In this document: piece by piece, positions 1 to 64,000 of the stretch | Position numbering within the stretch: the stretch's first letter is position 1 | How the letters are laid out: every line of letters begins with the position of its first letter | NCBI GenBank assembly: GCA_964019335.1 | Contig: OZ025731.1 | Coordinates: 124,001 to 188,000 of the forward strand | DNA from: Diplonema japonicum | Lineage: Eukaryota > Protista > Euglenozoa: Diplonemea | Direction of reading: 5' to 3' | Length of the DNA: 64,000 bases | Made by a program: the position numbers and the translations under genes | Notes under the pieces: generated by a model | Told to the model about the DNA's origin: nothing | The model's input: the letters and a program-made list of their open reading frames with translations, nothing else | The model's database searches: none

Positions 1-3
1 ATT

Positions 4-1815
4 GTGATGCCCCTTTACACCGGCGATCTAAGCACACACTTGGCCGTAAATGGCCCGCTCAGATACAGCCAAGCTCTCAGGCTCCTCCGTAATATGGGAT
101 CTGCCCTCGAGCACATCCACTCGCACAAATATGTCCACGGCGATTTCAAGCAGCACAACATTCTTATGAGCAGCGATGCGGGGTTTATGTTAGCAGACTT
201 CGGTCTCTCAAAAAGTTGCAAGACAGGGAACCTAAGCGCTTTTGAGGGCACGCCATTCTTCATGGCGCCTGAGTACACCGACTTCTGCTACACCAACATG
301 GTAGATATGTGGGCCCTCGGCGTGACAGTGTGCTGTGCTGTGCTCCAAGAATCGGACAGACAGATGATAATGAACCCCGAGAATAAAATAACACGCACGA
401 GCGACCTTGCAATGCGCGAGTTGAAAGCAGCGCTTGAGGAGCTGCAGAACCCCATTCTCCGAACGCTTCCTCTACAACTTCTTTCATTGAACCCCTCAGA
501 CCGGCCAACAGCGACACAAATACTGGAAATATGCGGGGAAGGACGGAAGGTCCCCCTCTTGGTACACGCAGTGTCCGGCGATGAGGTGGAGCGCAACGCG
601 AAGATCATTATCGACGAAGGAGCGTGGGTGGATGAAATCCTGTGGGCTGCGGAGAAAGAATTCAAAGACATGGGAAAAGCGTGCGATGCTGAGGTACAAA
701 ACAAGGATGGGGTGTATGTGAAGGCGGATGGTGCAACGGTGTTCGAGGACACAGCGGTGGTCCGTGTCACGTTCCGCATGAACAAAGAAAAGAACACCCC
801 CCAAGGCAATCACAAGGCAGTCGGAAACCAACCTTCCAGCAACGACAGCAAGCGCGTTGCGACAATGAAATACCTTGTCGAAGAATGCAATCAAGACCCC
901 TGTGCAAAAGACGCTGAGGGTTGGACCACACTGCACAGCGCAGCACAAAGCGGCCACCTCGACACCATGAAGTACCTAGTCGAAGACCAGAATATAGATC
1001 CGGGCATCGTACAAACCGACGGGAAAACACCACTACACACCGCAGTGGCTGCTGGAAGAATGGATGTTATAAAATACCTAGTCCACGAGAAGGGACAAGA
1101 CCCTGGTGTGAAAATGAAAGACGGCTTGACACCCATGCACTCAGCTGCGTCAAGCGGGCAGGAACAAGCAATGAAGTTCCTTTTAAGTGAAAAGCAAGAC
1201 CCAAGCGTTAAGAGGCCCCGCGACCACTGGTCCCCATTGCACGGAGCAGCGTCGAAAGGCCATCTCAAAATTCTTAAGATGTTGATTGAGGATCACAAGC
1301 AAGACCCGGGCACTGCTAGAAGCGACGGTTGGAGGCTATTGCACACCGCCGCGTACAACGGCCATATTCATGTCATGGAATATTTGATCTCGAAAGGGCA
1401 ATCCCCAGGTGTGAAGGACCACACTGGCAAAACCCCATTGCGAGCGGCGGCACTGACCGGGCAGCTGGATACTGTGAACTTCCTTATCGATGAACACGGG
1501 CAAAACCCAAATATTAAGGATAATAAAGGCTTCACGCCCCTCCATGTTGCAGCAAGCAATGGACACATTTCGACAATGAAGGCGCTCATCGAGACACACG
1601 GTGCGAACTGCTCTGCCACGACTAAAGACGGTTATCTGCCCCTGCACACTGCAGCTAAGTGGGGCCGGCCGATGGTTGTCAAGATGCTTGTTGATATATA
1701 CAACCAGAACCCACATACGAAAACGAAAACAGGGACCACCCCTCTTCAACTTGCCAAGAATGCAGAAACGGCACGCGTTATTAAAAATTACATGAATAAC
1801 TGGCCGATACCATAA
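4..1815 (+). CDS. Ser/Thr protein kinase with C-terminal ankyrin repeats (5' end probably outside window)
   Basis: HGDFKQHN, DFG, APE and DMWALG motifs, followed by about 9 ankyrin repeats (TPLHxAA); N-lobe missing at the window edge. Confidence 0.9.
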   Translation: MMPLYTGDLSTHLAVNGPLRYSQALRLLRNMGSALEHIHSHKYVHGDFKQHNILMSSDAGFMLADFGLSKSCKTGNLSAFEGTPFFMAPEYTDFCYTNMVDMWALGVTVCCAVLQESDRQMIMNPENKITRTSDLAMRELKAALEELQNPILRTLPLQLLSLNPSDRPTATQILEICGEGRKVPLLVHAVSGDEVERNAKIIIDEGAWVDEILWAAEKEFKDMGKACDAEVQNKDGVYVKADGATVFEDTAVVRVTFRMNKEKNTPQGNHKAVGNQPSSNDSKRVATMKYLVEECNQDPCAKDAEGWTTLHSAAQSGHLDTMKYLVEDQNIDPGIVQTDGKTPLHTAVAAGRMDVIKYLVHEKGQDPGVKMKDGLTPMHSAASSGQEQAMKFLLSEKQDPSVKRPRDHWSPLHGAASKGHLKILKMLIEDHKQDPGTARSDGWRLLHTAAYNGHIHVMEYLISKGQSPGVKDHTGKTPLRAAALTGQLDTVNFLIDEHGQNPNIKDNKGFTPLHVAASNGHISTMKALIETHGANCSATTKDGYLPLHTAAKWGRPMVVKMLVDIYNQNPHTKTKTGTTPLQLAKNAETARVIKNYMNNWPIP

Positions 1816-2450
1816 AAAGAAATCTGGTGGTGAGCCTCTTCCCGCCCCCCCCTCCCCCCCCCTTACAAATGTGATTTTTTCTTTTTTTTTTTACCCTTTA
1901 CTTCAAGACTCGGGTGTGTGTTGCTCGTCGATGTGGATTTTCTGAGTCTGTTCTCTTTGTCCCCGCCCCCGCCCCCCGCCCCGCAAAAAAAAAGGAGACA
2001 ACGTCTGTGTAGTGTCGAAGCACGTTACCGCTGCACGATTGATTTTCCTTTTTTTTTTTTGTTTTCTAAATGACATTTAATGTTTTAATTAATCAAAACG
2101 AAAAAAGCTGTACCCGCAGCGCACAGTTTTCTGTAATCCAGAAAAGAAAAGAAAAGTAACTTCTCAACATCAACCCACCCCTAGGACCCCAATACATTCA
2201 TCTAGTGAAAGATGGATGGGTTTAAAACACCGAGTCAGGGTGGGGAGGGGAGGGGCAGCGTTCTAAGGATTACAATTTCCTGTAGCCCGCAGCGCACAAA
2301 GTAAGAGAAGGAAGAAAAAAGAAAAAAAAAAAGAAAAAAACTCCTTTGAGCTTATGGCTTTTTTTTTTTTTTTTTTTTTTTTTATTTTATTTTTGTATTG
2401 AAGTACCCCCTTCTCGTGATAACAACCTGTTTTAACTATCTACATCAGGA

Positions 2451-3470
2451 ATGCAAGAACACCATTTTGAGGGGTATGAAGCGGTAGCTTCTCTTGGGGA
2501 AGGTAATTTCGGGCCTGTGTACTCGGCAAGGCAAAAGACAGACGGGGAACTGGTTGCTATCAAGACACTGATGACGGAAGGAGAAGAGTCGTACAGCGCA
2601 CAACTGAAAACAATCCACAACATGATGCAGCTGGGCCACGCCCATGTCGCCTCGTATACAAAATACTTCAAAACCGCGGAGGTAGCGTTTGGCATGGAGG
2701 TGAAAAAGCTACACATTGTAACGCATCTAAGTGGCTGCAGGCTAGACGAGCACCTAGCCGCCAACGGTGTACTAACATGCGGCCTGACGCTGAGGCTTCT
2801 CCGTGACATCGGAGCTGCGCTGAATCACATGCACAGCAACGGTCTCATCCACCGCGGTATATCCCCACAAAACATTTTAATGAACCGCGGGGTGGGGTTC
2901 ATGCTTGCAGACCTTGGCCTTTGCAACGATGCCGTGCCTTTCTTCCAGGCACCCAGACCCCCCTCCAGCACTTCCCGTACAAACAAGGTAGACATGTGGG
3001 CCCTCGGCGTGACTGTATGCTGTGCCATCTTAGAAGCAGACGACCGCAGCACTCTAAAATATTTACACGAAAATTACGACCTTGCAATGCGCGAGTTGAA
3101 AGCAGCGCTTGAGGAGCTGCAGAACCCTATTCTCCGAACGCTTCCTCTACAACTTCTTTCATTGAACCCCTCAGACCGGCCAACAGCGACACAAATACTG
3201 GAAATATGCGGGGAAGGACGGAAGGTCCCCCTCTTGGTACACGCAGTGTCCGGCGATGAGGTGGAGCGCAACGCGAAGATCATTATCGACGAAGGAGCGT
3301 GGGTGGATGAAATCCTGTGGGCTGCGGAGAAAGAATTCAAAGACATGGGAAAAGCGTGCGATGCTGAGGTACAAAACAAGGATGGGGTGTATGTGAAGGC
3401 GGATGGTGCAACGGTGTTCGAGGACACAGCGGTGGTCCGTGTCACGTTCCTAGAAAAGACTTCTAGCTAA
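2451..3470 (+). CDS. Protein kinase-like protein (probable pseudokinase), paralog of 4..1815
   Basis: GEGNFG and VAIK present, but the catalytic loop is HRG and the APE motif is absent; 3077-3450 is nearly identical to 402-776. Confidence 0.8.
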   Translation: MQEHHFEGYEAVASLGEGNFGPVYSARQKTDGELVAIKTLMTEGEESYSAQLKTIHNMMQLGHAHVASYTKYFKTAEVAFGMEVKKLHIVTHLSGCRLDEHLAANGVLTCGLTLRLLRDIGAALNHMHSNGLIHRGISPQNILMNRGVGFMLADLGLCNDAVPFFQAPRPPSSTSRTNKVDMWALGVTVCCAILEADDRSTLKYLHENYDLAMRELKAALEELQNPILRTLPLQLLSLNPSDRPTATQILEICGEGRKVPLLVHAVSGDEVERNAKIIIDEGAWVDEILWAAEKEFKDMGKACDAEVQNKDGVYVKADGATVFEDTAVVRVTFLEKTSS

Positions 3471-4467
3471 TTCTATTCTATGCTATGCTATGCTATATCA
3501 ATAATTAGCTTTTAATGATAAATCAGTAATATAAATTTTAAAAAAAGGGGGGTGGGAATGGGCTCTTTTTTTTTCCCCCAAGGGTAATTCACTTAATACC
3601 CTCAAACAAGGACAACTTCAGATGGGAAATTATGTGCGTAAGGCAGCAAATGCACCTCTATCTACAAAAAGAAAAAAAAGAGGGGCGGGCATTGAAGGCC
3701 ACATGAGTGCGAAATGCAAACCATTTTAGAATGGCAGTTTTCTTCTTTTCTTTTTTTTTTCCCCCTCCCCCCTAAACCTAAGGGGGCAGCAAGACCTTCT
3801 GGGTCTAGGTGCGTAACGACACCTCTCCTTAAGCGAGTCGACTACAAACACCTCCCCTTCCCTACCCCTTGTACTTTATGGTAAGAATTGCCCCCCACCC
3901 TTTTTTTTCTATGAGTTACGTGTACTAGCAAGCTGTTTTTTTTTTTTTCGAATGAAATAAATTTGAAATGTTGTTATGTCACGGCCGTGTGTGGCCTGCG
4001 CTTTCCTTGGAGCACGTGCGCACACCTTCTACTGAAGTCATGCATCCTCAATGCAGAGTGGTTCGTACGCCGAGAGTCGCCGGGTTTATGTTTTAACCTT
4101 TTTTTTTCTTTTTTTTTTAAGCGGCCGATGAGCGACTCATCGCATACACATGGGGGGGGGGGGGGCATTTTTCTTCTATATTTTTGTGTTTTCCCAACAT
4201 AATCTCAGAGGCATAGCAGAATAAAAAAAAATCGGAAAAAAAAAAAAGCTGTGTTTTTCCCCCCCGCTAATACCCACCCAAAAAAAAAGATTTAATTTAT
4301 CCTATCTTGTGCAACTTGTGTCCCAGGAAAAGAAGAAGAAAAAAAAGGAATTACTCTAGTGCGAACAATAAAAACACAAGTCGTAAGAAAGAATCATTTT
4401 CCTAATAAACCCAACTAGGCTGGCGAGTGCAACAGCCACATACTTCTTCCTGTTTGTTTGTTTGTTT

Positions 4468-4514
<47 letters not shown>

Positions 4515-4834
4515 CATGTGTATTATCATGAGATCGTGTGTCTTTTCAACGGACTATCCCCTCTGAAAAACGAGCTCCCGATAAAAAGGCAAAAATGCAC
4601 TGGATGAAAGGTTATTGAAAGGTTCTATCTTTCCCTCCCCACCCCATCTCCTCCCAACTATAACCTCCAAGCCTGGACGTGGCCATTGTAGTGCCAAGCG
4701 TTTCACCGCTGTGTTTGTTTTTGTATCTTTTTTTTTTTTTTTTCCCCTTAGCAACCACACAGGTTACTTAATTGGACACACAAAAAAAAAAGAAAAAAAA
4801 AAGAAGCAGAAAAAAACAAAAACAACAAAAGAAA

Positions 4835-7800
4835 ATGCGGTGCTTCTTACTCCCTCTGCTCTTCGCAGGGGCCGTCGGCGAAACTGGATTCCTTGTGATG
4901 CTTCGGGACAACTGCACAGCCGCAGGAGCGGAGGAGGTACACCGTGTGTGTGGAACGAGAAGCCGCACCTACAAAATCGGGGGTTTCAAGACCAGGCATT
5001 GCGAAGGAGTGGAAGAGGCCGAGATGGAGGCGCTGTCAGACCGCCTAGACGGCACAATCACAGTGGAGCGAGACTCATTGAACAAGGACGTGCTTCATGC
5101 CATGCCTGGTGGCTGCACCAACCAAGCTTCCACTGACACCCCATGGGGCCTCAGCAGGCTCACACAGAGACACGACTGGGAATGGTCTGGAAGCACCCCC
5201 GCACCCTTCCACCACAACACCGAGTGGGGCGACAAGGTTGACACCTACGTCATGGACACTGGTGTAGAGTGCGGGATCGAGGAACTGAACGGGAGGTGCA
5301 GCAACATGAAGGACTACGTCGCCAGCAAGGACGAGATCCACCGTGACGACAACGGCCACGGGACGTACGTGGCAAGCCTTGTTGCAGGCAAGACGCACGG
5401 CGTCGCGAGGAAGGCCAACATCATCTCTGCAAAGGTTGTGGACCACCAAGGCCACACAAGGAACAGCTATATTCTGGACGCCCTCGCCGACATCAGTGTC
5501 GCTGTGAAGCAAACAAAACGCCCTTCCCTCATATTGATGGCCTTCGGTGTCTTGGAGTCCTCCGTTTTCGACGCGGCCCTGCGTGCTATGGTGGAGCTCG
5601 GTGTTGCTGTGGTAGCCTCGGGCGGGAACTCGTATTGCCGACCCATGCGCCCCGAGTTGATTTCTGTGGGAGCGCACGGCAGAGATGGCAAAGTGCTGCG
5701 GTGCGAAAAATCCCAAGACCTTTATGCGCCTGGGGAGGACATCCGAGGGGCGTCTGCAGAAAACCTAGACGGCAGTGTGGTGAACTCCGGGTCGTCTGCG
5801 TCCGCAGCTTACGCAGCAGGGGCGGCAGCTTCGTTCCTGAGCAAGAAGCCATGGGCGACCCCCCTTGATGTGAAGATGTGGCTCATCGAATCATCGCTGA
5901 AGATGGTTCTGGTCTCGGCTTTTCCGAACAGGGCGCTGTTCATCCCGTGCGACGAGAGCCAGTCCACAGCACCAGGGGGAGGCTCCCTGCTGGTTGATTC
6001 GCACTGCACACAGGAGCCCCTCCCCCACCGAGGCGCGATGGCATACAAAGCCACCCGTGGGAACCAGGGGTGCTGGGTGGTGCAGTGTCCCCATGGCGAG
6101 GATCTTATTCTAAATGTGACGAAGATCCAGCCTAGTGACTTGTCAAACGTGGTTTTCATCCAAGCCATGGATCGGGGGGATCCCCTACTCTTTGTGATGG
6201 AAGCGCAGCGCTCTGTGGTGGCAATGAACTCTGCGAGGTTGATGATGGGGAGCTTTGGGCATGGGAACGGCGGGGATTTCGAAATTGAATGGGAGTGCCG
6301 TGCCCGCGAGCCGACCTGCACCGCTGTCGAGGGGGGCGGGGTGGTGACCTACCCCGTTGACAACGGACGGTACCCCGCGTCCTCTGTGGAATGCTGGACG
6401 CTCACTTGCGACACCCCGCACATTGAAATCGAGTGGCACTACGTGGACATTACAAGCGAGAGCAACACGTTGCTGTCGCACGACATACTTACAGTGGAGG
6501 ACACGGCCGACAGCTTTGGCACGACACACTTGATGTTGCAGGGGCACCCCGCAGTAGGGTTTTACGGCAATTCTGTGAAGGTCCGGTTCGCGTCTTACCA
6601 CTCCCCCTTAGGCAGCGGCTTCCGCTTTACTTGGAGATGCACGTCGCAGACCCGTGCCGTCCCTGAGCCCTTCGAGCCTCCCGTGTTCGTAAAGGCGCCA
6701 GCCGTTGTGGCATCGAAGACAGCTGTGGTCGTGCGGAACACGACATCGGCAGCGACGGAGTACCTGCTGGAATGCGAGGCTGGGATGCTCACGTCGTTGA
6801 CGCATGCTGAGTGGCGCATGGCACACGGAGAGGTTGTCCGTATCCGAAACGAGACGGGCGAGGTGCTAGTTGTGAGATACGGCGACAGCACATTTATGGG
6901 TATCATCAGCACGCAAGGTCGCTTGACGGTGGAGCTGTTCTACGGGACGCAGCCGCTCAGCACGTTCAGGCTGGAGCTGAGCTGCCTCCCAGCTGCCGAG
7001 CGGTGCCCCGCACTCCCCCTTGGGAGTTCAGAGGCAGCAGACAACTGCTTCACAATTGGCGGGCCTGCATGTCCCGTCGGGGAGAGCAGGTTTTCCGTTA
7101 GCAAACTCGCTGGGAGCGTGACGATGATCGACGAGGTGACTGGAGAGGTGACACGGGTGACAGCACCTGCATCGACAAGAAGCTTCTCGAACAGGGTGCA
7201 GGTTGTGGTGCACGGGACCGGGTTTGTGACCTGGGGGTGCGGACGGTGGGGCACATGCACTGAGGTTGATCACAAGGACAGAGACTCATTCTCGATTAGC
7301 GACACAGCAGGGCAAGACGTTGACTGCTGGCTGTTCAAGTGTCCGGACCCGTCGCAAAACCTCGTTTTCAAGGACATCAAGACGAGGTCATGCAGCTACC
7401 CGACAACGCTTCTGGACAACGACGATAAGGTGCTGGCCTCGATCACATGCCCTAGGGGACTAGTCGTGACGGACAGCAACGTGGCAGTGCTGACGAGAAC
7501 GGGGGCTGCACTGATCGCATCATGGTCGTGCGGATGCGAAAACCTACTGGAAGCCGCGGCGCCCCTGTCTTACCCTCGCAATATTGACAAAGGGGACGAA
7601 TGCTGGACCCTGCGATGCGACACAACAAAGGACTATATGTTCCTCACGCCAGGGATGGTTTCCGGGGACTCTGTGGTGGTGAGGGACAGCACGCCATACA
7701 AGACCACCCTTCGCTCGAACAGGACCATTCTCTCGAGGGAGGGTGACCTTGCCTTCTTCGCATCGATCGGTGACACATCCCTCTACGATGCTGGGGAGGC

Positions 7801-9700
7801 CTTTTCGCTGGACTACAAGTGTGCACCGGAAAATGCGACAGACGCGCCCCCCAGCCCCCCAGTTGGGTGCAAATACCTGGCCGAACCGATGGACGTCTTC
7901 TGGACGAATAGCAGTGACTACACCTGCTGGTACATGCTGGTGACGCCTCCAAAGGCTGTTTACTTCAACGCGACGTACGACCTCGCCCCAGACACGAGTA
8001 TTGTGTTTAATGTCGGGACGGAGCACTACATCAACGGGGGCAGCGGCTACGAGTACGTGTTCATGGAGGCGACGAAGCGCACGTTAACGATCGGGATCAA
8101 CGGGTCTGGCGTGGCACGCATCGGGTACGTGAAGAGCTGCGACACGAACGTCGTACCAGGCCTCATCGTCCACCCCAAAGACAACGGCGTGAGCTGCTGG
8201 CGCTTGACCTGCCCGGATGATGATGTCCCCCTCGCCATAGCCCACGAATCGGGTGCCCCCCTGGCGATCGAAGGCGGTGGGGTTTTAAACAGCCAGCAGC
8301 CAACCCACTTGACAATGGGTTCTGCAACAATCTCCCTGGAGCCTGAGCTCCCTGGTGGCACGGAGGTTGCATTCTCCTGGACCTGCGACACCTCGAACAA
8401 GCTGAAGGAGAAGGAGCACTGCTATGGTGAAGCCACGAAGCTCAGCTCGGACACTGGATCTGTGTCCTGGGACAGGTATCAAGAACCCGGAAAATGCTGG
8501 TGGCTAACCTGCCCGCAGGCGGTAAAGGTGCTGACGTTGACGATGGACTACGAACACGGCTATGACTTCGTGGAGGTTTACCCTGTACACAGCGATACCC
8601 CTCTGGACAGGTTCACAGGGAAGGGCACCGTGCACGTGGGGTATCATGGGGACATCGTGGTGAAGTCTTTGTTGGATAAAAACATCGACAGCACGCTGAC
8701 AATGAAATGGGAATGCGGCCAGACGGCACCTCGCAAGAACGTCCAACTGACCGGACCCGCCAACCCGATCCAGTGGGACAAGACCTCGAGGAACTGCTTC
8801 CACGAGTTCGCACCTTTCGAACGCACCACGACACTGCGGTACCCGTCCAACGGAGGCAGCTACCCACCAATGACAAGCAAATGCTGGAGAATGGAGTGCG
8901 CAACGGAAGGCACATCACGTGTAAACTTGAACACAAACCTGGAACCCGGGTACGACAAGATCGAAGCTTACGACAAAGAAGGCAGGTGGCTAGGAGAGAC
9001 GACGGCAGACGGCGATGCCGAGTTCAGCAGCACAGGCGACATCTACCTACACTTCACGTCGGACATCGGGACAGAAGGGACGGGATTCACGGCGGAGCTG
9101 TTCTGCAACATTCAACCCCCAACCCATGCACCGGGGACACCCGCACCACCGCAAATAAATTTGAGAAGGGTAAAAGCAACGCTTCGAGTCATTTCAAATG
9201 ATCTGCAAAAAGCAGTGGAAGGAAGCACTGCTCTAATGCCAGCATTGGAACTAGCCACAGGCGGGTCAGCCAGCTGTGTGAAAGTGTGCCACGAAATGAG
9301 CGACAGTACAAAATGTGTAGAATGCATGGCGGTACCCTCTGGACGATTTGCCCGCACTGCTCAGCAAGGTGATAAGGTGGCGCTTGAAGCAGAATTAGAG
9401 GTCGTAGCCAGCATGGACAATGAGGGTGTGAAGGCAAGGCTTTCAACCATTAGTGATGTGATCGCAAACCATCTTGGAGGGCCTCTGGTGGAAATAGTAG
9501 TGGACAGCGGTTCGAGTGACAGTGACTCTGACCTGTCCACAGGTGCCATTATTGGGATAGTACTTGGTTCTCTTGCATTTGTTGTCATAGCTGCTGTCGT
9601 TGTTTACTTCTGCTGTATACGTGCGAAGCGAGTGTCCTTTGACGATACAGAGCTTGCTCAACGCCAGGCAGCTGAACCGGCTGCTACTACCGTTGTTTGA
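4835..9700 (+). CDS. Type I membrane subtilisin (S8) protease with Cys-rich CUB-like repeats
   Basis: Signal peptide MRCFLLPLLFAGAVG; DTG, NGHGT, GGN and SGSSAS catalytic motifs; YPxxxxCW/GYDxVEVY CUB-like repeats; C-terminal TM helix. Confidence 0.9.
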   Translation: MRCFLLPLLFAGAVGETGFLVMLRDNCTAAGAEEVHRVCGTRSRTYKIGGFKTRHCEGVEEAEMEALSDRLDGTITVERDSLNKDVLHAMPGGCTNQASTDTPWGLSRLTQRHDWEWSGSTPAPFHHNTEWGDKVDTYVMDTGVECGIEELNGRCSNMKDYVASKDEIHRDDNGHGTYVASLVAGKTHGVARKANIISAKVVDHQGHTRNSYILDALADISVAVKQTKRPSLILMAFGVLESSVFDAALRAMVELGVAVVASGGNSYCRPMRPELISVGAHGRDGKVLRCEKSQDLYAPGEDIRGASAENLDGSVVNSGSSASAAYAAGAAASFLSKKPWATPLDVKMWLIESSLKMVLVSAFPNRALFIPCDESQSTAPGGGSLLVDSHCTQEPLPHRGAMAYKATRGNQGCWVVQCPHGEDLILNVTKIQPSDLSNVVFIQAMDRGDPLLFVMEAQRSVVAMNSARLMMGSFGHGNGGDFEIEWECRAREPTCTAVEGGGVVTYPVDNGRYPASSVECWTLTCDTPHIEIEWHYVDITSESNTLLSHDILTVEDTADSFGTTHLMLQGHPAVGFYGNSVKVRFASYHSPLGSGFRFTWRCTSQTRAVPEPFEPPVFVKAPAVVASKTAVVVRNTTSAATEYLLECEAGMLTSLTHAEWRMAHGEVVRIRNETGEVLVVRYGDSTFMGIISTQGRLTVELFYGTQPLSTFRLELSCLPAAERCPALPLGSSEAADNCFTIGGPACPVGESRFSVSKLAGSVTMIDEVTGEVTRVTAPASTRSFSNRVQVVVHGTGFVTWGCGRWGTCTEVDHKDRDSFSISDTAGQDVDCWLFKCPDPSQNLVFKDIKTRSCSYPTTLLDNDDKVLASITCPRGLVVTDSNVAVLTRTGAALIASWSCGCENLLEAAAPLSYPRNIDKGDECWTLRCDTTKDYMFLTPGMVSGDSVVVRDSTPYKTTLRSNRTILSREGDLAFFASIGDTSLYDAGEAFSLDYKCAPENATDAPPSPPVGCKYLAEPMDVFWTNSSDYTCWYMLVTPPKAVYFNATYDLAPDTSIVFNVGTEHYINGGSGYEYVFMEATKRTLTIGINGSGVARIGYVKSCDTNVVPGLIVHPKDNGVSCWRLTCPDDDVPLAIAHESGAPLAIEGGGVLNSQQPTHLTMGSATISLEPELPGGTEVAFSWTCDTSNKLKEKEHCYGEATKLSSDTGSVSWDRYQEPGKCWWLTCPQAVKVLTLTMDYEHGYDFVEVYPVHSDTPLDRFTGKGTVHVGYHGDIVVKSLLDKNIDSTLTMKWECGQTAPRKNVQLTGPANPIQWDKTSRNCFHEFAPFERTTTLRYPSNGGSYPPMTSKCWRMECATEGTSRVNLNTNLEPGYDKIEAYDKEGRWLGETTADGDAEFSSTGDIYLHFTSDIGTEGTGFTAELFCNIQPPTHAPGTPAPPQINLRRVKATLRVISNDLQKAVEGSTALMPALELATGGSASCVKVCHEMSDSTKCVECMAVPSGRFARTAQQGDKVALEAELEVVASMDNEGVKARLSTISDVIANHLGGPLVEIVVDSGSSDSDSDLSTGAIIGIVLGSLAFVVIAAVVVYFCCIRAKRVSFDDTELAQRQAAEPAATTVV

Positions 9701-10429
9701 AGGGTGTGTCCTTTCACCCCCATTTTTTTTTCTCTTTCAGTTGTAGTATTTTTTTGTTTCTCTCCCCCCTTTCTCTCTTGAATTCTTACAGAATGGAAAC
9801 AAGAAAAAAAACAGTGAATTAAACGCTACCCCTATTGCTTTTTTTTTTCTTTTTTTTTTTTTTCCCCGAGAGGACGAGCTTTCCCCTCATCGGGGGAATT
9901 CTTTTTTTTTTTTTTTTTGAAAAGAGCACATTCGTTTACTCCCCCCCTCCCCTTCTTTTTTTTTTGTTGGGCCGTTGCTAACCACTTCGTTTTCTATTTG
10001 TGAATTTTTCTTTTTTAAAAACTCCGAGGCCCTTCCGCTTTTTGTTTTTACTAAATTATTATTATTATTTTTTTTTCTTTTTTTTTCTTTTCTTTTTTTT
10101 TTTTTTTTTTTTTTTGCTGGTTTTGCTGGCACCAATCTTTTTCATAGTATTTTGGGTTAACTGACACCCCAATTACGTCGGGTTTTAGATTGAAGCCCAA
10201 GCTTAAACCCTTCTATTCCTCCCCCGAACCCCCCCTAGGTTATCGGTTAACTCAGATACTATGTTTTTTATGTTTAGACAAACCCATAAATTTTCTTAAA
10301 ATATTTTTTTTCTTCATCCTTGTTGTCCCTGAAGGAAACAAAAGGACGGTTGAATGATTAGACAGTCCTTGCTAAAAGAAACAGGCCTTCTCCCTCTCTC
10401 CCCCCCCTTGGACCTTGCGGGGAACGAGG

Positions 10430-10469
<40 letters not shown>

Positions 10470-10970
10470 CACATACTTTTGACGTTCAACGAGTTTTCCT
10501 TTTTATGAGGTATTTCTTGTTATTTCGAAAGTGGCAAAAAAAAAAATGAGGAAGGAAGAAAAAAAGAAAAAAAGGGTCAGTTTGTGTCTTAATTTTGTTT
10601 TTTTTTTCCGACTTTGTTAGAAAATGAAAGAAAGCAGCCGTAATTGAGAAGAAATAAGAGGATCTCGCTTTTTCCTACCCAGGTAAATAAAAAAAGAGAA
10701 ACTTTCGTCTTCCCGATACCCCGGCCTTTCTTTTTAAATCCTTTTTTTTTTTTTTTACCTTATATCTTTTTAACCCACCTCACCAGCTTGGCCCCCTGGG
10801 TTAAAAAGATTTTTCTCTTTGTGGGGGAGGGGGGAATAGGTCGTAGTTAAACACCGTTCTCTCCCATGACTCCCCCTTTTTTTGATCTCCCCCATATTTT
10901 TTTTTTCCCATACAAATTTTCTTGAATTCATGTTTAAAAAAAAAGGGGGGGGGTGTATTACAAAAAAAAA

Positions 10971-13072
10971 ATGGGGAAGAAGAAAGCACCAAAGGCGGCG
11001 GCGACAAAGCCAACAAAGGACGCCAAAAAAGAAAAAGAAGACACCACCGACACGGGGGCGGTTGCCAACTACGCCCCGCCAAATTACGACGAAAACGAGA
11101 GAAACATAAAGATACAGCGATTGGACATCAACTACCACGGGCACCACGTGTTGAAGGAGACGAAACTGGAACTCCTGCAAGGGAGAAGGTACGGCTTAAT
11201 AGGCCCAAACGGATGCGGAAAAAGCACCTTGATGAACGTATTGGGCGCAGGGGAGCTCGCACTCCCACCAAAGCTCGACTATTTCCATCTATCTCATGAG
11301 GTTGAGGCCACCGAAGAGACCGTCCTCGAGTGCGTCATGAAGGTTGATACAGAATGCGCTCGAATCGAACAAGAAATCGAAGAACTGCAAGAAAAAGACG
11401 ACGAAACCGAAGCAGCTGAACGCCTCACAGAACTGTACACTAGACTGGACGAATTGGAAGCGGAAACAGCAGAAAGCAGGGCGTCGCGAATATTATTCGG
11501 GCTTGGTTTCGATGCAACCATGCAGGCAAGACCATGCAGTTCGTACTCCGGCGGCTGGCGAATGCGCGTTGCACTGGCGCAGGTTCTTTTTCTCCGTCCC
11601 TCTCTCATGCTTCTGGACGAGCCGACAAACCACTTAGACATCGAAGCCGTTGTCTGGCTTGAAAACTACCTCAAATACTTCAAGGGAATCCTTCTCATGG
11701 TGTCTCATTCCCAGGACTTCATGAACTCAATCTGCACCAATATCATCCACATGCGTAACGGACGGCTCAACTATTACACAGGAAACTACGACCAGTATTG
11801 CATCACACGAGATGAGAAGGACGAGCACCAAGCAAAACGTCGCGCGTGGGAACAGGGACAGATGAAGTCAATGAAAGACTACATTGCACGGTTCGGCCAC
11901 GGCTCGAAAAAACTGGCGAGACAGGCGCAATCGAAGGAAAAAACACTGGAGAAAATGGTCCGTGGAGGCCTCACAGAGGCCATCTCTCGGGACACAAAGG
12001 TGAACTTCGTCTTCCCTGAGCCAGGGTACCTCCCGCCACCTGTCATCAAATTTGAAAACGTCCATTTTAAATACCCGAAAATGGACAAAGATCTGTACGA
12101 AAACGTAGAATTCGGGATCGATTTAGACAGCCACGTGTGTTTGGTCGGGCCGAACGGAGCGGGCAAAACGACGTTGCAAAAATTAATCACGGGTGAGCTG
12201 GAACCGACGAAGGGTTACGTTTCAAAGAACGGGCATTGCGTTGTTGCCAGATTCAATCAGCATTTCGTGGACCAGCTGGACATGAGCCTGACGCCGTTGC
12301 AATACATGCGACAGGAATACCCTGAGGTGAAGGAACCAGAGGTCATGCGTTCGTGGATAGGCAGGTTCGGCATCACAGGTTCCTTCCAAACTTCACCGAT
12401 AGCAACCCTCTCAGACGGCATGAAGTCAAGGGTGGTCCTGGCATGGATGGCACAGAGGGCCCCGCATGTTCTCCTTCTTGACGAGCCTACAAACCACTTG
12501 GACATGGACTCTATCGACGCCCTCGCCGAAGCTTTAAACGAATTTGAAGGCGCTGTTATTCTAGTTTCCCATGATATGCGCCTTATCGCACAGGCAGCTT
12601 CTGAAATTTGGATCTGCGACAACAATCATGTTGATAAATTTGAAGGCGACATCGCCGATTACAAAACGCTCATCGAGAAGCGGGTTGAAGAGGCGGAGAA
12701 CAAATACAAGCAGTCCAAGCAAAGCCCTAAGGAACGGGAAAAGAAGGATCGGGTGGCCAAACCGGCCGCCAAGAAAAAAGCCAACAAGCCTGCTCCAAAA
12801 GGCCCCGGAAAAGTTGTTTCCCTCTCGGCTGTTAAACCCGCCACGCTGAAACCGCCTACAAGCGGTTCAAGGCTGAAGGTTACCGTGAAAAAAGAATCTG
12901 GAAAAGGCATCGGGGTTGGTCTGGATGCGTACCCCCTCGAAGACGGGGAATTGGTGTTGGTCCTAGACAACGTTGCACCGGGTTCGGTAGGCGATAAACA
13001 TGGACTTACACCTTTGGTGGGATGTAGGATTGCTAACTTTGATGGAAATGCTATTACTAGGTATGTGTAGGG

Positions 13073-13114
<42 letters not shown>

Positions 13115-13204
13115 AGCCAAGAACACGCTGCGCAACTGGCTGCGTCTCTCAAGGAAGCCTGTAGTTTCGAACTTACCTTCACGGAGCTACCTGATGAGGA
13201 CTAA
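10971..13204 (+). CDS. ABCF2: ABC-F family ATPase (ABCF2-like) with C-terminal PDZ-like extension; intron 13061-13116
   Basis: Two NBDs (GPNGCGKS, GPNGAGKT, LLDEPTNHLD), no TM domains, YIARFGHGSKKLARQAQSKEK linker; splicing the GT..AG intron gives the ending SQEHAAQLAASLKEACSFELTFTELPDED*. Confidence 0.9.
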
Positions 13205-13281
13205 GCCCTCTCCCCCCTCTCTCTCTCTCTCTCTTTTTCTCTCCCATCCTTTACTTAAATAATACACGGGGTCGTACTTTG

Positions 13282-13319
<38 letters not shown>

Positions 13320-13622
13320 TCTGAATTTCTTTTTGTTTTAATCCCCGCCCTTCATCCCTCAACCGCCCAAAAAATTGACTTTAACATTGGAAAGAAAGAA
13401 AGGAACAAAGAAGGAAATCCTTGCCCACCATCCAACCCCCCCTCCCCAACCCGCCCCCCCACCCCGACGCGCTTTCTTTGTATTTCCCAGCTTAGCAAAA
13501 CGAGTGTCAGAAAACCTTCTTCTTCTTTTTTTTTTTTTTTTTTTCTTAAAAAGTTCCGCAAACTGTTTTCCTTGAAAATATGGTACGAAAGACACAAAAA
13601 ACAAAACAAAAAAAAAAAAAAA

Positions 13623-15287
13623 ATGGGCAGCGAACCGTCGAAGGAAGCGACCACCTTGGAGACGCTGCAAGAAATGTGCAAGGCCGGGAGTTTGAGCGAC
13701 GGCGGCGGAGGGTGGGCGATGCACAAGAGATACAAGGAAATGAACAAGATGGTGGAGAAGAACAGGCTGGAGTACCTCCGGTGCGGCGGCGTCGCGGCCA
13801 CCGTAGCTTTGATGCTCTCCCGACCGGAAGACGAAGAGCTCCAAGAATTCTGCTTGGGGGTGGTCGGTAAGGCAAGACCCGACATCCACCAAGTCGCCCT
13901 CGGATGGAAACCCATCATCGCCGCAGTCAAAACATTCCCCACAAACAACACCATCCAAGAAGTCGGCACGTTCCTTCTACTAAGGGCAAGCCTCACCCCC
14001 GAAATGGAAGGGGAAACCTTAGATGAAATCACACTATTAAATACCTCCGCCGACATCCTTGCAGAAGGTGTAGACGGGTCTAGACAAAGCACCTTAGAAG
14101 CGGACGATATGACGCCAGATGGTTCTTCCCTGTGCGGGGAAGTCATCGACGCGTTGCAGAAACACCCTTCCCAGCATGATGTTGTGACCGAACTGAGGTT
14201 TAAAACGTTGGCATTAACCTCGCACTTCATCGCTCCAAGGGACGCAGGAGAGATTTTAAAGACGTTGAGAGGGGTTCTGTCTCAACCGAAAAGCTCTCGA
14301 AAAATAATGTTGTCGTCCCTCTTCGCGATGCAGAGAATGTACCAGTCGGCACAGCTCCATGTGTACAACAAGGACATCGAACTATTACTGGCGATTATAG
14401 ATGATCTTCCTCATGATGTTGAGACGCTCACGAGAATTATCCGGGTCATGGAATCGTTCGCACACACACCGTCCGCACCGGGGCTTCTCCCACGAATCTT
14501 ACAAAAATGCAAGGCTACGATGGACCACCACCCGGAAGCCCACGAACCAACGTTGGATCTTCTCAACGCGTATTCAAAGCACTGTGCTTCCATACTTTAC
14601 CAAGACCGGGGTTCCGTTATTGAAATCGCCTGCGCGGCCATGATGGGAACGGACCCCGTGTGCGTTGAAAAAGCGTGGGGTTTCGTCAAGGAAATTGTAA
14701 CATCTCCGGATTTGACCCCGTTGCTGGCGAAGGGTGGTGCGTCTCAGGTTAGTGAAGCGTTTTGTCAGACAGACCTGCGCTTGACCAGTATTTTGTTGGA
14801 TGGGATCGAAGGATGGGACGCGACATGTTTTTCCGAAAGCGATCTCAAAAGATTCGTCGACGGTCTGTGCCGTTACGCAACAGACACCACAGTTCGGGAG
14901 GAGAAGAGAACCGGCAGGTTGTGTCACTACCCCAACCCCGATGTTTCAAAGGTTTTGCAAATTCTAACCGTATGGGCTGAAACCCATTTTATCCCAGCCT
15001 CTGTACATGAACCTATCCTCCCGCTTGTCGAGCACCTTTTTCTGACCTGTCCTGCAGTGTACGATCGGCCTGCTATGAAGCTGTTGCTGGTGTTGTCGTT
15101 GCCCCACTCGGTGCCCCGTGTTCATATCCTGTTTTGTATTTGTTATACCCGTGAGCAGACCTATTGGTTTCCTGACAGAGTCCTGATGAGGATGGTCAAG
15201 GAACAAGCTGCTACTGTCCCCCGTGACAGGTCTGATACCTGGTCACCTGGGAAGGATTTTCAAGATTATGTTTATGGGAAGCAGTAG
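13623..15287 (+). CDS. Hypothetical helical (ARM/HEAT-like) protein
   Basis: 554-aa ORF with coding-like composition after an A-rich leader; no diagnostic motif recognised. Confidence 0.65.
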   Translation: MGSEPSKEATTLETLQEMCKAGSLSDGGGGWAMHKRYKEMNKMVEKNRLEYLRCGGVAATVALMLSRPEDEELQEFCLGVVGKARPDIHQVALGWKPIIAAVKTFPTNNTIQEVGTFLLLRASLTPEMEGETLDEITLLNTSADILAEGVDGSRQSTLEADDMTPDGSSLCGEVIDALQKHPSQHDVVTELRFKTLALTSHFIAPRDAGEILKTLRGVLSQPKSSRKIMLSSLFAMQRMYQSAQLHVYNKDIELLLAIIDDLPHDVETLTRIIRVMESFAHTPSAPGLLPRILQKCKATMDHHPEAHEPTLDLLNAYSKHCASILYQDRGSVIEIACAAMMGTDPVCVEKAWGFVKEIVTSPDLTPLLAKGGASQVSEAFCQTDLRLTSILLDGIEGWDATCFSESDLKRFVDGLCRYATDTTVREEKRTGRLCHYPNPDVSKVLQILTVWAETHFIPASVHEPILPLVEHLFLTCPAVYDRPAMKLLLVLSLPHSVPRVHILFCICYTREQTYWFPDRVLMRMVKEQAATVPRDRSDTWSPGKDFQDYVYGKQ

Positions 15288-15626
15288 AACCTTTTTTTGT
15301 GATAAAAAAAAAGTTTTTTTTTTTTTTTTTTTTTTTATACACACCAAAATTGCACACTTGCCTTATTCATTTCTGATGTACTATAGAAAATTTCTCTTTT
15401 TTTTCCCCCCCCTATATTTTTATATCTTTTTTTTGTTTCCCAACAAAGCCCCCTCCACACACCCCCCCCAAAAAAAATCTTGCCTTCTTTTTTTCTCTCT
15501 CTTTCTCGTTCTCTCTTCCCCCATTCTTTCGTATTTTTTTTCTGTTTTATGCTTTTTTCTTTTTTTTTTTTTATCACCTACCATTTTTTTTTTTTTTTTG
15601 CGGAGGGGGAGGAAAGAAGGGGTTTA

Positions 15627-16269
15627 ATGTCATGGGGAAACAACAACATCGATGAGTTTGGTAAAGACCCCGAGTGGGACAGTGGGGATGAGGGACCGAC
15701 CCTGTTGGAGAAGGGGGCGACGGGACTGTGTGATCTGGAAGGTGAAGTTGCGGTACCGAGAATACCGGCAGCTACCCTGGTGCCATTGGAGAAGAAGAAA
15801 GGCTCGGCTTGGGAAAGATGCGTTGCTCAAACCCCTACCCACGTCACCAGGGGGTGGTGCTCTCTTAACACAACTCCCATTGCACCCACACCTGTTCTTG
15901 TTGATCAGCACGTAGATGTACTTACTGTCCCTTCTACAGTCTTGAACCTCATAGCTGGATGTGTATCCGCCCTTCTCTCTACTACACGGCGTGCTGAGAA
16001 CCAGTCTAGGCTACAGCAACAGGCAGTCCTCTTCCTCCAACAGCAACAACAACTTCAGCTTCAGCTTCAGCAGCAACAGCAACAATTCCAATTCCCGCAG
16101 CACCCATGGACAGGGATGCCCGCGTACGGTCAGCAGCCTTTCCAACCCCTGTTACCAATGCAGCCGGGTGCAGGCCTCTATGTTCCCATCCAAGATTGCA
16201 GGTATTTCTTTTTTTTTTTTTTTGGTGGGTAGCAGGGAACGACCCCAAAAGGGGAGCATCATAAGGTAG
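15627..16269 (+). CDS. Hypothetical Gln-rich protein; probable intron 16202-16232
   Basis: ATG at 15627, poly-Q segment, short T-rich GT..AG intron before a final 12-codon exon. Confidence 0.55.
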
Positions 16270-16334
16270 GCACGCCATGGCGGGCCGTTGCTAACCACTT
16301 CGTTCCTATCATAGTGAATTTTTTTTTTTTCCTT

Positions 16335-16413
16335 GTGATTACAACCTTACGTTCGTTATATTTTTTTTCATTGACACAAACCACGTGAAAACTTATTATG
16401 GTCGAGATCATGA
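16335..16413 (+). ncRNA. Box C/D snoRNA family D (non-canonical boxes; other copies 25959-26037, 28950-29026)
   Basis: GTGATTA...ATGA/TTGA closed by a TCCTT/AAGGA stem; guide TTATGGTCGAGA is antisense to the conserved SSU ...ACCAUAA region. Confidence 0.6.
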
Positions 16414-16474
16414 AGGACAGCACACGCCTTTTCTTTTCTCTTCCCTTTCTTCCCTTCCCTCCTGTTGTTTTGAG

Positions 16475-16589
16475 GTGATGATACCTGGACTCTACCGCCC
16501 TAGCCAATCTGAAGATCTTCAAACAATCGCTTGCTGAGCAACGATTCCTATCAAATACCCTACCTGACTTCTGATCGCAGGGGTTCTGA
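16475..16589 (+). ncRNA. Box C/D snoRNA family E (second copy 26099-26213)
   Basis: GTGATGA C box, internal and terminal CTGA; conserved in two arrays; target uncertain. Confidence 0.65.
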
Positions 16590-16678
16590 AGAGTTTTTTT
16601 TTGCTTCGTTGCGCGCTTAACGCCACCTAGTGTTGCAATCAAAGCCCTTTTTTTTTTTCTCTTTTTAGACACAACCAC

Positions 16679-16763
16679 ATGATGACAAACCCAAACCCAT
16701 CGGTGTGTACGAATTCTGATCTTCTGAATTGAGGACAACTTCTTCTTTCGACGGGCGGACTGA
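16679..16763 (+). ncRNA. Box C/D snoRNA family A (snR70/SNORD43-like; SSU Cm at the E. coli C1402 equivalent)
   Basis: ATGATGA...CTGA; D guide CGACGGGCGG pairs with SSU CCGCCCGUCG and the +5 rule gives C1402; D' guide CGGTGTGTAC pairs with GUACACACCG. Confidence 0.9.
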
Positions 16764-16823
16764 CCTACCAAAAGAAACGAGCAAAGGAAAAGAACCCCGT
16801 GACACGATCCGCGGTTCAAGAAT

Positions 16824-16886
16824 CAAGGCAGATGCTCTGTTCTGCTTTGTTTCCACCCCCGCTGTAGAACAGCTGTCTTGACATTT
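16824..16886 (+). ncRNA. Single-hairpin ACA-box RNA candidate, family F (copies near 17967 and 28706; partial near 25353 and 25727)
   Basis: Nested stems CAAGGCAG/CTGTCTTG and CTGTTCTGC/GTAGAACAG followed by ACA+3 nt, inside a snoRNA array. Confidence 0.45.
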
Positions 16887-16908
16887 CTTTTTTTTAAAAA
16901 AAATCCAA

Positions 16909-17020
16909 ATGATGACAGAAATCTGGATCCAACACGGACGGCCCCCTTTTTTTAAAAAAAAAAAAGGGTACCGGCTGAAAGATAAACCCTTATTTCAAAA
17001 TACGAGCTTTTTAACCCTGA
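16909..17020 (+). ncRNA. Box C/D snoRNA family B1 (snR47/SNORD36-like SSU Am site)
   Basis: ATGATGA...CTGA; guide TACGAGCTTTTTAAC is antisense to SSU GUUAAAAAGCUCGUA. Confidence 0.9.
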
Positions 17021-17109
17021 TATTACATAAGTTTTTTTTTTTCCCCCCGAGGAGGGTGAGCGAGGGGCCGAGGCCACACCACAACATCAAGAAGTAGATT
17101 GTTGTTAAC

Positions 17110-17190
17110 ATGATGAGGACTATTCCTTCAAACGTTTCCTGTTAGCTTGATCGACCAAGATGACACATTTTAACACTCAGCTCACTCTGA
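17110..17190 (+). ncRNA. Box C/D snoRNA family C (snR71-like; LSU Am at the yeast A2946 equivalent)
   Basis: ATGATGA...CTGA; D guide CAGCTCAC pairs with LSU GUGAGCUG; D' guide ACGTTTCCTGTTAG pairs with the adjacent CUAAyAGGrAACGU. Confidence 0.88.
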
Positions 17191-17216
17191 TGATTTGGGA
17201 GGAGAGAAGAAGAAAC

Positions 17217-17329
17217 ATGATGACAGAAATCTGGATCCAACACGGACGACCCCCTTTTTTTTAAAAAAAAAAATGGGCCCGGCTGAAAGATAAACCCTTA
17301 TTTCAAAACCGAGCTTTTTAACAGCCTGA
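17217..17329 (+). ncRNA. Box C/D snoRNA family B2 (shifted guide)
   Basis: Same body as B1 but ends CGAGCTTTTTAACAGC-CTGA. Confidence 0.88.
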
Positions 17330-17388
17330 TTCACTTTCTCTCTTTTTTTTTTTTTTTTTTTTTGTTGAAGACACCAAGCAGCAAACAC

Positions 17389-17473
17389 ATGATGACAAAC
17401 CCAAACCCATCGGTGTGTACGAATTCTGATCTTCTGAATTGAGGACAACTTCTTCTTTCGACGGGCGGACTGA
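17389..17473 (+). ncRNA. Box C/D snoRNA family A copy
   Basis: Matches 16679-16763. Confidence 0.88.
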
Positions 17474-17539
17474 TCTACCAAATATTGCCTATTGTTTTGT
17501 TTGGTGACAAAACGAAAAGGGGAAAAAAAAGGGGGGGAA

Positions 17540-17637
17540 ATGATGACAGAAATCTGGATCCAACACGGACGGCCCTTAAAAAAGGCTTTGGTTGAAGACA
17601 AACACCTATTTCAAAAATACGAGCTTTTTAACCCTGA
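17540..17637 (+). ncRNA. Box C/D snoRNA family B1 copy (diverged middle)
   Basis: C box, B1 guide and D box retained. Confidence 0.8.
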
Positions 17638-17681
17638 TGCCCAGTTGTATGTTTGAAAGAGAGAGAGAAAAAAAAAAAAAA

Positions 17682-17762
17682 ATGATGAGGACTATTCCTT
17701 CAAACGTTTCCTGTTAGCTTGATCGACCAAGATGACACATTTTAACACTCAGCTCACTCTGA
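17682..17762 (+). ncRNA. Box C/D snoRNA family C copy
   Basis: Matches 17110-17190. Confidence 0.87.
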
Positions 17763-17821
17763 TTTTCTTTTTTTAAATTATGATCCCCCCGGTTTTTTTT
17801 ACCCTAGTTTAGACCAAACAC

Positions 17822-17906
17822 ATGATGACAAACCCAAACCCATCGGTGTGTACGAATTCTGATCTTCTGAATTGAGGACAACTTCTTCTTTCGACGGGCG
17901 GACTGA
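17822..17906 (+). ncRNA. Box C/D snoRNA family A copy
   Basis: Matches 16679-16763. Confidence 0.88.
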
Positions 17907-18052
17907 TCTACCAAAAGAAACGAGCAAAGGAAAGAAACCCCGTGACACGATCCGCGGTTCAAGAATCAAGGCAGATGCTCTGTTCTGCTTTGTTTCCACC
18001 CCCGCTGTAGAACAGCTGTCTTGACTGTTCTTTTTTTTTAAAAAAAATCCAA

Positions 18053-18163
18053 ATGATGACAGAAATCTGGATCCAACACGGACGGTCCCCTTTTTTTTAA
18101 AAAAAAAAGGGTACCGGCTGAAAGATAAACCCTTATTTCAAAATACGAGCTTTTTAACCCTGA
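18053..18163 (+). ncRNA. Box C/D snoRNA family B1 copy
   Basis: Boxes and guide as in 16909-17020. Confidence 0.88.
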
Positions 18164-18277
18164 TATTTGACATAAATTTTTTAAGTGGGCCGTTGCTAAC
18201 CACCTCGTTTCCTATCATAGTGATTTTTTTTTTTGTTTTTTTGTTTTGTTTTTTTTTCTTTTCTTTTTGTTGTTTGC

Positions 18278-18358
18278 ATGATGAGGACTATTCCTTCAAA
18301 CGTTTCCTGTTAGCTTGATCGACCAAGATGACACATTTTAACACTCAGCTCACTCTGA
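18278..18358 (+). ncRNA. Box C/D snoRNA family C copy
   Basis: Matches 17110-17190. Confidence 0.87.
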
Positions 18359-19164
18359 CAATTTGGGCCGAGAAAAAAAAAGAAAAAAAGAAGAAGAAGA
18401 AAAAAAAATCCCCCCCCAACAGGCAAATGATCACCGTAGGAGGTAACCTCCTTCAAAACCTACCAGCACCTACATTCAACAAGCCGGAGTAGCGGGAGCG
18501 AGAGAACATTTCATTACCTTGGTGGAGAGGCAAAAAGAAGAAGGGGAAAAAAAGTTCAGTTTCGGTTTGATGCATTGCCCCCCTCCTCCCCCCCCCCCCC
18601 CCCCCCTTCTTTTCTCTTGAGTAACGACACCCCCTCTTTTTTTTCTCCGGTCTTCCTTCTTATTTCATACAAGGAACAGACTCCGTCCAAAGGTACAAGA
18701 ATAGCAAAACCCCAGTTGTCAAATCATGAATCATAGAAGGAGACACCTTTTTTTTTTTTTTTTAATTTTTTTTTTTTTATTATTCAACTGGTCCTGCAGT
18801 GGTGAAGAAGAGTGAACGCTCCTCGATTTTCTTTAATCTTTATCAAAGAGGACATCTCTCTTTTTTTTCTTTTCTTTTCTTCTTTTGTGTTCCTCTCTAG
18901 TCTTTCTTCCCCTCTTCTCTTTGTTTTGCTTTCTTCAACTCTATGCATACCATGCCAAGGGGGTGTGGGGAGGAAGGCAAGCGACATGTCGTGCAAATGC
19001 TTAGATTTGTGCAACTGGTTTTGCCTAAGTTCTCGGGTTCAGTCTTGTGCCATTTTTACCCGATTTAGTTTTGTGAACTAGTTTTTTTGTTTTTTCCCCA
19101 TCAGGGATTTGCATAGGAGTTACCAAAGAGGGGGAAGGGAAGCTTAAAAATAGGTTTCTTTCTC

Positions 19165-19195
<31 letters not shown>

Positions 19196-19279
19196 ACGTT
19201 TTTTTTTTTTTTTTTTTAAACCCTACCCACCCCCTGTCCATTCCACTCCCCACTGAGTGCTAGCTGGTTGGAAAAAAAA

Positions 19280-19853
19280 TAACTATTTATTGCCAACAAA
19301 TTATGAGTCATTATTTAACTCGAGTTCCCGAATTTTTTGCACGAGGGCCCGCAGGGCCCTCGTGCAAAAAAACGGGTAACGAGAGTTAAATAATGGCTCA
19401 TTTGGCGGCAAGTAAGTCGTTTTATTTCACTCTTCGTCATTTGAGTCACTCACTCTTCACTGCTTTCACTGCTGTTTTTTTTCACGCAGGTCAGCCTTTT
19501 TGGGGAGTTTCCTAAGGTAATATGGGGTTGCTATTTCGCCGTGGCATTTAAAGGGGAAGTAAGGCACTTATTCCCACTTTTAAGGGCTGGAATGGCCTCA
19601 GATGGCCAAAAATAGTCAAAATACCCCCACCCCAAAAAAATTTTTCAAGGGGTTGGGTGCATTTTTTTCCACGGCGAGACTCATTTTTCCACTCTGAAGG
19701 GCCATTATTTCACTCTGAAGGGCCATTATTTAACTGCAAAATCTCATTATTTAACTAGTTAAATAATGGCGATTTCGCGTTAAATAATGGCCATTTCGCG
19801 TTAAATAATGAGGCCCCTAGTGAGTGAAGAAAATGACGAAGAGTGAAATAAAA
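19280..19853. mobile_element. Non-autonomous DNA element with terminal hairpin and subterminal inverted repeats (Crypton-like architecture)
   Basis: About 100-bp palindrome 19303-19401 with a perfect 18-bp core; perfect 23-bp inverted repeat 19420-19442/19831-19853; internal CCATTATTT/AAATAATGG repeats; related copy near 63.2-63.9 kb. Confidence 0.6.
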
Positions 19854-19889
19854 AAAAAAAAAAATCTTTTTATTTTATGTGGGGTCGTG

Positions 19890-20290
19890 TCCCAGTACCT
19901 GAACCCGCTGCAACAATGGTTGTCACAACTGCGCTGGGTGGAGAAGGACACCACCTCGGAGGTGTCGGCGGTGGAGCTGGCCATTGACTTCGAATGGACG
20001 ACCGGTAAATTGGGAGGCCTGCCGGAAGATAGGGCACGCAGAATCAAAGCCCTCATCGTAAAGACAAACACAGCATGCAGGGCACGGAAGAAGCGACGAA
20101 AAGGGTGAAATCCTCGTCGCCATAGGAGGTAAGGCAGCTATAGGCTTCTCCAGGAGGCCCATTTTTTTGCTACCGACAAGCTGATGGATTTGAAGGCCGC
20201 CTACAAGCGGGACCGCATCACTCGACTTCAAGACGCTCACGGCCTCGATCGGGATGAAAGCAATGCTCAAGAAGGGGAGTATTAACAGAT
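19890..20290 (+). pseudogene. Decayed coding fragment, possibly the 3' end of a non-LTR retrotransposon ORF
   Basis: GC-rich island reading WLSQLRW...VSAVELAIDFEWTTG and, after a frame change, GFSRRPIF; resembles protist LINE C-termini (from recall). Confidence 0.35.
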
Positions 20291-20558
20291 AGACCCCCCC
20301 CCCTCCCATAGGGCGGCCCTCTAGCGGGGGCTTGTCCTGTACTTTGAGTTTTTATCTTATTCGTCATTCTTCTTTATTTTGAGTAATAATAGATGTGTGT
20401 CCCAATGAAAAAATCCCCTTTTCCCCGAATCTACGGTTTTATTTTCTTTATTATCGTATCAGTTACTTAAAAGAAAAAGAAAAAAGGAAAAGAAAAAGAA
20501 ACGCCGCACAAACTAATTCTGGAGAAAACAAAAAAAAAAAAAATGAGAATTTGAACCC

Positions 20559-20965
20559 CACACTCACGCTATTCCTCGAGAGGGCTTTTCCTCTCGAGTC
20601 TGCCCCCAAATGAGGGGGAGAAAAAAAAAAGGGAGGGGGGGGAAATACATTCATATTCTCCTTTTTCCATAAATTCGCTGTCTTTTCCCTTCTCTCATGC
20701 ATTGCATGAACTCAAGATTTTTCTTTGCAGACAAGGAAAAAAAAAAAAAGAAAAAGAAAAAAAGAGCCTAACCTTGAGTAATTTGAGCAATCTGTCCAGG
20801 GAAGTGTTTTTTTTTTTTTTTCTTTTTTTCTTTTTTTCTTTTTTAACCCACAACCCCTTCACAGCCAAGGCAAAAGATTCAAAAACTTATAAATGAAGAA
20901 AAAGAGAATGAGAAAAAAAAATAGAACTAGAACGGAGAGGGACACGGGCATCTTAGTGCAAACCA
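20559..20965 (+). repeat. Degenerate tandem duplicate of the upstream region and 5' end of PSMG3
   Basis: Colinear similarity to about 21010-21380 (CTCACGCTATTCCTCGAGAGGGCT, ACCCACAACCCCTTCAC, GAGAGGGACACGG). Confidence 0.75.
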
Positions 20966-21188
20966 TTCCCCCTCTTCTGTCCGTTCTCGAGCCCCCCCCC
21001 CCCCCCCCCTCACTCACGCTATTCCTCGAGAGGGCTGGGGGAAAAAAAAAGGGGGGGTATACATTCATATTCTCCTTTCCTTTCTTTTCACATATATTCG
21101 CTATTTTTTTTGTTTTCTTCCCGCATAGGGCATGGGGAACAATTCAAGATTTTTTTTTCTTTGCAGACAAAAAGAAAAGAAAAAAAAA

Positions 21189-21683
21189 ATGAACCTGAGC
21201 GATTTGAGCGATCTAAGCAGTACAGGTATTGTTTTTTTTTTTTTTAACCCACAACCCCTTCACACAGCCAAGGCAGCGATTCAACAGTTAATAGATAATG
21301 AAAAAGAGAAGAAAAAACAAATTAGAACCAGGACGGGGAAGTGCGTGGTGGGGGAGAGGGACACGGATATCGTAGTGCAAGCCTTTGCGGACTATTACAT
21401 GGTGGTGGCGACGATGCTCCCTGTACCGGGACTGGTGCTGGAGTGCGAGGGATCCTCGGTGGAGGGCCAGCCAACCGCAGATTACGATGTGAGAACCCTC
21501 TTGGGGTCAGAAAACCTCGCGCTCAACGTCGTTGGCAGACAGCTCGTGCAGAAAACCGCCGAAACCAGCCAAAAGAAAATTCTCCTCTACCTCGGAGTCC
21601 ACCCATCACTCACAGAACCAGGCACGGCGAAAACTACAATCAAAGAACTGTTAGTGGCCATCGACTCATGCAGGATGTGGTAG
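21189..21683 (+). CDS. PSMG3: Proteasome assembly chaperone 3 (PAC3); probable in-frame intron 21226-21267
   Basis: TDIVVQAFADYYMVVAT...YDVRTLLG...ILLYLG...CRMW aligns with PAC3 (TQVVCTAFSSHILVVVT...TKVLLG...CQVW). Confidence 0.8.
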   Translation: MNLSDLSDLSSTGIVFFFFNPQPLHTAKAAIQQLIDNEKEKKKQIRTRTGKCVVGERDTDIVVQAFADYYMVVATMLPVPGLVLECEGSSVEGQPTADYDVRTLLGSENLALNVVGRQLVQKTAETSQKKILLYLGVHPSLTEPGTAKTTIKELLVAIDSCRMW

Positions 21684-21830
21684 AATTCGAACGGGAAAAA
21701 AAAACGGGATTTCTTCCCCCCCCCCCTTTTTTTTGAGAAAAACTACAAATACGACGCGAATTTGGATTTTCCAAACTCTGTAGAAGGGGGGGAACAAAAA
21801 AGAAAAAAAAAAGAAAAAAAGAAAAACACG

Positions 21831-24440
21831 ATGGCAGCACCCTCCACGGGTGAATTCGTCCCGCGTAAAGGGAACGATTTCTCCTATGTGAGCGATGTGA
21901 ACCCGTTGCTGCAGTGCGGCCTGTGCACGGGTGCGCTCTATCAACCGCAGGAAACTGAGTGCGAGCATTATTTCTGCAGGATGTGTCTCGAGGCAAATCT
22001 CACGGCAATGGGAGCTTGCCCAACATGCCCGTCTTGCAGCGAACCCCTCAGCTTGAAAACCCCCTTTAAAAAAACCACGAGGATAGTGAAGGAACTAACA
22101 GGGGAGCTTTTGGTAAGATGCACCCGGACAGCCTACAACACCATCTGCGGGGTCATTTACAAACGGGACGAGTTCACGGACCATCTCAAATCTTGCGAGA
22201 AGAAACTAATCCCTTGCCCGCGGTGCAACGACATGATATATAGAATGGACCTGCGATCTCACGAGTCACAGTGTGTTCAAGGAGCTGGGTTCGGGATGAA
22301 AGAAGATATTCCTGAAGCTTTGAACAGCAGCCAGAAGAATTTCGGGTCTGGCGGGTGGAAGTTCAACGCGTCACCACAGCACCAGCATCAGCACCAGCAC
22401 CAGCCACAGCAACATCAAAGTAACATGGAAATCGATTCCCCTGGAAAGGGTTTTGCGTTCAACCCTCCGAGTGCAATGCCAGACCTCAACACCCCACCCT
22501 TGTCAGAAGTACCTGTCGGGTTTGAGATAGGAACGTCGAAATCCACATCGAACAAAAGAAGGAGTTTAAAACACAGAACGCACCGTAGTTCCGCGTGTCC
22601 CGCAACGACGGATGTGTCGATGAGCCCTCCACCAACACCAGCGTCTCCAAAACTCCCACCGTTTGCCGAGAAAAAGGAGAACAACAACACCGACAGCAAC
22701 ATGTGGTCGTCCGAATCCCCGGTTCAAAACACACCCGTGCTGCCCCCCGCGGATTTAAAACAACAACAACAACAACAACAACAACAAGATGAGGTCCGGC
22801 CGACCCCGCCGAAAAGCCCGCAAATGGTCCCCATGGAACCCGTATTGAAACCGGTGAAGAAGAAGGAAGCGTCCGTCCGGAGAACCTCCAAAGAGAAAAC
22901 ATCGAAAAAGCTGAAAATGATGGGTGACGACGCGTATGAGAAGGGTGACTACGACACGGCAATAGATATGTGGTCGCAAGCAGTGGACATGGACGATGGG
23001 ACGACGAAGCTAACAGTGGTGTTTGGGAACAGATCAGCGGCGAGGTTCATGTCGCAGCAATACAACGAATGCATCACGGACTGCAAAGCCGCGCTGGAAG
23101 AAGATCGTTCCAACGCAAAGCTCTGGAACAGAATGGCAAAGGCCGCATGCAGCATGGGCAAAATCGACCTTGCAATACGTCTCTTAAAAACAGCCCTCCA
23201 AGACCCAAAACTCCGCGAAAAAGGCGGCAAAGATCTGGACTCCGTTGAACGTGAACTACTCACCTGCCAAACGGTGCTCAGAGCCCTCGACCACACTGCC
23301 TCGCTCCTCGCTGACAAAAAGCACCACGAGGCTGAGTCGGAACTCAACGTTTTCGTTGCAAAGTACAGCGACTGGCCACAAGTCATCATTGGTCTGTCAA
23401 GAATATTCGTCGCAAAACAACAATCCGACCAAGCATTGAGCATCATAGATAAACCACTAGCAGTTGCTTCTGCAAAACCCGGCGCGTTGGATTCAAGCAT
23501 GCTGACTGAAGCGTTACTTGTAAAGTGCACTGCGCTCTACCTTAAAGGCTTTGACAAGATGAAGGAAGCGATTAAGGTCGCGCAGGACGGGCTGTCCATC
23601 TCCCCTGACAACAAGGATCTCGCCGACCTCGCGAAGCGGTGCAAGATTCTCGAGGAGCGCAAGGAAAAAGGAAACGAGAAGTTCCGGTGTAAAGAATGGG
23701 TTAAATCAGCACAATTGTACACCGAAGGGTTAGAGATAGCTGGCGACTGTCCTGAAATTGCGAAGGTCCTGCACACGAACCGAGCAGCGGCGAGGAAAGA
23801 AATGAAACAATACAAACTCGCGGTTGATGACTGCACACATGCGTTGGGCTACGATCCAAAGTATTTTTTAAACAAAAAAAAACAAAAAAAAAAAAAAAAA
23901 AAAGGTTTGCAAGAGCGTATACACGAAGGGGGCGTTGTCACATTGAGTTGAACGATTTTGAAAAAGCGATTACCGATTTTAAAGCGGCGCAACGTACGGG
24001 AGGGCCCAGTCAGGATCTCACGGACATGCTTCGAGACGCAGAGCGACGTAAAGATGCAAAAGTTGATTTCTACTCGTTGCTGGGTGCCTCCCACAGCTTC
24101 AATGGGAACTGTGAAAAAACCATGAAAGAGCTCAAATCGAAGTACAAGGAGTTGTGCTTACGCTGGCACCCGGACAAGATTCGAACAAATTCCGAGGACG
24201 AGCGCAAGGAGGCGGAGAAAAAGATTAAACAAATAAACGAGGCGTACGCAACCCTCACAGACCCCCAGAGACGGAGGGAGTACGACAAGACTCTAATGTT
24301 GAGAAGGTCGAACTCTGCTGCTAGCTTTTCGCACTCGTTCAGTCATTTTGGGGTATGCGAAGTAGAAGAAAAAAAAAAAAAAAAAGAAGGCCTCGCGGTA
24401 TGGCGCCGGTTACGGGTACAGCAGCTATGGTGGGTTGTAA
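21831..24440 (+). CDS. RING/TRAF-type Zn finger + TPR repeats + J domain protein (DNAJC7-like); introns 23861-23904 and 24353-24389
   Basis: C3HC4 RING (CGLC..CEHYFCRMC..CPTC), TRAF-like Zn fingers, TPRs (NRSAA, NRAAA), J domain WHPDK; splicing restores YDPK|FARAYTRRG. Confidence 0.88.
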
Positions 24441-24558
24441 GGATGGGATAAAGAATGTTTTTTTTTTTTTTTTTTTTTTTTTTTTCGATAGATAGAATTT
24501 TTTTTTTTTTTTGCGAAAAAAAAGGAGGGGAAGGTTTTTAGTTTCATAGCTTTTTTTT

Positions 24559-24596
<38 letters not shown>

Positions 24597-24815
24597 CCGT
24601 TGCGCACTTGTAACAGAGCGCTAGAAAGAAGGGAAAAGAAAATAGTTTCCCCCACCCCCCCAGTATCAGTAGGAAGCCGAAAGAAGATAAAGAAGAAGAG
24701 AAGAAAAAAAAAAATGAATGGAGAATAATTGGCAGGTGGTAGCTTGCTATTTTTACTTTGATGCCCTATATGTGAAATATTCATGGAGTTGACTTTACAA
24801 GAATCCATTCTCACC

Positions 24816-24860
<45 letters not shown>

Positions 24861-25208
24861 CCTTCTACCGCGCCCGGCCCCTTTTCCCTTCATGTTTATT
24901 ATACCGTTGTAGATCTTCCCATGTCCTTTCCCCCTCCCCCCCTTTTTTTTCTAGGTGAGAGAGGGGGGGACAGCACCTTATTTTTATATTTTATTTTTAA
25001 AGAATTTCCCGCCACCCATGTCTCTTTAGTAGCTGTTAAAAAAAACTTTTTTTTTCTCTTTTACTTATTGTCCATTCCATGTTTCTAATTTCACTTTCTT
25101 CGGCCCTCCCCTTTTTTTTCTTCTTTTCTTTTCTTTTATTTTTTTTGAGGAAAAGTAGAACAAACACCTTTTGAAGTTCAGGCTGATATTTTGGCCGTGC
25201 CAGCACAC

Positions 25209-25293
25209 ATGATGACAAACCCAAACCCATCGGTGTGTACGAATTCTGATCTTCTGAATTGAGGACAACTTCTTCTTTCGACGGGCGGACTGA
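25209..25293 (+). ncRNA. Box C/D snoRNA family A copy
   Basis: Matches 16679-16763. Confidence 0.88.
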
Positions 25294-25436
25294 CCTACCA
25301 AAAGAAACGAGCAAAGGAAAGAAACCCCGTGACACGATCTGCGGTTCAAGAATCAAGGCAGATGCTCTGTTCTGCTTTGTTTCCACCCCCGCTGTAGAAA
25401 CCCTACCCCACACATCCTAACTAAATTCCTGGCAGC

Positions 25437-25516
25437 ATGATGAGGACTATTCCTTCAAACGTTTCCTGTTAGCTTGATCGACCAAGATGACACATTTTTT
25501 ACTCAGCTCACTCTGA
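25437..25516 (+). ncRNA. Box C/D snoRNA family C copy
   Basis: Family C with a small change upstream of the D guide. Confidence 0.85.
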
Positions 25517-25561
25517 ATCTCTCCTCCCCTGGGCTTTTTAAAAAAAGATGAAAAGGAGAAC

Positions 25562-25664
25562 ATGATGACAGAAATCTGGATCCAACACGGACGACCCCCT
25601 ATTCTTAAAGGGCCCGGCTGAAAGATAAGCCCTTATTTCAAAACCGAGCTTTTTAACAGCCTGA
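25562..25664 (+). ncRNA. Box C/D snoRNA family B2 copy
   Basis: Ends AACAGCCTGA. Confidence 0.87.
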
Positions 25665-25793
25665 CCCATCCTAACTTAATTTCTGGTAACATGATGAGGA
25701 CTATTCCTTCAAACGTTTCCTGTTAGCTCTGTTCTGCTTTGTTTCCACCCCCGCTGTAGAACAGCTGTCTTGACATTTCTTTTTTTGGACTAA

Positions 25794-25903
25794 ATGATGA
25801 CAGAAATCTGGATCCAACACGGACGGTCCCCTTTTTTTTAAAAAAAAAGGGTACCGGCTGAAAGATAAACCCTTATTTCAAAATACGAGCTTTTTAACCC
25901 TGA
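25794..25903 (+). ncRNA. Box C/D snoRNA family B1 copy
   Basis: Ends AACCCTGA. Confidence 0.87.
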
Positions 25904-25958
25904 TATTACAGCGAAGCATTTGTGGCTGTCTGTTTGCCCCATTTCCCCCCAGCTCCTT

Positions 25959-26037
25959 GTGATTACAACCTTACGTTCGTTATATTTTTTTTCATTGACA
26001 CAAACCACGTGAAAACTTATTATGGTCGAGATCATGA
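25959..26037 (+). ncRNA. Box C/D snoRNA family D copy
   Basis: Matches 16335-16413. Confidence 0.6.
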
Positions 26038-26098
26038 AGGACAGCACACGCCTTTTCTTCTCTCTTCCCTTTCTTCCCTTCCCTCCCGTTGTTTTGAG

Positions 26099-26213
26099 GT
26101 GATGATACCTGGACTCTACCGCCCTAGCCAATCTGAAGATCTTCAAACAATCGCTTGTTGAGCAACGATTCCTATCAAATACCCTACCTGACTTCTGATC
26201 GCAGGGGTTCTGA
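26099..26213 (+). ncRNA. Box C/D snoRNA family E copy
   Basis: Matches 16475-16589. Confidence 0.65.
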
Positions 26214-26251
26214 GGGGTCCTTCTTTTCATGAGACGAAGAAAGAACTCCCA

Positions 26252-26318
26252 GCAGACAGTTGAGTCGCTTCCATTTCTCGTTGATACTTGTGAAGTGAAT
26301 TATGCTTCTGCGAGAGGT
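26252..26318 (+). ncRNA. Single-hairpin AGA-box pseudouridylation guide RNA (damaged copy 29376-29436)
   Basis: GCAGA/TCTGC lower stem, internal pocket, TCGCTTC/GAAGTGA upper stem, then AGA+3 nt. Confidence 0.65.
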
Positions 26319-26400
26319 GTCTTGCTGGTGCCCTTTACCTCTCGTTTGCTCCCCGCTGTAGAAACCCTACCCCACACATCCTAACTAAATTCCCAACAAC

Positions 26401-26481
26401 ATGATGAGGACTATTCCTTCAAACGTTTCCTGTTAGCTTGATCGACCAAGATGACACATTTTAACACTCAGCTCACTCTGA
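26401..26481 (+). ncRNA. Box C/D snoRNA family C copy
   Basis: Matches 17110-17190. Confidence 0.87.
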
Positions 26482-26542
26482 TTTTTAGCTTAATATTTTC
26501 GGTTCACGGGGTGAAACAAACGTAGAGAAATATCAAAAAGAA

Positions 26543-26647
26543 ATGATGACAGAAATCTGGATCCAACACGGACGACCCCTCTTTTTTTAAAGGGGCCCGG
26601 CTGAAAGACAAACCCTTATTTCAAAACCGAGCTTTTTAACAGCCTGA
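26543..26647 (+). ncRNA. Box C/D snoRNA family B2 copy
   Basis: Ends AACAGCCTGA. Confidence 0.87.
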
Positions 26648-26702
26648 TTCACTTCTTTTTCTTTCGCTTCCCAGTTCTTTTCTCTGGAGCTCCTCGCCAA
26701 CA

Positions 26703-26773
26703 CCCTTGCATCGCTCTGCTCTGTTCACGACCTTCACCCGTACAGATGACAGATGAACTACAGGGGGAGATAC
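26703..26773 (+). ncRNA. Single-hairpin AGA-box guide RNA candidate (partial copy about 29486-29525)
   Basis: CCCTTG/CAGGGG lower stem, TCTG..TCTGT/ACAGA..CAGA upper stem, then AGA+3 nt. Confidence 0.55.
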
Positions 26774-27004
26774 CTTTATCCCGCACATTCTTTTCCTTAA
26801 TATTATAGACAGCGACAAGGCTGTAGAAGAACTGCACGTGTGCTAGGGGCACCCGGTGGCCCTGAGCTGATGGTGAATTTTCTCGACGAGCAAGCTGACA
26901 TGGGCAGGCTTCTCTCAGGCTTCAATAAAACTTTAACTGCTAAAACAGATACACATTGAGAAAAAAAAAGAAGAAGAAAAAAAAAAAAGAAAAAGAAACC
27001 AACA

Positions 27005-28018
27005 ATGCAGATGCTGTACCTTGCTCTTTTCGCTGTGGGTGTGGCGGTATCGGAAGGAACGGAGCAGAACGCGCAGGAGGACCGTGTCGGGGAGAAGGTG
27101 GCGGAGGATGTGTCGAAGGGGGCAGTGAGCGCGAACATGCTCGGGGGGACCTTGTGGGATTGGGACCGATGCGTGGCGGAGCCGTGCAAGGAAGGGGAGG
27201 GGGACTGCGACTCGGATGCGGAGTGCAAGGCTGGGCTGACGTGCGGGCACAACAACTGCAAGACGATGCACCCTGCGGAGGCGGACCTGTACATGACGTA
27301 CGCGGACTGCTGCGAGGTGATGCAGCCCTTCCACCTGGACTACTGTCAGGAGAAGCCTGGCTGTGGGTTCGGGGTCGGGGACTGCGACGACGACGACCAA
27401 TGCGGAGCAGGGCTGGTGTGCGGGTACAACAACTGCAGGGCGATGCACGCGAGGACGGACCCCGTGTTGATCCACCACAGAGCCGACTGCTGCACAACTT
27501 GCGCGGCTGTGACTGTGGTGCTGGACGGGATCCCCACCCCTCAACCCCCGATGTCCTTCGTCGGCGGGAAGCTCGTGACAGCTGAGAGGACGCTCGCGAA
27601 CCCTCCGAGTGTGCTGGCAGGGTCCGTGGTCCACAGCCTCCCGTCCCTCTCGTCCGACGATGAGATCAAGCTGGAGTGCTGTGCGAAGAAGAACACCCCG
27701 TGCAACTTCTTCGTTGCGGTCTACCACTGCCCCCCTTGCTCCGCCACCGCCAACGGCGGCATCCCCAACTTCCTCGCTTCCCAAGGATGGAGCGGCTCCT
27801 CCTGCGCTCCGATCTTCACCCCCGCTGGCTCCTCGCAAGCCCAGACCATGACGGTCTTCCAGAAGACCCTCCAGGCGGGCGAGGACCTCACCATCCCCCT
27901 CTCCACAGCTGCCCCTCATGTTGCCGTCTTCACCACCACTGGGGGTGTCGGGGATTGGTGCCCCAACAGGGTGGCCACCGGCACCAAGGGTCCCAACAGA
28001 CCTTGCGTGTGCCTTTGA
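27005..28018 (+). CDS. Secreted cysteine-rich protein, copy 1
   Basis: Signal peptide; two GxGDCDxDxxCxxGLxCGxNNC repeats; Cys-rich C-terminal domain. Confidence 0.85.
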   Translation: MQMLYLALFAVGVAVSEGTEQNAQEDRVGEKVAEDVSKGAVSANMLGGTLWDWDRCVAEPCKEGEGDCDSDAECKAGLTCGHNNCKTMHPAEADLYMTYADCCEVMQPFHLDYCQEKPGCGFGVGDCDDDDQCGAGLVCGYNNCRAMHARTDPVLIHHRADCCTTCAAVTVVLDGIPTPQPPMSFVGGKLVTAERTLANPPSVLAGSVVHSLPSLSSDDEIKLECCAKKNTPCNFFVAVYHCPPCSATANGGIPNFLASQGWSGSSCAPIFTPAGSSQAQTMTVFQKTLQAGEDLTIPLSTAAPHVAVFTTTGGVGDWCPNRVATGTKGPNRPCVCL

Positions 28019-28560
28019 GAGGGAGGGAGAGAGGGAGAGAGAGTGAGGCGTGCCAAATAGAGTTTCTGAAAACCCTTTCTCCCCCGTTCGTCTTCTCTCA
28101 GCAGAAGGGCGGCGGTGGAGAAAACCTTTATTCTATGATTTATCATTCCTCTGGAATGTCCCTTTTCTTTTCTTTTTTTCGCTGTGTCACATACTGCATG
28201 GCACCACTAAAATCGAGACTACCTTTTTTTCTTTCTCATTTACTTACCTAAGTTAACTTCCTCTCTTTCCCCTCCCTTTTTTTTTAGCTTGGCCCCACAA
28301 GACGGGGGCCTCTGCTGAAGAAATGCGATGAAGAGGGATCTGTTGATAGCTTCCAAAAAATGCGAAAGTTATTGAGCCGTCTTCTTCTTCTTCTTCTTCT
28401 TCTTTCTTTTCTCATTTCTTATTACTTTTTGTTCGCTGTTGGGGGGGGGGGGGGGGGGGGCAAGATACATTATCGTCTTGCATTCACTATTGCTAAATGA
28501 AGACAGAAATCTGGATCCAACACAAGCGCCTTTGTTTAGCCCTTGAAGCCGTGCCAGCAC

Positions 28561-28645
28561 ATGATGACAAACCCAAACCCATCGGTGTGTACGAATTCTG
28601 ATCTTCTGAATTGAGGACAACTTCTTCTTTCGACGGGCGGACTGA
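28561..28645 (+). ncRNA. Box C/D snoRNA family A copy
   Basis: Matches 16679-16763. Confidence 0.88.
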
Positions 28646-28782
28646 CCTACCAAAAGAAACGAGCAAAGGAAAGAAACCCCGTGACACGATCCGCGGTTCA
28701 AGAATCAAGGCAGATGCTCTGTTCTGCTTTGTTTCCACCCCCGCTGTAGAACAGCTGTCTTGACATTTCTTTTTTGGACTAA

Positions 28783-28894
28783 ATGATGACAGAAATCTGG
28801 ATCCAACACGGACGGTCCCCTTTTTAAAAAAAAAAAAAAGGGTACCGGCTGAAAGATAAACCCTTATTTCAAAATACGAGCTTTTTAACCCTGA
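28783..28894 (+). ncRNA. Box C/D snoRNA family B1 copy
   Basis: Ends AACCCTGA. Confidence 0.87.
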
Positions 28895-28949
28895 TATTAC
28901 AGCGAAGCATTTGTGGCTGTCTGTTTGCCCCATTTCCCCTCAGCTCCTT

Positions 28950-29026
28950 GTGATTACAACCTTACGTTCGTTATATTTTTTCATTGACACAAACCACGTG
29001 AAAACTTATTATGGTCGAGATCTTGA
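28950..29026 (+). ncRNA. Box C/D snoRNA family D copy
   Basis: As 16335-16413, with D box TTGA. Confidence 0.6.
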
Positions 29027-29122
29027 AGGACAGCACACGCCTTTTCGTGGTTCGTGTCGCTGACAGCTGCCAAGCTGAAAAGACTGGACTAGGATAAGAT
29101 TTTTGTTACTCTTGTTGTTTGC

Positions 29123-29203
29123 ATGATGAGGACTATTCCTTCAAACGTTTCCTGTTAGCTTGATCGACCAAGATGACACATTTTAACACTCAGCTCACTC
29201 TGA
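29123..29203 (+). ncRNA. Box C/D snoRNA family C copy
   Basis: Matches 17110-17190. Confidence 0.87.
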
Positions 29204-29625
29204 AACCCCTTTCTATTTGCTCCAGTGAGCGCGAACATGCACGCCACTGTTCAGAAATTTGACGGACGCCCCCCCCCCCCTTTTTTTAAAGCCCGGCTGA
29301 AAGGTTTTTCCCCCACGCGTTGAATACACGCGTTCATAAAAAAAAAAAAAAAAAAAAAAAAACAAAGAAATCCCAGCAGACAGTTGAGTCGCTTCCATTT
29401 CTCGTTGATACTTGTGAAGTGAATTATGCGAGAGGTGTGGTAAGACGAGCCCTTGCAGGGAAGAAGTGTGACAAGGTTACCAACACCCTTGCATCGCTCT
29501 GCTCTGTTCACGACCTTCACCTGTATCGGTGCCCCACATCAACGCGGGAGAAAAAACAAAAAGGGAAAAAAAAAAAAAAAATAACCATAGGAAATACACA
29601 CACAAAAAAAGGGGGGGGGGGGGGA

Positions 29626-30975
29626 ATGAGCGAAGTCATAACCCTACATATCGGCCAAGCTGGCTGCCAGATTGGGAATGCCTGTTGGGAGCTGCTCTGC
29701 TGGGAACATGGCCTCAGAGCTAACGGTTGTGCTGATCCCGATGACGACGAGGACTATAGGTTAAGCACCTTCTTCAGTGACTTAGGCACTGGGAAGTACT
29801 CCCCGCGTTCAGTGTACGTGGACCTGGAGCCCACGGTGATAGACGAGGTGCGGACGGGGACCTACAGACACTTGTTCCACCCCGATAACCTCATCTCCGG
29901 GAAGGAAGATGCTGCCAACAATTATTCCCGCGGCTACAGTACTGTCGGGAAAGAATTCAAGGATGTCACCATGGACAGGATCAGGAGGCTCACAGAAGAC
30001 TGCACCTCCCTACAGGGCTTCATGATCTTCAACGCTATCGGCGGCGGAACAGGATCAGGCCTTGGATCCCTGCTCCTGGAGCGTCTCTCTGTTGAGTACG
30101 GGCCTAAAAAGCTGAAGTTCGGCTTCGCGGTGTACCCTTCGCCCAATATCTCGACAGCGGTGGTGGAGCCCTACAACAGTGTACTGGCGGGCCACTCCCT
30201 CTTGGAGCACACGGACGTTACAGTAATGCTGGACAACGAGGCCATCTACAACATCGCCAGGAGGAACCTCGATGTCGAGAAGCCCACCTACCTCAACCTG
30301 AACCGTCTGGTAGCACAGGTGGTGAGCTCCGTCACAGCCTCGCTTCGCTTCGAAGGTGCGCTGAACGCGACCCTCAACGACATCCAAACCAACCTAATCC
30401 CCTACCCGAGGATACATTTCTTACTCTCCTCCTATGCACCTATAATATCTCCTGAGAAAGCCTACTTTGAGAGGCAAACTGTTCAAAAGATCACGAAGGC
30501 TGTCTTCGATCCCTCGGCGATGATGGCAAGCTGCGACCCCCGCCACGGGAAGTACATGGCGTGTTGTCTGATGTACCGTGGTGACGTGCTTCCATCAGAG
30601 GTGAACGCTTCTGTGGCTGCCATCAAGGGCATCCGGCGAATCGAGTTCGTGAATTGGGTCCCAACCGGGTTTAAGTGTGGAATCAACTACATGCCTCCCC
30701 CAGCAATTCCTGGTGGGGACCTTGCCAGGATGCAGAGGTCCTTGTGCATGCTCTCTAACACCAATGCCGTTGCTGAGGTGTTCGCTAGAATCGATCACAA
30801 GTTCGATCTCCTGTACTCGAAGCGTGCCTTCGTGCACTGGTACGTGGGTGAAGGTATCGATGAAGGCGCGTTCTCCGAGGCACGTGAGGACATGGCCGCC
30901 TTAGAGAAGGATTACGAAGGAGACCACAACTGCCACTGCTGCTGCGATGGAGAAGAAGATGTTGAGGAATACTAA
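29626..30975 (+). CDS. TUBA: Divergent alpha-tubulin
   Basis: [41 protein letters not shown] and terminal EEY. Confidence 0.95.
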
Positions 30976-31712
30976 AGAAGAAGAAGAAGAAGAAGAAGAA
31001 GAAAACTCCCTTGCCCGACCTTTTTTTTCCCTTTTTTTTTCTGTTCTTTTACAGCTTCCCTACGTTCACTTATTTACCCCGACCGAGGGCCTTACAAACA
31101 CTTTTTTTTTCTCTTTTTTTTTTTCTTGTAGTACACGACCCTTAATGGTGTACCCCTCACCAGGTGGTCCCTGAGACGGGGTGCTGTTGATGAACTCCTT
31201 CGAGAGCACCCTGGTGGGGGGGAAGGGGGGGGTGCTGCTATGGCTCAGGTCCTCACCCCTCTTTATTTTTTTTTCTGAACATTCCTGGAGTGTTGTTTTG
31301 TATTAGTTTCCTTTTCTCTCTCTTCTGATACCGTATTCGTAAAAGACTGCTACACGACATGTCACGGAATAAATAAATAAAAAATAATTAATAAAAATAA
31401 GGAAAAATGTTTAAAATGCAATTTTAAGGCTTGAAAGCATAAAAGTGGTGCACATACACACTTGTGACCCCTGGGTATAACCCCAGGGTGAGGTCTGCTA
31501 AAAGTACTCCCAGAAAAATAACCGGTTGTTTAAGCCCCATTTTTTGCTTTTTCGAGGGGTTTTGGTCTAAAATGATTTTCCTGAAAACCCAATTCTTAAC
31601 ACTTGCCTGGTCAACATCGGTATCTTTGGGGCCAAATATGCATTCTCTATCCATCTGCTGAGGTTTGTCATTTTTTGGCGGGCCGTTGCTAACCACTTCG
31701 TTCCTATCATAG

Positions 31713-31751
<39 letters not shown>

Positions 31752-32022
31752 GAACAAGTAAACAAATTTTTGAAAAGAATTGTTATTGCAAAAAAGAGTA
31801 GAGGCAGCTTGTCCGTCTATCCCTGCTGTAGGTGAAAACGGCTTTGCACAAACAATCAGCCGACTCTTTTTTTTTTTTTTTACTCATGACAAATAAACAA
31901 CAAGACTACTTTTTGTACTTAAAAATCTTCCGAGGGCTTTTTCGTTGCAAAAGAAGAAATCTTTTTTTTCTTAATTAATTTTGACACAGGTTGGGGGAGA
32001 AGAGGAAAAAAAAAAAAAAAAA

Positions 32023-33570
32023 ATGCCCCTTCCAGTCACCCCGGGGGATGACATCCCTCACTACGAGATGCGACCAGCCATCGACCTAGAGAGCAAAAAC
32101 ATAATGGTGTCGTCCGTGGAACTGGCAGAAAGAGAGCGGGAAACATACAGGCTGCGAAACGAGCTGGCAAAACTCAAAGCGAGGTACGGGGGGTTAATCA
32201 AGAAAAGCGAGAAGGACGACCTGGAAATAAGCCAGCTAAAAGCAGGGCTAGCAAGCGGAGGCCTGGCCACATCCTTCAGAAAACTGGACCAGAAGTACCA
32301 AACGCTGCTTAAAAAGAACACGCAAAGAGACACCACCATGAGAAACACCACTTCAGAACTACGAAAAACCTCCCAACAATTAGACGCTGCAAACCACGCT
32401 CTTCAATTGAAGGCGTCCGAGTACAACACACATAAAGAAACTCTCCTCGACGCTGCAAGAGGAGGAAGGCTCCTTGCAGCTCGCGATGAAGCCATTGAGG
32501 CTCTCAAGGAAGAGTACGAATCTTCGGAACAAGAAAACATCGATTTAAAACAGCAAGTCATCACGCTTCGCCAGCAAAGCCTTGACTTTCAAAACGTCAT
32601 GGAAAAACAACAAGCGAAACTTGACCAGATCGCCGCGGAACTGCTGAGCTGCGGCGAAGGCAAGGAACACCTCGCTGTAGAGTACCAACGAGCCCTCGAA
32701 GAACTCGCCGCTTGCAAAACAGAAAACGACACCTTAGCCTCCCATGTTGAAGCGACAACAAATATCGAAACCCAACTTCGAGACGCCATCCTGTACAAAA
32801 CCGTTTTGGAAACCCAACTATCAGATGCAAGAGAACTCATAGAAACATTGCAAACTGAAGTTTCTCCAAAACACCAACAAGAAACTTCCATCCACATGAA
32901 TAATCTCCACATCACAATCGACCAGCTTCAGTCCAAACTCGAACTCTTGACCAACGAGAAGTCAGAAATGTCGGATCGTCATCAAATAGAGGCGAATTTG
33001 TTGCGAACCTCATTGGAAAACGCGGAGTCCGAAGCAGCCAGAGACGCCGAGATTCTCGGAGAGAAATTAACAGCGGCGTTGAAAAAATTGGAGGAACAGG
33101 AACAAAACAAAATGGATTGGGAACGGCTTCAGAACGAGAACAGTTTCTTAAAAGAAACAATCGAGGAGTTGAAACAAACAAACGCAGCAGTCAACACGGA
33201 GTTGCAGGGGTATCGGAACGATTTAGATTCTCGTGAAGCGGAGCTGCAGAGGATGCATCTTATCAATTCTGCTTCTAGATCGGTGAGTGTGCGCAGAAGT
33301 GGTGGGAGCAGGAGCAGTACTCCGCTTCCGATCCCTCCGCCTACACCTTCCTCTGATTCGACAATTAATACCACTGTGGCCAGTGCTTTTATGATGGCAA
33401 CGACACCTCCTGCCGCTTCGCGACACCCTCTCCCTGGCCTGCCCAACACATCACAAAACACGACCGGTATCTCTCTTACAGTGTCCGAGCCGTCACCGTC
33501 ACCTGTTGTTAGAAACAAGAGAATGGCCACGCTGGAGGACATTGCGTATGGGGTGTCCCCTGGGAGGTAA
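32023..33570 (+). CDS. Long coiled-coil protein
   Basis: 515-aa ORF, E/L/K/Q-rich heptads, Ser/Pro-rich tail. Confidence 0.75.
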   Translation: MPLPVTPGDDIPHYEMRPAIDLESKNIMVSSVELAERERETYRLRNELAKLKARYGGLIKKSEKDDLEISQLKAGLASGGLATSFRKLDQKYQTLLKKNTQRDTTMRNTTSELRKTSQQLDAANHALQLKASEYNTHKETLLDAARGGRLLAARDEAIEALKEEYESSEQENIDLKQQVITLRQQSLDFQNVMEKQQAKLDQIAAELLSCGEGKEHLAVEYQRALEELAACKTENDTLASHVEATTNIETQLRDAILYKTVLETQLSDARELIETLQTEVSPKHQQETSIHMNNLHITIDQLQSKLELLTNEKSEMSDRHQIEANLLRTSLENAESEAARDAEILGEKLTAALKKLEEQEQNKMDWERLQNENSFLKETIEELKQTNAAVNTELQGYRNDLDSREAELQRMHLINSASRSVSVRRSGGSRSSTPLPIPPPTPSSDSTINTTVASAFMMATTPPAASRHPLPGLPNTSQNTTGISLTVSEPSPSPVVRNKRMATLEDIAYGVSPGR

Positions 33571-33854
33571 AAATAACCCCTTTTTAGAAAATAAGACTTT
33601 AGATTTTTTTTTCTCCCCCCCCTTTCTCCATTCTTTTCTTTCTATTGCTTTATTATTTTAGATATAAGTTAGTTTTTTTTTTTTTATATTATTATTATTA
33701 TTATTATTCACTTCTTATAAATTACCCCTTCACTCCTCACTCCCCCTTTTTTTTTTTTTTTTTTTTTTCTCCTTTTTTTTTTTTTTTTTGTTCCGAGAAA
33801 AAATCGTTTTCCAAACAGGATAGGGGAGGGTGTGTGAGTGCAGGAGAGGAGTGA

Positions 33855-34469
33855 ATGTTGCGTAGAATGACCGTCAGGTGGATGTCACGAGCCGTAGAGG
33901 AGAGGCTTGTGGCATCAGATGCGTTGAAGCCGTGCATTGTCGACGCAACATGCGTGTACTCAAAGGCTTTCAGAGGCCTGGGTGAACAAGCAAGGAGGGG
34001 GGTGCTGAGGGGTGTGCTAGAAGGAATCGAGTCAGAGATAGAAGACGGTGATGTTGACCCTGAAACAGTCATGCCAAAAGATATCATAGAACTGGAGTGG
34101 TGCGGCATTCCTCAAGTAGAACCATGCCACGCCAAAGCTCTTGTCGATGATGGGCACGGGCTTGTCGTCGACGTTCGTGAGCAGGACGAAATCGATGAGA
34201 TGCCCCTGGCCTCTACTCCTTTTCTACATATCCCGTTATCTAGGATAGCATCTGGCGGGGAAGATCTTACTTCGCTGGGATTCCCTGACTCTTTAGGCAC
34301 CTCTGAAGACAACCCTTGCCTTTTGCTGTGCAAGGCAGGGATTAGATCGCAGAGAGTAGCGGAGCACTTGCACCACCTCGGGCGGTCCCATGTGGCGAAC
34401 ATCACGGGGGGGATCCAATTGTGGCACCACTGGGAGGTGGAAAAGAAGGAGAGGGAAAACGTTGAATGA
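33855..34469 (+). CDS. Rhodanese-domain protein, possibly mitochondrial
   Basis: VVDVRE, CKAGIRS active loop, NITGGIQLW; Arg-rich N-terminus MLRRMTVRWMSR. Confidence 0.85.
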   Translation: MLRRMTVRWMSRAVEERLVASDALKPCIVDATCVYSKAFRGLGEQARRGVLRGVLEGIESEIEDGDVDPETVMPKDIIELEWCGIPQVEPCHAKALVDDGHGLVVDVREQDEIDEMPLASTPFLHIPLSRIASGGEDLTSLGFPDSLGTSEDNPCLLLCKAGIRSQRVAEHLHHLGRSHVANITGGIQLWHHWEVEKKERENVE

Positions 34470-34837
34470 ATATAGAATGGGGGGAAAAAAAAAAAAAAAA
34501 AATGCCTTGAGGGTTTTCCCCTCCATTTTTTTTTTCTTCTGTATTTAGGTACAGAGATGTTCAGGGATTTCTTTTTTTTTTTTTTTTTTCTTTTTTGTAA
34601 ACCCTGTTGCAAAAATGCACGTCCTATTATTATTTTCTTTTTTTCCCCTTTCTTCTTGTGCGACGCATCGACGACTTTTTGCAAGAGAAGGGGGAAAAAA
34701 AAAAAAAAAAAAAAAAAACGTCAATCAAAAAAAAAAAGTTCAGCATTTTCCACGGTATGCATTGGTCCTGGATGCTCCACGTGGGAGTTGGCGGGCTTAA
34801 GATCGGGTTCCCCCATCTCATCGTGCGCACACAAAAG

Positions 34838-34868
<31 letters not shown>

Positions 34869-35051
34869 CCCCGACGAGAGTCCAAACTTTCTTCATTATT
34901 TATCTGTGTATCTTTCACCCCCACCCCCCCCTCTTATTTTTTTCTTTCCTGAAAAAAAAAAAAAAAAAGGAACAGAAATAAAAAGAAAATTCACCCTTTT
35001 TTGGGGAGAAAATAAAAAAAAATGTGCTAAAAAAAAAAAAAAAAAAAAAAA

Positions 35052-36923
35052 ATGAACAGAGCAAACATTCTGACAGCCACTATTTTATGGTGTTGCTTCG
35101 AAGGAGTAGAAGCAGCTGGAAAGAGTATTTTCAAGCTTGGAACGGATATTGATAAAAAGCAATGGGACGTAATGGGGATGTACTTCATAGTGTTCGGTAT
35201 CACGATCGGGTTGGAGCTCATCGTCCACAAGCTGCAACACGACATCTCCAGCGACAGCGGGAAAAAAATCGTTCACCACATCACACAGGAAGTCATGATC
35301 CTCGGCGGTATCGCGGCTGTCCTTGTGGTATTCGAAAACCTCGGCGGCACAGCCGTGATCGACGCCCCATTGTTCCACTACGTTCATTTCGTTATCTTTG
35401 TCATGGCTATTATATTCATCACACTGGTTACAGCCCTCTTCATCACCGTTGAAAGAGCATGGGATAAATGGTCGCGATTCGAAAACAAAATAAACGAGAT
35501 AGAAACAGATCCTTCGCTTGAGTTCAACGCTCAGGTCGCGTTTCTCCACCAATACGTAAAATCCGTCCCCGATGGCCAGCGAATGCTCGCGGGTCTTCTG
35601 TTCTTCAGACAAAATTTACCGGGTCCTCTTAACGACATCTCGTACTCCAGATATATGATGAAAATGCAACGAAAAACCATGCTTAAATTTCTCGATTTGC
35701 ATGGGCAATCGTGGGCGCTTCTCGCTGCCTTATGCACGTTGGCGGCCATCGTCACTTATATCACGTTGAACGTTTCTGACAATGAGCTTGCTACCATTGG
35801 GCTTTGGACATTGTTTGTCGGGTTGGGCCCGCTATTGGTCCTGGTCATCATTTTCTTCAAGATTCGAAAGGAGTACTACAGGTTCACGAGTGAGGTTCTA
35901 AACATGAGAATGCGGGGTATGATGAAACCGGCGAACCACCAGACCCGTTATTTTTGGAGGTCGTCGCCGCATTTCATGGAAGCGTTGCTGCAGACTATGT
36001 TATTGTACCAGGTTTTTTTTTTGTCGACGGCCGCGGTGAATTTTACGTATCGGTTGGTGAATGTAAAACCGTACGGATGGTTGTTGTTGGTTCTTTGCTT
36101 CCTCCCTTCTGTTTTCGTGTTTTTTCTGATGGTTCCATTGGTGCTTCCTCCATTCACGATCCTGTCCTCGTTGGGTGACCTTCTCGACCACGACGTTCTT
36201 CTCAGAATGAAATTAACCGACAAAACATCCGGAAAATACCGAAGAATGTTTCGTCGGGAGACCGAACTAAAACACCTGGCGCCCTTTTTGGAGAAACGCG
36301 ACATGGTTGTGCAGAAGTTTTCGCACGTTCAGATGGAAAACGCGGAACGACGGTTCAAGGAGAAGGACAGTGTTCACTGTGTTGAATGCGAGTCAAAGGA
36401 GGCCGTCGTGAGGTGCAACTCCTGCGGAATACTTTGCGATACCTGCGACAATGATTATCATAAGCTGAGAGTTCACTTAAGACATAAAAGACGCCCTTTG
36501 AACGAGCAGGACGACGATGATAGCGATTTTGAAGAGGGCGTCGATGCCACCACCGCAGTGGTTTCAGCTATGTCCGGTCGGCCCGGTAGAAAACTTCATA
36601 CCCCAGCTACAAGGACACTTCCGCCTCTCCCAGCATACCCCACCTCCACCTCTGACGGGCTTTCTGCGATTGAGGCAGCGCTTGGGCTTCCGCCGTTAAA
36701 AGATCCTCCTGTTGGAAGCAGTGGAAGCAGTAGTGGTGGGCTCACCAGCTCTCGTGGGAGCGTGGGGCATCCTTCCTCAGGAAGGGGGCGTGGGTTACGC
36801 CCCCCGCCTCTGTCGCAGCCTCTTCGTCCGCAGGGCAGGTTGAGAGGCCGTCGTGATTACCACCCCGGGTCGCCCTCTGTGGGCGGGTACTCAAAATTAC
36901 TTGACGATGATACAAGGGTTTAA
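35052..36923 (+). CDS. MLO-like multi-pass membrane protein with C-terminal B-box zinc finger
   Basis: MLO-like motifs QEVMILG, HYVHFVIF, WSRFE and FWRSSP; CxxC..CxxC..CxxCD..H..H B-box. Confidence 0.75.
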   Translation: MNRANILTATILWCCFEGVEAAGKSIFKLGTDIDKKQWDVMGMYFIVFGITIGLELIVHKLQHDISSDSGKKIVHHITQEVMILGGIAAVLVVFENLGGTAVIDAPLFHYVHFVIFVMAIIFITLVTALFITVERAWDKWSRFENKINEIETDPSLEFNAQVAFLHQYVKSVPDGQRMLAGLLFFRQNLPGPLNDISYSRYMMKMQRKTMLKFLDLHGQSWALLAALCTLAAIVTYITLNVSDNELATIGLWTLFVGLGPLLVLVIIFFKIRKEYYRFTSEVLNMRMRGMMKPANHQTRYFWRSSPHFMEALLQTMLLYQVFFLSTAAVNFTYRLVNVKPYGWLLLVLCFLPSVFVFFLMVPLVLPPFTILSSLGDLLDHDVLLRMKLTDKTSGKYRRMFRRETELKHLAPFLEKRDMVVQKFSHVQMENAERRFKEKDSVHCVECESKEAVVRCNSCGILCDTCDNDYHKLRVHLRHKRRPLNEQDDDDSDFEEGVDATTAVVSAMSGRPGRKLHTPATRTLPPLPAYPTSTSDGLSAIEAALGLPPLKDPPVGSSGSSSGGLTSSRGSVGHPSSGRGRGLRPPPLSQPLRPQGRLRGRRDYHPGSPSVGGYSKLLDDDTRV

Positions 36924-37156
36924 GAAAAAAAATTTTTTTTTATTCCCCCCCCCTTTTTTTTTTCGCCATGCGGTTGTGGGGAGGAGACCCTCAGCCCGCG
37001 TGACCTATAGATAGATATAAAAAAAGAGAGTTTTTTTTTGTTTTTGTTTTTTTTTTTTTAAGAAGGAAGAATGAGAAGGAAGAGGAGGGGGTGGCATCTT
37101 TCTTTCTTACTCTCACTCTCCCCCCTTTTTTTTTTGTATTTAACAAGTACTGCTCG

Positions 37157-37197
<41 letters not shown>

Positions 37198-37581
37198 GTG
37201 GTAGTACTTATCAGGATTTGTACCTCGGACGGGAAAACAGCGGTCTCGACCAAACAGACAAAAAAAAAAAAAAAAAAAAAAAAAACACCCCAAGAAACTA
37301 TTCTTTTATTTTCCAAGAACTCTGCCCCATTCTTCTTTTTTTTCTTTTTTCTTTTTCTCCTTCTTCCATTTTCATTAGGTCTGTTTGTTAGTTTTTCTTT
37401 TATTTATTATTTTTTTTTTTGTCGTCCACGCTTCATTTAATTTCATTTAAAAAAAAAACCCCCCACCTTTTTTTTAAGGAGAACAAGAGGGGGAAAAAAA
37501 AAAAGAAAAAAAAAAGAAGGGAAAAAAAAACATGAAAATATTACACTAAAAAAAAAAAATAATAATTTCGAGAATAAAAAA

Positions 37582-40500
37582 ATGAAAGAAAAACCGAATT
37601 TACCGACGCTGGTGACGCTGGAGGGGCAAGGGGGGCCGGCGGGTGTGCCGACCTCCCCGCGGTTGATACAACGGGAGGAAAGCAGGCACCACGCGAGGCA
37701 GGCCAAGCTTTTGAATGAGCTTGGCCAGGACGACCTCGCGACCTTCACCCCGAAAATGCTGCAGAAGCATTTGCTGGAACGCAGGGCTCCGGACCTAGCA
37801 TACCACACAGAACCCACACACGCCGCTGTTCTCTACTTTGACATCGTCGGCTTCACGTCAATAATGGACAAATTCGTGAGATTAGACAATGGTGCTGAAC
37901 GGATGTCGTACCACTTGAACTACACTTTCAGAGTCATCTTGGAAGAAATTCAAAAGTACCATGGTGACACTCTGCAGTTTAGCGGCGACGCAGTCATGGC
38001 TGCCTGGATCATAGAGAATCCCTCCGACAAGCAGGCTTTGAAAAATGTAGTGACTCTAGCTGCACAATGCGGTGAGTCTGTCGTCTCAGCTGTAGGGAAG
38101 CGCACTATCGAAGTTGGTGAAGAAAGTGTAGATCTCATGCTCCATGTTGGTCTAGCATGTGCGCCGATGACGATGCTGATAGTCGGTGGTATTAAGCGCC
38201 ATTGGAAGTTTGTTTGTATTGGTCCAGCCATTTCCGCTGCTGCCACCGCATCCGTCCTCGCGCAAGCAGACCAAATCGTAGTCACGCAGGAAACCATCGA
38301 CTGCAGCAAACCATCCCTCTCGGGTAATTCTATTCCCAACCATCCCGGTTACGCCTTGCTTGTAAAAGCCGCGAAGAAGACCCCCCCCAGCCCATACCTC
38401 CAACCCAACATGTTGCCTCCTATCGGGTCTATGAACTCGTTTCTCTCTTCTGCCGTGACCGGGCTTCTCTATGAGATGAAACAGGGAGAGTCACCGCGGT
38501 CCATCTCCTCACCCTCACGGCAGATCAAAGAAACACCCCTCACTGCAGGCGAGGTCCGAACCGTGTCGTCCCTCTTCATCAAGCTCATCGTCGACGTCAC
38601 TACCGACGACTTGGACAGTGTACACTCTGCGTACATGACAATACAACGCAAGCTTACAAAGACAGGTGGGACAAGCAACAAGCTAATCTATGATGATAAA
38701 GGGCTCATCTGCTTGTGTGTCTTCGGGCTTCCAGGAATGTCACACGAGGACGATGCTGCACGGTCCATCACCTTCGCGAAGAGCACACTCGCCAGGCTCA
38801 GCGACAAAGATATCGTTGCCTGCATAGGCATCTCTCGATCCCGTGCGTACTGCGGCATCTGTGGATGCGACTCGCGACGTGAGTACACGGTGCTTGGTGA
38901 TGGCGTGAACCTTGCGGCGCGATTGATGGGGCAAGCTGAAGAGCTTGTCAATACAGGCGAACTTTGTATTGTGGTTGATGAGTCCACGAAGGAGAGCTGC
39001 GCCGGTGTGCATGAGTTCACTGAAGCCAGTAAGGTGAATGTGAAGGGTAAGGAACAGCTTGTGAAGGTGTACAAGGTGGTCGATACCCCCCTCACGCACC
39101 GGTCGAAGAACTCCTCCAATGACAAGGTGCCGTGTACCATCCGCGCCTCTCCTTCCCTCCGCAGGAGCGAGTCGTTCCTTTCCTCGTCGTCCTCCTCCTC
39201 CATCTTCTCTACACGGTCCCTCTCGGAACATTTTCCCGGTTCCCCCTGCACGGTTGTGTCAGGTGGTGCCGCGAGCGTCCGTTCTGCCTCGTCTGGTATC
39301 ACAGTCATCACACCCCTCGCACGCTCTCTCCGCAACATGGCAAGGGTCTCTGCCGCACTGTCGTCGTCCTCAGCCAACAGCGTCCCCGAATCCCTTGGGT
39401 CCATTCAGCACCTTTTCCCGTGCACGACCAACCAGGGCTCCCTTGTAGTGATAGGTCGAATCGAAGAAATGAAATCCTTTGCCCACTGTATCGATAAGCT
39501 CGCCGAAGGTGAGCAGATCGCTAGGTTTTCCCGCACAGTGAAGCGGAAGATGCGCAGAACCATCACACCTGCGGTCACTGACCCCGACAGTGCTGGGAGC
39601 GGCGATGAGGGCGCTGCTGCCGATTACATCACGCTGGAGGAGGAGGGGAATGGAAGGAACTTTTCCCGAATGACACCCAGAGGGCTTGCGTCGAAGAAGT
39701 CGTTTGCATCTGTTGCGCAGTCTGTAGGGACCACAGTGGATTTGAACGGGGACCGTGAGCCGACAGTTGTTACGACACCTGTTGACGCGTCGCTCCCTGT
39801 TGCTAAAGCAGAAGAACCTACAGAACAGAAGGCCGAGGAGCAGATGACACCGCCACCCAATGCACCGCCCACACCACCACCGCCACCCCCGCCTCCACCT
39901 GACGCAGGACAGATGACAGAGAACATCGAAAATGTCTGCAGCAGCCCTCTAACTTCCGTTCCCTCGTCACCTCCTGAACAGCCTGCAGAGGCTTCTTACG
40001 ACGAACCCTTGCCGCTTCCCCTGGCGCTTACCAAGCACGGATCGCAGACAGCTGTACCGACACCTCAAGTACCCAGGTCACCCGAGTCGGAGCCCAGTAG
40101 GCTGAAAAGAAAGCCCACTGTGACTACCATCAACACAGTCGATACGTCAAGGACGCGGTTCATCCTGCTGGAAGGCGAGGTTGGGATCGGGAAGTCCATC
40201 CTGCTGCATAAGGCAGCAGACATGGCGAGAGACAAGAGAGTCATCAGCCACATGCTGACAGGTGCCATGGTGATGCGGAAGCGCCCGTATGGCGTGTTCA
40301 GCAAGCTGCTCGACGAGATCGTGAGCGACAGGGGCATCGAGACGCTGTTCCAGGCACCTGTCACCGCTCAGCAAGGGGCGGTTTTGAAATACCTGTGCCC
40401 GGGACTTGAAATGGAAATCCCCGAAGGGGACGCAATGGAAGGAGGTTCGCGGCAGAGGATGCAAGCGGTCAACGAACTGATAAAAGCCATGCTGTCGCGG

Positions 40501-43242
40501 TACTCACGCGGGCATGGGTACCTGCTGGTCATCGACGACGTGCAGTGGTTGGACGACCTGTCATGGAGCGTCTTGATGTATCTCGCGGAACACGAGCCTG
40601 TCGTGTCGATGGTGATGTCGAAAAGGATCCGTGGTGTCGTCGTTGCCGGGAACATCATGGCGGAAGACGAACAGAACAACGAGAAATTCCACCAAGGACT
40701 GCTGCAGTCCGCAAGCAGATCACGTCTGCCATCTCTCGACGACGAGCTAGACATGTCGATGCGGTCAGAGTCCACAGGGACACACTCCACCGACGGCGAG
40801 CATGATGAACTGGAGGAGCTTGCCAAGGGTTCCATATTCAAGATGGAATTCTTGTCAGAGTACAGGACGTATGGCGGTGGTTGTGTGTTCCAGCTGACTC
40901 CCTTGAACCGTGACATGAGCTCCATGTTCTACAAGATGGTCCTGTCGGTTAAGTCTATTGAAGCGTCTGTTTTCAACTATGCATTCGAGCGAAGTTCTGG
41001 CAACCCGGGAGTCGCCGAGCGGCTTTTTGTGGCACTGAACGAGCGAAAGGCTCTCGTCGTGCTGGGCGACAGGGTCGTCGAGTTCACTCCTTCCGTGCAC
41101 CCCTCTGACTTCGAGCACATTGTGCCCTCAGACGTGGAGGCCATGTTCGTGTCTGTTACCGACAAGCTTCCCCACGACCAGCAGTACCACCTCAAGATCA
41201 TGGCCGTCCTCGGTCTTAGCTTCTCCCTCCCCCTCTTCAGCTCCGTTGCTAGTCTCACTCAAGACAAGGCGAAGGACCGCTGCGACTCTCTTGTCTCCTC
41301 CGCCATCCTCGTGCAGAGCACGTCACAAGCCGAAGACCGCTTCTACAGCTTCAGAGTCCCTCTTTTGAGGGACTGCGTGTATCAGAAAATGTTGATGAAC
41401 CAGAAGAAGGACATGCACCTTAAGGTCGTGTGCGCGCTTGAAAACAGCGCGAGATGCGACCCCGTAGTCCTCGCCAGGCATCTTGTCAAGGCGGAGGATG
41501 ACAGGGCGGTTGCCTTCCTCAGCACAGCGGCGTCGAAGGAGCTGTGGAACAACAATTACCAATCAGCGACGGGATTGATCAAGCAGCTTCTGGACTGCTC
41601 GAAGCAGGGCCCCTCATGGGTGACCATCAAGTGGACTCGCAAGCTTCATATCTGCTGCCTGCACATCGGGAAGCACAACGAGGCGACGAAGCTGCTCGAA
41701 CGACTAGGGAAGCTGCTAAACGAACAGGTGCCGAAGCCCACAAGAACGGCTCTGTGGAAGGCACACATGAGAATGTCGTTCGCCCCGACCTTCTCGTGCT
41801 GCTTCGGAACAGTCCCTGCAACGACGTCGGACAAGACATTGTTGCTGGAGAGGATCCTGTTCACATACTACAAAGTAAGCGACATGCTGTTCGGGCAGGA
41901 CACAGGCGGACTGGAACTCGTGTGCCTGCGGGGTTTGCGGTACCTGGAGTTATACAAGAAATGCTGCACCACTACAAGACAAGCGGGAAGCAGTTCAGCG
42001 TTGATCTCCGCACCTGAAGAGGCTTGGGCAGACACACATGACGAAGAAGAAGACACACAAGACCTGGACAAGGTCCGACCTGCTTTACTCGCAGCACTGC
42101 GATACCTCGACTACAGCAAAGGACACATCGCCAAGCAGGACCCGTCTGAGAAGCACAGCGTGTACAAGCAAGGCCTCCTGCAGCCCTTCGCAGGAGAGTC
42201 CACAGCGTCATTATTCTGCACTGCGTCCAACGTGGAGGACGTGAACCACTCCATCAGGACGCTGCGTCACATCCAGTCGTCTGCTGAGGGGCGCAGCTGC
42301 ACGTACACAGTACACCTGTCGCTTGCGCTGCAGGCAGTGCTGGAGGCACTCCGCGGGCAGATCGGCGACGCCCTCATCGTTGCAGGCGAACTGAGAGAAT
42401 CATGCAAATCGGAGGCAACACGTGACACAAGATTCGGTCTGTACTCCTTAGCTCTGGGGTGTATAGTGCTCTACAGCCATATCGATGCACCGTCGAGCTT
42501 GCAGGGTATGAATTGGAAGAAGAAAAAAAAAAAAAAAAGAAAAAAAAAAAAAACACCATAGAGCCCCGCGAACGGATTGAAAATGTGTTGTTATTTGCCG
42601 AATCGCACAAAACACGGATAACAGACAATGTGCTTCTTGCACTGTTGGGGAGCTCGTTGGCATTGGTATGATTTAAAAAAAGAGAAAAAAAAAAAAAAAA
42701 AAAGAACCAAAATCTACAGGGGCTTTCTCGGGAGGAGGACTCTGACCGGGCTCTGGGAGTGGTTCGTACGTATAACATAATATCGTTGGTGTCGCAGGTT
42801 GCTCTTTTCACCCCGTTCCACTTCCTTATTGTCCCTGCTTTGCTTGAGGTGCTTGTCCGCGCGTACGTTGTGCGCTCGAGCAAGGACTTCGAGACCATTC
42901 TCATTATTCTCGATATTTATACTGAAATGGCTGCAAAATTCCCTGTTTCGCGTGGAGGGCTCTACTACTGGAAGGGAGAGGTACTCAAGGCAAAGGGTGA
43001 TATTCAGGGAGCAATAACAACTTGGATGGAGGGCATTGGTATCAGCGAAGTGTCCAAGATGCCATATGACGGGGCTCTGTGTAAAGCTGGGCTTGCGGTA
43101 TATTTTTTAAACGGGAAAAAAAAAAAAAAAAAAAAAAAAACAGTTACTCTCTGGTACCAACGAGTCTGAGCGTGTGGTCTATCTCCAAGAAGCTGCGGAA
43201 GTATTTGCAATGTGCAAAACAAATGACTGTTTGCCTTTATGA
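37582..43242 (+). CDS. Soluble adenylyl cyclase-like protein (two class III cyclase domains, P-loop NTPase, helical tail); introns 42506-42561, 42666-42719, 43098-43143
   Basis: DIVGFT, FSGDA, DDKG, GDGVNLAARLM, GEVGIGKS and IDDVQWLD as in the ADCY10 family; three GT-AG introns restore a continuous frame. Confidence 0.88.
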
Positions 43243-44050
43243 GATTTTTTTTTTTTTTTTTTTTTTTTTGTGCCATTTCTGTTTTGTTTTGTTTTTTTTT
43301 TTTTTTTTTTTTTTTTTCCCTTCTTCTTCATTCTATTGTCATTTCTCAAAAAAGAATTTTTAAAGGAAAAAAAAGGGGGAGGAAAAAGATGTTTAAGTGC
43401 GTCAGCCCTCTCCCCCTTTTTTTTTTTTCTTTTTTTCTTTCGTTTTCTCCCCTCTTTTTTTTTTGTATCTCCTTTTTTTTTTTTGGTTGACCGACTTCTT
43501 TTATTAGCAAAGTTGGGCAGGAGGGAAAAAAAAAGAAGAGAACAAAACAAAACAAAGAAAAAAAAAAGAAGAAAAAAGCCAAAACCAAAACAATGAGTTT
43601 TCCTTTTTTAAAAGGAGGGGTGGAGGAGAAAGAGAAGGAAAAAGAAAGAAAAACATATGAAAAAAAACCCCCCTCAAAAAAAAAAAAAACAGCAAGCAAC
43701 CAAAGAAACAAACAACAGGGAGAAGGGGGAAAAAAGGTTTTGTTTCCTCCTCTCTATCTCCCGCTTTTTCTTTTTCTTTTTCTTTTTTGTCGCACCAACA
43801 CAAGGAAAATTCGCAAAAAAAAAAAAAAAAAAAAAAAAAAAAGCAAAAAAAAAAAAAAAAATGGGGGAAAAAACCAAAAGCAAACAAACAAACAAATGAG
43901 AGAAGGAGGAGGGGAAGATTAAAGAGGGCTTTTTTTTTTTTTTTTTTTTTTTTTCGTTCTTTTTTTTTTTCTTTTTCTTTTAGTGCTTTTTTTGTTATTT
44001 TTTTTTTTTTTTTTTTTTTTTTTCCCTGGCCTGACACTTTCTTCTTTTTT
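43243..44050. repeat. Low-complexity alternating poly(T)/poly(A) blocks
   Basis: Almost entirely homopolymer tracts. Confidence 0.8.
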
Positions 44051-45049
44051 TTTTTTCTTCCTCAATGCTACAAGTGCAATAGGTTAAGTCATGCCACCCC
44101 CACTTGACGTCCTCCCCCGCATTTAAAGAAAGAGGGAGGAATGAGCTGTAAATTTTTCTCTTTTTTTTTGTTAGAAGGAATAGAACAGGTGGAAACCCTT
44201 CCTTCCACAACACAAGGGGGAAACAAAAACCCCTCTTTTATTTCTTATCTTTCCAAATAAGTTCTCCTTTTCATCGGAAGGTGGAGAGGAAATGAAAACG
44301 ATTTCCTCCCCTCTTCTTTTTCTTCTTTTTTTTTTTCTTTTTTTTTTTCGTGTGTCGTTTTAAAGCTTCCAAACAAACGAAGACGAGGGAGGAAAAAGAA
44401 GAAAGAAAAAAAAAATTGACCCCCAGAGGGAAAAAAAAAAAGGGGGGTTAAAGAAAATTTGTTAAATTATTTCGTATACCTCTCTCTCCCCTTCTTTTCC
44501 CCCTGCGACCCAGTGCGAAGCCACTTACAAGCCCTTTATTTTATTTTTACCACTTCTCCTTATTTCTACAAGCTTCATCAGGTAGGTTCGATATTTATTT
44601 TCTTTTTTTTTTTTTTTTTTTTTTTTTTTCTCTTCATAACAAAGAAATGAAAGGGAGGTGGAAAAAAAGGGAAAGAGAAAAAAAAAAGATGCCCATATAT
44701 CCCTGTTTTTTTCATGTTTTTTTTTTTTTTCTCCTACCCAGCTGAGTATGTTTATTCCCTTCCCCTTCCCCTCACACATTCTTTTTGTTTACAAAATTTC
44801 TGTTTTTTTTCTTTTTTTTCTCTTCTTATTTATATCTCTTTTTCCCCATACAATCCTTCTCCTTCGCTCTGCAAACGAGCTCCTGAATTTTCTTGCTGCA
44901 ACACATCTGGAGTCATTGTCCTGCGCATGTGCCAGCAGGGACCCATGGTCCTGGACTGCTGTTTGCCCGAAGTACTTCACCCGCTTAAACAGATACACAT
45001 TGAGAAAAAAAAAGAAGAAGAAAAAAAAAAAAAAAAAAAGAAACCAACA

Positions 45050-46063
45050 ATGCAGATGCTGTACCTTGCTCTTTTCGCTGTGGGTGTGGCGGTATCGGAA
45101 GGAACGGAGCAGAACGCGCAGGAGGACCGTGTCGGGGAGAAGGTGGCGGAGGATGTGTCGAAGGGGGCAGTGAGCGCGAACATGCTCGGGGGGACCTTGT
45201 GGGATTGGGACCGATGCGTGGCGGAGCCGTGCAAGGAAGGGGAGGGGGACTGCGACTCGGATGCGGAGTGCAAGGCTGGGCTGACGTGCGGGCACAACAA
45301 CTGCAAGACGATGCACCCTGCGGAGGCGGACCTGTACATGACGTACGCGGACTGCTGCGAGGTGATGCAGCCCTTCCACCTGGACTACTGTCAGGAGAAG
45401 CCTGGCTGTGGGTTCGGGGTCGGGGACTGCGACGACGACGACCAATGCGGAGCAGGGCTGGTGTGCGGGTACAACAACTGCAGGGCGATGCACGCGAGGA
45501 CGGACCCCGTGTTGACCCACCACAGAGCCGACTGCTGCACAACTTGCGCGGCTGTGACTGTGGTGCTGGACGGGATCCCCACCCCTCAACCCCCGATGTC
45601 CTTCGTCGGCGGGAAGCTCGTGACAGCTGAGAGGACGCTCGCGAACCCTCCGAGTGTGCTGGCAGGGTCCGTGGTCCACAGCCTCCCGTCCCTCTCGTCC
45701 GACGATGAGATCAAGCTGGAGTGCTGTGCGAAGAAGAACACCCCGTGCAACTTCTTCGTTGCGGTCTACCACTGCCCCCCTTGCTCCGCCACCGCCAACG
45801 GCGGCATCCCCAACTTCCTCGCTTCCCAAGGATGGAGCGGCTCCTCCTGCGCTCCGATCTTCACCCCCGCTGGCTCCTCGCAAGCCCAGACCATGACGGT
45901 CTTCCAGAAGACCCTCCAGGCGGGCGAGGACCTCACCATCCCCCTCTCCACAGCTGCCCCTCATGTTGCCGTCTTCACCACCACTGGGGGTGTCGGGGAT
46001 TGGTGCCCCAACAGGGTGGCCACCGGCACCAAGGGTCCCAACAGACCTTGCGTGTGCCTTTGA
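45050..46063 (+). CDS. Secreted cysteine-rich protein, copy 2
   Basis: Near-identical to 27005-28018 (one I/T difference seen); the duplication includes flanks, about 44985-46425. Confidence 0.85.
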   Translation: MQMLYLALFAVGVAVSEGTEQNAQEDRVGEKVAEDVSKGAVSANMLGGTLWDWDRCVAEPCKEGEGDCDSDAECKAGLTCGHNNCKTMHPAEADLYMTYADCCEVMQPFHLDYCQEKPGCGFGVGDCDDDDQCGAGLVCGYNNCRAMHARTDPVLTHHRADCCTTCAAVTVVLDGIPTPQPPMSFVGGKLVTAERTLANPPSVLAGSVVHSLPSLSSDDEIKLECCAKKNTPCNFFVAVYHCPPCSATANGGIPNFLASQGWSGSSCAPIFTPAGSSQAQTMTVFQKTLQAGEDLTIPLSTAAPHVAVFTTTGGVGDWCPNRVATGTKGPNRPCVCL

Positions 46064-46531
46064 GAGGGAGGGAGAGAGGGAGAGAGAGTGAGGCGTGCCA
46101 AATAGAGTTTCTGAAAACCCTTTCTCCCCCGTTCGTCTTCTCTCAGCAGAAGGGCGGCAGTGGAGAAAACCTTTATTCTATGATTTATCATTCCTCTGGA
46201 ATGTCCCTTTTCTTTTCTTTTTTTCGCTGTGTCACATACTGCATGGCACCACTAAAATCGAGACTACCTTTTTTTCTTTCTCATTTACTTACCTAAGTTA
46301 ACTTCCTCTCTTTCCCCTCCCTTTTTTTTTTTTAGCTTGGCCCCACAAGACGGGGGCCTCTGCTGAAGAAATGCGATGAAGAGGGATCTGTTGATAGCTT
46401 CCAAAAAATGCGAAAGTTATTAAGCCCCGTTTTCTTCTATTTTCTCACATTTCTGTTTTGCTGTACCACTGGGGGGGGGGGGGGGGGGGGAAACAAATTA
46501 CTATAAAAAAGGGGGGGGGGGGAGAAAACAA

Positions 46532-49384
<2,853 letters not shown>

Positions 49385-49636
49385 AGAGGATTTCCTTCTC
49401 TCCTCCTTTTTTTTAAACTACTTGCATGTTTGTATCCGGATTTCATTTTAAATCAGTCATCGGTCAGAAAAGGTTTGGAAAAGAAAGAAACGAAGAAAAA
49501 GAGAAACAAAAAAAGGTAAACTCTGTGCTGGTGCACATGCATTTACACGCTGGGCCAACCTGAAAAAAAGAAAAAGAAAGAAAACACAAACCTAACCTGT
49601 GCCAAAATGGGTTTTTGGTTTTGGGGGGAGAAAAAA

Positions 49637-49718
49637 CGCTGACGGCAGGATTTGAACCTACGCGGGCAGAGCCCAATGGATTTCAAGTCCACCTCCGTAA
49701 CCGCTTGGATACATCAGC
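49637..49718 (-). tRNA. tRNA-Ser(UGA)
   Basis: GCTGATG...CGTCAGCG, anticodon loop CT-TGA-AA, long variable arm, T6 terminator. Confidence 0.93.
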
Positions 49719-49721
49719 CAT

Positions 49722-49754
<33 letters not shown>

Positions 49755-50177
49755 CAAAATACCAATGCAGGGCCGCCATGGAGAGCAACACCTGAGAAAA
49801 GGGAAAAAAAGGTGAAGGGAAACCATGGGGAAATAGGGAGGGCAATGGACCAGGCTTCTGCAAGCAGGAGGAGCCCTGGTCCCCCACCAACCCGTGCTCT
49901 GCTTTGGGACAGCCGAAGAGGGCTGAATTACATTTTTCCCTCAGTCAAGTGAGAGAAAAACGGGGGCCTACCTTCCAGCTGGATGTCCTTCTTTGGCTGG
50001 AACCTCCGGCGGAAAGCCCCCCAGGGAGGTATTGCTCCTATTGAGCGAATCATTGGTGAGTGTGAAAATAAAAAAAGGGGAAATGGGAAACAGTGAGAGG
50101 AAGGTGAAGGAAGGGAAAGGAAGGGAAAGGAAAGTGGAAAACACAACATTTCACTTTACACACACGCGGGCGATCCC

Positions 50178-53100
50178 TTAGCGCAGCACGGGGGCCGCGG
50201 GACCGGCGTCAAGAGAGACCGGAGGAGGGGGCGGCACGTTTGAAGGTGCAGTGACGTCTGTAGACGCCAGGGATGATGGCGAGGTGAACAGTCCGGAGCG
50301 TGACCAGGCGAGCAGGCCAGACTCAACAACGAGGTCGTAGATCTGGGTCACGCGTCTCGACAGGGAGAAGGCTAGGGAGGGAGTACCAGCAGGAGTGTCG
50401 ATCGCCCCCCTCCCGATCACAGGGCACCCACCGACAACATGCTCCCTGGACATCGGTGCTGCGTGGCAGGCTGGGCACCGGAGCACACCCTTGTGCTTCC
50501 TGTTCGGGCCAGCAGTCTGCAGGAAGCCGAAGAAGAGAGCCGAGTGACCAATCCGCAGCCGCGAGATGACCGTTTCAGCTTGTCTGGGGAAGCCAAGGGG
50601 GAAGTGCGCGGACCGAAGCTCGGTCGCCACCGCGTAGTTGTGGGCGAGGGATGTTATGAGCTCCGCGGACCTCCGCACCACCCACCGTCGCACCAGGGCC
50701 CTCACTGATCGGTAGTCAAGGGAGGGCCTGTCCTGCTTCCGCTTCGTTCCCTCCCCGGCCAGAGCGTCAGCCTTCTCGTTCCCGTCCACCCCACAGTGGG
50801 AGGGCACAAACTGGAGGACCACCGGTGTCCCCTGCGTGCGCGCCGCGGACACCAGCCGGCTCCACGTCTGGTGGTCGAGCTTCTCCCTCTGTCGCGTTGG
50901 GCCAGCTCGCAGCTGCTCGACGAGGGAGAGGGAGTCGGTGCAGATCGACAGCGGGGACTTCGCCAGCGAAGGGTGTGTTTTTCGGAGGGTAGCCACCATA
51001 TCCAGCGCCGTTTTCACAGCCATGCCCTCTGCCCGAAAAGATGAACAGAAGTCGTTGACGCCATGGCACACAGACACAGGGGTCAGGGGGGGAGGCAGCT
51101 GCAGATAAACCCCAGAGCCACCTTTCGCCTTCTGTCCGACCTGTACAACCGAGCCATCCGTGTAGGCATGGATGCCCGGGGGGAGAGCCGCAAGAGCAGC
51201 CTCGGCCGCCTTCCGCCTGTCCGCGTCTGGCGACGATCGCGTGACCCCGCCGGGGAGGTCAGTCCTGAAGTCGACCATGCCTGTCTGCCACGGGGCCGCC
51301 AGGGGCGTAGCCGACAGGTACTCGAAGTGCACCTTTGGTTCCAACCCGCATCGACGCAGTGCTTGGTAGCCAGAGCGCAGCCACCCACACCCCAGCCTGT
51401 TCGCCTGCTTCAGCTTGACCGTCTCCCTGTGAACCGGGGAAGACTGCCAGCAGAAGGCCTTCGCCGTCATCGTCGCCGCAGCACCCTCCGCCATTCTTTC
51501 GAGGGGAAGCAGTCCTGCCTCAGCTAGGAGCTTGTACCCTCCGGAGCCACTCCAGCAGCCCGTGATCAGCACCGCCGCCTCCTGGTGAAGCCCAGCCAGG
51601 TCCTTCCTCCCGACATCATCGAGCCTGCTGTAGTAGACCCCCATGCAGTAGCGCAGCAGCGGGAGGATGTACGTAACGTAGAGAGACCGCAGAGTGTCCC
51701 TCTTGCTGCCCCAGGACGTGCCGGACAAGAGCTTCAGCACCCTCAGCCTTTTGCTGGCCCGCCGTAGGATGTCCTGTGCGTGTTCACCGAACGTGAGCCC
51801 AGAGTCCACCGTAACCCCAAGGTACCTCGCGTGTTCAGATAGAGGCAGGGGACGGGCCGCAACGTAATCCACGTCGGGCCGTCGCACGGCTGCATGCATG
51901 TCCCGCACGCAGCGGATCCGCACACCACCCGCCTCCACAACCTGAAGGCCCGCCAGCTCCTGGTCCCCGGAGATCGTGCCATCGGCGTTCACCCCCAGGC
52001 CGAAGAGTGGGTTCTGGAAGGCACCTGGCTGAAGGGGGACTCGTGACGAAGTGAAGTAGACCCCGAGACGTTTCTGGGGGGGGACGCAGACTGCCTGCGT
52101 CTTGGACGTGCTCAGCAGCATGTCACGCTCCCTGCACCAGTCCTCAACCGCATCCACCACCGCCTGCGCCTTCCGCTCCAGCCCAGCCACGTCCCCTTGT
52201 CCAGAGGAGATCACAACCGCCACGTCGTCGGCGTAGAGCACCGAGACGTCCGCCAGTCCCTCCAGTCTCCTGGCGAGTTCGTCGACGTAGATGGTGTACA
52301 GGATGGGACCCAAGACAGAGCCCTGGGGGACACCCCGTCGCACCTTCGTCGTCGACCCCCTCGACCGTCCAATCGTGACCGCAGCAGTACGGCCGCATAG
52401 AAAGGACCGCGTCCACTCCACGAAGGGTTCGGGGAGACCCTTCCCTCGCATCTTGTCCAGCAGGGCACCATGGGGCACCAGGTCGAAGGCAGAAGAGAAG
52501 TCGAACAGCAGAGCGGCCGAGAGACGTCGATCGTCTTTGTTCCTCGACATGCACTCAGTGAGGGTTGCCACCTGCTCCTCCGTGGAGCGGCCGCGTCTGA
52601 AACCAGCCTGGCTGTCGTGGAGTCCCTCGACTCCCGTCCCGTCCGCGTCAAGAAGAAACGTGAGCCTCTCCTCGATCATCCTCTCCAGCAGCTTGCAGAG
52701 GCAGCTGGTCAGGCAGATCGGCCGGTAGGAAGCCAAGAGAGTCGCATCTTTTCCAGGTTTCGGTACCGGGACGATCACTCCCTTCTTCCAGGCACCGGGG
52801 ACGACACCCATCAGCCAGGAGCGATTGAGGAGTAGAAGGAGGACACCGAGGGAGTCCGAGTTCAGGTGTAGGAGCATCTCCGAGAAGATTCCGTCTTCCC
52901 CGGCCGCGCTGCGCGTCTTCATCCTTCTCAGGCCGCGGGTGAGGTCGTCCACGGTGAACGCTTGACACCCGAGTCTGCTTGCAGAAGGAGCGGCGTCCTT
53001 CGAGTTCCCGTCACCACGCCTGCCGTAGAGCTTAGCGAAGTGCGCCCCCAGCCGGTCGGCCTTCGCCTTGTCCGACACAAATCTTCCCTCGAGTACAGGA

Positions 53101-54326
53101 AGGTGTGTCTTTCGGTGCCTGCCGTCCAGCTTCTTCACCGCTCTGAACGCAGCCCCGAGGTCCTTGCTCCGGCTGAGGTCGGCCGCCATCCTTCCCCATG
53201 CCTCACGCTTCGTCTCGTCAAGGAGTCGGTTGACTTCCTTCACCTTCGCCCTGTACTCCTCCACCACGTCCGCCTCTTGAAGCAGGAGTTCGCGCAGGGT
53301 GTTCCGCTCTTCGAAGGCATCCTCGAGCTCAGCAGTCCACCAGGGGGTCGGGCCACGTCGCATCCCACAGAGGGGAATGTGGTCGTTCGCCGCAGTCAAA
53401 AGGGCTTGTGTAAACCCCTTCGTGACAGAGTCAATCGGAGCCGCCGTGTCAACACCAGCAAGCAGGCGGGCAACAGCAGCAGTGTAGTCATCCCATCTGG
53501 CTTTTTTGAAATTCCAGGTGGGGAAGGGGCGCTCCGAACGGTAGACGTCCTCAAGAGGCAGGTGAAAGGATACGGGACTATGATCGGAGCCCCACGTGCC
53601 CAGCGTCTTCGGCTCAAGCTTTGCGCAGCGCCCCACAACCAGGTCCAGAACGTGTCGTGACGAGTCCCTCGTCGGTTCGTTGCGGTCGTTGTAGACGGTG
53701 TACCCGTGGGTGTCCAGCCAGTCCCTGACCACGTTCCCCCTCTCGTTCGGCGTCGTCACCGTGGCGTCCCAGGAGCTGTGGTGAGCATTGAAGTCACCCG
53801 CTATGACTGTGTTCTTCCCCATGGGAAGGCTGCCAGGCCGCAGGTACTCAGGGTCCCTCGTGCCTCTGCCCGCGCTTACCGGTGTAAGGTAAACGTTGGA
53901 GAGAGTGATCGGCTCACGCTTCTCGCAGGAGATCCTCACATCCAGTCTCTCAGTGACACAGTCCCCAGCCGGGAGTACGTGCGGAACCTCCTCCGAGGCA
54001 AGATCGTCGCGGACATACGTGACAATACCACCACCCCTCGTCGCAGTGCCGTCAGTCACCGGTGTCAACCGATCCCTCCTGTATGACCTGTACCCAGGCA
54101 GGTGTGGCGTGTCGTGCCCTTCCCTCAGGTGCGTCTCCTGTATCATGATGATGTCCAGCGACAAGAAGTCAGCATGGCGAGATACGACGGTCCATTTCGC
54201 AACGAGGCCGTTGCAGTTCCACGAGACAACCTTGAGACCCTTAGGCGACGGGGGCGGCAGCTTCTTGGGTGGGCCAGGGTTTGTTTCGACCAGCCCAAGC
54301 AGCCCCAGCAGGTCCCTGACGGACAT
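50178..54326 (-). CDS. Retrotransposon ORF2: 2A-like peptide, AP endonuclease, reverse transcriptase, RNase H, CCHC finger
   Basis: VETNPGP; SWNCNG, QETHL, GDFNAH, SDH; GVPQGSVLGP, YADD; YTDGS..CTDS..PSHCGVDGNEKAD; CPAC..EH...C. Confidence 0.95.
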   Translation of the reverse strand: MSVRDLLGLLGLVETNPGPPKKLPPPSPKGLKVVSWNCNGLVAKWTVVSRHADFLSLDIIMIQETHLREGHDTPHLPGYRSYRRDRLTPVTDGTATRGGGIVTYVRDDLASEEVPHVLPAGDCVTERLDVRISCEKREPITLSNVYLTPVSAGRGTRDPEYLRPGSLPMGKNTVIAGDFNAHHSSWDATVTTPNERGNVVRDWLDTHGYTVYNDRNEPTRDSSRHVLDLVVGRCAKLEPKTLGTWGSDHSPVSFHLPLEDVYRSERPFPTWNFKKARWDDYTAAVARLLAGVDTAAPIDSVTKGFTQALLTAANDHIPLCGMRRGPTPWWTAELEDAFEERNTLRELLLQEADVVEEYRAKVKEVNRLLDETKREAWGRMAADLSRSKDLGAAFRAVKKLDGRHRKTHLPVLEGRFVSDKAKADRLGAHFAKLYGRRGDGNSKDAAPSASRLGCQAFTVDDLTRGLRRMKTRSAAGEDGIFSEMLLHLNSDSLGVLLLLLNRSWLMGVVPGAWKKGVIVPVPKPGKDATLLASYRPICLTSCLCKLLERMIEERLTFLLDADGTGVEGLHDSQAGFRRGRSTEEQVATLTECMSRNKDDRRLSAALLFDFSSAFDLVPHGALLDKMRGKGLPEPFVEWTRSFLCGRTAAVTIGRSRGSTTKVRRGVPQGSVLGPILYTIYVDELARRLEGLADVSVLYADDVAVVISSGQGDVAGLERKAQAVVDAVEDWCRERDMLLSTSKTQAVCVPPQKRLGVYFTSSRVPLQPGAFQNPLFGLGVNADGTISGDQELAGLQVVEAGGVRIRCVRDMHAAVRRPDVDYVAARPLPLSEHARYLGVTVDSGLTFGEHAQDILRRASKRLRVLKLLSGTSWGSKRDTLRSLYVTYILPLLRYCMGVYYSRLDDVGRKDLAGLHQEAAVLITGCWSGSGGYKLLAEAGLLPLERMAEGAAATMTAKAFCWQSSPVHRETVKLKQANRLGCGWLRSGYQALRRCGLEPKVHFEYLSATPLAAPWQTGMVDFRTDLPGGVTRSSPDADRRKAAEAALAALPPGIHAYTDGSVVQVGQKAKGGSGVYLQLPPPLTPVSVCHGVNDFCSSFRAEGMAVKTALDMVATLRKTHPSLAKSPLSICTDSLSLVEQLRAGPTRQREKLDHQTWSRLVSAARTQGTPVVLQFVPSHCGVDGNEKADALAGEGTKRKQDRPSLDYRSVRALVRRWVVRRSAELITSLAHNYAVATELRSAHFPLGFPRQAETVISRLRIGHSALFFGFLQTAGPNRKHKGVLRCPACHAAPMSREHVVGGCPVIGRGAIDTPAGTPSLAFSLSRRVTQIYDLVVESGLLAWSRSGLFTSPSSLASTDVTAPSNVPPPPPVSLDAGPAAPVLR

Positions 54327-54467
54327 CCTCCCGAGTAGGGTGGGGATCAGTGCAGAAAAGTCGGTGAAGAAACAGAGAGGTAGGAGTCTCCTGGGGAGGA
54401 TGCGAGGGAGACTAGGAGAGGGAGCATGGTCGTAGATCTGCTGCTCCCCCTGTTCTGCGGGGCCCCT

Positions 54468-56426
54468 TCAATTGGATGGACCCATGGAGGCAGAGCGCCC
54501 CTTGACCCCATTGGTGAAGAGATCTTTGGTCTCCGCGAACGACCTGGCCCGCCCCCTCGTACCCAGGTTCGTCACCGCAGCCTCAGAGGTCGTAGCGAGA
54601 GGAGGAGCCCCCTTCTTCCCCTTCCCCTTCCCTTTCCAGACACTGTCGTGTGTCGTCGTCGCCCCCGGTGTAGGGTCCCGCGGCACTGCCGTTCCCGTCG
54701 TCAGCGTGGCCGCCTGCGGCAGGAGGAGGCGGAGCGTCGTCCGCAGATCGGAGATCATCTCCTGCTGAGAGTCGATCGTCCTCTGCAGCCCGACGATCGA
54801 CTCCTTCAGCGTGGCGACGAGCTCAGTGAGAGCGGCGACCTCAGGCGACCCGGAAGGGACCCCCTCCTTGTTTCCCCCAGACACGTTGCGGGGCGGTGTA
54901 GGGGACGTCACAGTGTCGAGCTGGGGGGGAGCCACCGAGCTCGGTATGGACGCCCACGGGCTGGTGGGAGGAAGCCCAGTTGCTTTCACCGCAGGGTCAG
55001 TCCCCGAGGGTGTCGACGCCGATACAGGTGCCGGGTCAGGTACAGGTGTAGGCGCAGGTGCAGGTACATGAGAAGATGTGGGTGCCGGGGTCGAGGACGT
55101 TGCAAGCGCAGGTGCAGATGCAGGTGTCGTCCTGTTGATGAGAGGGGGCGGCTTGACGGTCGGGTGGTCGTCCGCATCACGGAGACAGACAAGGCGCCCC
55201 CCAAGGAGCCACGTCCTGGACTTCGGGGGCGGGCTGTCGACGACGATGAAGAACACGAGTTGCCTCGTGCCCTGGAACATCGTCTGCGTGCGTCGCAGGA
55301 CGGAGGATGGTTTCCAACCGATGTGGTCCATCACTTCGTCGAAGGCCGCCCTGGTGATGGACGGCGGGGCCCCGGTGAGCAAAAACTTGCGCTTCGTACG
55401 CAGTTTTGCGAGGGTTTCCCGGAGCCGCTGTTCCGTCTCCGGTAGGCACCGCACAGTCCATCCCTTACGGTGCGCCACCCCGAGAGACAACCCACCCAGC
55501 GTCCCCGCAATCCGAAAGGCATCCGCCCTCCCTTCCGCCACGATGGGTACATAAGCGTACCCCCCGCGTCTCTCCGTCGTCCGCATTAAGCACCCGTCCC
55601 CGGACCGGCGCAGGACGGCGTGGACGTGTGCTGCTTGCAGGCGCAGTCCCACCTCGTGGGTCCAGTGCCTCGCCCGCGGTTCCTCCTCACCGAACTTCCT
55701 TGGGCGGAAGACCGCACGATCCTCCATCACCGCGCCCTGAGCCTTGGCGAGCTCCAGGACCCTGGCCTTCGCCTCCTTCAGGCTGTCTGCACTGACACAG
55801 ACGTAGACGACCTCCGATCCGCTGTTGAAGGTGGAAGGCGGGGTGTAGGTGGGGGGGTCCAGCCCGAACGTGGAGACGTGGACCCTCCTGTTCACTGCGC
55901 GCGACCCAGAGACCATGACAATCTCGCTGGGGGTGGTGACACCGGGGACCTCTGTCATAAGGACAAAGGTGATGGATGCCGTAGGTAACGCGGAGCACAC
56001 GACCCCCATTCCGGAGGGATCGTCGAGCGCAATGACAGCGCGGGATGTTTCCGTCGGGGGGGACACGTTGGTGTAGATCGGGGCGTCCCATGTGTCTGGC
56101 ACCAGGTCCCATCGCGGGGTTGTGGAAGGGGCAGGGGCAGGGTCGTCCTCCATCTCCTCAGGGCCAGAGCTGGTGTCAGAGTCTGAGCTGAGGAGGAGCG
56201 TGCCTTGGTCTGTTGACGCGTTGGCGGAAGCGTTCGCGACTGCTTCGTCCTCGACCTTCTGGGCATCTGCCTTCTTGGCGGCCGCCAACCTCAAAGCTTC
56301 CTCCTTTTTGGCAGCGGCTGCGGCGGCTTCCTTTTCGGCGGCGGCGGTGGCTGCGACCTTCTTCTTCTCCTCGGCGGCGGCGGCTGCGGCTGCGGTCTCC
56401 TTCTCGGCGGCGGCGGCTGCAGCTTG
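54468..56426 (-). CDS. Retrotransposon ORF1 (open frame lacks an initial ATG)
   Basis: About 650 open codons with an Ala/Lys/Glu-rich start, a globular core conserved in the second copy, a Pro/Thr linker and a short coiled coil. Confidence 0.8.
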   Translation of the reverse strand, partial: QAAAAAAEKETAAAAAAAEEKKKVAATAAAEKEAAAAAAKKEEALRLAAAKKADAQKVEDEAVANASANASTDQGTLLLSSDSDTSSGPEEMEDDPAPAPSTTPRWDLVPDTWDAPIYTNVSPPTETSRAVIALDDPSGMGVVCSALPTASITFVLMTEVPGVTTPSEIVMVSGSRAVNRRVHVSTFGLDPPTYTPPSTFNSGSEVVYVCVSADSLKEAKARVLELAKAQGAVMEDRAVFRPRKFGEEEPRARHWTHEVGLRLQAAHVHAVLRRSGDGCLMRTTERRGGYAYVPIVAEGRADAFRIAGTLGGLSLGVAHRKGWTVRCLPETEQRLRETLAKLRTKRKFLLTGAPPSITRAAFDEVMDHIGWKPSSVLRRTQTMFQGTRQLVFFIVVDSPPPKSRTWLLGGRLVCLRDADDHPTVKPPPLINRTTPASAPALATSSTPAPTSSHVPAPAPTPVPDPAPVSASTPSGTDPAVKATGLPPTSPWASIPSSVAPPQLDTVTSPTPPRNVSGGNKEGVPSGSPEVAALTELVATLKESIVGLQRTIDSQQEMISDLRTTLRLLLPQAATLTTGTAVPRDPTPGATTTHDSVWKGKGKGKKGAPPLATTSEAAVTNLGTRGRARSFAETKDLFTNGVKGRSASMGPSN

Positions 56427-56429
56427 CTA

Positions 56430-56699
56430 AAAATTAACGTCCCGAGGGACGGGTTGCACTTGCCCCTGTACCCTATGGCTCCTCCTAACGGGCTGCTGGG
56501 AGAATTGAACCGACGCTACTAGAAGGCTGCCCATGCGCTAACCAACTAGACCACGATCGATCCCAAAATTAACGTCCCGAGGGACGGGTTGCACTTGCCC
56601 CTGTACCCTAAGGCTCCTCCTAACGGGCTGCTGGGAGAATTGAACCGACGCTACTAGAAGGCTGCCCATGCGCTAACCAACTAGACCACGATCGATCCC
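56430..56699 (-). repeat. Two tandem 135-bp tRNA-derived/Pol III units at the retroelement 5' end
   Basis: Units 56430-56564 and 56565-56699 differ at one base; A box TGGTCTAGTTGG, B box GGTTCAATTC, each unit ends in T4-5. Confidence 0.85.
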
Positions 56700-57376
56700 G
56701 CCCATGACTTTTTTTTGCCATAATAACCACTGGGGGGAAACTGGGGGTGGGGTGGGGTGTGTCCAGTCTTTTGTCAGTAACCGAGAGGGCCACCACGTGG
56801 GCTGAACCTTCCCTTCGGGAATCAGCCATGGCAATGGCGGTGTTTTTAATAATAATAATAATAATAATAATAATTCCACTACCAGGCGGGAGGATCGATG
56901 GGGAGTAGAGAAAACAATTCAAGGGGAAGGGAAAGGGATATCACTTCAAACCAAGAGAAGTGTTCGAAAGTGACTCGTGAAAAGCAATCTCTGTTACTGA
57001 GCCATTGGTCGAGGGGCCCCGGTCCTCTGCTCCCTGTAGTATATTACTTGGACCCCCTCACCACGCTCTTTTCATATTAAAATAAAACCGATCCCACCCA
57101 CCAGGCAGCACCTGGGTCTCGAGGCATTAGCCGCCCCTAGTAACAAGAGACGACCTCCCAGATTTTAAGAACTTTGGAAGAGTTTCAATGTGAAAAATTA
57201 ACCAGCTGACTGTGAAACTCCACCGTCTGCCGGACTTGTTGGGCTTTCGGGAGCCAAAATTCAATTCAATTAAGTTTCGTTCTTCAATTTTTTTTTTATT
57301 ATTCTCAAAATAAAGGATTTCAAATCAAGCTCGATCGTGTACACCAAAATAATAATAATAATAATAATAATAAGGT

Positions 57377-57377
<1 letters not shown>

Positions 57378-57428
<51 letters not shown>

Positions 57429-59830
57429 CAAAATACCGATAGGTGCCACCATCAACCCGTGCACCTGTTTGGAACAGCCGAAGAGGACTGAATTACTTTA
57501 ATTCCAAGCCGCGTAGACCTACGTGACTCGGACGGGGACCTTGACCCCAGTTCGTCGTTTTTCTCAACTGGGACCTCTGGTGACCGGAACTGGCCCCGGT
57601 CGCCCCCTCGAGAGGGATCGCTCCATTGAGCGAAACATGAAAGGGAAGCGAGTGTGCGTGTGCGCATGGATTTGCTCTCGCTGCACTCCGGCTGGCGGGG
57701 GAGGGGATGGCCGTACCACACTCGTTCGTGCGAAGATGAGAGGACTCATCAGGGCAACTTCAGAGTAGGCCGGGCCATCCGTTTTTGACTACAATGTCAG
57801 GGCACACGACAACAAGAGGATGTTAATTTTAAAAATTTAAAAGTTTAAAGGGGGGGGACGGGCATACTGGTAAGAGAACGGCCAAACGCTGGATGATGAT
57901 GATAACATAAGAAAAGGATGAGAGGAAGTGGAAGAGAAGGGAAGGGAACGTAAGCACTAAAAGAATTGAAAAGTTGATCTCACCCTACTCACTTCAGCGC
58001 AACACGGGGGCCGCAGGGCCGGCGTCAAGAGAGACAGCCAAGTGGCGGAGGGGCTACCGAGCTCGGTGGTGATGACCACGGATTGGTGCTCGGCAGCCCT
58101 GTGGACTGCGCCGTGGGGCCAGGGACCGGCGTCTGGGCCGTGGTTGCCGCAACCGGCGTTTGAGCCGCGGGTGGAGCCTTCTTGTTGGTGCGGGGCGGGA
58201 GTGTGACGCTCGGGTGGTCTTCCGCGTCGTGCGTCGAAGGAGGCGAGAGCCGAAGAGCCATGTCCTGGCCTTGGGGGGCGGGGCGTCGGCGACGATGAAG
58301 AACACGAGCTGCCTCGTGCCCTGGAACGCCGTGTCAGAGCGTCGGATGATAGACGACGGCTTCCACCGATGTGGTCCATCATCCCGTCGAAGGCTGCCCT
58401 GGTAACAGACAGCGGGGCTCCGGTGAGCAGGTACCGACGCTTTGTCCTCTGCTTGGCGAGGGCCTCCCTCAGACGCTGCTCTGTCTCCGGCAGGCACCTC
58501 ACGGTCCAACCCTTGCGATGGGCCACCCCCAGGGACAACCCGCCCAGTGCCTTCGCCAGCTGGAAGGCCTCCGCCCTCCCCTCCGCTACGATGGGCACGT
58601 GGGTGTACCCCCCGCGCCGCTCGGTCGTCCTGACCATGCAGCCGTCGCCCGAGGCCCGGAGTACCGCATGGACGGATGCCGCCGGGAGCCGCAGGCCTAC
58701 CTCGTGGCTCCAGTGCCGCGCCCGCGGCTCGTTCCTGTCGATCTTCTTCGGGCGGAAGATCGCCTGCTCCTCCACCGCCACGCCCTGGGTCGCGACGAGG
58801 TCCCGAACCCTGGCCTTCGCCGCGTTCACGCTGTCAGCTTTCACGCTGACGTACACCTCAGAGCCGCCATCGAAAGAAGCAAGTGGGGTGTAGGAGGGGG
58901 GGTTCGAACCGACCGAGAAAAGTGCACGGCCTTGTACGACACGCTGGCCGGCGAGCACGATGACGGTGCATGGGGTGGTCGAACCGGCAACCTCCGTCAA
59001 GAGGACGAAGGTCAGGGAGGCCGTGGGCCTCGCAGTGCGAATCGCGTCCACCTGCTGGAGGTCGTCGAGAGCGACGACGGCGCAGGGCACCTCCTCAGGG
59101 GGAGCAGTGTTGGCGTAGGGGCGTCCCACGTGTCGGGGACCAGATCCCAGCGAGGCTCCGGGGCCGGTGCGGGAGCGGGGGCCGTGTTCTTCTCGTCGGT
59201 GTCAGAGTCCGACATGGGGAGGGCGGTGTCGCAGGCAGCGGCAGTGAGGACGGCAGTAGACCACACGGCAGCAGTAGGGGCTGGAGCCGGAGCAGGAGCA
59301 GTGGTGTCAGCAGTAGAGGCTGGAGCAGGCGCAGGAGCAGGGGAGTCGGCAGCAGCAGGCGCAGGAGCAGTGGTGTCGGCAGCAGCAGGTGCAGGAGCAG
59401 GGGAGTCGGCAGCAGCAGGTGCAGGAGCAGTGGTGTCGGCGGCAGCAGTCCTCATCCTCGCCCTCCTGACCTCAGGCGTGTCGACCGTGAACGAGGTGAC
59501 AACGCCCGGCGACTCGCTAATTAAGACGACAGAATCGTCGGAGCCCGAAGCGGCGGTGGTGGCAGCGTCAGCAGCTGCTGCCTTCTGTCTGGCCCTTCTG
59601 GCCGCCTTCTTCCCTTGCCCGTGGGAGGGTGTCACCACCGGCGTGACCCCCTCTGCGCGCTTCCTCTCCACCTCCTCGCGCGTGCGCTTCGCCCTGGCGG
59701 CGGCGTTGTCCCTTACCCGCTCCTCGCGGGCTTTCTCCAGGACTTCCTCAGTCCTGGACTTGTGGTGCGGGCCTCTTCTTCTTCTTGTTGTTGGAGGTCG
59801 ACATTTTTCTTTTCTATTCTTTTCTTTCCT
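57378..59830 (-). mobile_element. Internally deleted, frameshifted relative of the 49.7-56.7 kb retrotransposon
   Basis: T-run 57378-57428 followed by CAAAATACC as in copy 1; shared 3'UTR blocks; the last ~13 codons of ORF2 (57994-58035) are joined to an ORF1 homolog. Confidence 0.88.
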
Positions 59831-61825
59831 TGGCGGTGTTTTCGGGTAAATTTAATATTCGCAACACCATTTCCGATGGGCGTTTTCGGATTGGTTTTCA
59901 AGGTTTCATTTCTTATGATACCTGCACAGCCAGGAGGTGGTTCTACCACAAACTAGGCTCTAGGTATTCGAAAGATCTTTTGATTCCAGAACCAATCACT
60001 GTCGAACGGGTTGACCTGTGATTTCCTAACGATATAATATTCGAATGGAGGATTCGAGGATGCGAAAAAAAAAAAAGAAGAAAAAAAGAACAAAACTGAA
60101 GGGGAGGAAAAATGCAGTTCCATTAGGGGAAAAAAAAAAAAAAAAAAATGCGCAACTCTTTCTTTTCTCCTTCATTCCTCCGACACAAGCAACAAAAGAA
60201 ATACAGGATCCTGTATACCCTTTTCCACTTTCCATGGTAGCTGTTTTATACAAACTTGACACTGTGTGACGATACACATGGCTTTAGGATCACACAGACG
60301 AAGGAAAGTTCTTTTTCAAAGTTACTGTGGAGAGTGGAGAAGGAGAAAAAAAGTTCTGGGAAATACAGGTAATCTCATCTCGTTTCGGCTCCACTTTTAA
60401 AACCCCCCCGTTGAACTTAAAAACATAAAGTAACACTTACGCACATCACCTCCCCCCTTTTTTTTAATTATCCCTAAAGGAGGGGGCAGACGTTGTTGTC
60501 CTTATTTCAAAAAACAAAACAAAAAAAAAACCCCCCCCATAAAACCGAAAGTACTTTTTTTAGCGACCCCTGGACTTGGAAAACCGCGTTGCCAACTCCA
60601 TATCCGGAGAGCGGAGAATGTGCCAAAGAGTACGGGGTGGAACGACGGACAAATGGTACCAGCAGAAAAAGGACCGCGACTTCCTCGGGGCCAAACCTTC
60701 GCCCTGGATGAAGAACATCAAGCGGGCTTGGGAAAAAACTCTCCCTCATTGAGCTGGCAATGGCAAGAACAGGACATGAAAAATACTCGGGAAAAAAGAA
60801 AGTGGACGGATCCTTTCATGCCCGACAACGGGGCACAACAACTCACCAGCCCTCAAGCGCAGACACGTTGATGATGAGGATGTCCTCACCCAGACCCAAA
60901 CTTCTCGATCAGACCCTTTATCACACTCCGAGTGCCAAAAAGTTTCAAGACCCTGAATGCCGCCTTTTTTTTTTTTTGGCCCAAACCCCCCAAAAACAGA
61001 CACTCAAACATACACCCTCCAACCCATCTTGCACAACCAGTGGAGTGACCCTCATCTGATTCTGACAACCGAAATGGAAAATATATAACATTTTACCCAT
61101 TTCCTGTATCTTCCTATGGTTTGTGCACTGTCCTTTTTTTTTTTTTTTTTTCGCAGCATTCAAAACAACAATGAATGAGGGGGGTATCGTAGGCTCGCGT
61201 CCTTGGGGAGATATTTCTTCTTTCCCGCTCTTGGTGTGCTGTCAGTACGTATCCCCTCACTTCTTTTTCTTTTTTTTTTCTTTTTCTTTTTTTTTTCTTC
61301 AAAGAAGAGTGCCTCCTTCCTTTATTTGATTCAACTTAGATACATGTGACATGAAAAGACAAAAAAGAGAGAACAGAGGAAAAATAAGGAGAATGGTACC
61401 CGGGGGTTTTTTTTTTCCTTTTTTTTTTAAATAACCTTTTATTAGTTCGGTTTGATATTTTTATCCCCTCTCCCCGCCCTTTATCCCCTATCTCACCCCC
61501 CCCCCCCTTTTTTAGAACATGAGGCGGCGGGTAATTTTTTTTTTTTTTTAATTTCTTCTTTGCACGGAGACGGCATAAAGAAAAAAATCGTTGTTTGGTG
61601 CAGCCGTCATCTTGCTTCTTTGCTCATGGGGAATGATATCAGAAAAAAAAAAGAAAAAAAAAAGGATTCCTCATTTAAAAAAAAAAATTAATTTCCCCCT
61701 CCCATTTCCCTCCATTTTCAGCTTTTTTCTCGAGAAAAATCTATACCCCATTTTACAACCCACCCCAGGCGGGGGAAGAAAAAAAAAGAAAAAAAAAAAA
61801 AAAAAAAAAAGAGAGAGAAAAAGAA

Positions 61826-62686
61826 ATGTCTGAGAGCAAAATAAAAGAGTATCTCCTCGCAGGAGGCGGTGCTGCGATTGTGTCACGAACAGTCATCGCA
61901 CCCATCGAACGGGTGAAGATTATTTTCCAGACGTCACCGGAGGCGAACGGCTACATGGGGATCTTCAAACGGATTATGAAAGGGGAGGGCGTCCTTTCCT
62001 TTTGGAAAGGCAACGGCGTCGCTGTGGTGCGCGTGGTCCCGTACCTGTCGGTGCAGCTCGCTTCGAATGACAAATATAAGGAATACATGCAAGATGTGAT
62101 CAAAGAAAAACACATTCGAAGCGCAGTTTGCGGAGGGCTCGCCGGTCCGACCAGCATTCTCACCACCTACCCTCTTGACACTGTTCGGGCACGCCTCGCG
62201 GTACAAATGAACGACGCAGGGGTGTTAAAAAAAGACACTCTCATGTCTATGACCCAAAAAATAATCAAAACAGAAGGGTACCGTGCCATGTATCGAGGAT
62301 GCTATATGTCGTGTATAGGCGGTGGTAGCTACGCCGCAATAAAATTTTCGACCTACGACTATCTGAAAAATGCCTGTCTTCACGCGTTTAACCACGAGAA
62401 CGATTCCCACCTCACGATCTTTCAGCGTGCCATCAGTGGTGCTGTGGGCGGTTTCGTGGCGCAGACTCTCATCTACCCTACTGACGTTCTCCGTCGGCGG
62501 ATGCAGACGTACCAGGGTTCGACTCCGCCTTACCGTGGGATTATTCACGGGTTGACCACCATCGCCCGTGAAGAAGGCATCCGCACTGGGTTATTCCGAG
62601 GGCTCTCTCTTAACTATCTGAAGACGGTTCCTAATGTGGCGCTTTATCTTTCGCTGTATGATGTCTTCAAGTACTATCTGTTGTGA
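61826..62686 (+). CDS. Mitochondrial carrier (SLC25; CoA/adenine nucleotide carrier-like)
   Basis: Three PxD/ExxK/R signatures (PIERVK, PLDTVR, PTDVLR) and FWKGNG. Confidence 0.92.
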   Translation: MSESKIKEYLLAGGGAAIVSRTVIAPIERVKIIFQTSPEANGYMGIFKRIMKGEGVLSFWKGNGVAVVRVVPYLSVQLASNDKYKEYMQDVIKEKHIRSAVCGGLAGPTSILTTYPLDTVRARLAVQMNDAGVLKKDTLMSMTQKIIKTEGYRAMYRGCYMSCIGGGSYAAIKFSTYDYLKNACLHAFNHENDSHLTIFQRAISGAVGGFVAQTLIYPTDVLRRRMQTYQGSTPPYRGIIHGLTTIAREEGIRTGLFRGLSLNYLKTVPNVALYLSLYDVFKYYLL

Positions 62687-63149
62687 AATGTTTTTTTTTT
62701 TTTATATCCGCCTATGAGAAGAGAAGAGGAGCCCGCTGCTGAGGCTTCCCAGCCCAGTCCTCATGTGTCTTCAGTTGTCTCTTTGTGTAGGATTTTCTTT
62801 TTTTTTTATACTGGATGAAGGACGAACTTTCATAGTATTACCTCCCCCATCCCCCCCCCCTTTTTTTCGACCAGTTATTTTCCTGGGTTGATGGTTTTTG
62901 TGAATTTTCTTAAACAGTGAGCACCCCCCCCCCCCCCCCCCCTGCACACTGAAGCTTTTTTTCGATTTTTCTTTTTTTTTTTTCTGAAGTGTTAGTGTTT
63001 CTTTGGGGTTAACCCCATTAGAAATTTAGCTTGGCTTTCGCCAAGCTGGGTTTTAAAAACCAAAATAATAATAATACAAAAACGGCTTCAAGCCACGTGG
63101 GTAGGAAGTTTTTCGATATCTAGAAATACTTCCCCCCCCATTCTTCTGC

Positions 63150-63879
63150 AACCATTCATTCTGCCCATGGTTCGTATGTGAAAGATGTCCAAGTGGACCG
63201 CCAAGTTGAGTAACCCAGGCGCGTTAGGGTAGCACTCTTATCTTCGTTAATGTTCCCTACTTTAGCTCGGTAGAGCATTACTTGGCGGTAGGTAAGTGGT
63301 TTTATTTCACGACACTCTGAAATTATTTCACCACGAGGGGCACAACAGGGTGACAAGGGGTACAACAAGAGAGGGGTTACAATACAAGTTGTTTTCCCTC
63401 CTTTTGTTGACTAAGAGCTACCGCTGTCGCTGGCATTGCCACTGTCACCATCTCTAATCAGGCCTTCCCATACCTAGCGCGGCCGCTGGCTCCTTTTTTT
63501 CTTCTGCTTCGGTATTTTGAAGTCTTTTGGGGAGCTTGGGTAAGCTGACTAAGTTACCCTTGCCCACAGAAGAGTTGCCCCCAGAAACTGGGAACAAGGC
63601 CTAGCCAAAAGTGGGCAAATTGGGAGGAAAAAGTAGTCCAACTTGGAACTGAGCCGAGGCAAAAGTTGGCCAAAGTTGGAAATAGCAAACTGAGAGGAAA
63701 AAGTAGCCCCACTGGGAACCGAACCGAGGCAAAAATTGGCCTACCGAGGCATATTATTTAACGGAAACCCCCTATTACTTCACGGAAAACAGGCCATTAT
63801 TTCACCGTGAAGTAATGAGATTTAGCGTGAAGTAATGGGCCCCCCAGTGCGTGAAGTAATCCTGAAGAGTGAAATAAAA
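63150..63879. mobile_element. Second, diverged member of the hairpin/subterminal-IR element family
   Basis: TTGGCGGTAGGTAAGTGGTTTTATTTCAC matches 19402-19430; ends GAAGAGTGAAATAAAA like 19838-19853; ACCGCCAAGT/ACTTGGCGGT inverted pair; internal ~70-bp tandem repeat 63620-63742. Confidence 0.55.
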
Positions 63880-64000
63880 AAAAAAAAAAAAAAAAAAAAA
63901 AAAGATTAAAAAGAAAGAGGGTAACACTTCTCATTTTGGTTTCTTTTTTTTTTTTCTAGTCTTCCCTTTCTTCTATTTCGTTCTTCATCTTTTTTTTTCC

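Follow-up and report, generated by a model that had tools for sequence, protein, structure and literature searches.

A non-LTR retrotransposon that ends a few nucleotides from a tRNA gene raises the question of whether it was directed there, as a member of a tRNA-targeting family, or landed there by chance. Such an element lies in the 64,000-nt stretch of Diplonema japonicum DNA analysed here, hereafter called the window. Distance-specific insertion at tRNA genes is known for TRE5-A and TRE3 of Dictyostelium discoideum and for Ty3 and DGLT-A (PMC5006619, PMC5911963), and tRNA-targeted non-LTR elements are recognized by several copies located at a similar distance from tRNA genes (PMC5006619). 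In the accessible sections of a review, the tRNA-directed non-LTR examples are all from dictyostelids and trypanosomes are unmentioned (PMC5911963). The D. papillatum genome was reported to contain LINE and SLACS ORFs and 211 tRNA genes, some with anticodon-loop introns, and no targeting is noted in the accessible sections of that paper (PMC10161547) or in those of a trypanosomatid mobilome paper (PMC12278014) and an L1Tc review (PMC5814959), the main text of which has no mention of tRNA. The literature searched, mostly outside subscription journals, supplements and Repbase, contained no report of a euglenozoan tRNA-targeting non-LTR element.

A LINE at the 5′ edge of tRNA-Ser

The tRNA-Ser(TGA) gene was detected on the minus strand at 49637–49718 by ARAGORN and Rfam (55 bits) and is followed by a T6 run. 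Immediately upstream and in the same orientation lies el1, a 5′-truncated two-ORF LINE with an intact ORF2 and an ORF1 without residues 1–298. Its 30-nt poly(A) tail (49725–49754, minus strand, seen as a T-run on the plus strand) ends 6 nt before tRNA-Ser +1, and the placement, tail position and orientation given in the original prediction were thereby confirmed. The element is flanked by an exact repeat of at most 15 nt, with its 3′ copy at 49718–49732 and its 5′ copy at 56702–56716, both on the minus strand. The 3′ copy includes tRNA +1, in agreement with the claim of a 15-bp target-site duplication reaching that position. Because 8 of the 15 nt are A, the true duplication is 7–15 nt long and the first nick falls at −6 to −14.

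Upstream of the tail, a 3′ UTR (49755–50177, minus strand) is followed by ORF2 (50178–54326, minus strand; ATG 54326, stop 50178), which encodes 1382 aa with, in order, a degenerate 2A-like motif, APE, RT (YADD), RNase H and a C-terminal CCHC-like knuckle. The APE, RT and RNase H domains were matched by Pfam and their catalytic motifs are present. This protein is 99.8% identical to one from the Diplonema japonicum EukProt transcriptome, the next-closest relatives being D. ambulator proteins at 41–44%. The ORF1 remnant (54468–56426, minus strand) has no start codon and is 99% identical to residues 299–951 of a protein of 951 aa that belongs to the transcript cluster of the ORF2 match; since only these residues are matched, this copy is 5′-truncated inside ORF1. 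The ORF1 stop lies 141 nt before the ORF2 ATG. No Pfam match was obtained for ORF1; its best hit in the ESM Atlas (0.79) is RRM-like and serves as a lead only, and its AlphaFold model has a pLDDT of 37. From the intact ORF2 and the near-identical transcript-derived EukProt proteins, the el1 family looks active. A protein scan of one of 64 parts of the collection returned 80 loci at 22–36% identity, and ARAGORN found one tRNA among 60 of these 80 loci, which are too distant and too short to bear on targeting.

Four nested insertions upstream of the tRNA gene

Beyond el1, the original prediction had placed a second family member ~670 bp further upstream. An element, el2 (57378–59830), was indeed found on the same strand, and its A51 tail lies 662 nt beyond the el1 5′ duplication. 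However, el2 is a frameshifted, ORF1-only LINE with its own 3′ UTR and 40 nt matching the end of ORF2; at 72% identity to el1 over 992 nt, it is a relative and not a further member of the el1 family. The 662 nt between the two are filled by further insertions with nested duplications. In all, four nested insertions (el2, elB, el0 and el1) were found at tRNA-Ser, with duplications spanning −21 to +6, and the three LINEs among them (el0, el1 and el2) are all on the tRNA strand with their tails toward +1.

The innermost of the older insertions, el0 (56717–56820, minus strand), comprises ~100 nt from the 3′ end of a related, tailed and multicopy element. The A-tract inside the el1 duplication (56709–56716) is its A8 tail. 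Its 5′ duplication (56821–56832, minus strand) repeats tRNA-Ser −6 to +6 (11/12 nt, 10 exact), and the tRNA junction word recurs at 56830 only, with 0 of 93 control windows giving a 10-nt match. Next to it, the ancestral leader −20 to −9 is retained on the minus strand at 56835–56846, and an exact 12-nt copy of this word is present only at 59831–59842 (minus strand), where it forms the el2 5′ duplication and the outer edge of the stack; none of 526 control windows reached 12 nt. The first 8 nt of the leader also recur at 57374–57381, after the A51 tail of el2. Between the two copies of this 8-nt word lies elB (56847–57373, taken to be on the minus strand), a multicopy repeat that has (TTA)n at both ends and is likely itself composite.

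Relative to tRNA +1, the duplications are thus located at −20 to −9 for el2, about −20 to −13 for elB, −6 to +6 for el0, and −14 or −6 to +1 for el1. The nested duplications rebuild the empty site and four successive insertions, and so provide a readable history of one insertion hot spot. The newest insertions would be those nearest the tRNA gene, an order that agrees with the frameshifts of el2 and with divergence from contigs of a public sequencing run, X1 (14 of 292 nt for elB and 11 differences in ~3550 nt for el1). The 3′ UTR of el1 also has a short, hairpin-capable motif near 49905–49930 in common with el2 and the el0 family; no match to this conserved motif was found in a metagenome scan.

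tRNA genes and A-tracts in the rest of the window

Two tRNA genes were detected in the whole window by ARAGORN and Rfam, tRNA-Ser(TGA) and tRNA-Phe (48581–48653). The window is gene-dense, with host genes on the plus strand, opposite to the three LINEs of the stack, and contains 219 tracts of A8 or longer. None of the other tracts in the window had a family tail or ORF1/ORF2 similarity, which were confined to the tRNA-Ser stack. Tail matches at 23861 and 42660 were rejected as A-run matches at likely intron starts.

A 38-nt piece of the el2 3′ UTR (34/38 identical) was found 208 nt upstream of tRNA-Phe on the tRNA-Phe strand, a match reached by 0 of 200 shuffles and 0 of 176 windows. The el2 tail would be expected 205 nt beyond this match, i.e. 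close to tRNA-Phe. No tail was found at the tRNA-Phe 5′ edge, and the 207 nt past the match did not align to el2 (242 of 300 shuffles scored equally well). This match is suggestive only.

Copies in public contigs

We then examined Logan contigs from 5 of 24 listed sequencing runs, which may be RNA. Contigs of run X1 gave no cover over 56264–56791, from which we drew no reading. Over 56550–56752, the best 17 of 25 loose ends were considered, ranked by support, a ranking that could favour tRNA-adjacent copies. Five of these 17 were at the el0 tail, of which three were single readable flanks and two were unreadable mixtures (12 and 47 contigs). Two of the three readable el0 3′ flanks among these best 17 of 25 are tRNA sequence. 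In run X10, the flank, read on the minus strand, is a tRNA D-arm (TAGCTCAGTGG type) with +1 located ~5 nt from the tail. In run X5, it consists of a tRNA variable loop and a fully paired T-arm and begins near tRNA position 39, so this copy either sits inside the tRNA or has lost the tRNA 5′ half. The third flank, in run X2, had no tRNA signature, and its probe was without a match in the window.

The tRNA signatures of the X10 and X5 flanks were matched by eye, and in the 128 kb of the two window strands their D-arm and T-arm patterns are restricted to the two tRNA genes. By our own arithmetic, the chance of two tRNA flanks out of three at the tRNA density of the window is ~1e-5, a value that comes from runs that may be RNA and from loose ends ranked by support. 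The proposed safe harbour at the tRNA 5′ edge is not absolute, as the X5 flank starts inside a tRNA.

Set against the expectation that multiple copies should keep a similar spacing from tRNA genes, we have four insertions at one gene and two of three readable el0 flanks in tRNA sequence, one of them upstream. The four nested insertions and the two further el0 tails that abut tRNA sequence support a tRNA association exceeding a single chance insertion, and to this extent the prediction of a tRNA-targeting family stands. The association of el1's own family is indirect, as el1 inserted into the poly(A) tail of an older element; the tRNA flanks in the public contigs belong to the el0 family, and the 3′ flanks of el1 were unreadable there because the repeat at 49716–49765 was skipped.

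Other junctions in these contigs describe how the same elements are arranged elsewhere. Longer copies of el0 continue past 56818 in runs X2, X4 and X10 (loose ends), and the X2 continuation reaches 12 nt identical to the conserved 3′ UTR motif of el1. One joint (49918 to 56709) places a truncated el1 copy 8 nt past an el0 tail and another places an elB fragment 2 nt past an el0 tail, indicating that such stacks exist elsewhere. A further joint (50910 to 57089) places an el1 fragment in the middle of elB, ~240 nt from the elB tail.

These arrangements bear on an alternative in which only the el0 family targets tRNA genes, while el1 follows poly(A) tracts and primes in older tails, so that its tRNA adjacency is second-hand. 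The el1 duplication does start in the A8 of el0, as expected from this explanation, and the second truncated el1 copy also lies 8 nt past an el0 tail, with both extra tRNA flanks belonging to el0; yet no el1 tail was found at the window's other A8+ tracts, and el2, the closer relative of el1, inserted at −20 and duplicated non-tail sequence. A further truncated copy of el1 (loose end 51626) provides the one long 5′ flank, and this has no A-tract. We consider this alternative rather unlikely.

Relation to Ingi and to known tRNA-targeting elements

The element had been assigned to an Ingi-like lineage. In a FastTree analysis of 44 RT regions, hand-picked from 420 proteins in a set without a named Ingi reference, el1 grouped with elements of D. 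ambulator (1.0) and Flectonema (0.977) within a largely 2A-bearing group (0.833), separate from a 2A-less group holding arachnid matches. The N-terminal VETNPGP of ORF2 is without the Asp of GD(V/I)ExNPGP; the D. ambulator relatives carry GDVHxNPGP, and canonical 2A forms are found in more distant relatives. Like Ingi and L1Tc, el1 has a euglenozoan host, the APE-RT-RNase H order, a 2A-like motif, though a degenerate one, before APE, a poly(A) tail and a short duplication (PMC3708506, PMC5814959). In contrast, Ingi-clade elements have a single ORF and no ORF1 (PMC3708506), together with a Pr77 promoter/HDV ribozyme, whereas el1 has an Asp-less 2A-like motif and no HDV fold was found in the units at its 5′ end. 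Strict membership fails because the el1 family has a separate 951-aa ORF1; from its domain order, 2A-like motif and clade, el1 is plausibly Ingi-related rather than an Ingi member.

The closest known tRNA-targeting system is NLTR-A of Dictyostelium purpureum, which also has two ORFs, APE, RT and RNase H (PMC5006619, PMC5911963) and is located 2–6 bp upstream of tRNA +1 in 16 of 28 copies (Table 1 of PMC5006619). NLTR-A resides in an amoebozoan host and was placed by its authors outside the known RNase H-bearing subgroups (PMC5006619), while el1 falls among diplonemid 2A-bearing elements; the likeness of the two is one of domain content and position. As in tRNA gene-targeted non-LTR elements, el1 is an APE-type LINE with a poly(A) tail and a target duplication. 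It differs from Ty3 and DGLT-A, which are LTR elements using integrase, and from TRE5, which is found ~50 bp upstream of tRNA genes without RNase H. TRE5 elements point away from the tRNA.

A model for insertion at the Pol III start site

We consider it probable that targeting in this related group of RNase H-bearing LINEs is tRNA-directed, the insertion complex being steered to the tRNA start by the bound Pol III machinery. From the observed positions, strands and duplications, we infer an order of nicks in which the endonuclease would first cut the template strand 6–21 nt upstream of tRNA +1, the T-rich end would prime reverse transcription on poly(A), and a second nick would be made 8–15 nt downstream, at times inside the tRNA. 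The target duplication would leave the tRNA gene complete, with its internal promoter, and older copies would be displaced from the tRNA by every newer one. A putative tether, by analogy with TRE5-A, would be the binding of ORF1p to TFIIIB; TRE5-A, the ORF1p of which binds TFIIIB, also requires the B box (PMC5006619, PMC5911963). As the el1 family looks active, the tether could be mapped.

The same locus could also arise with no tether at all if nucleosome-free, tolerated tRNA flanks caught and kept weakly selective LINEs in a gene-dense genome, with the hot spot feeding itself. The gene density of the window, the one non-tRNA el0 flank and the one inside a tRNA are compatible with this explanation, and several junctions share a few post-tail bases, hinting at an endonuclease sequence preference. 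Still, open chromatin or selection would predict a looser arrangement than a ~25-nt range with all three LINEs in one orientation and the host genes in the other, and we regard passive accumulation as unlikely.

Extending the tRNA-directed model, we lean slightly toward the view that a group of Ingi-related LINEs has evolved independently in diplonemids to home in on the start site of Pol III, nick 5–20 nt before tRNA +1, rebuild the gene by duplication and repeatedly capture Pol III RNA at their 5′ ends, the last because reverse transcription would occur where Pol III works. Targeting of tRNA genes by these diplonemid LINEs is likely a new and convergent variant. If the homing reading is true, Euglenozoa would have their first tRNA-targeting non-LTR lineage, convergent with NLTR-A, and if a further RNase H-bearing LINE, unrelated to NLTR-A, shares its geometry, target-primed reverse transcription aimed at the Pol III start would have evolved repeatedly.

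135-nt units at the 5′ end of el1

Inside the el1 duplication and ahead of the ORF1 break, we found two tandem copies of a 135-nt unit on the minus strand, differing at one base (56611). The first (56565–56699) ends in T4, and the second (56430–56564) ends, together with 56429, in T5 and meets the LINE at 56428, where ORF1 is truncated. In each unit an A box is followed 42 nt later by a B box, and the end is a run of T4 or T5; by these features the unit would be a Pol III transcript. It may be a tRNA-derived SINE or a vault-like RNA, the latter a candidate in view of a terminal stem in a diverged copy (see below). Rfam searches of the units and the stack (56380–57400) returned nothing below E 0.19, and the folding z-scores of −1.4 and −1.7 were unremarkable. 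No HDV fold was detected in the units, the el2 5′ end or el0 and elB with our own relaxed descriptor, which was uncalibrated on a known ribozyme, the true 5′ end of el1 being missing from this copy.

The junction between the T end of the unit and the LINE lies at 56429 in the window, and another copy has it at 55344; a loose end of two contigs at 56565 (X4 and X10) was resolved letter by letter, by eye, into these two junctions. The recovery of the window's own unit–LINE junction, together with three consistent nested duplications, makes it highly improbable that the stack arose artefactually through the collapse of repeats during assembly, although no contig among those listed spans the stretch or bridges 56699–56702 and the poly(A)–tRNA junction is within the skipped repeat, holes in the contig table that prove nothing.

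A whole unit and a truncated LINE within one duplication, and one RNA end joined at different LINE positions, are the features of template-switch chimeras between LINEs and small RNAs, and we infer that the units were likely joined to the LINE by template jumps. In the youngest event, reverse transcription would have stopped inside ORF1, after which the enzyme likely switched template twice, each time to the free, U-ended 3′ terminus of the 135-nt Pol III transcript. An origin of the units as el1's own 5′ UTR is less likely, as the full ORF1 is 298 aa longer, other el1 copies in public contigs run past 56428 and both junctions with the LINE are precisely at the T-run. U6-L1 and WEIRD-MGL chimeras similarly consist of a small RNA copy fused to a truncated LINE 5′ end within one duplication, and double template jumps have been described for chimeras of this type (PMC2104539, PMC4494074). 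Unlike in these, the captured RNA of el1 is a unit with A and B boxes, is present twice in tandem and is found at a tRNA target.

The captured unit points to an undescribed diplonemid small RNA or SINE. The sequence flanking its 5′ end at 56699 differs between X2 and X4, and one unit copy has a unique 3′ flank. In a diverged unit copy from X2, a 7-nt extension gives an 11-bp terminal stem, as judged by eye.

Insertion stack at tRNA-Ser

Between el2, the ORF1-only, frameshifted LINE (57378-59830, minus strand), and elB, the (TTA)n-ended multicopy repeat (56847-57373), the window likely holds an additional short tailed 3' fragment at 57298-57350, the terminus of which consists of a word resembling the 3' end of the LINE family followed by A10. 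The adjacent tRNA-Ser gene itself (49637-49718) has an atypical D-arm/A-box, and further tRNA-Ser-like copies were found in the contigs from public sequencing runs, as seen from a different 3' flank at 49637 and a variant at 49679.

The tandem 135-nt unit at the 5' end of the young LINE el1 (56430-56699) may represent an undescribed Pol III RNA or SINE. Contigs from the public runs contained one copy that begins at 56639 and has a unique flank, and another that has diverged and carries a terminal stem of 11 bp. They also showed a join to poly(A) at 56598 on the opposite strand.

Other tRNA genes and repeats

Outside the window, the locus L021 (1965-2039) from the protein scan has a distant LINE (25% identity) and, on the opposite strand, a tRNA-Ile gene. 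The LINE match starts ~70 nt from this gene, and the head-to-head arrangement resembles the geometry of Dictyostelium TRE5. Within the window, tRNA-Phe (48581-48653) lies inside a likely 700-nt intron (region 48001-48706) of a kinase gene. The same intron carries a 38-nt match to the el2 3' UTR (48336-48373) and, at 48069, a single B-box-like word with a T-run behind it.

A GC-rich 1.46-kb segment was present in two copies with 99% identity (26930-28388 and 44974-46438); it is unrelated to the LINE, and its open frame of at least 352 aa had no match in Pfam. Several copies of an interspersed repeat family (100-390 nt, 70-100% alike) were located at 16330-18358 and 25194-29438, with no tRNA close to them in the window. 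The region 19275-19836 contained two stretches, 130-160 nt long, that form imperfect palindromes, and a portion of it was found again at 63806-63890.
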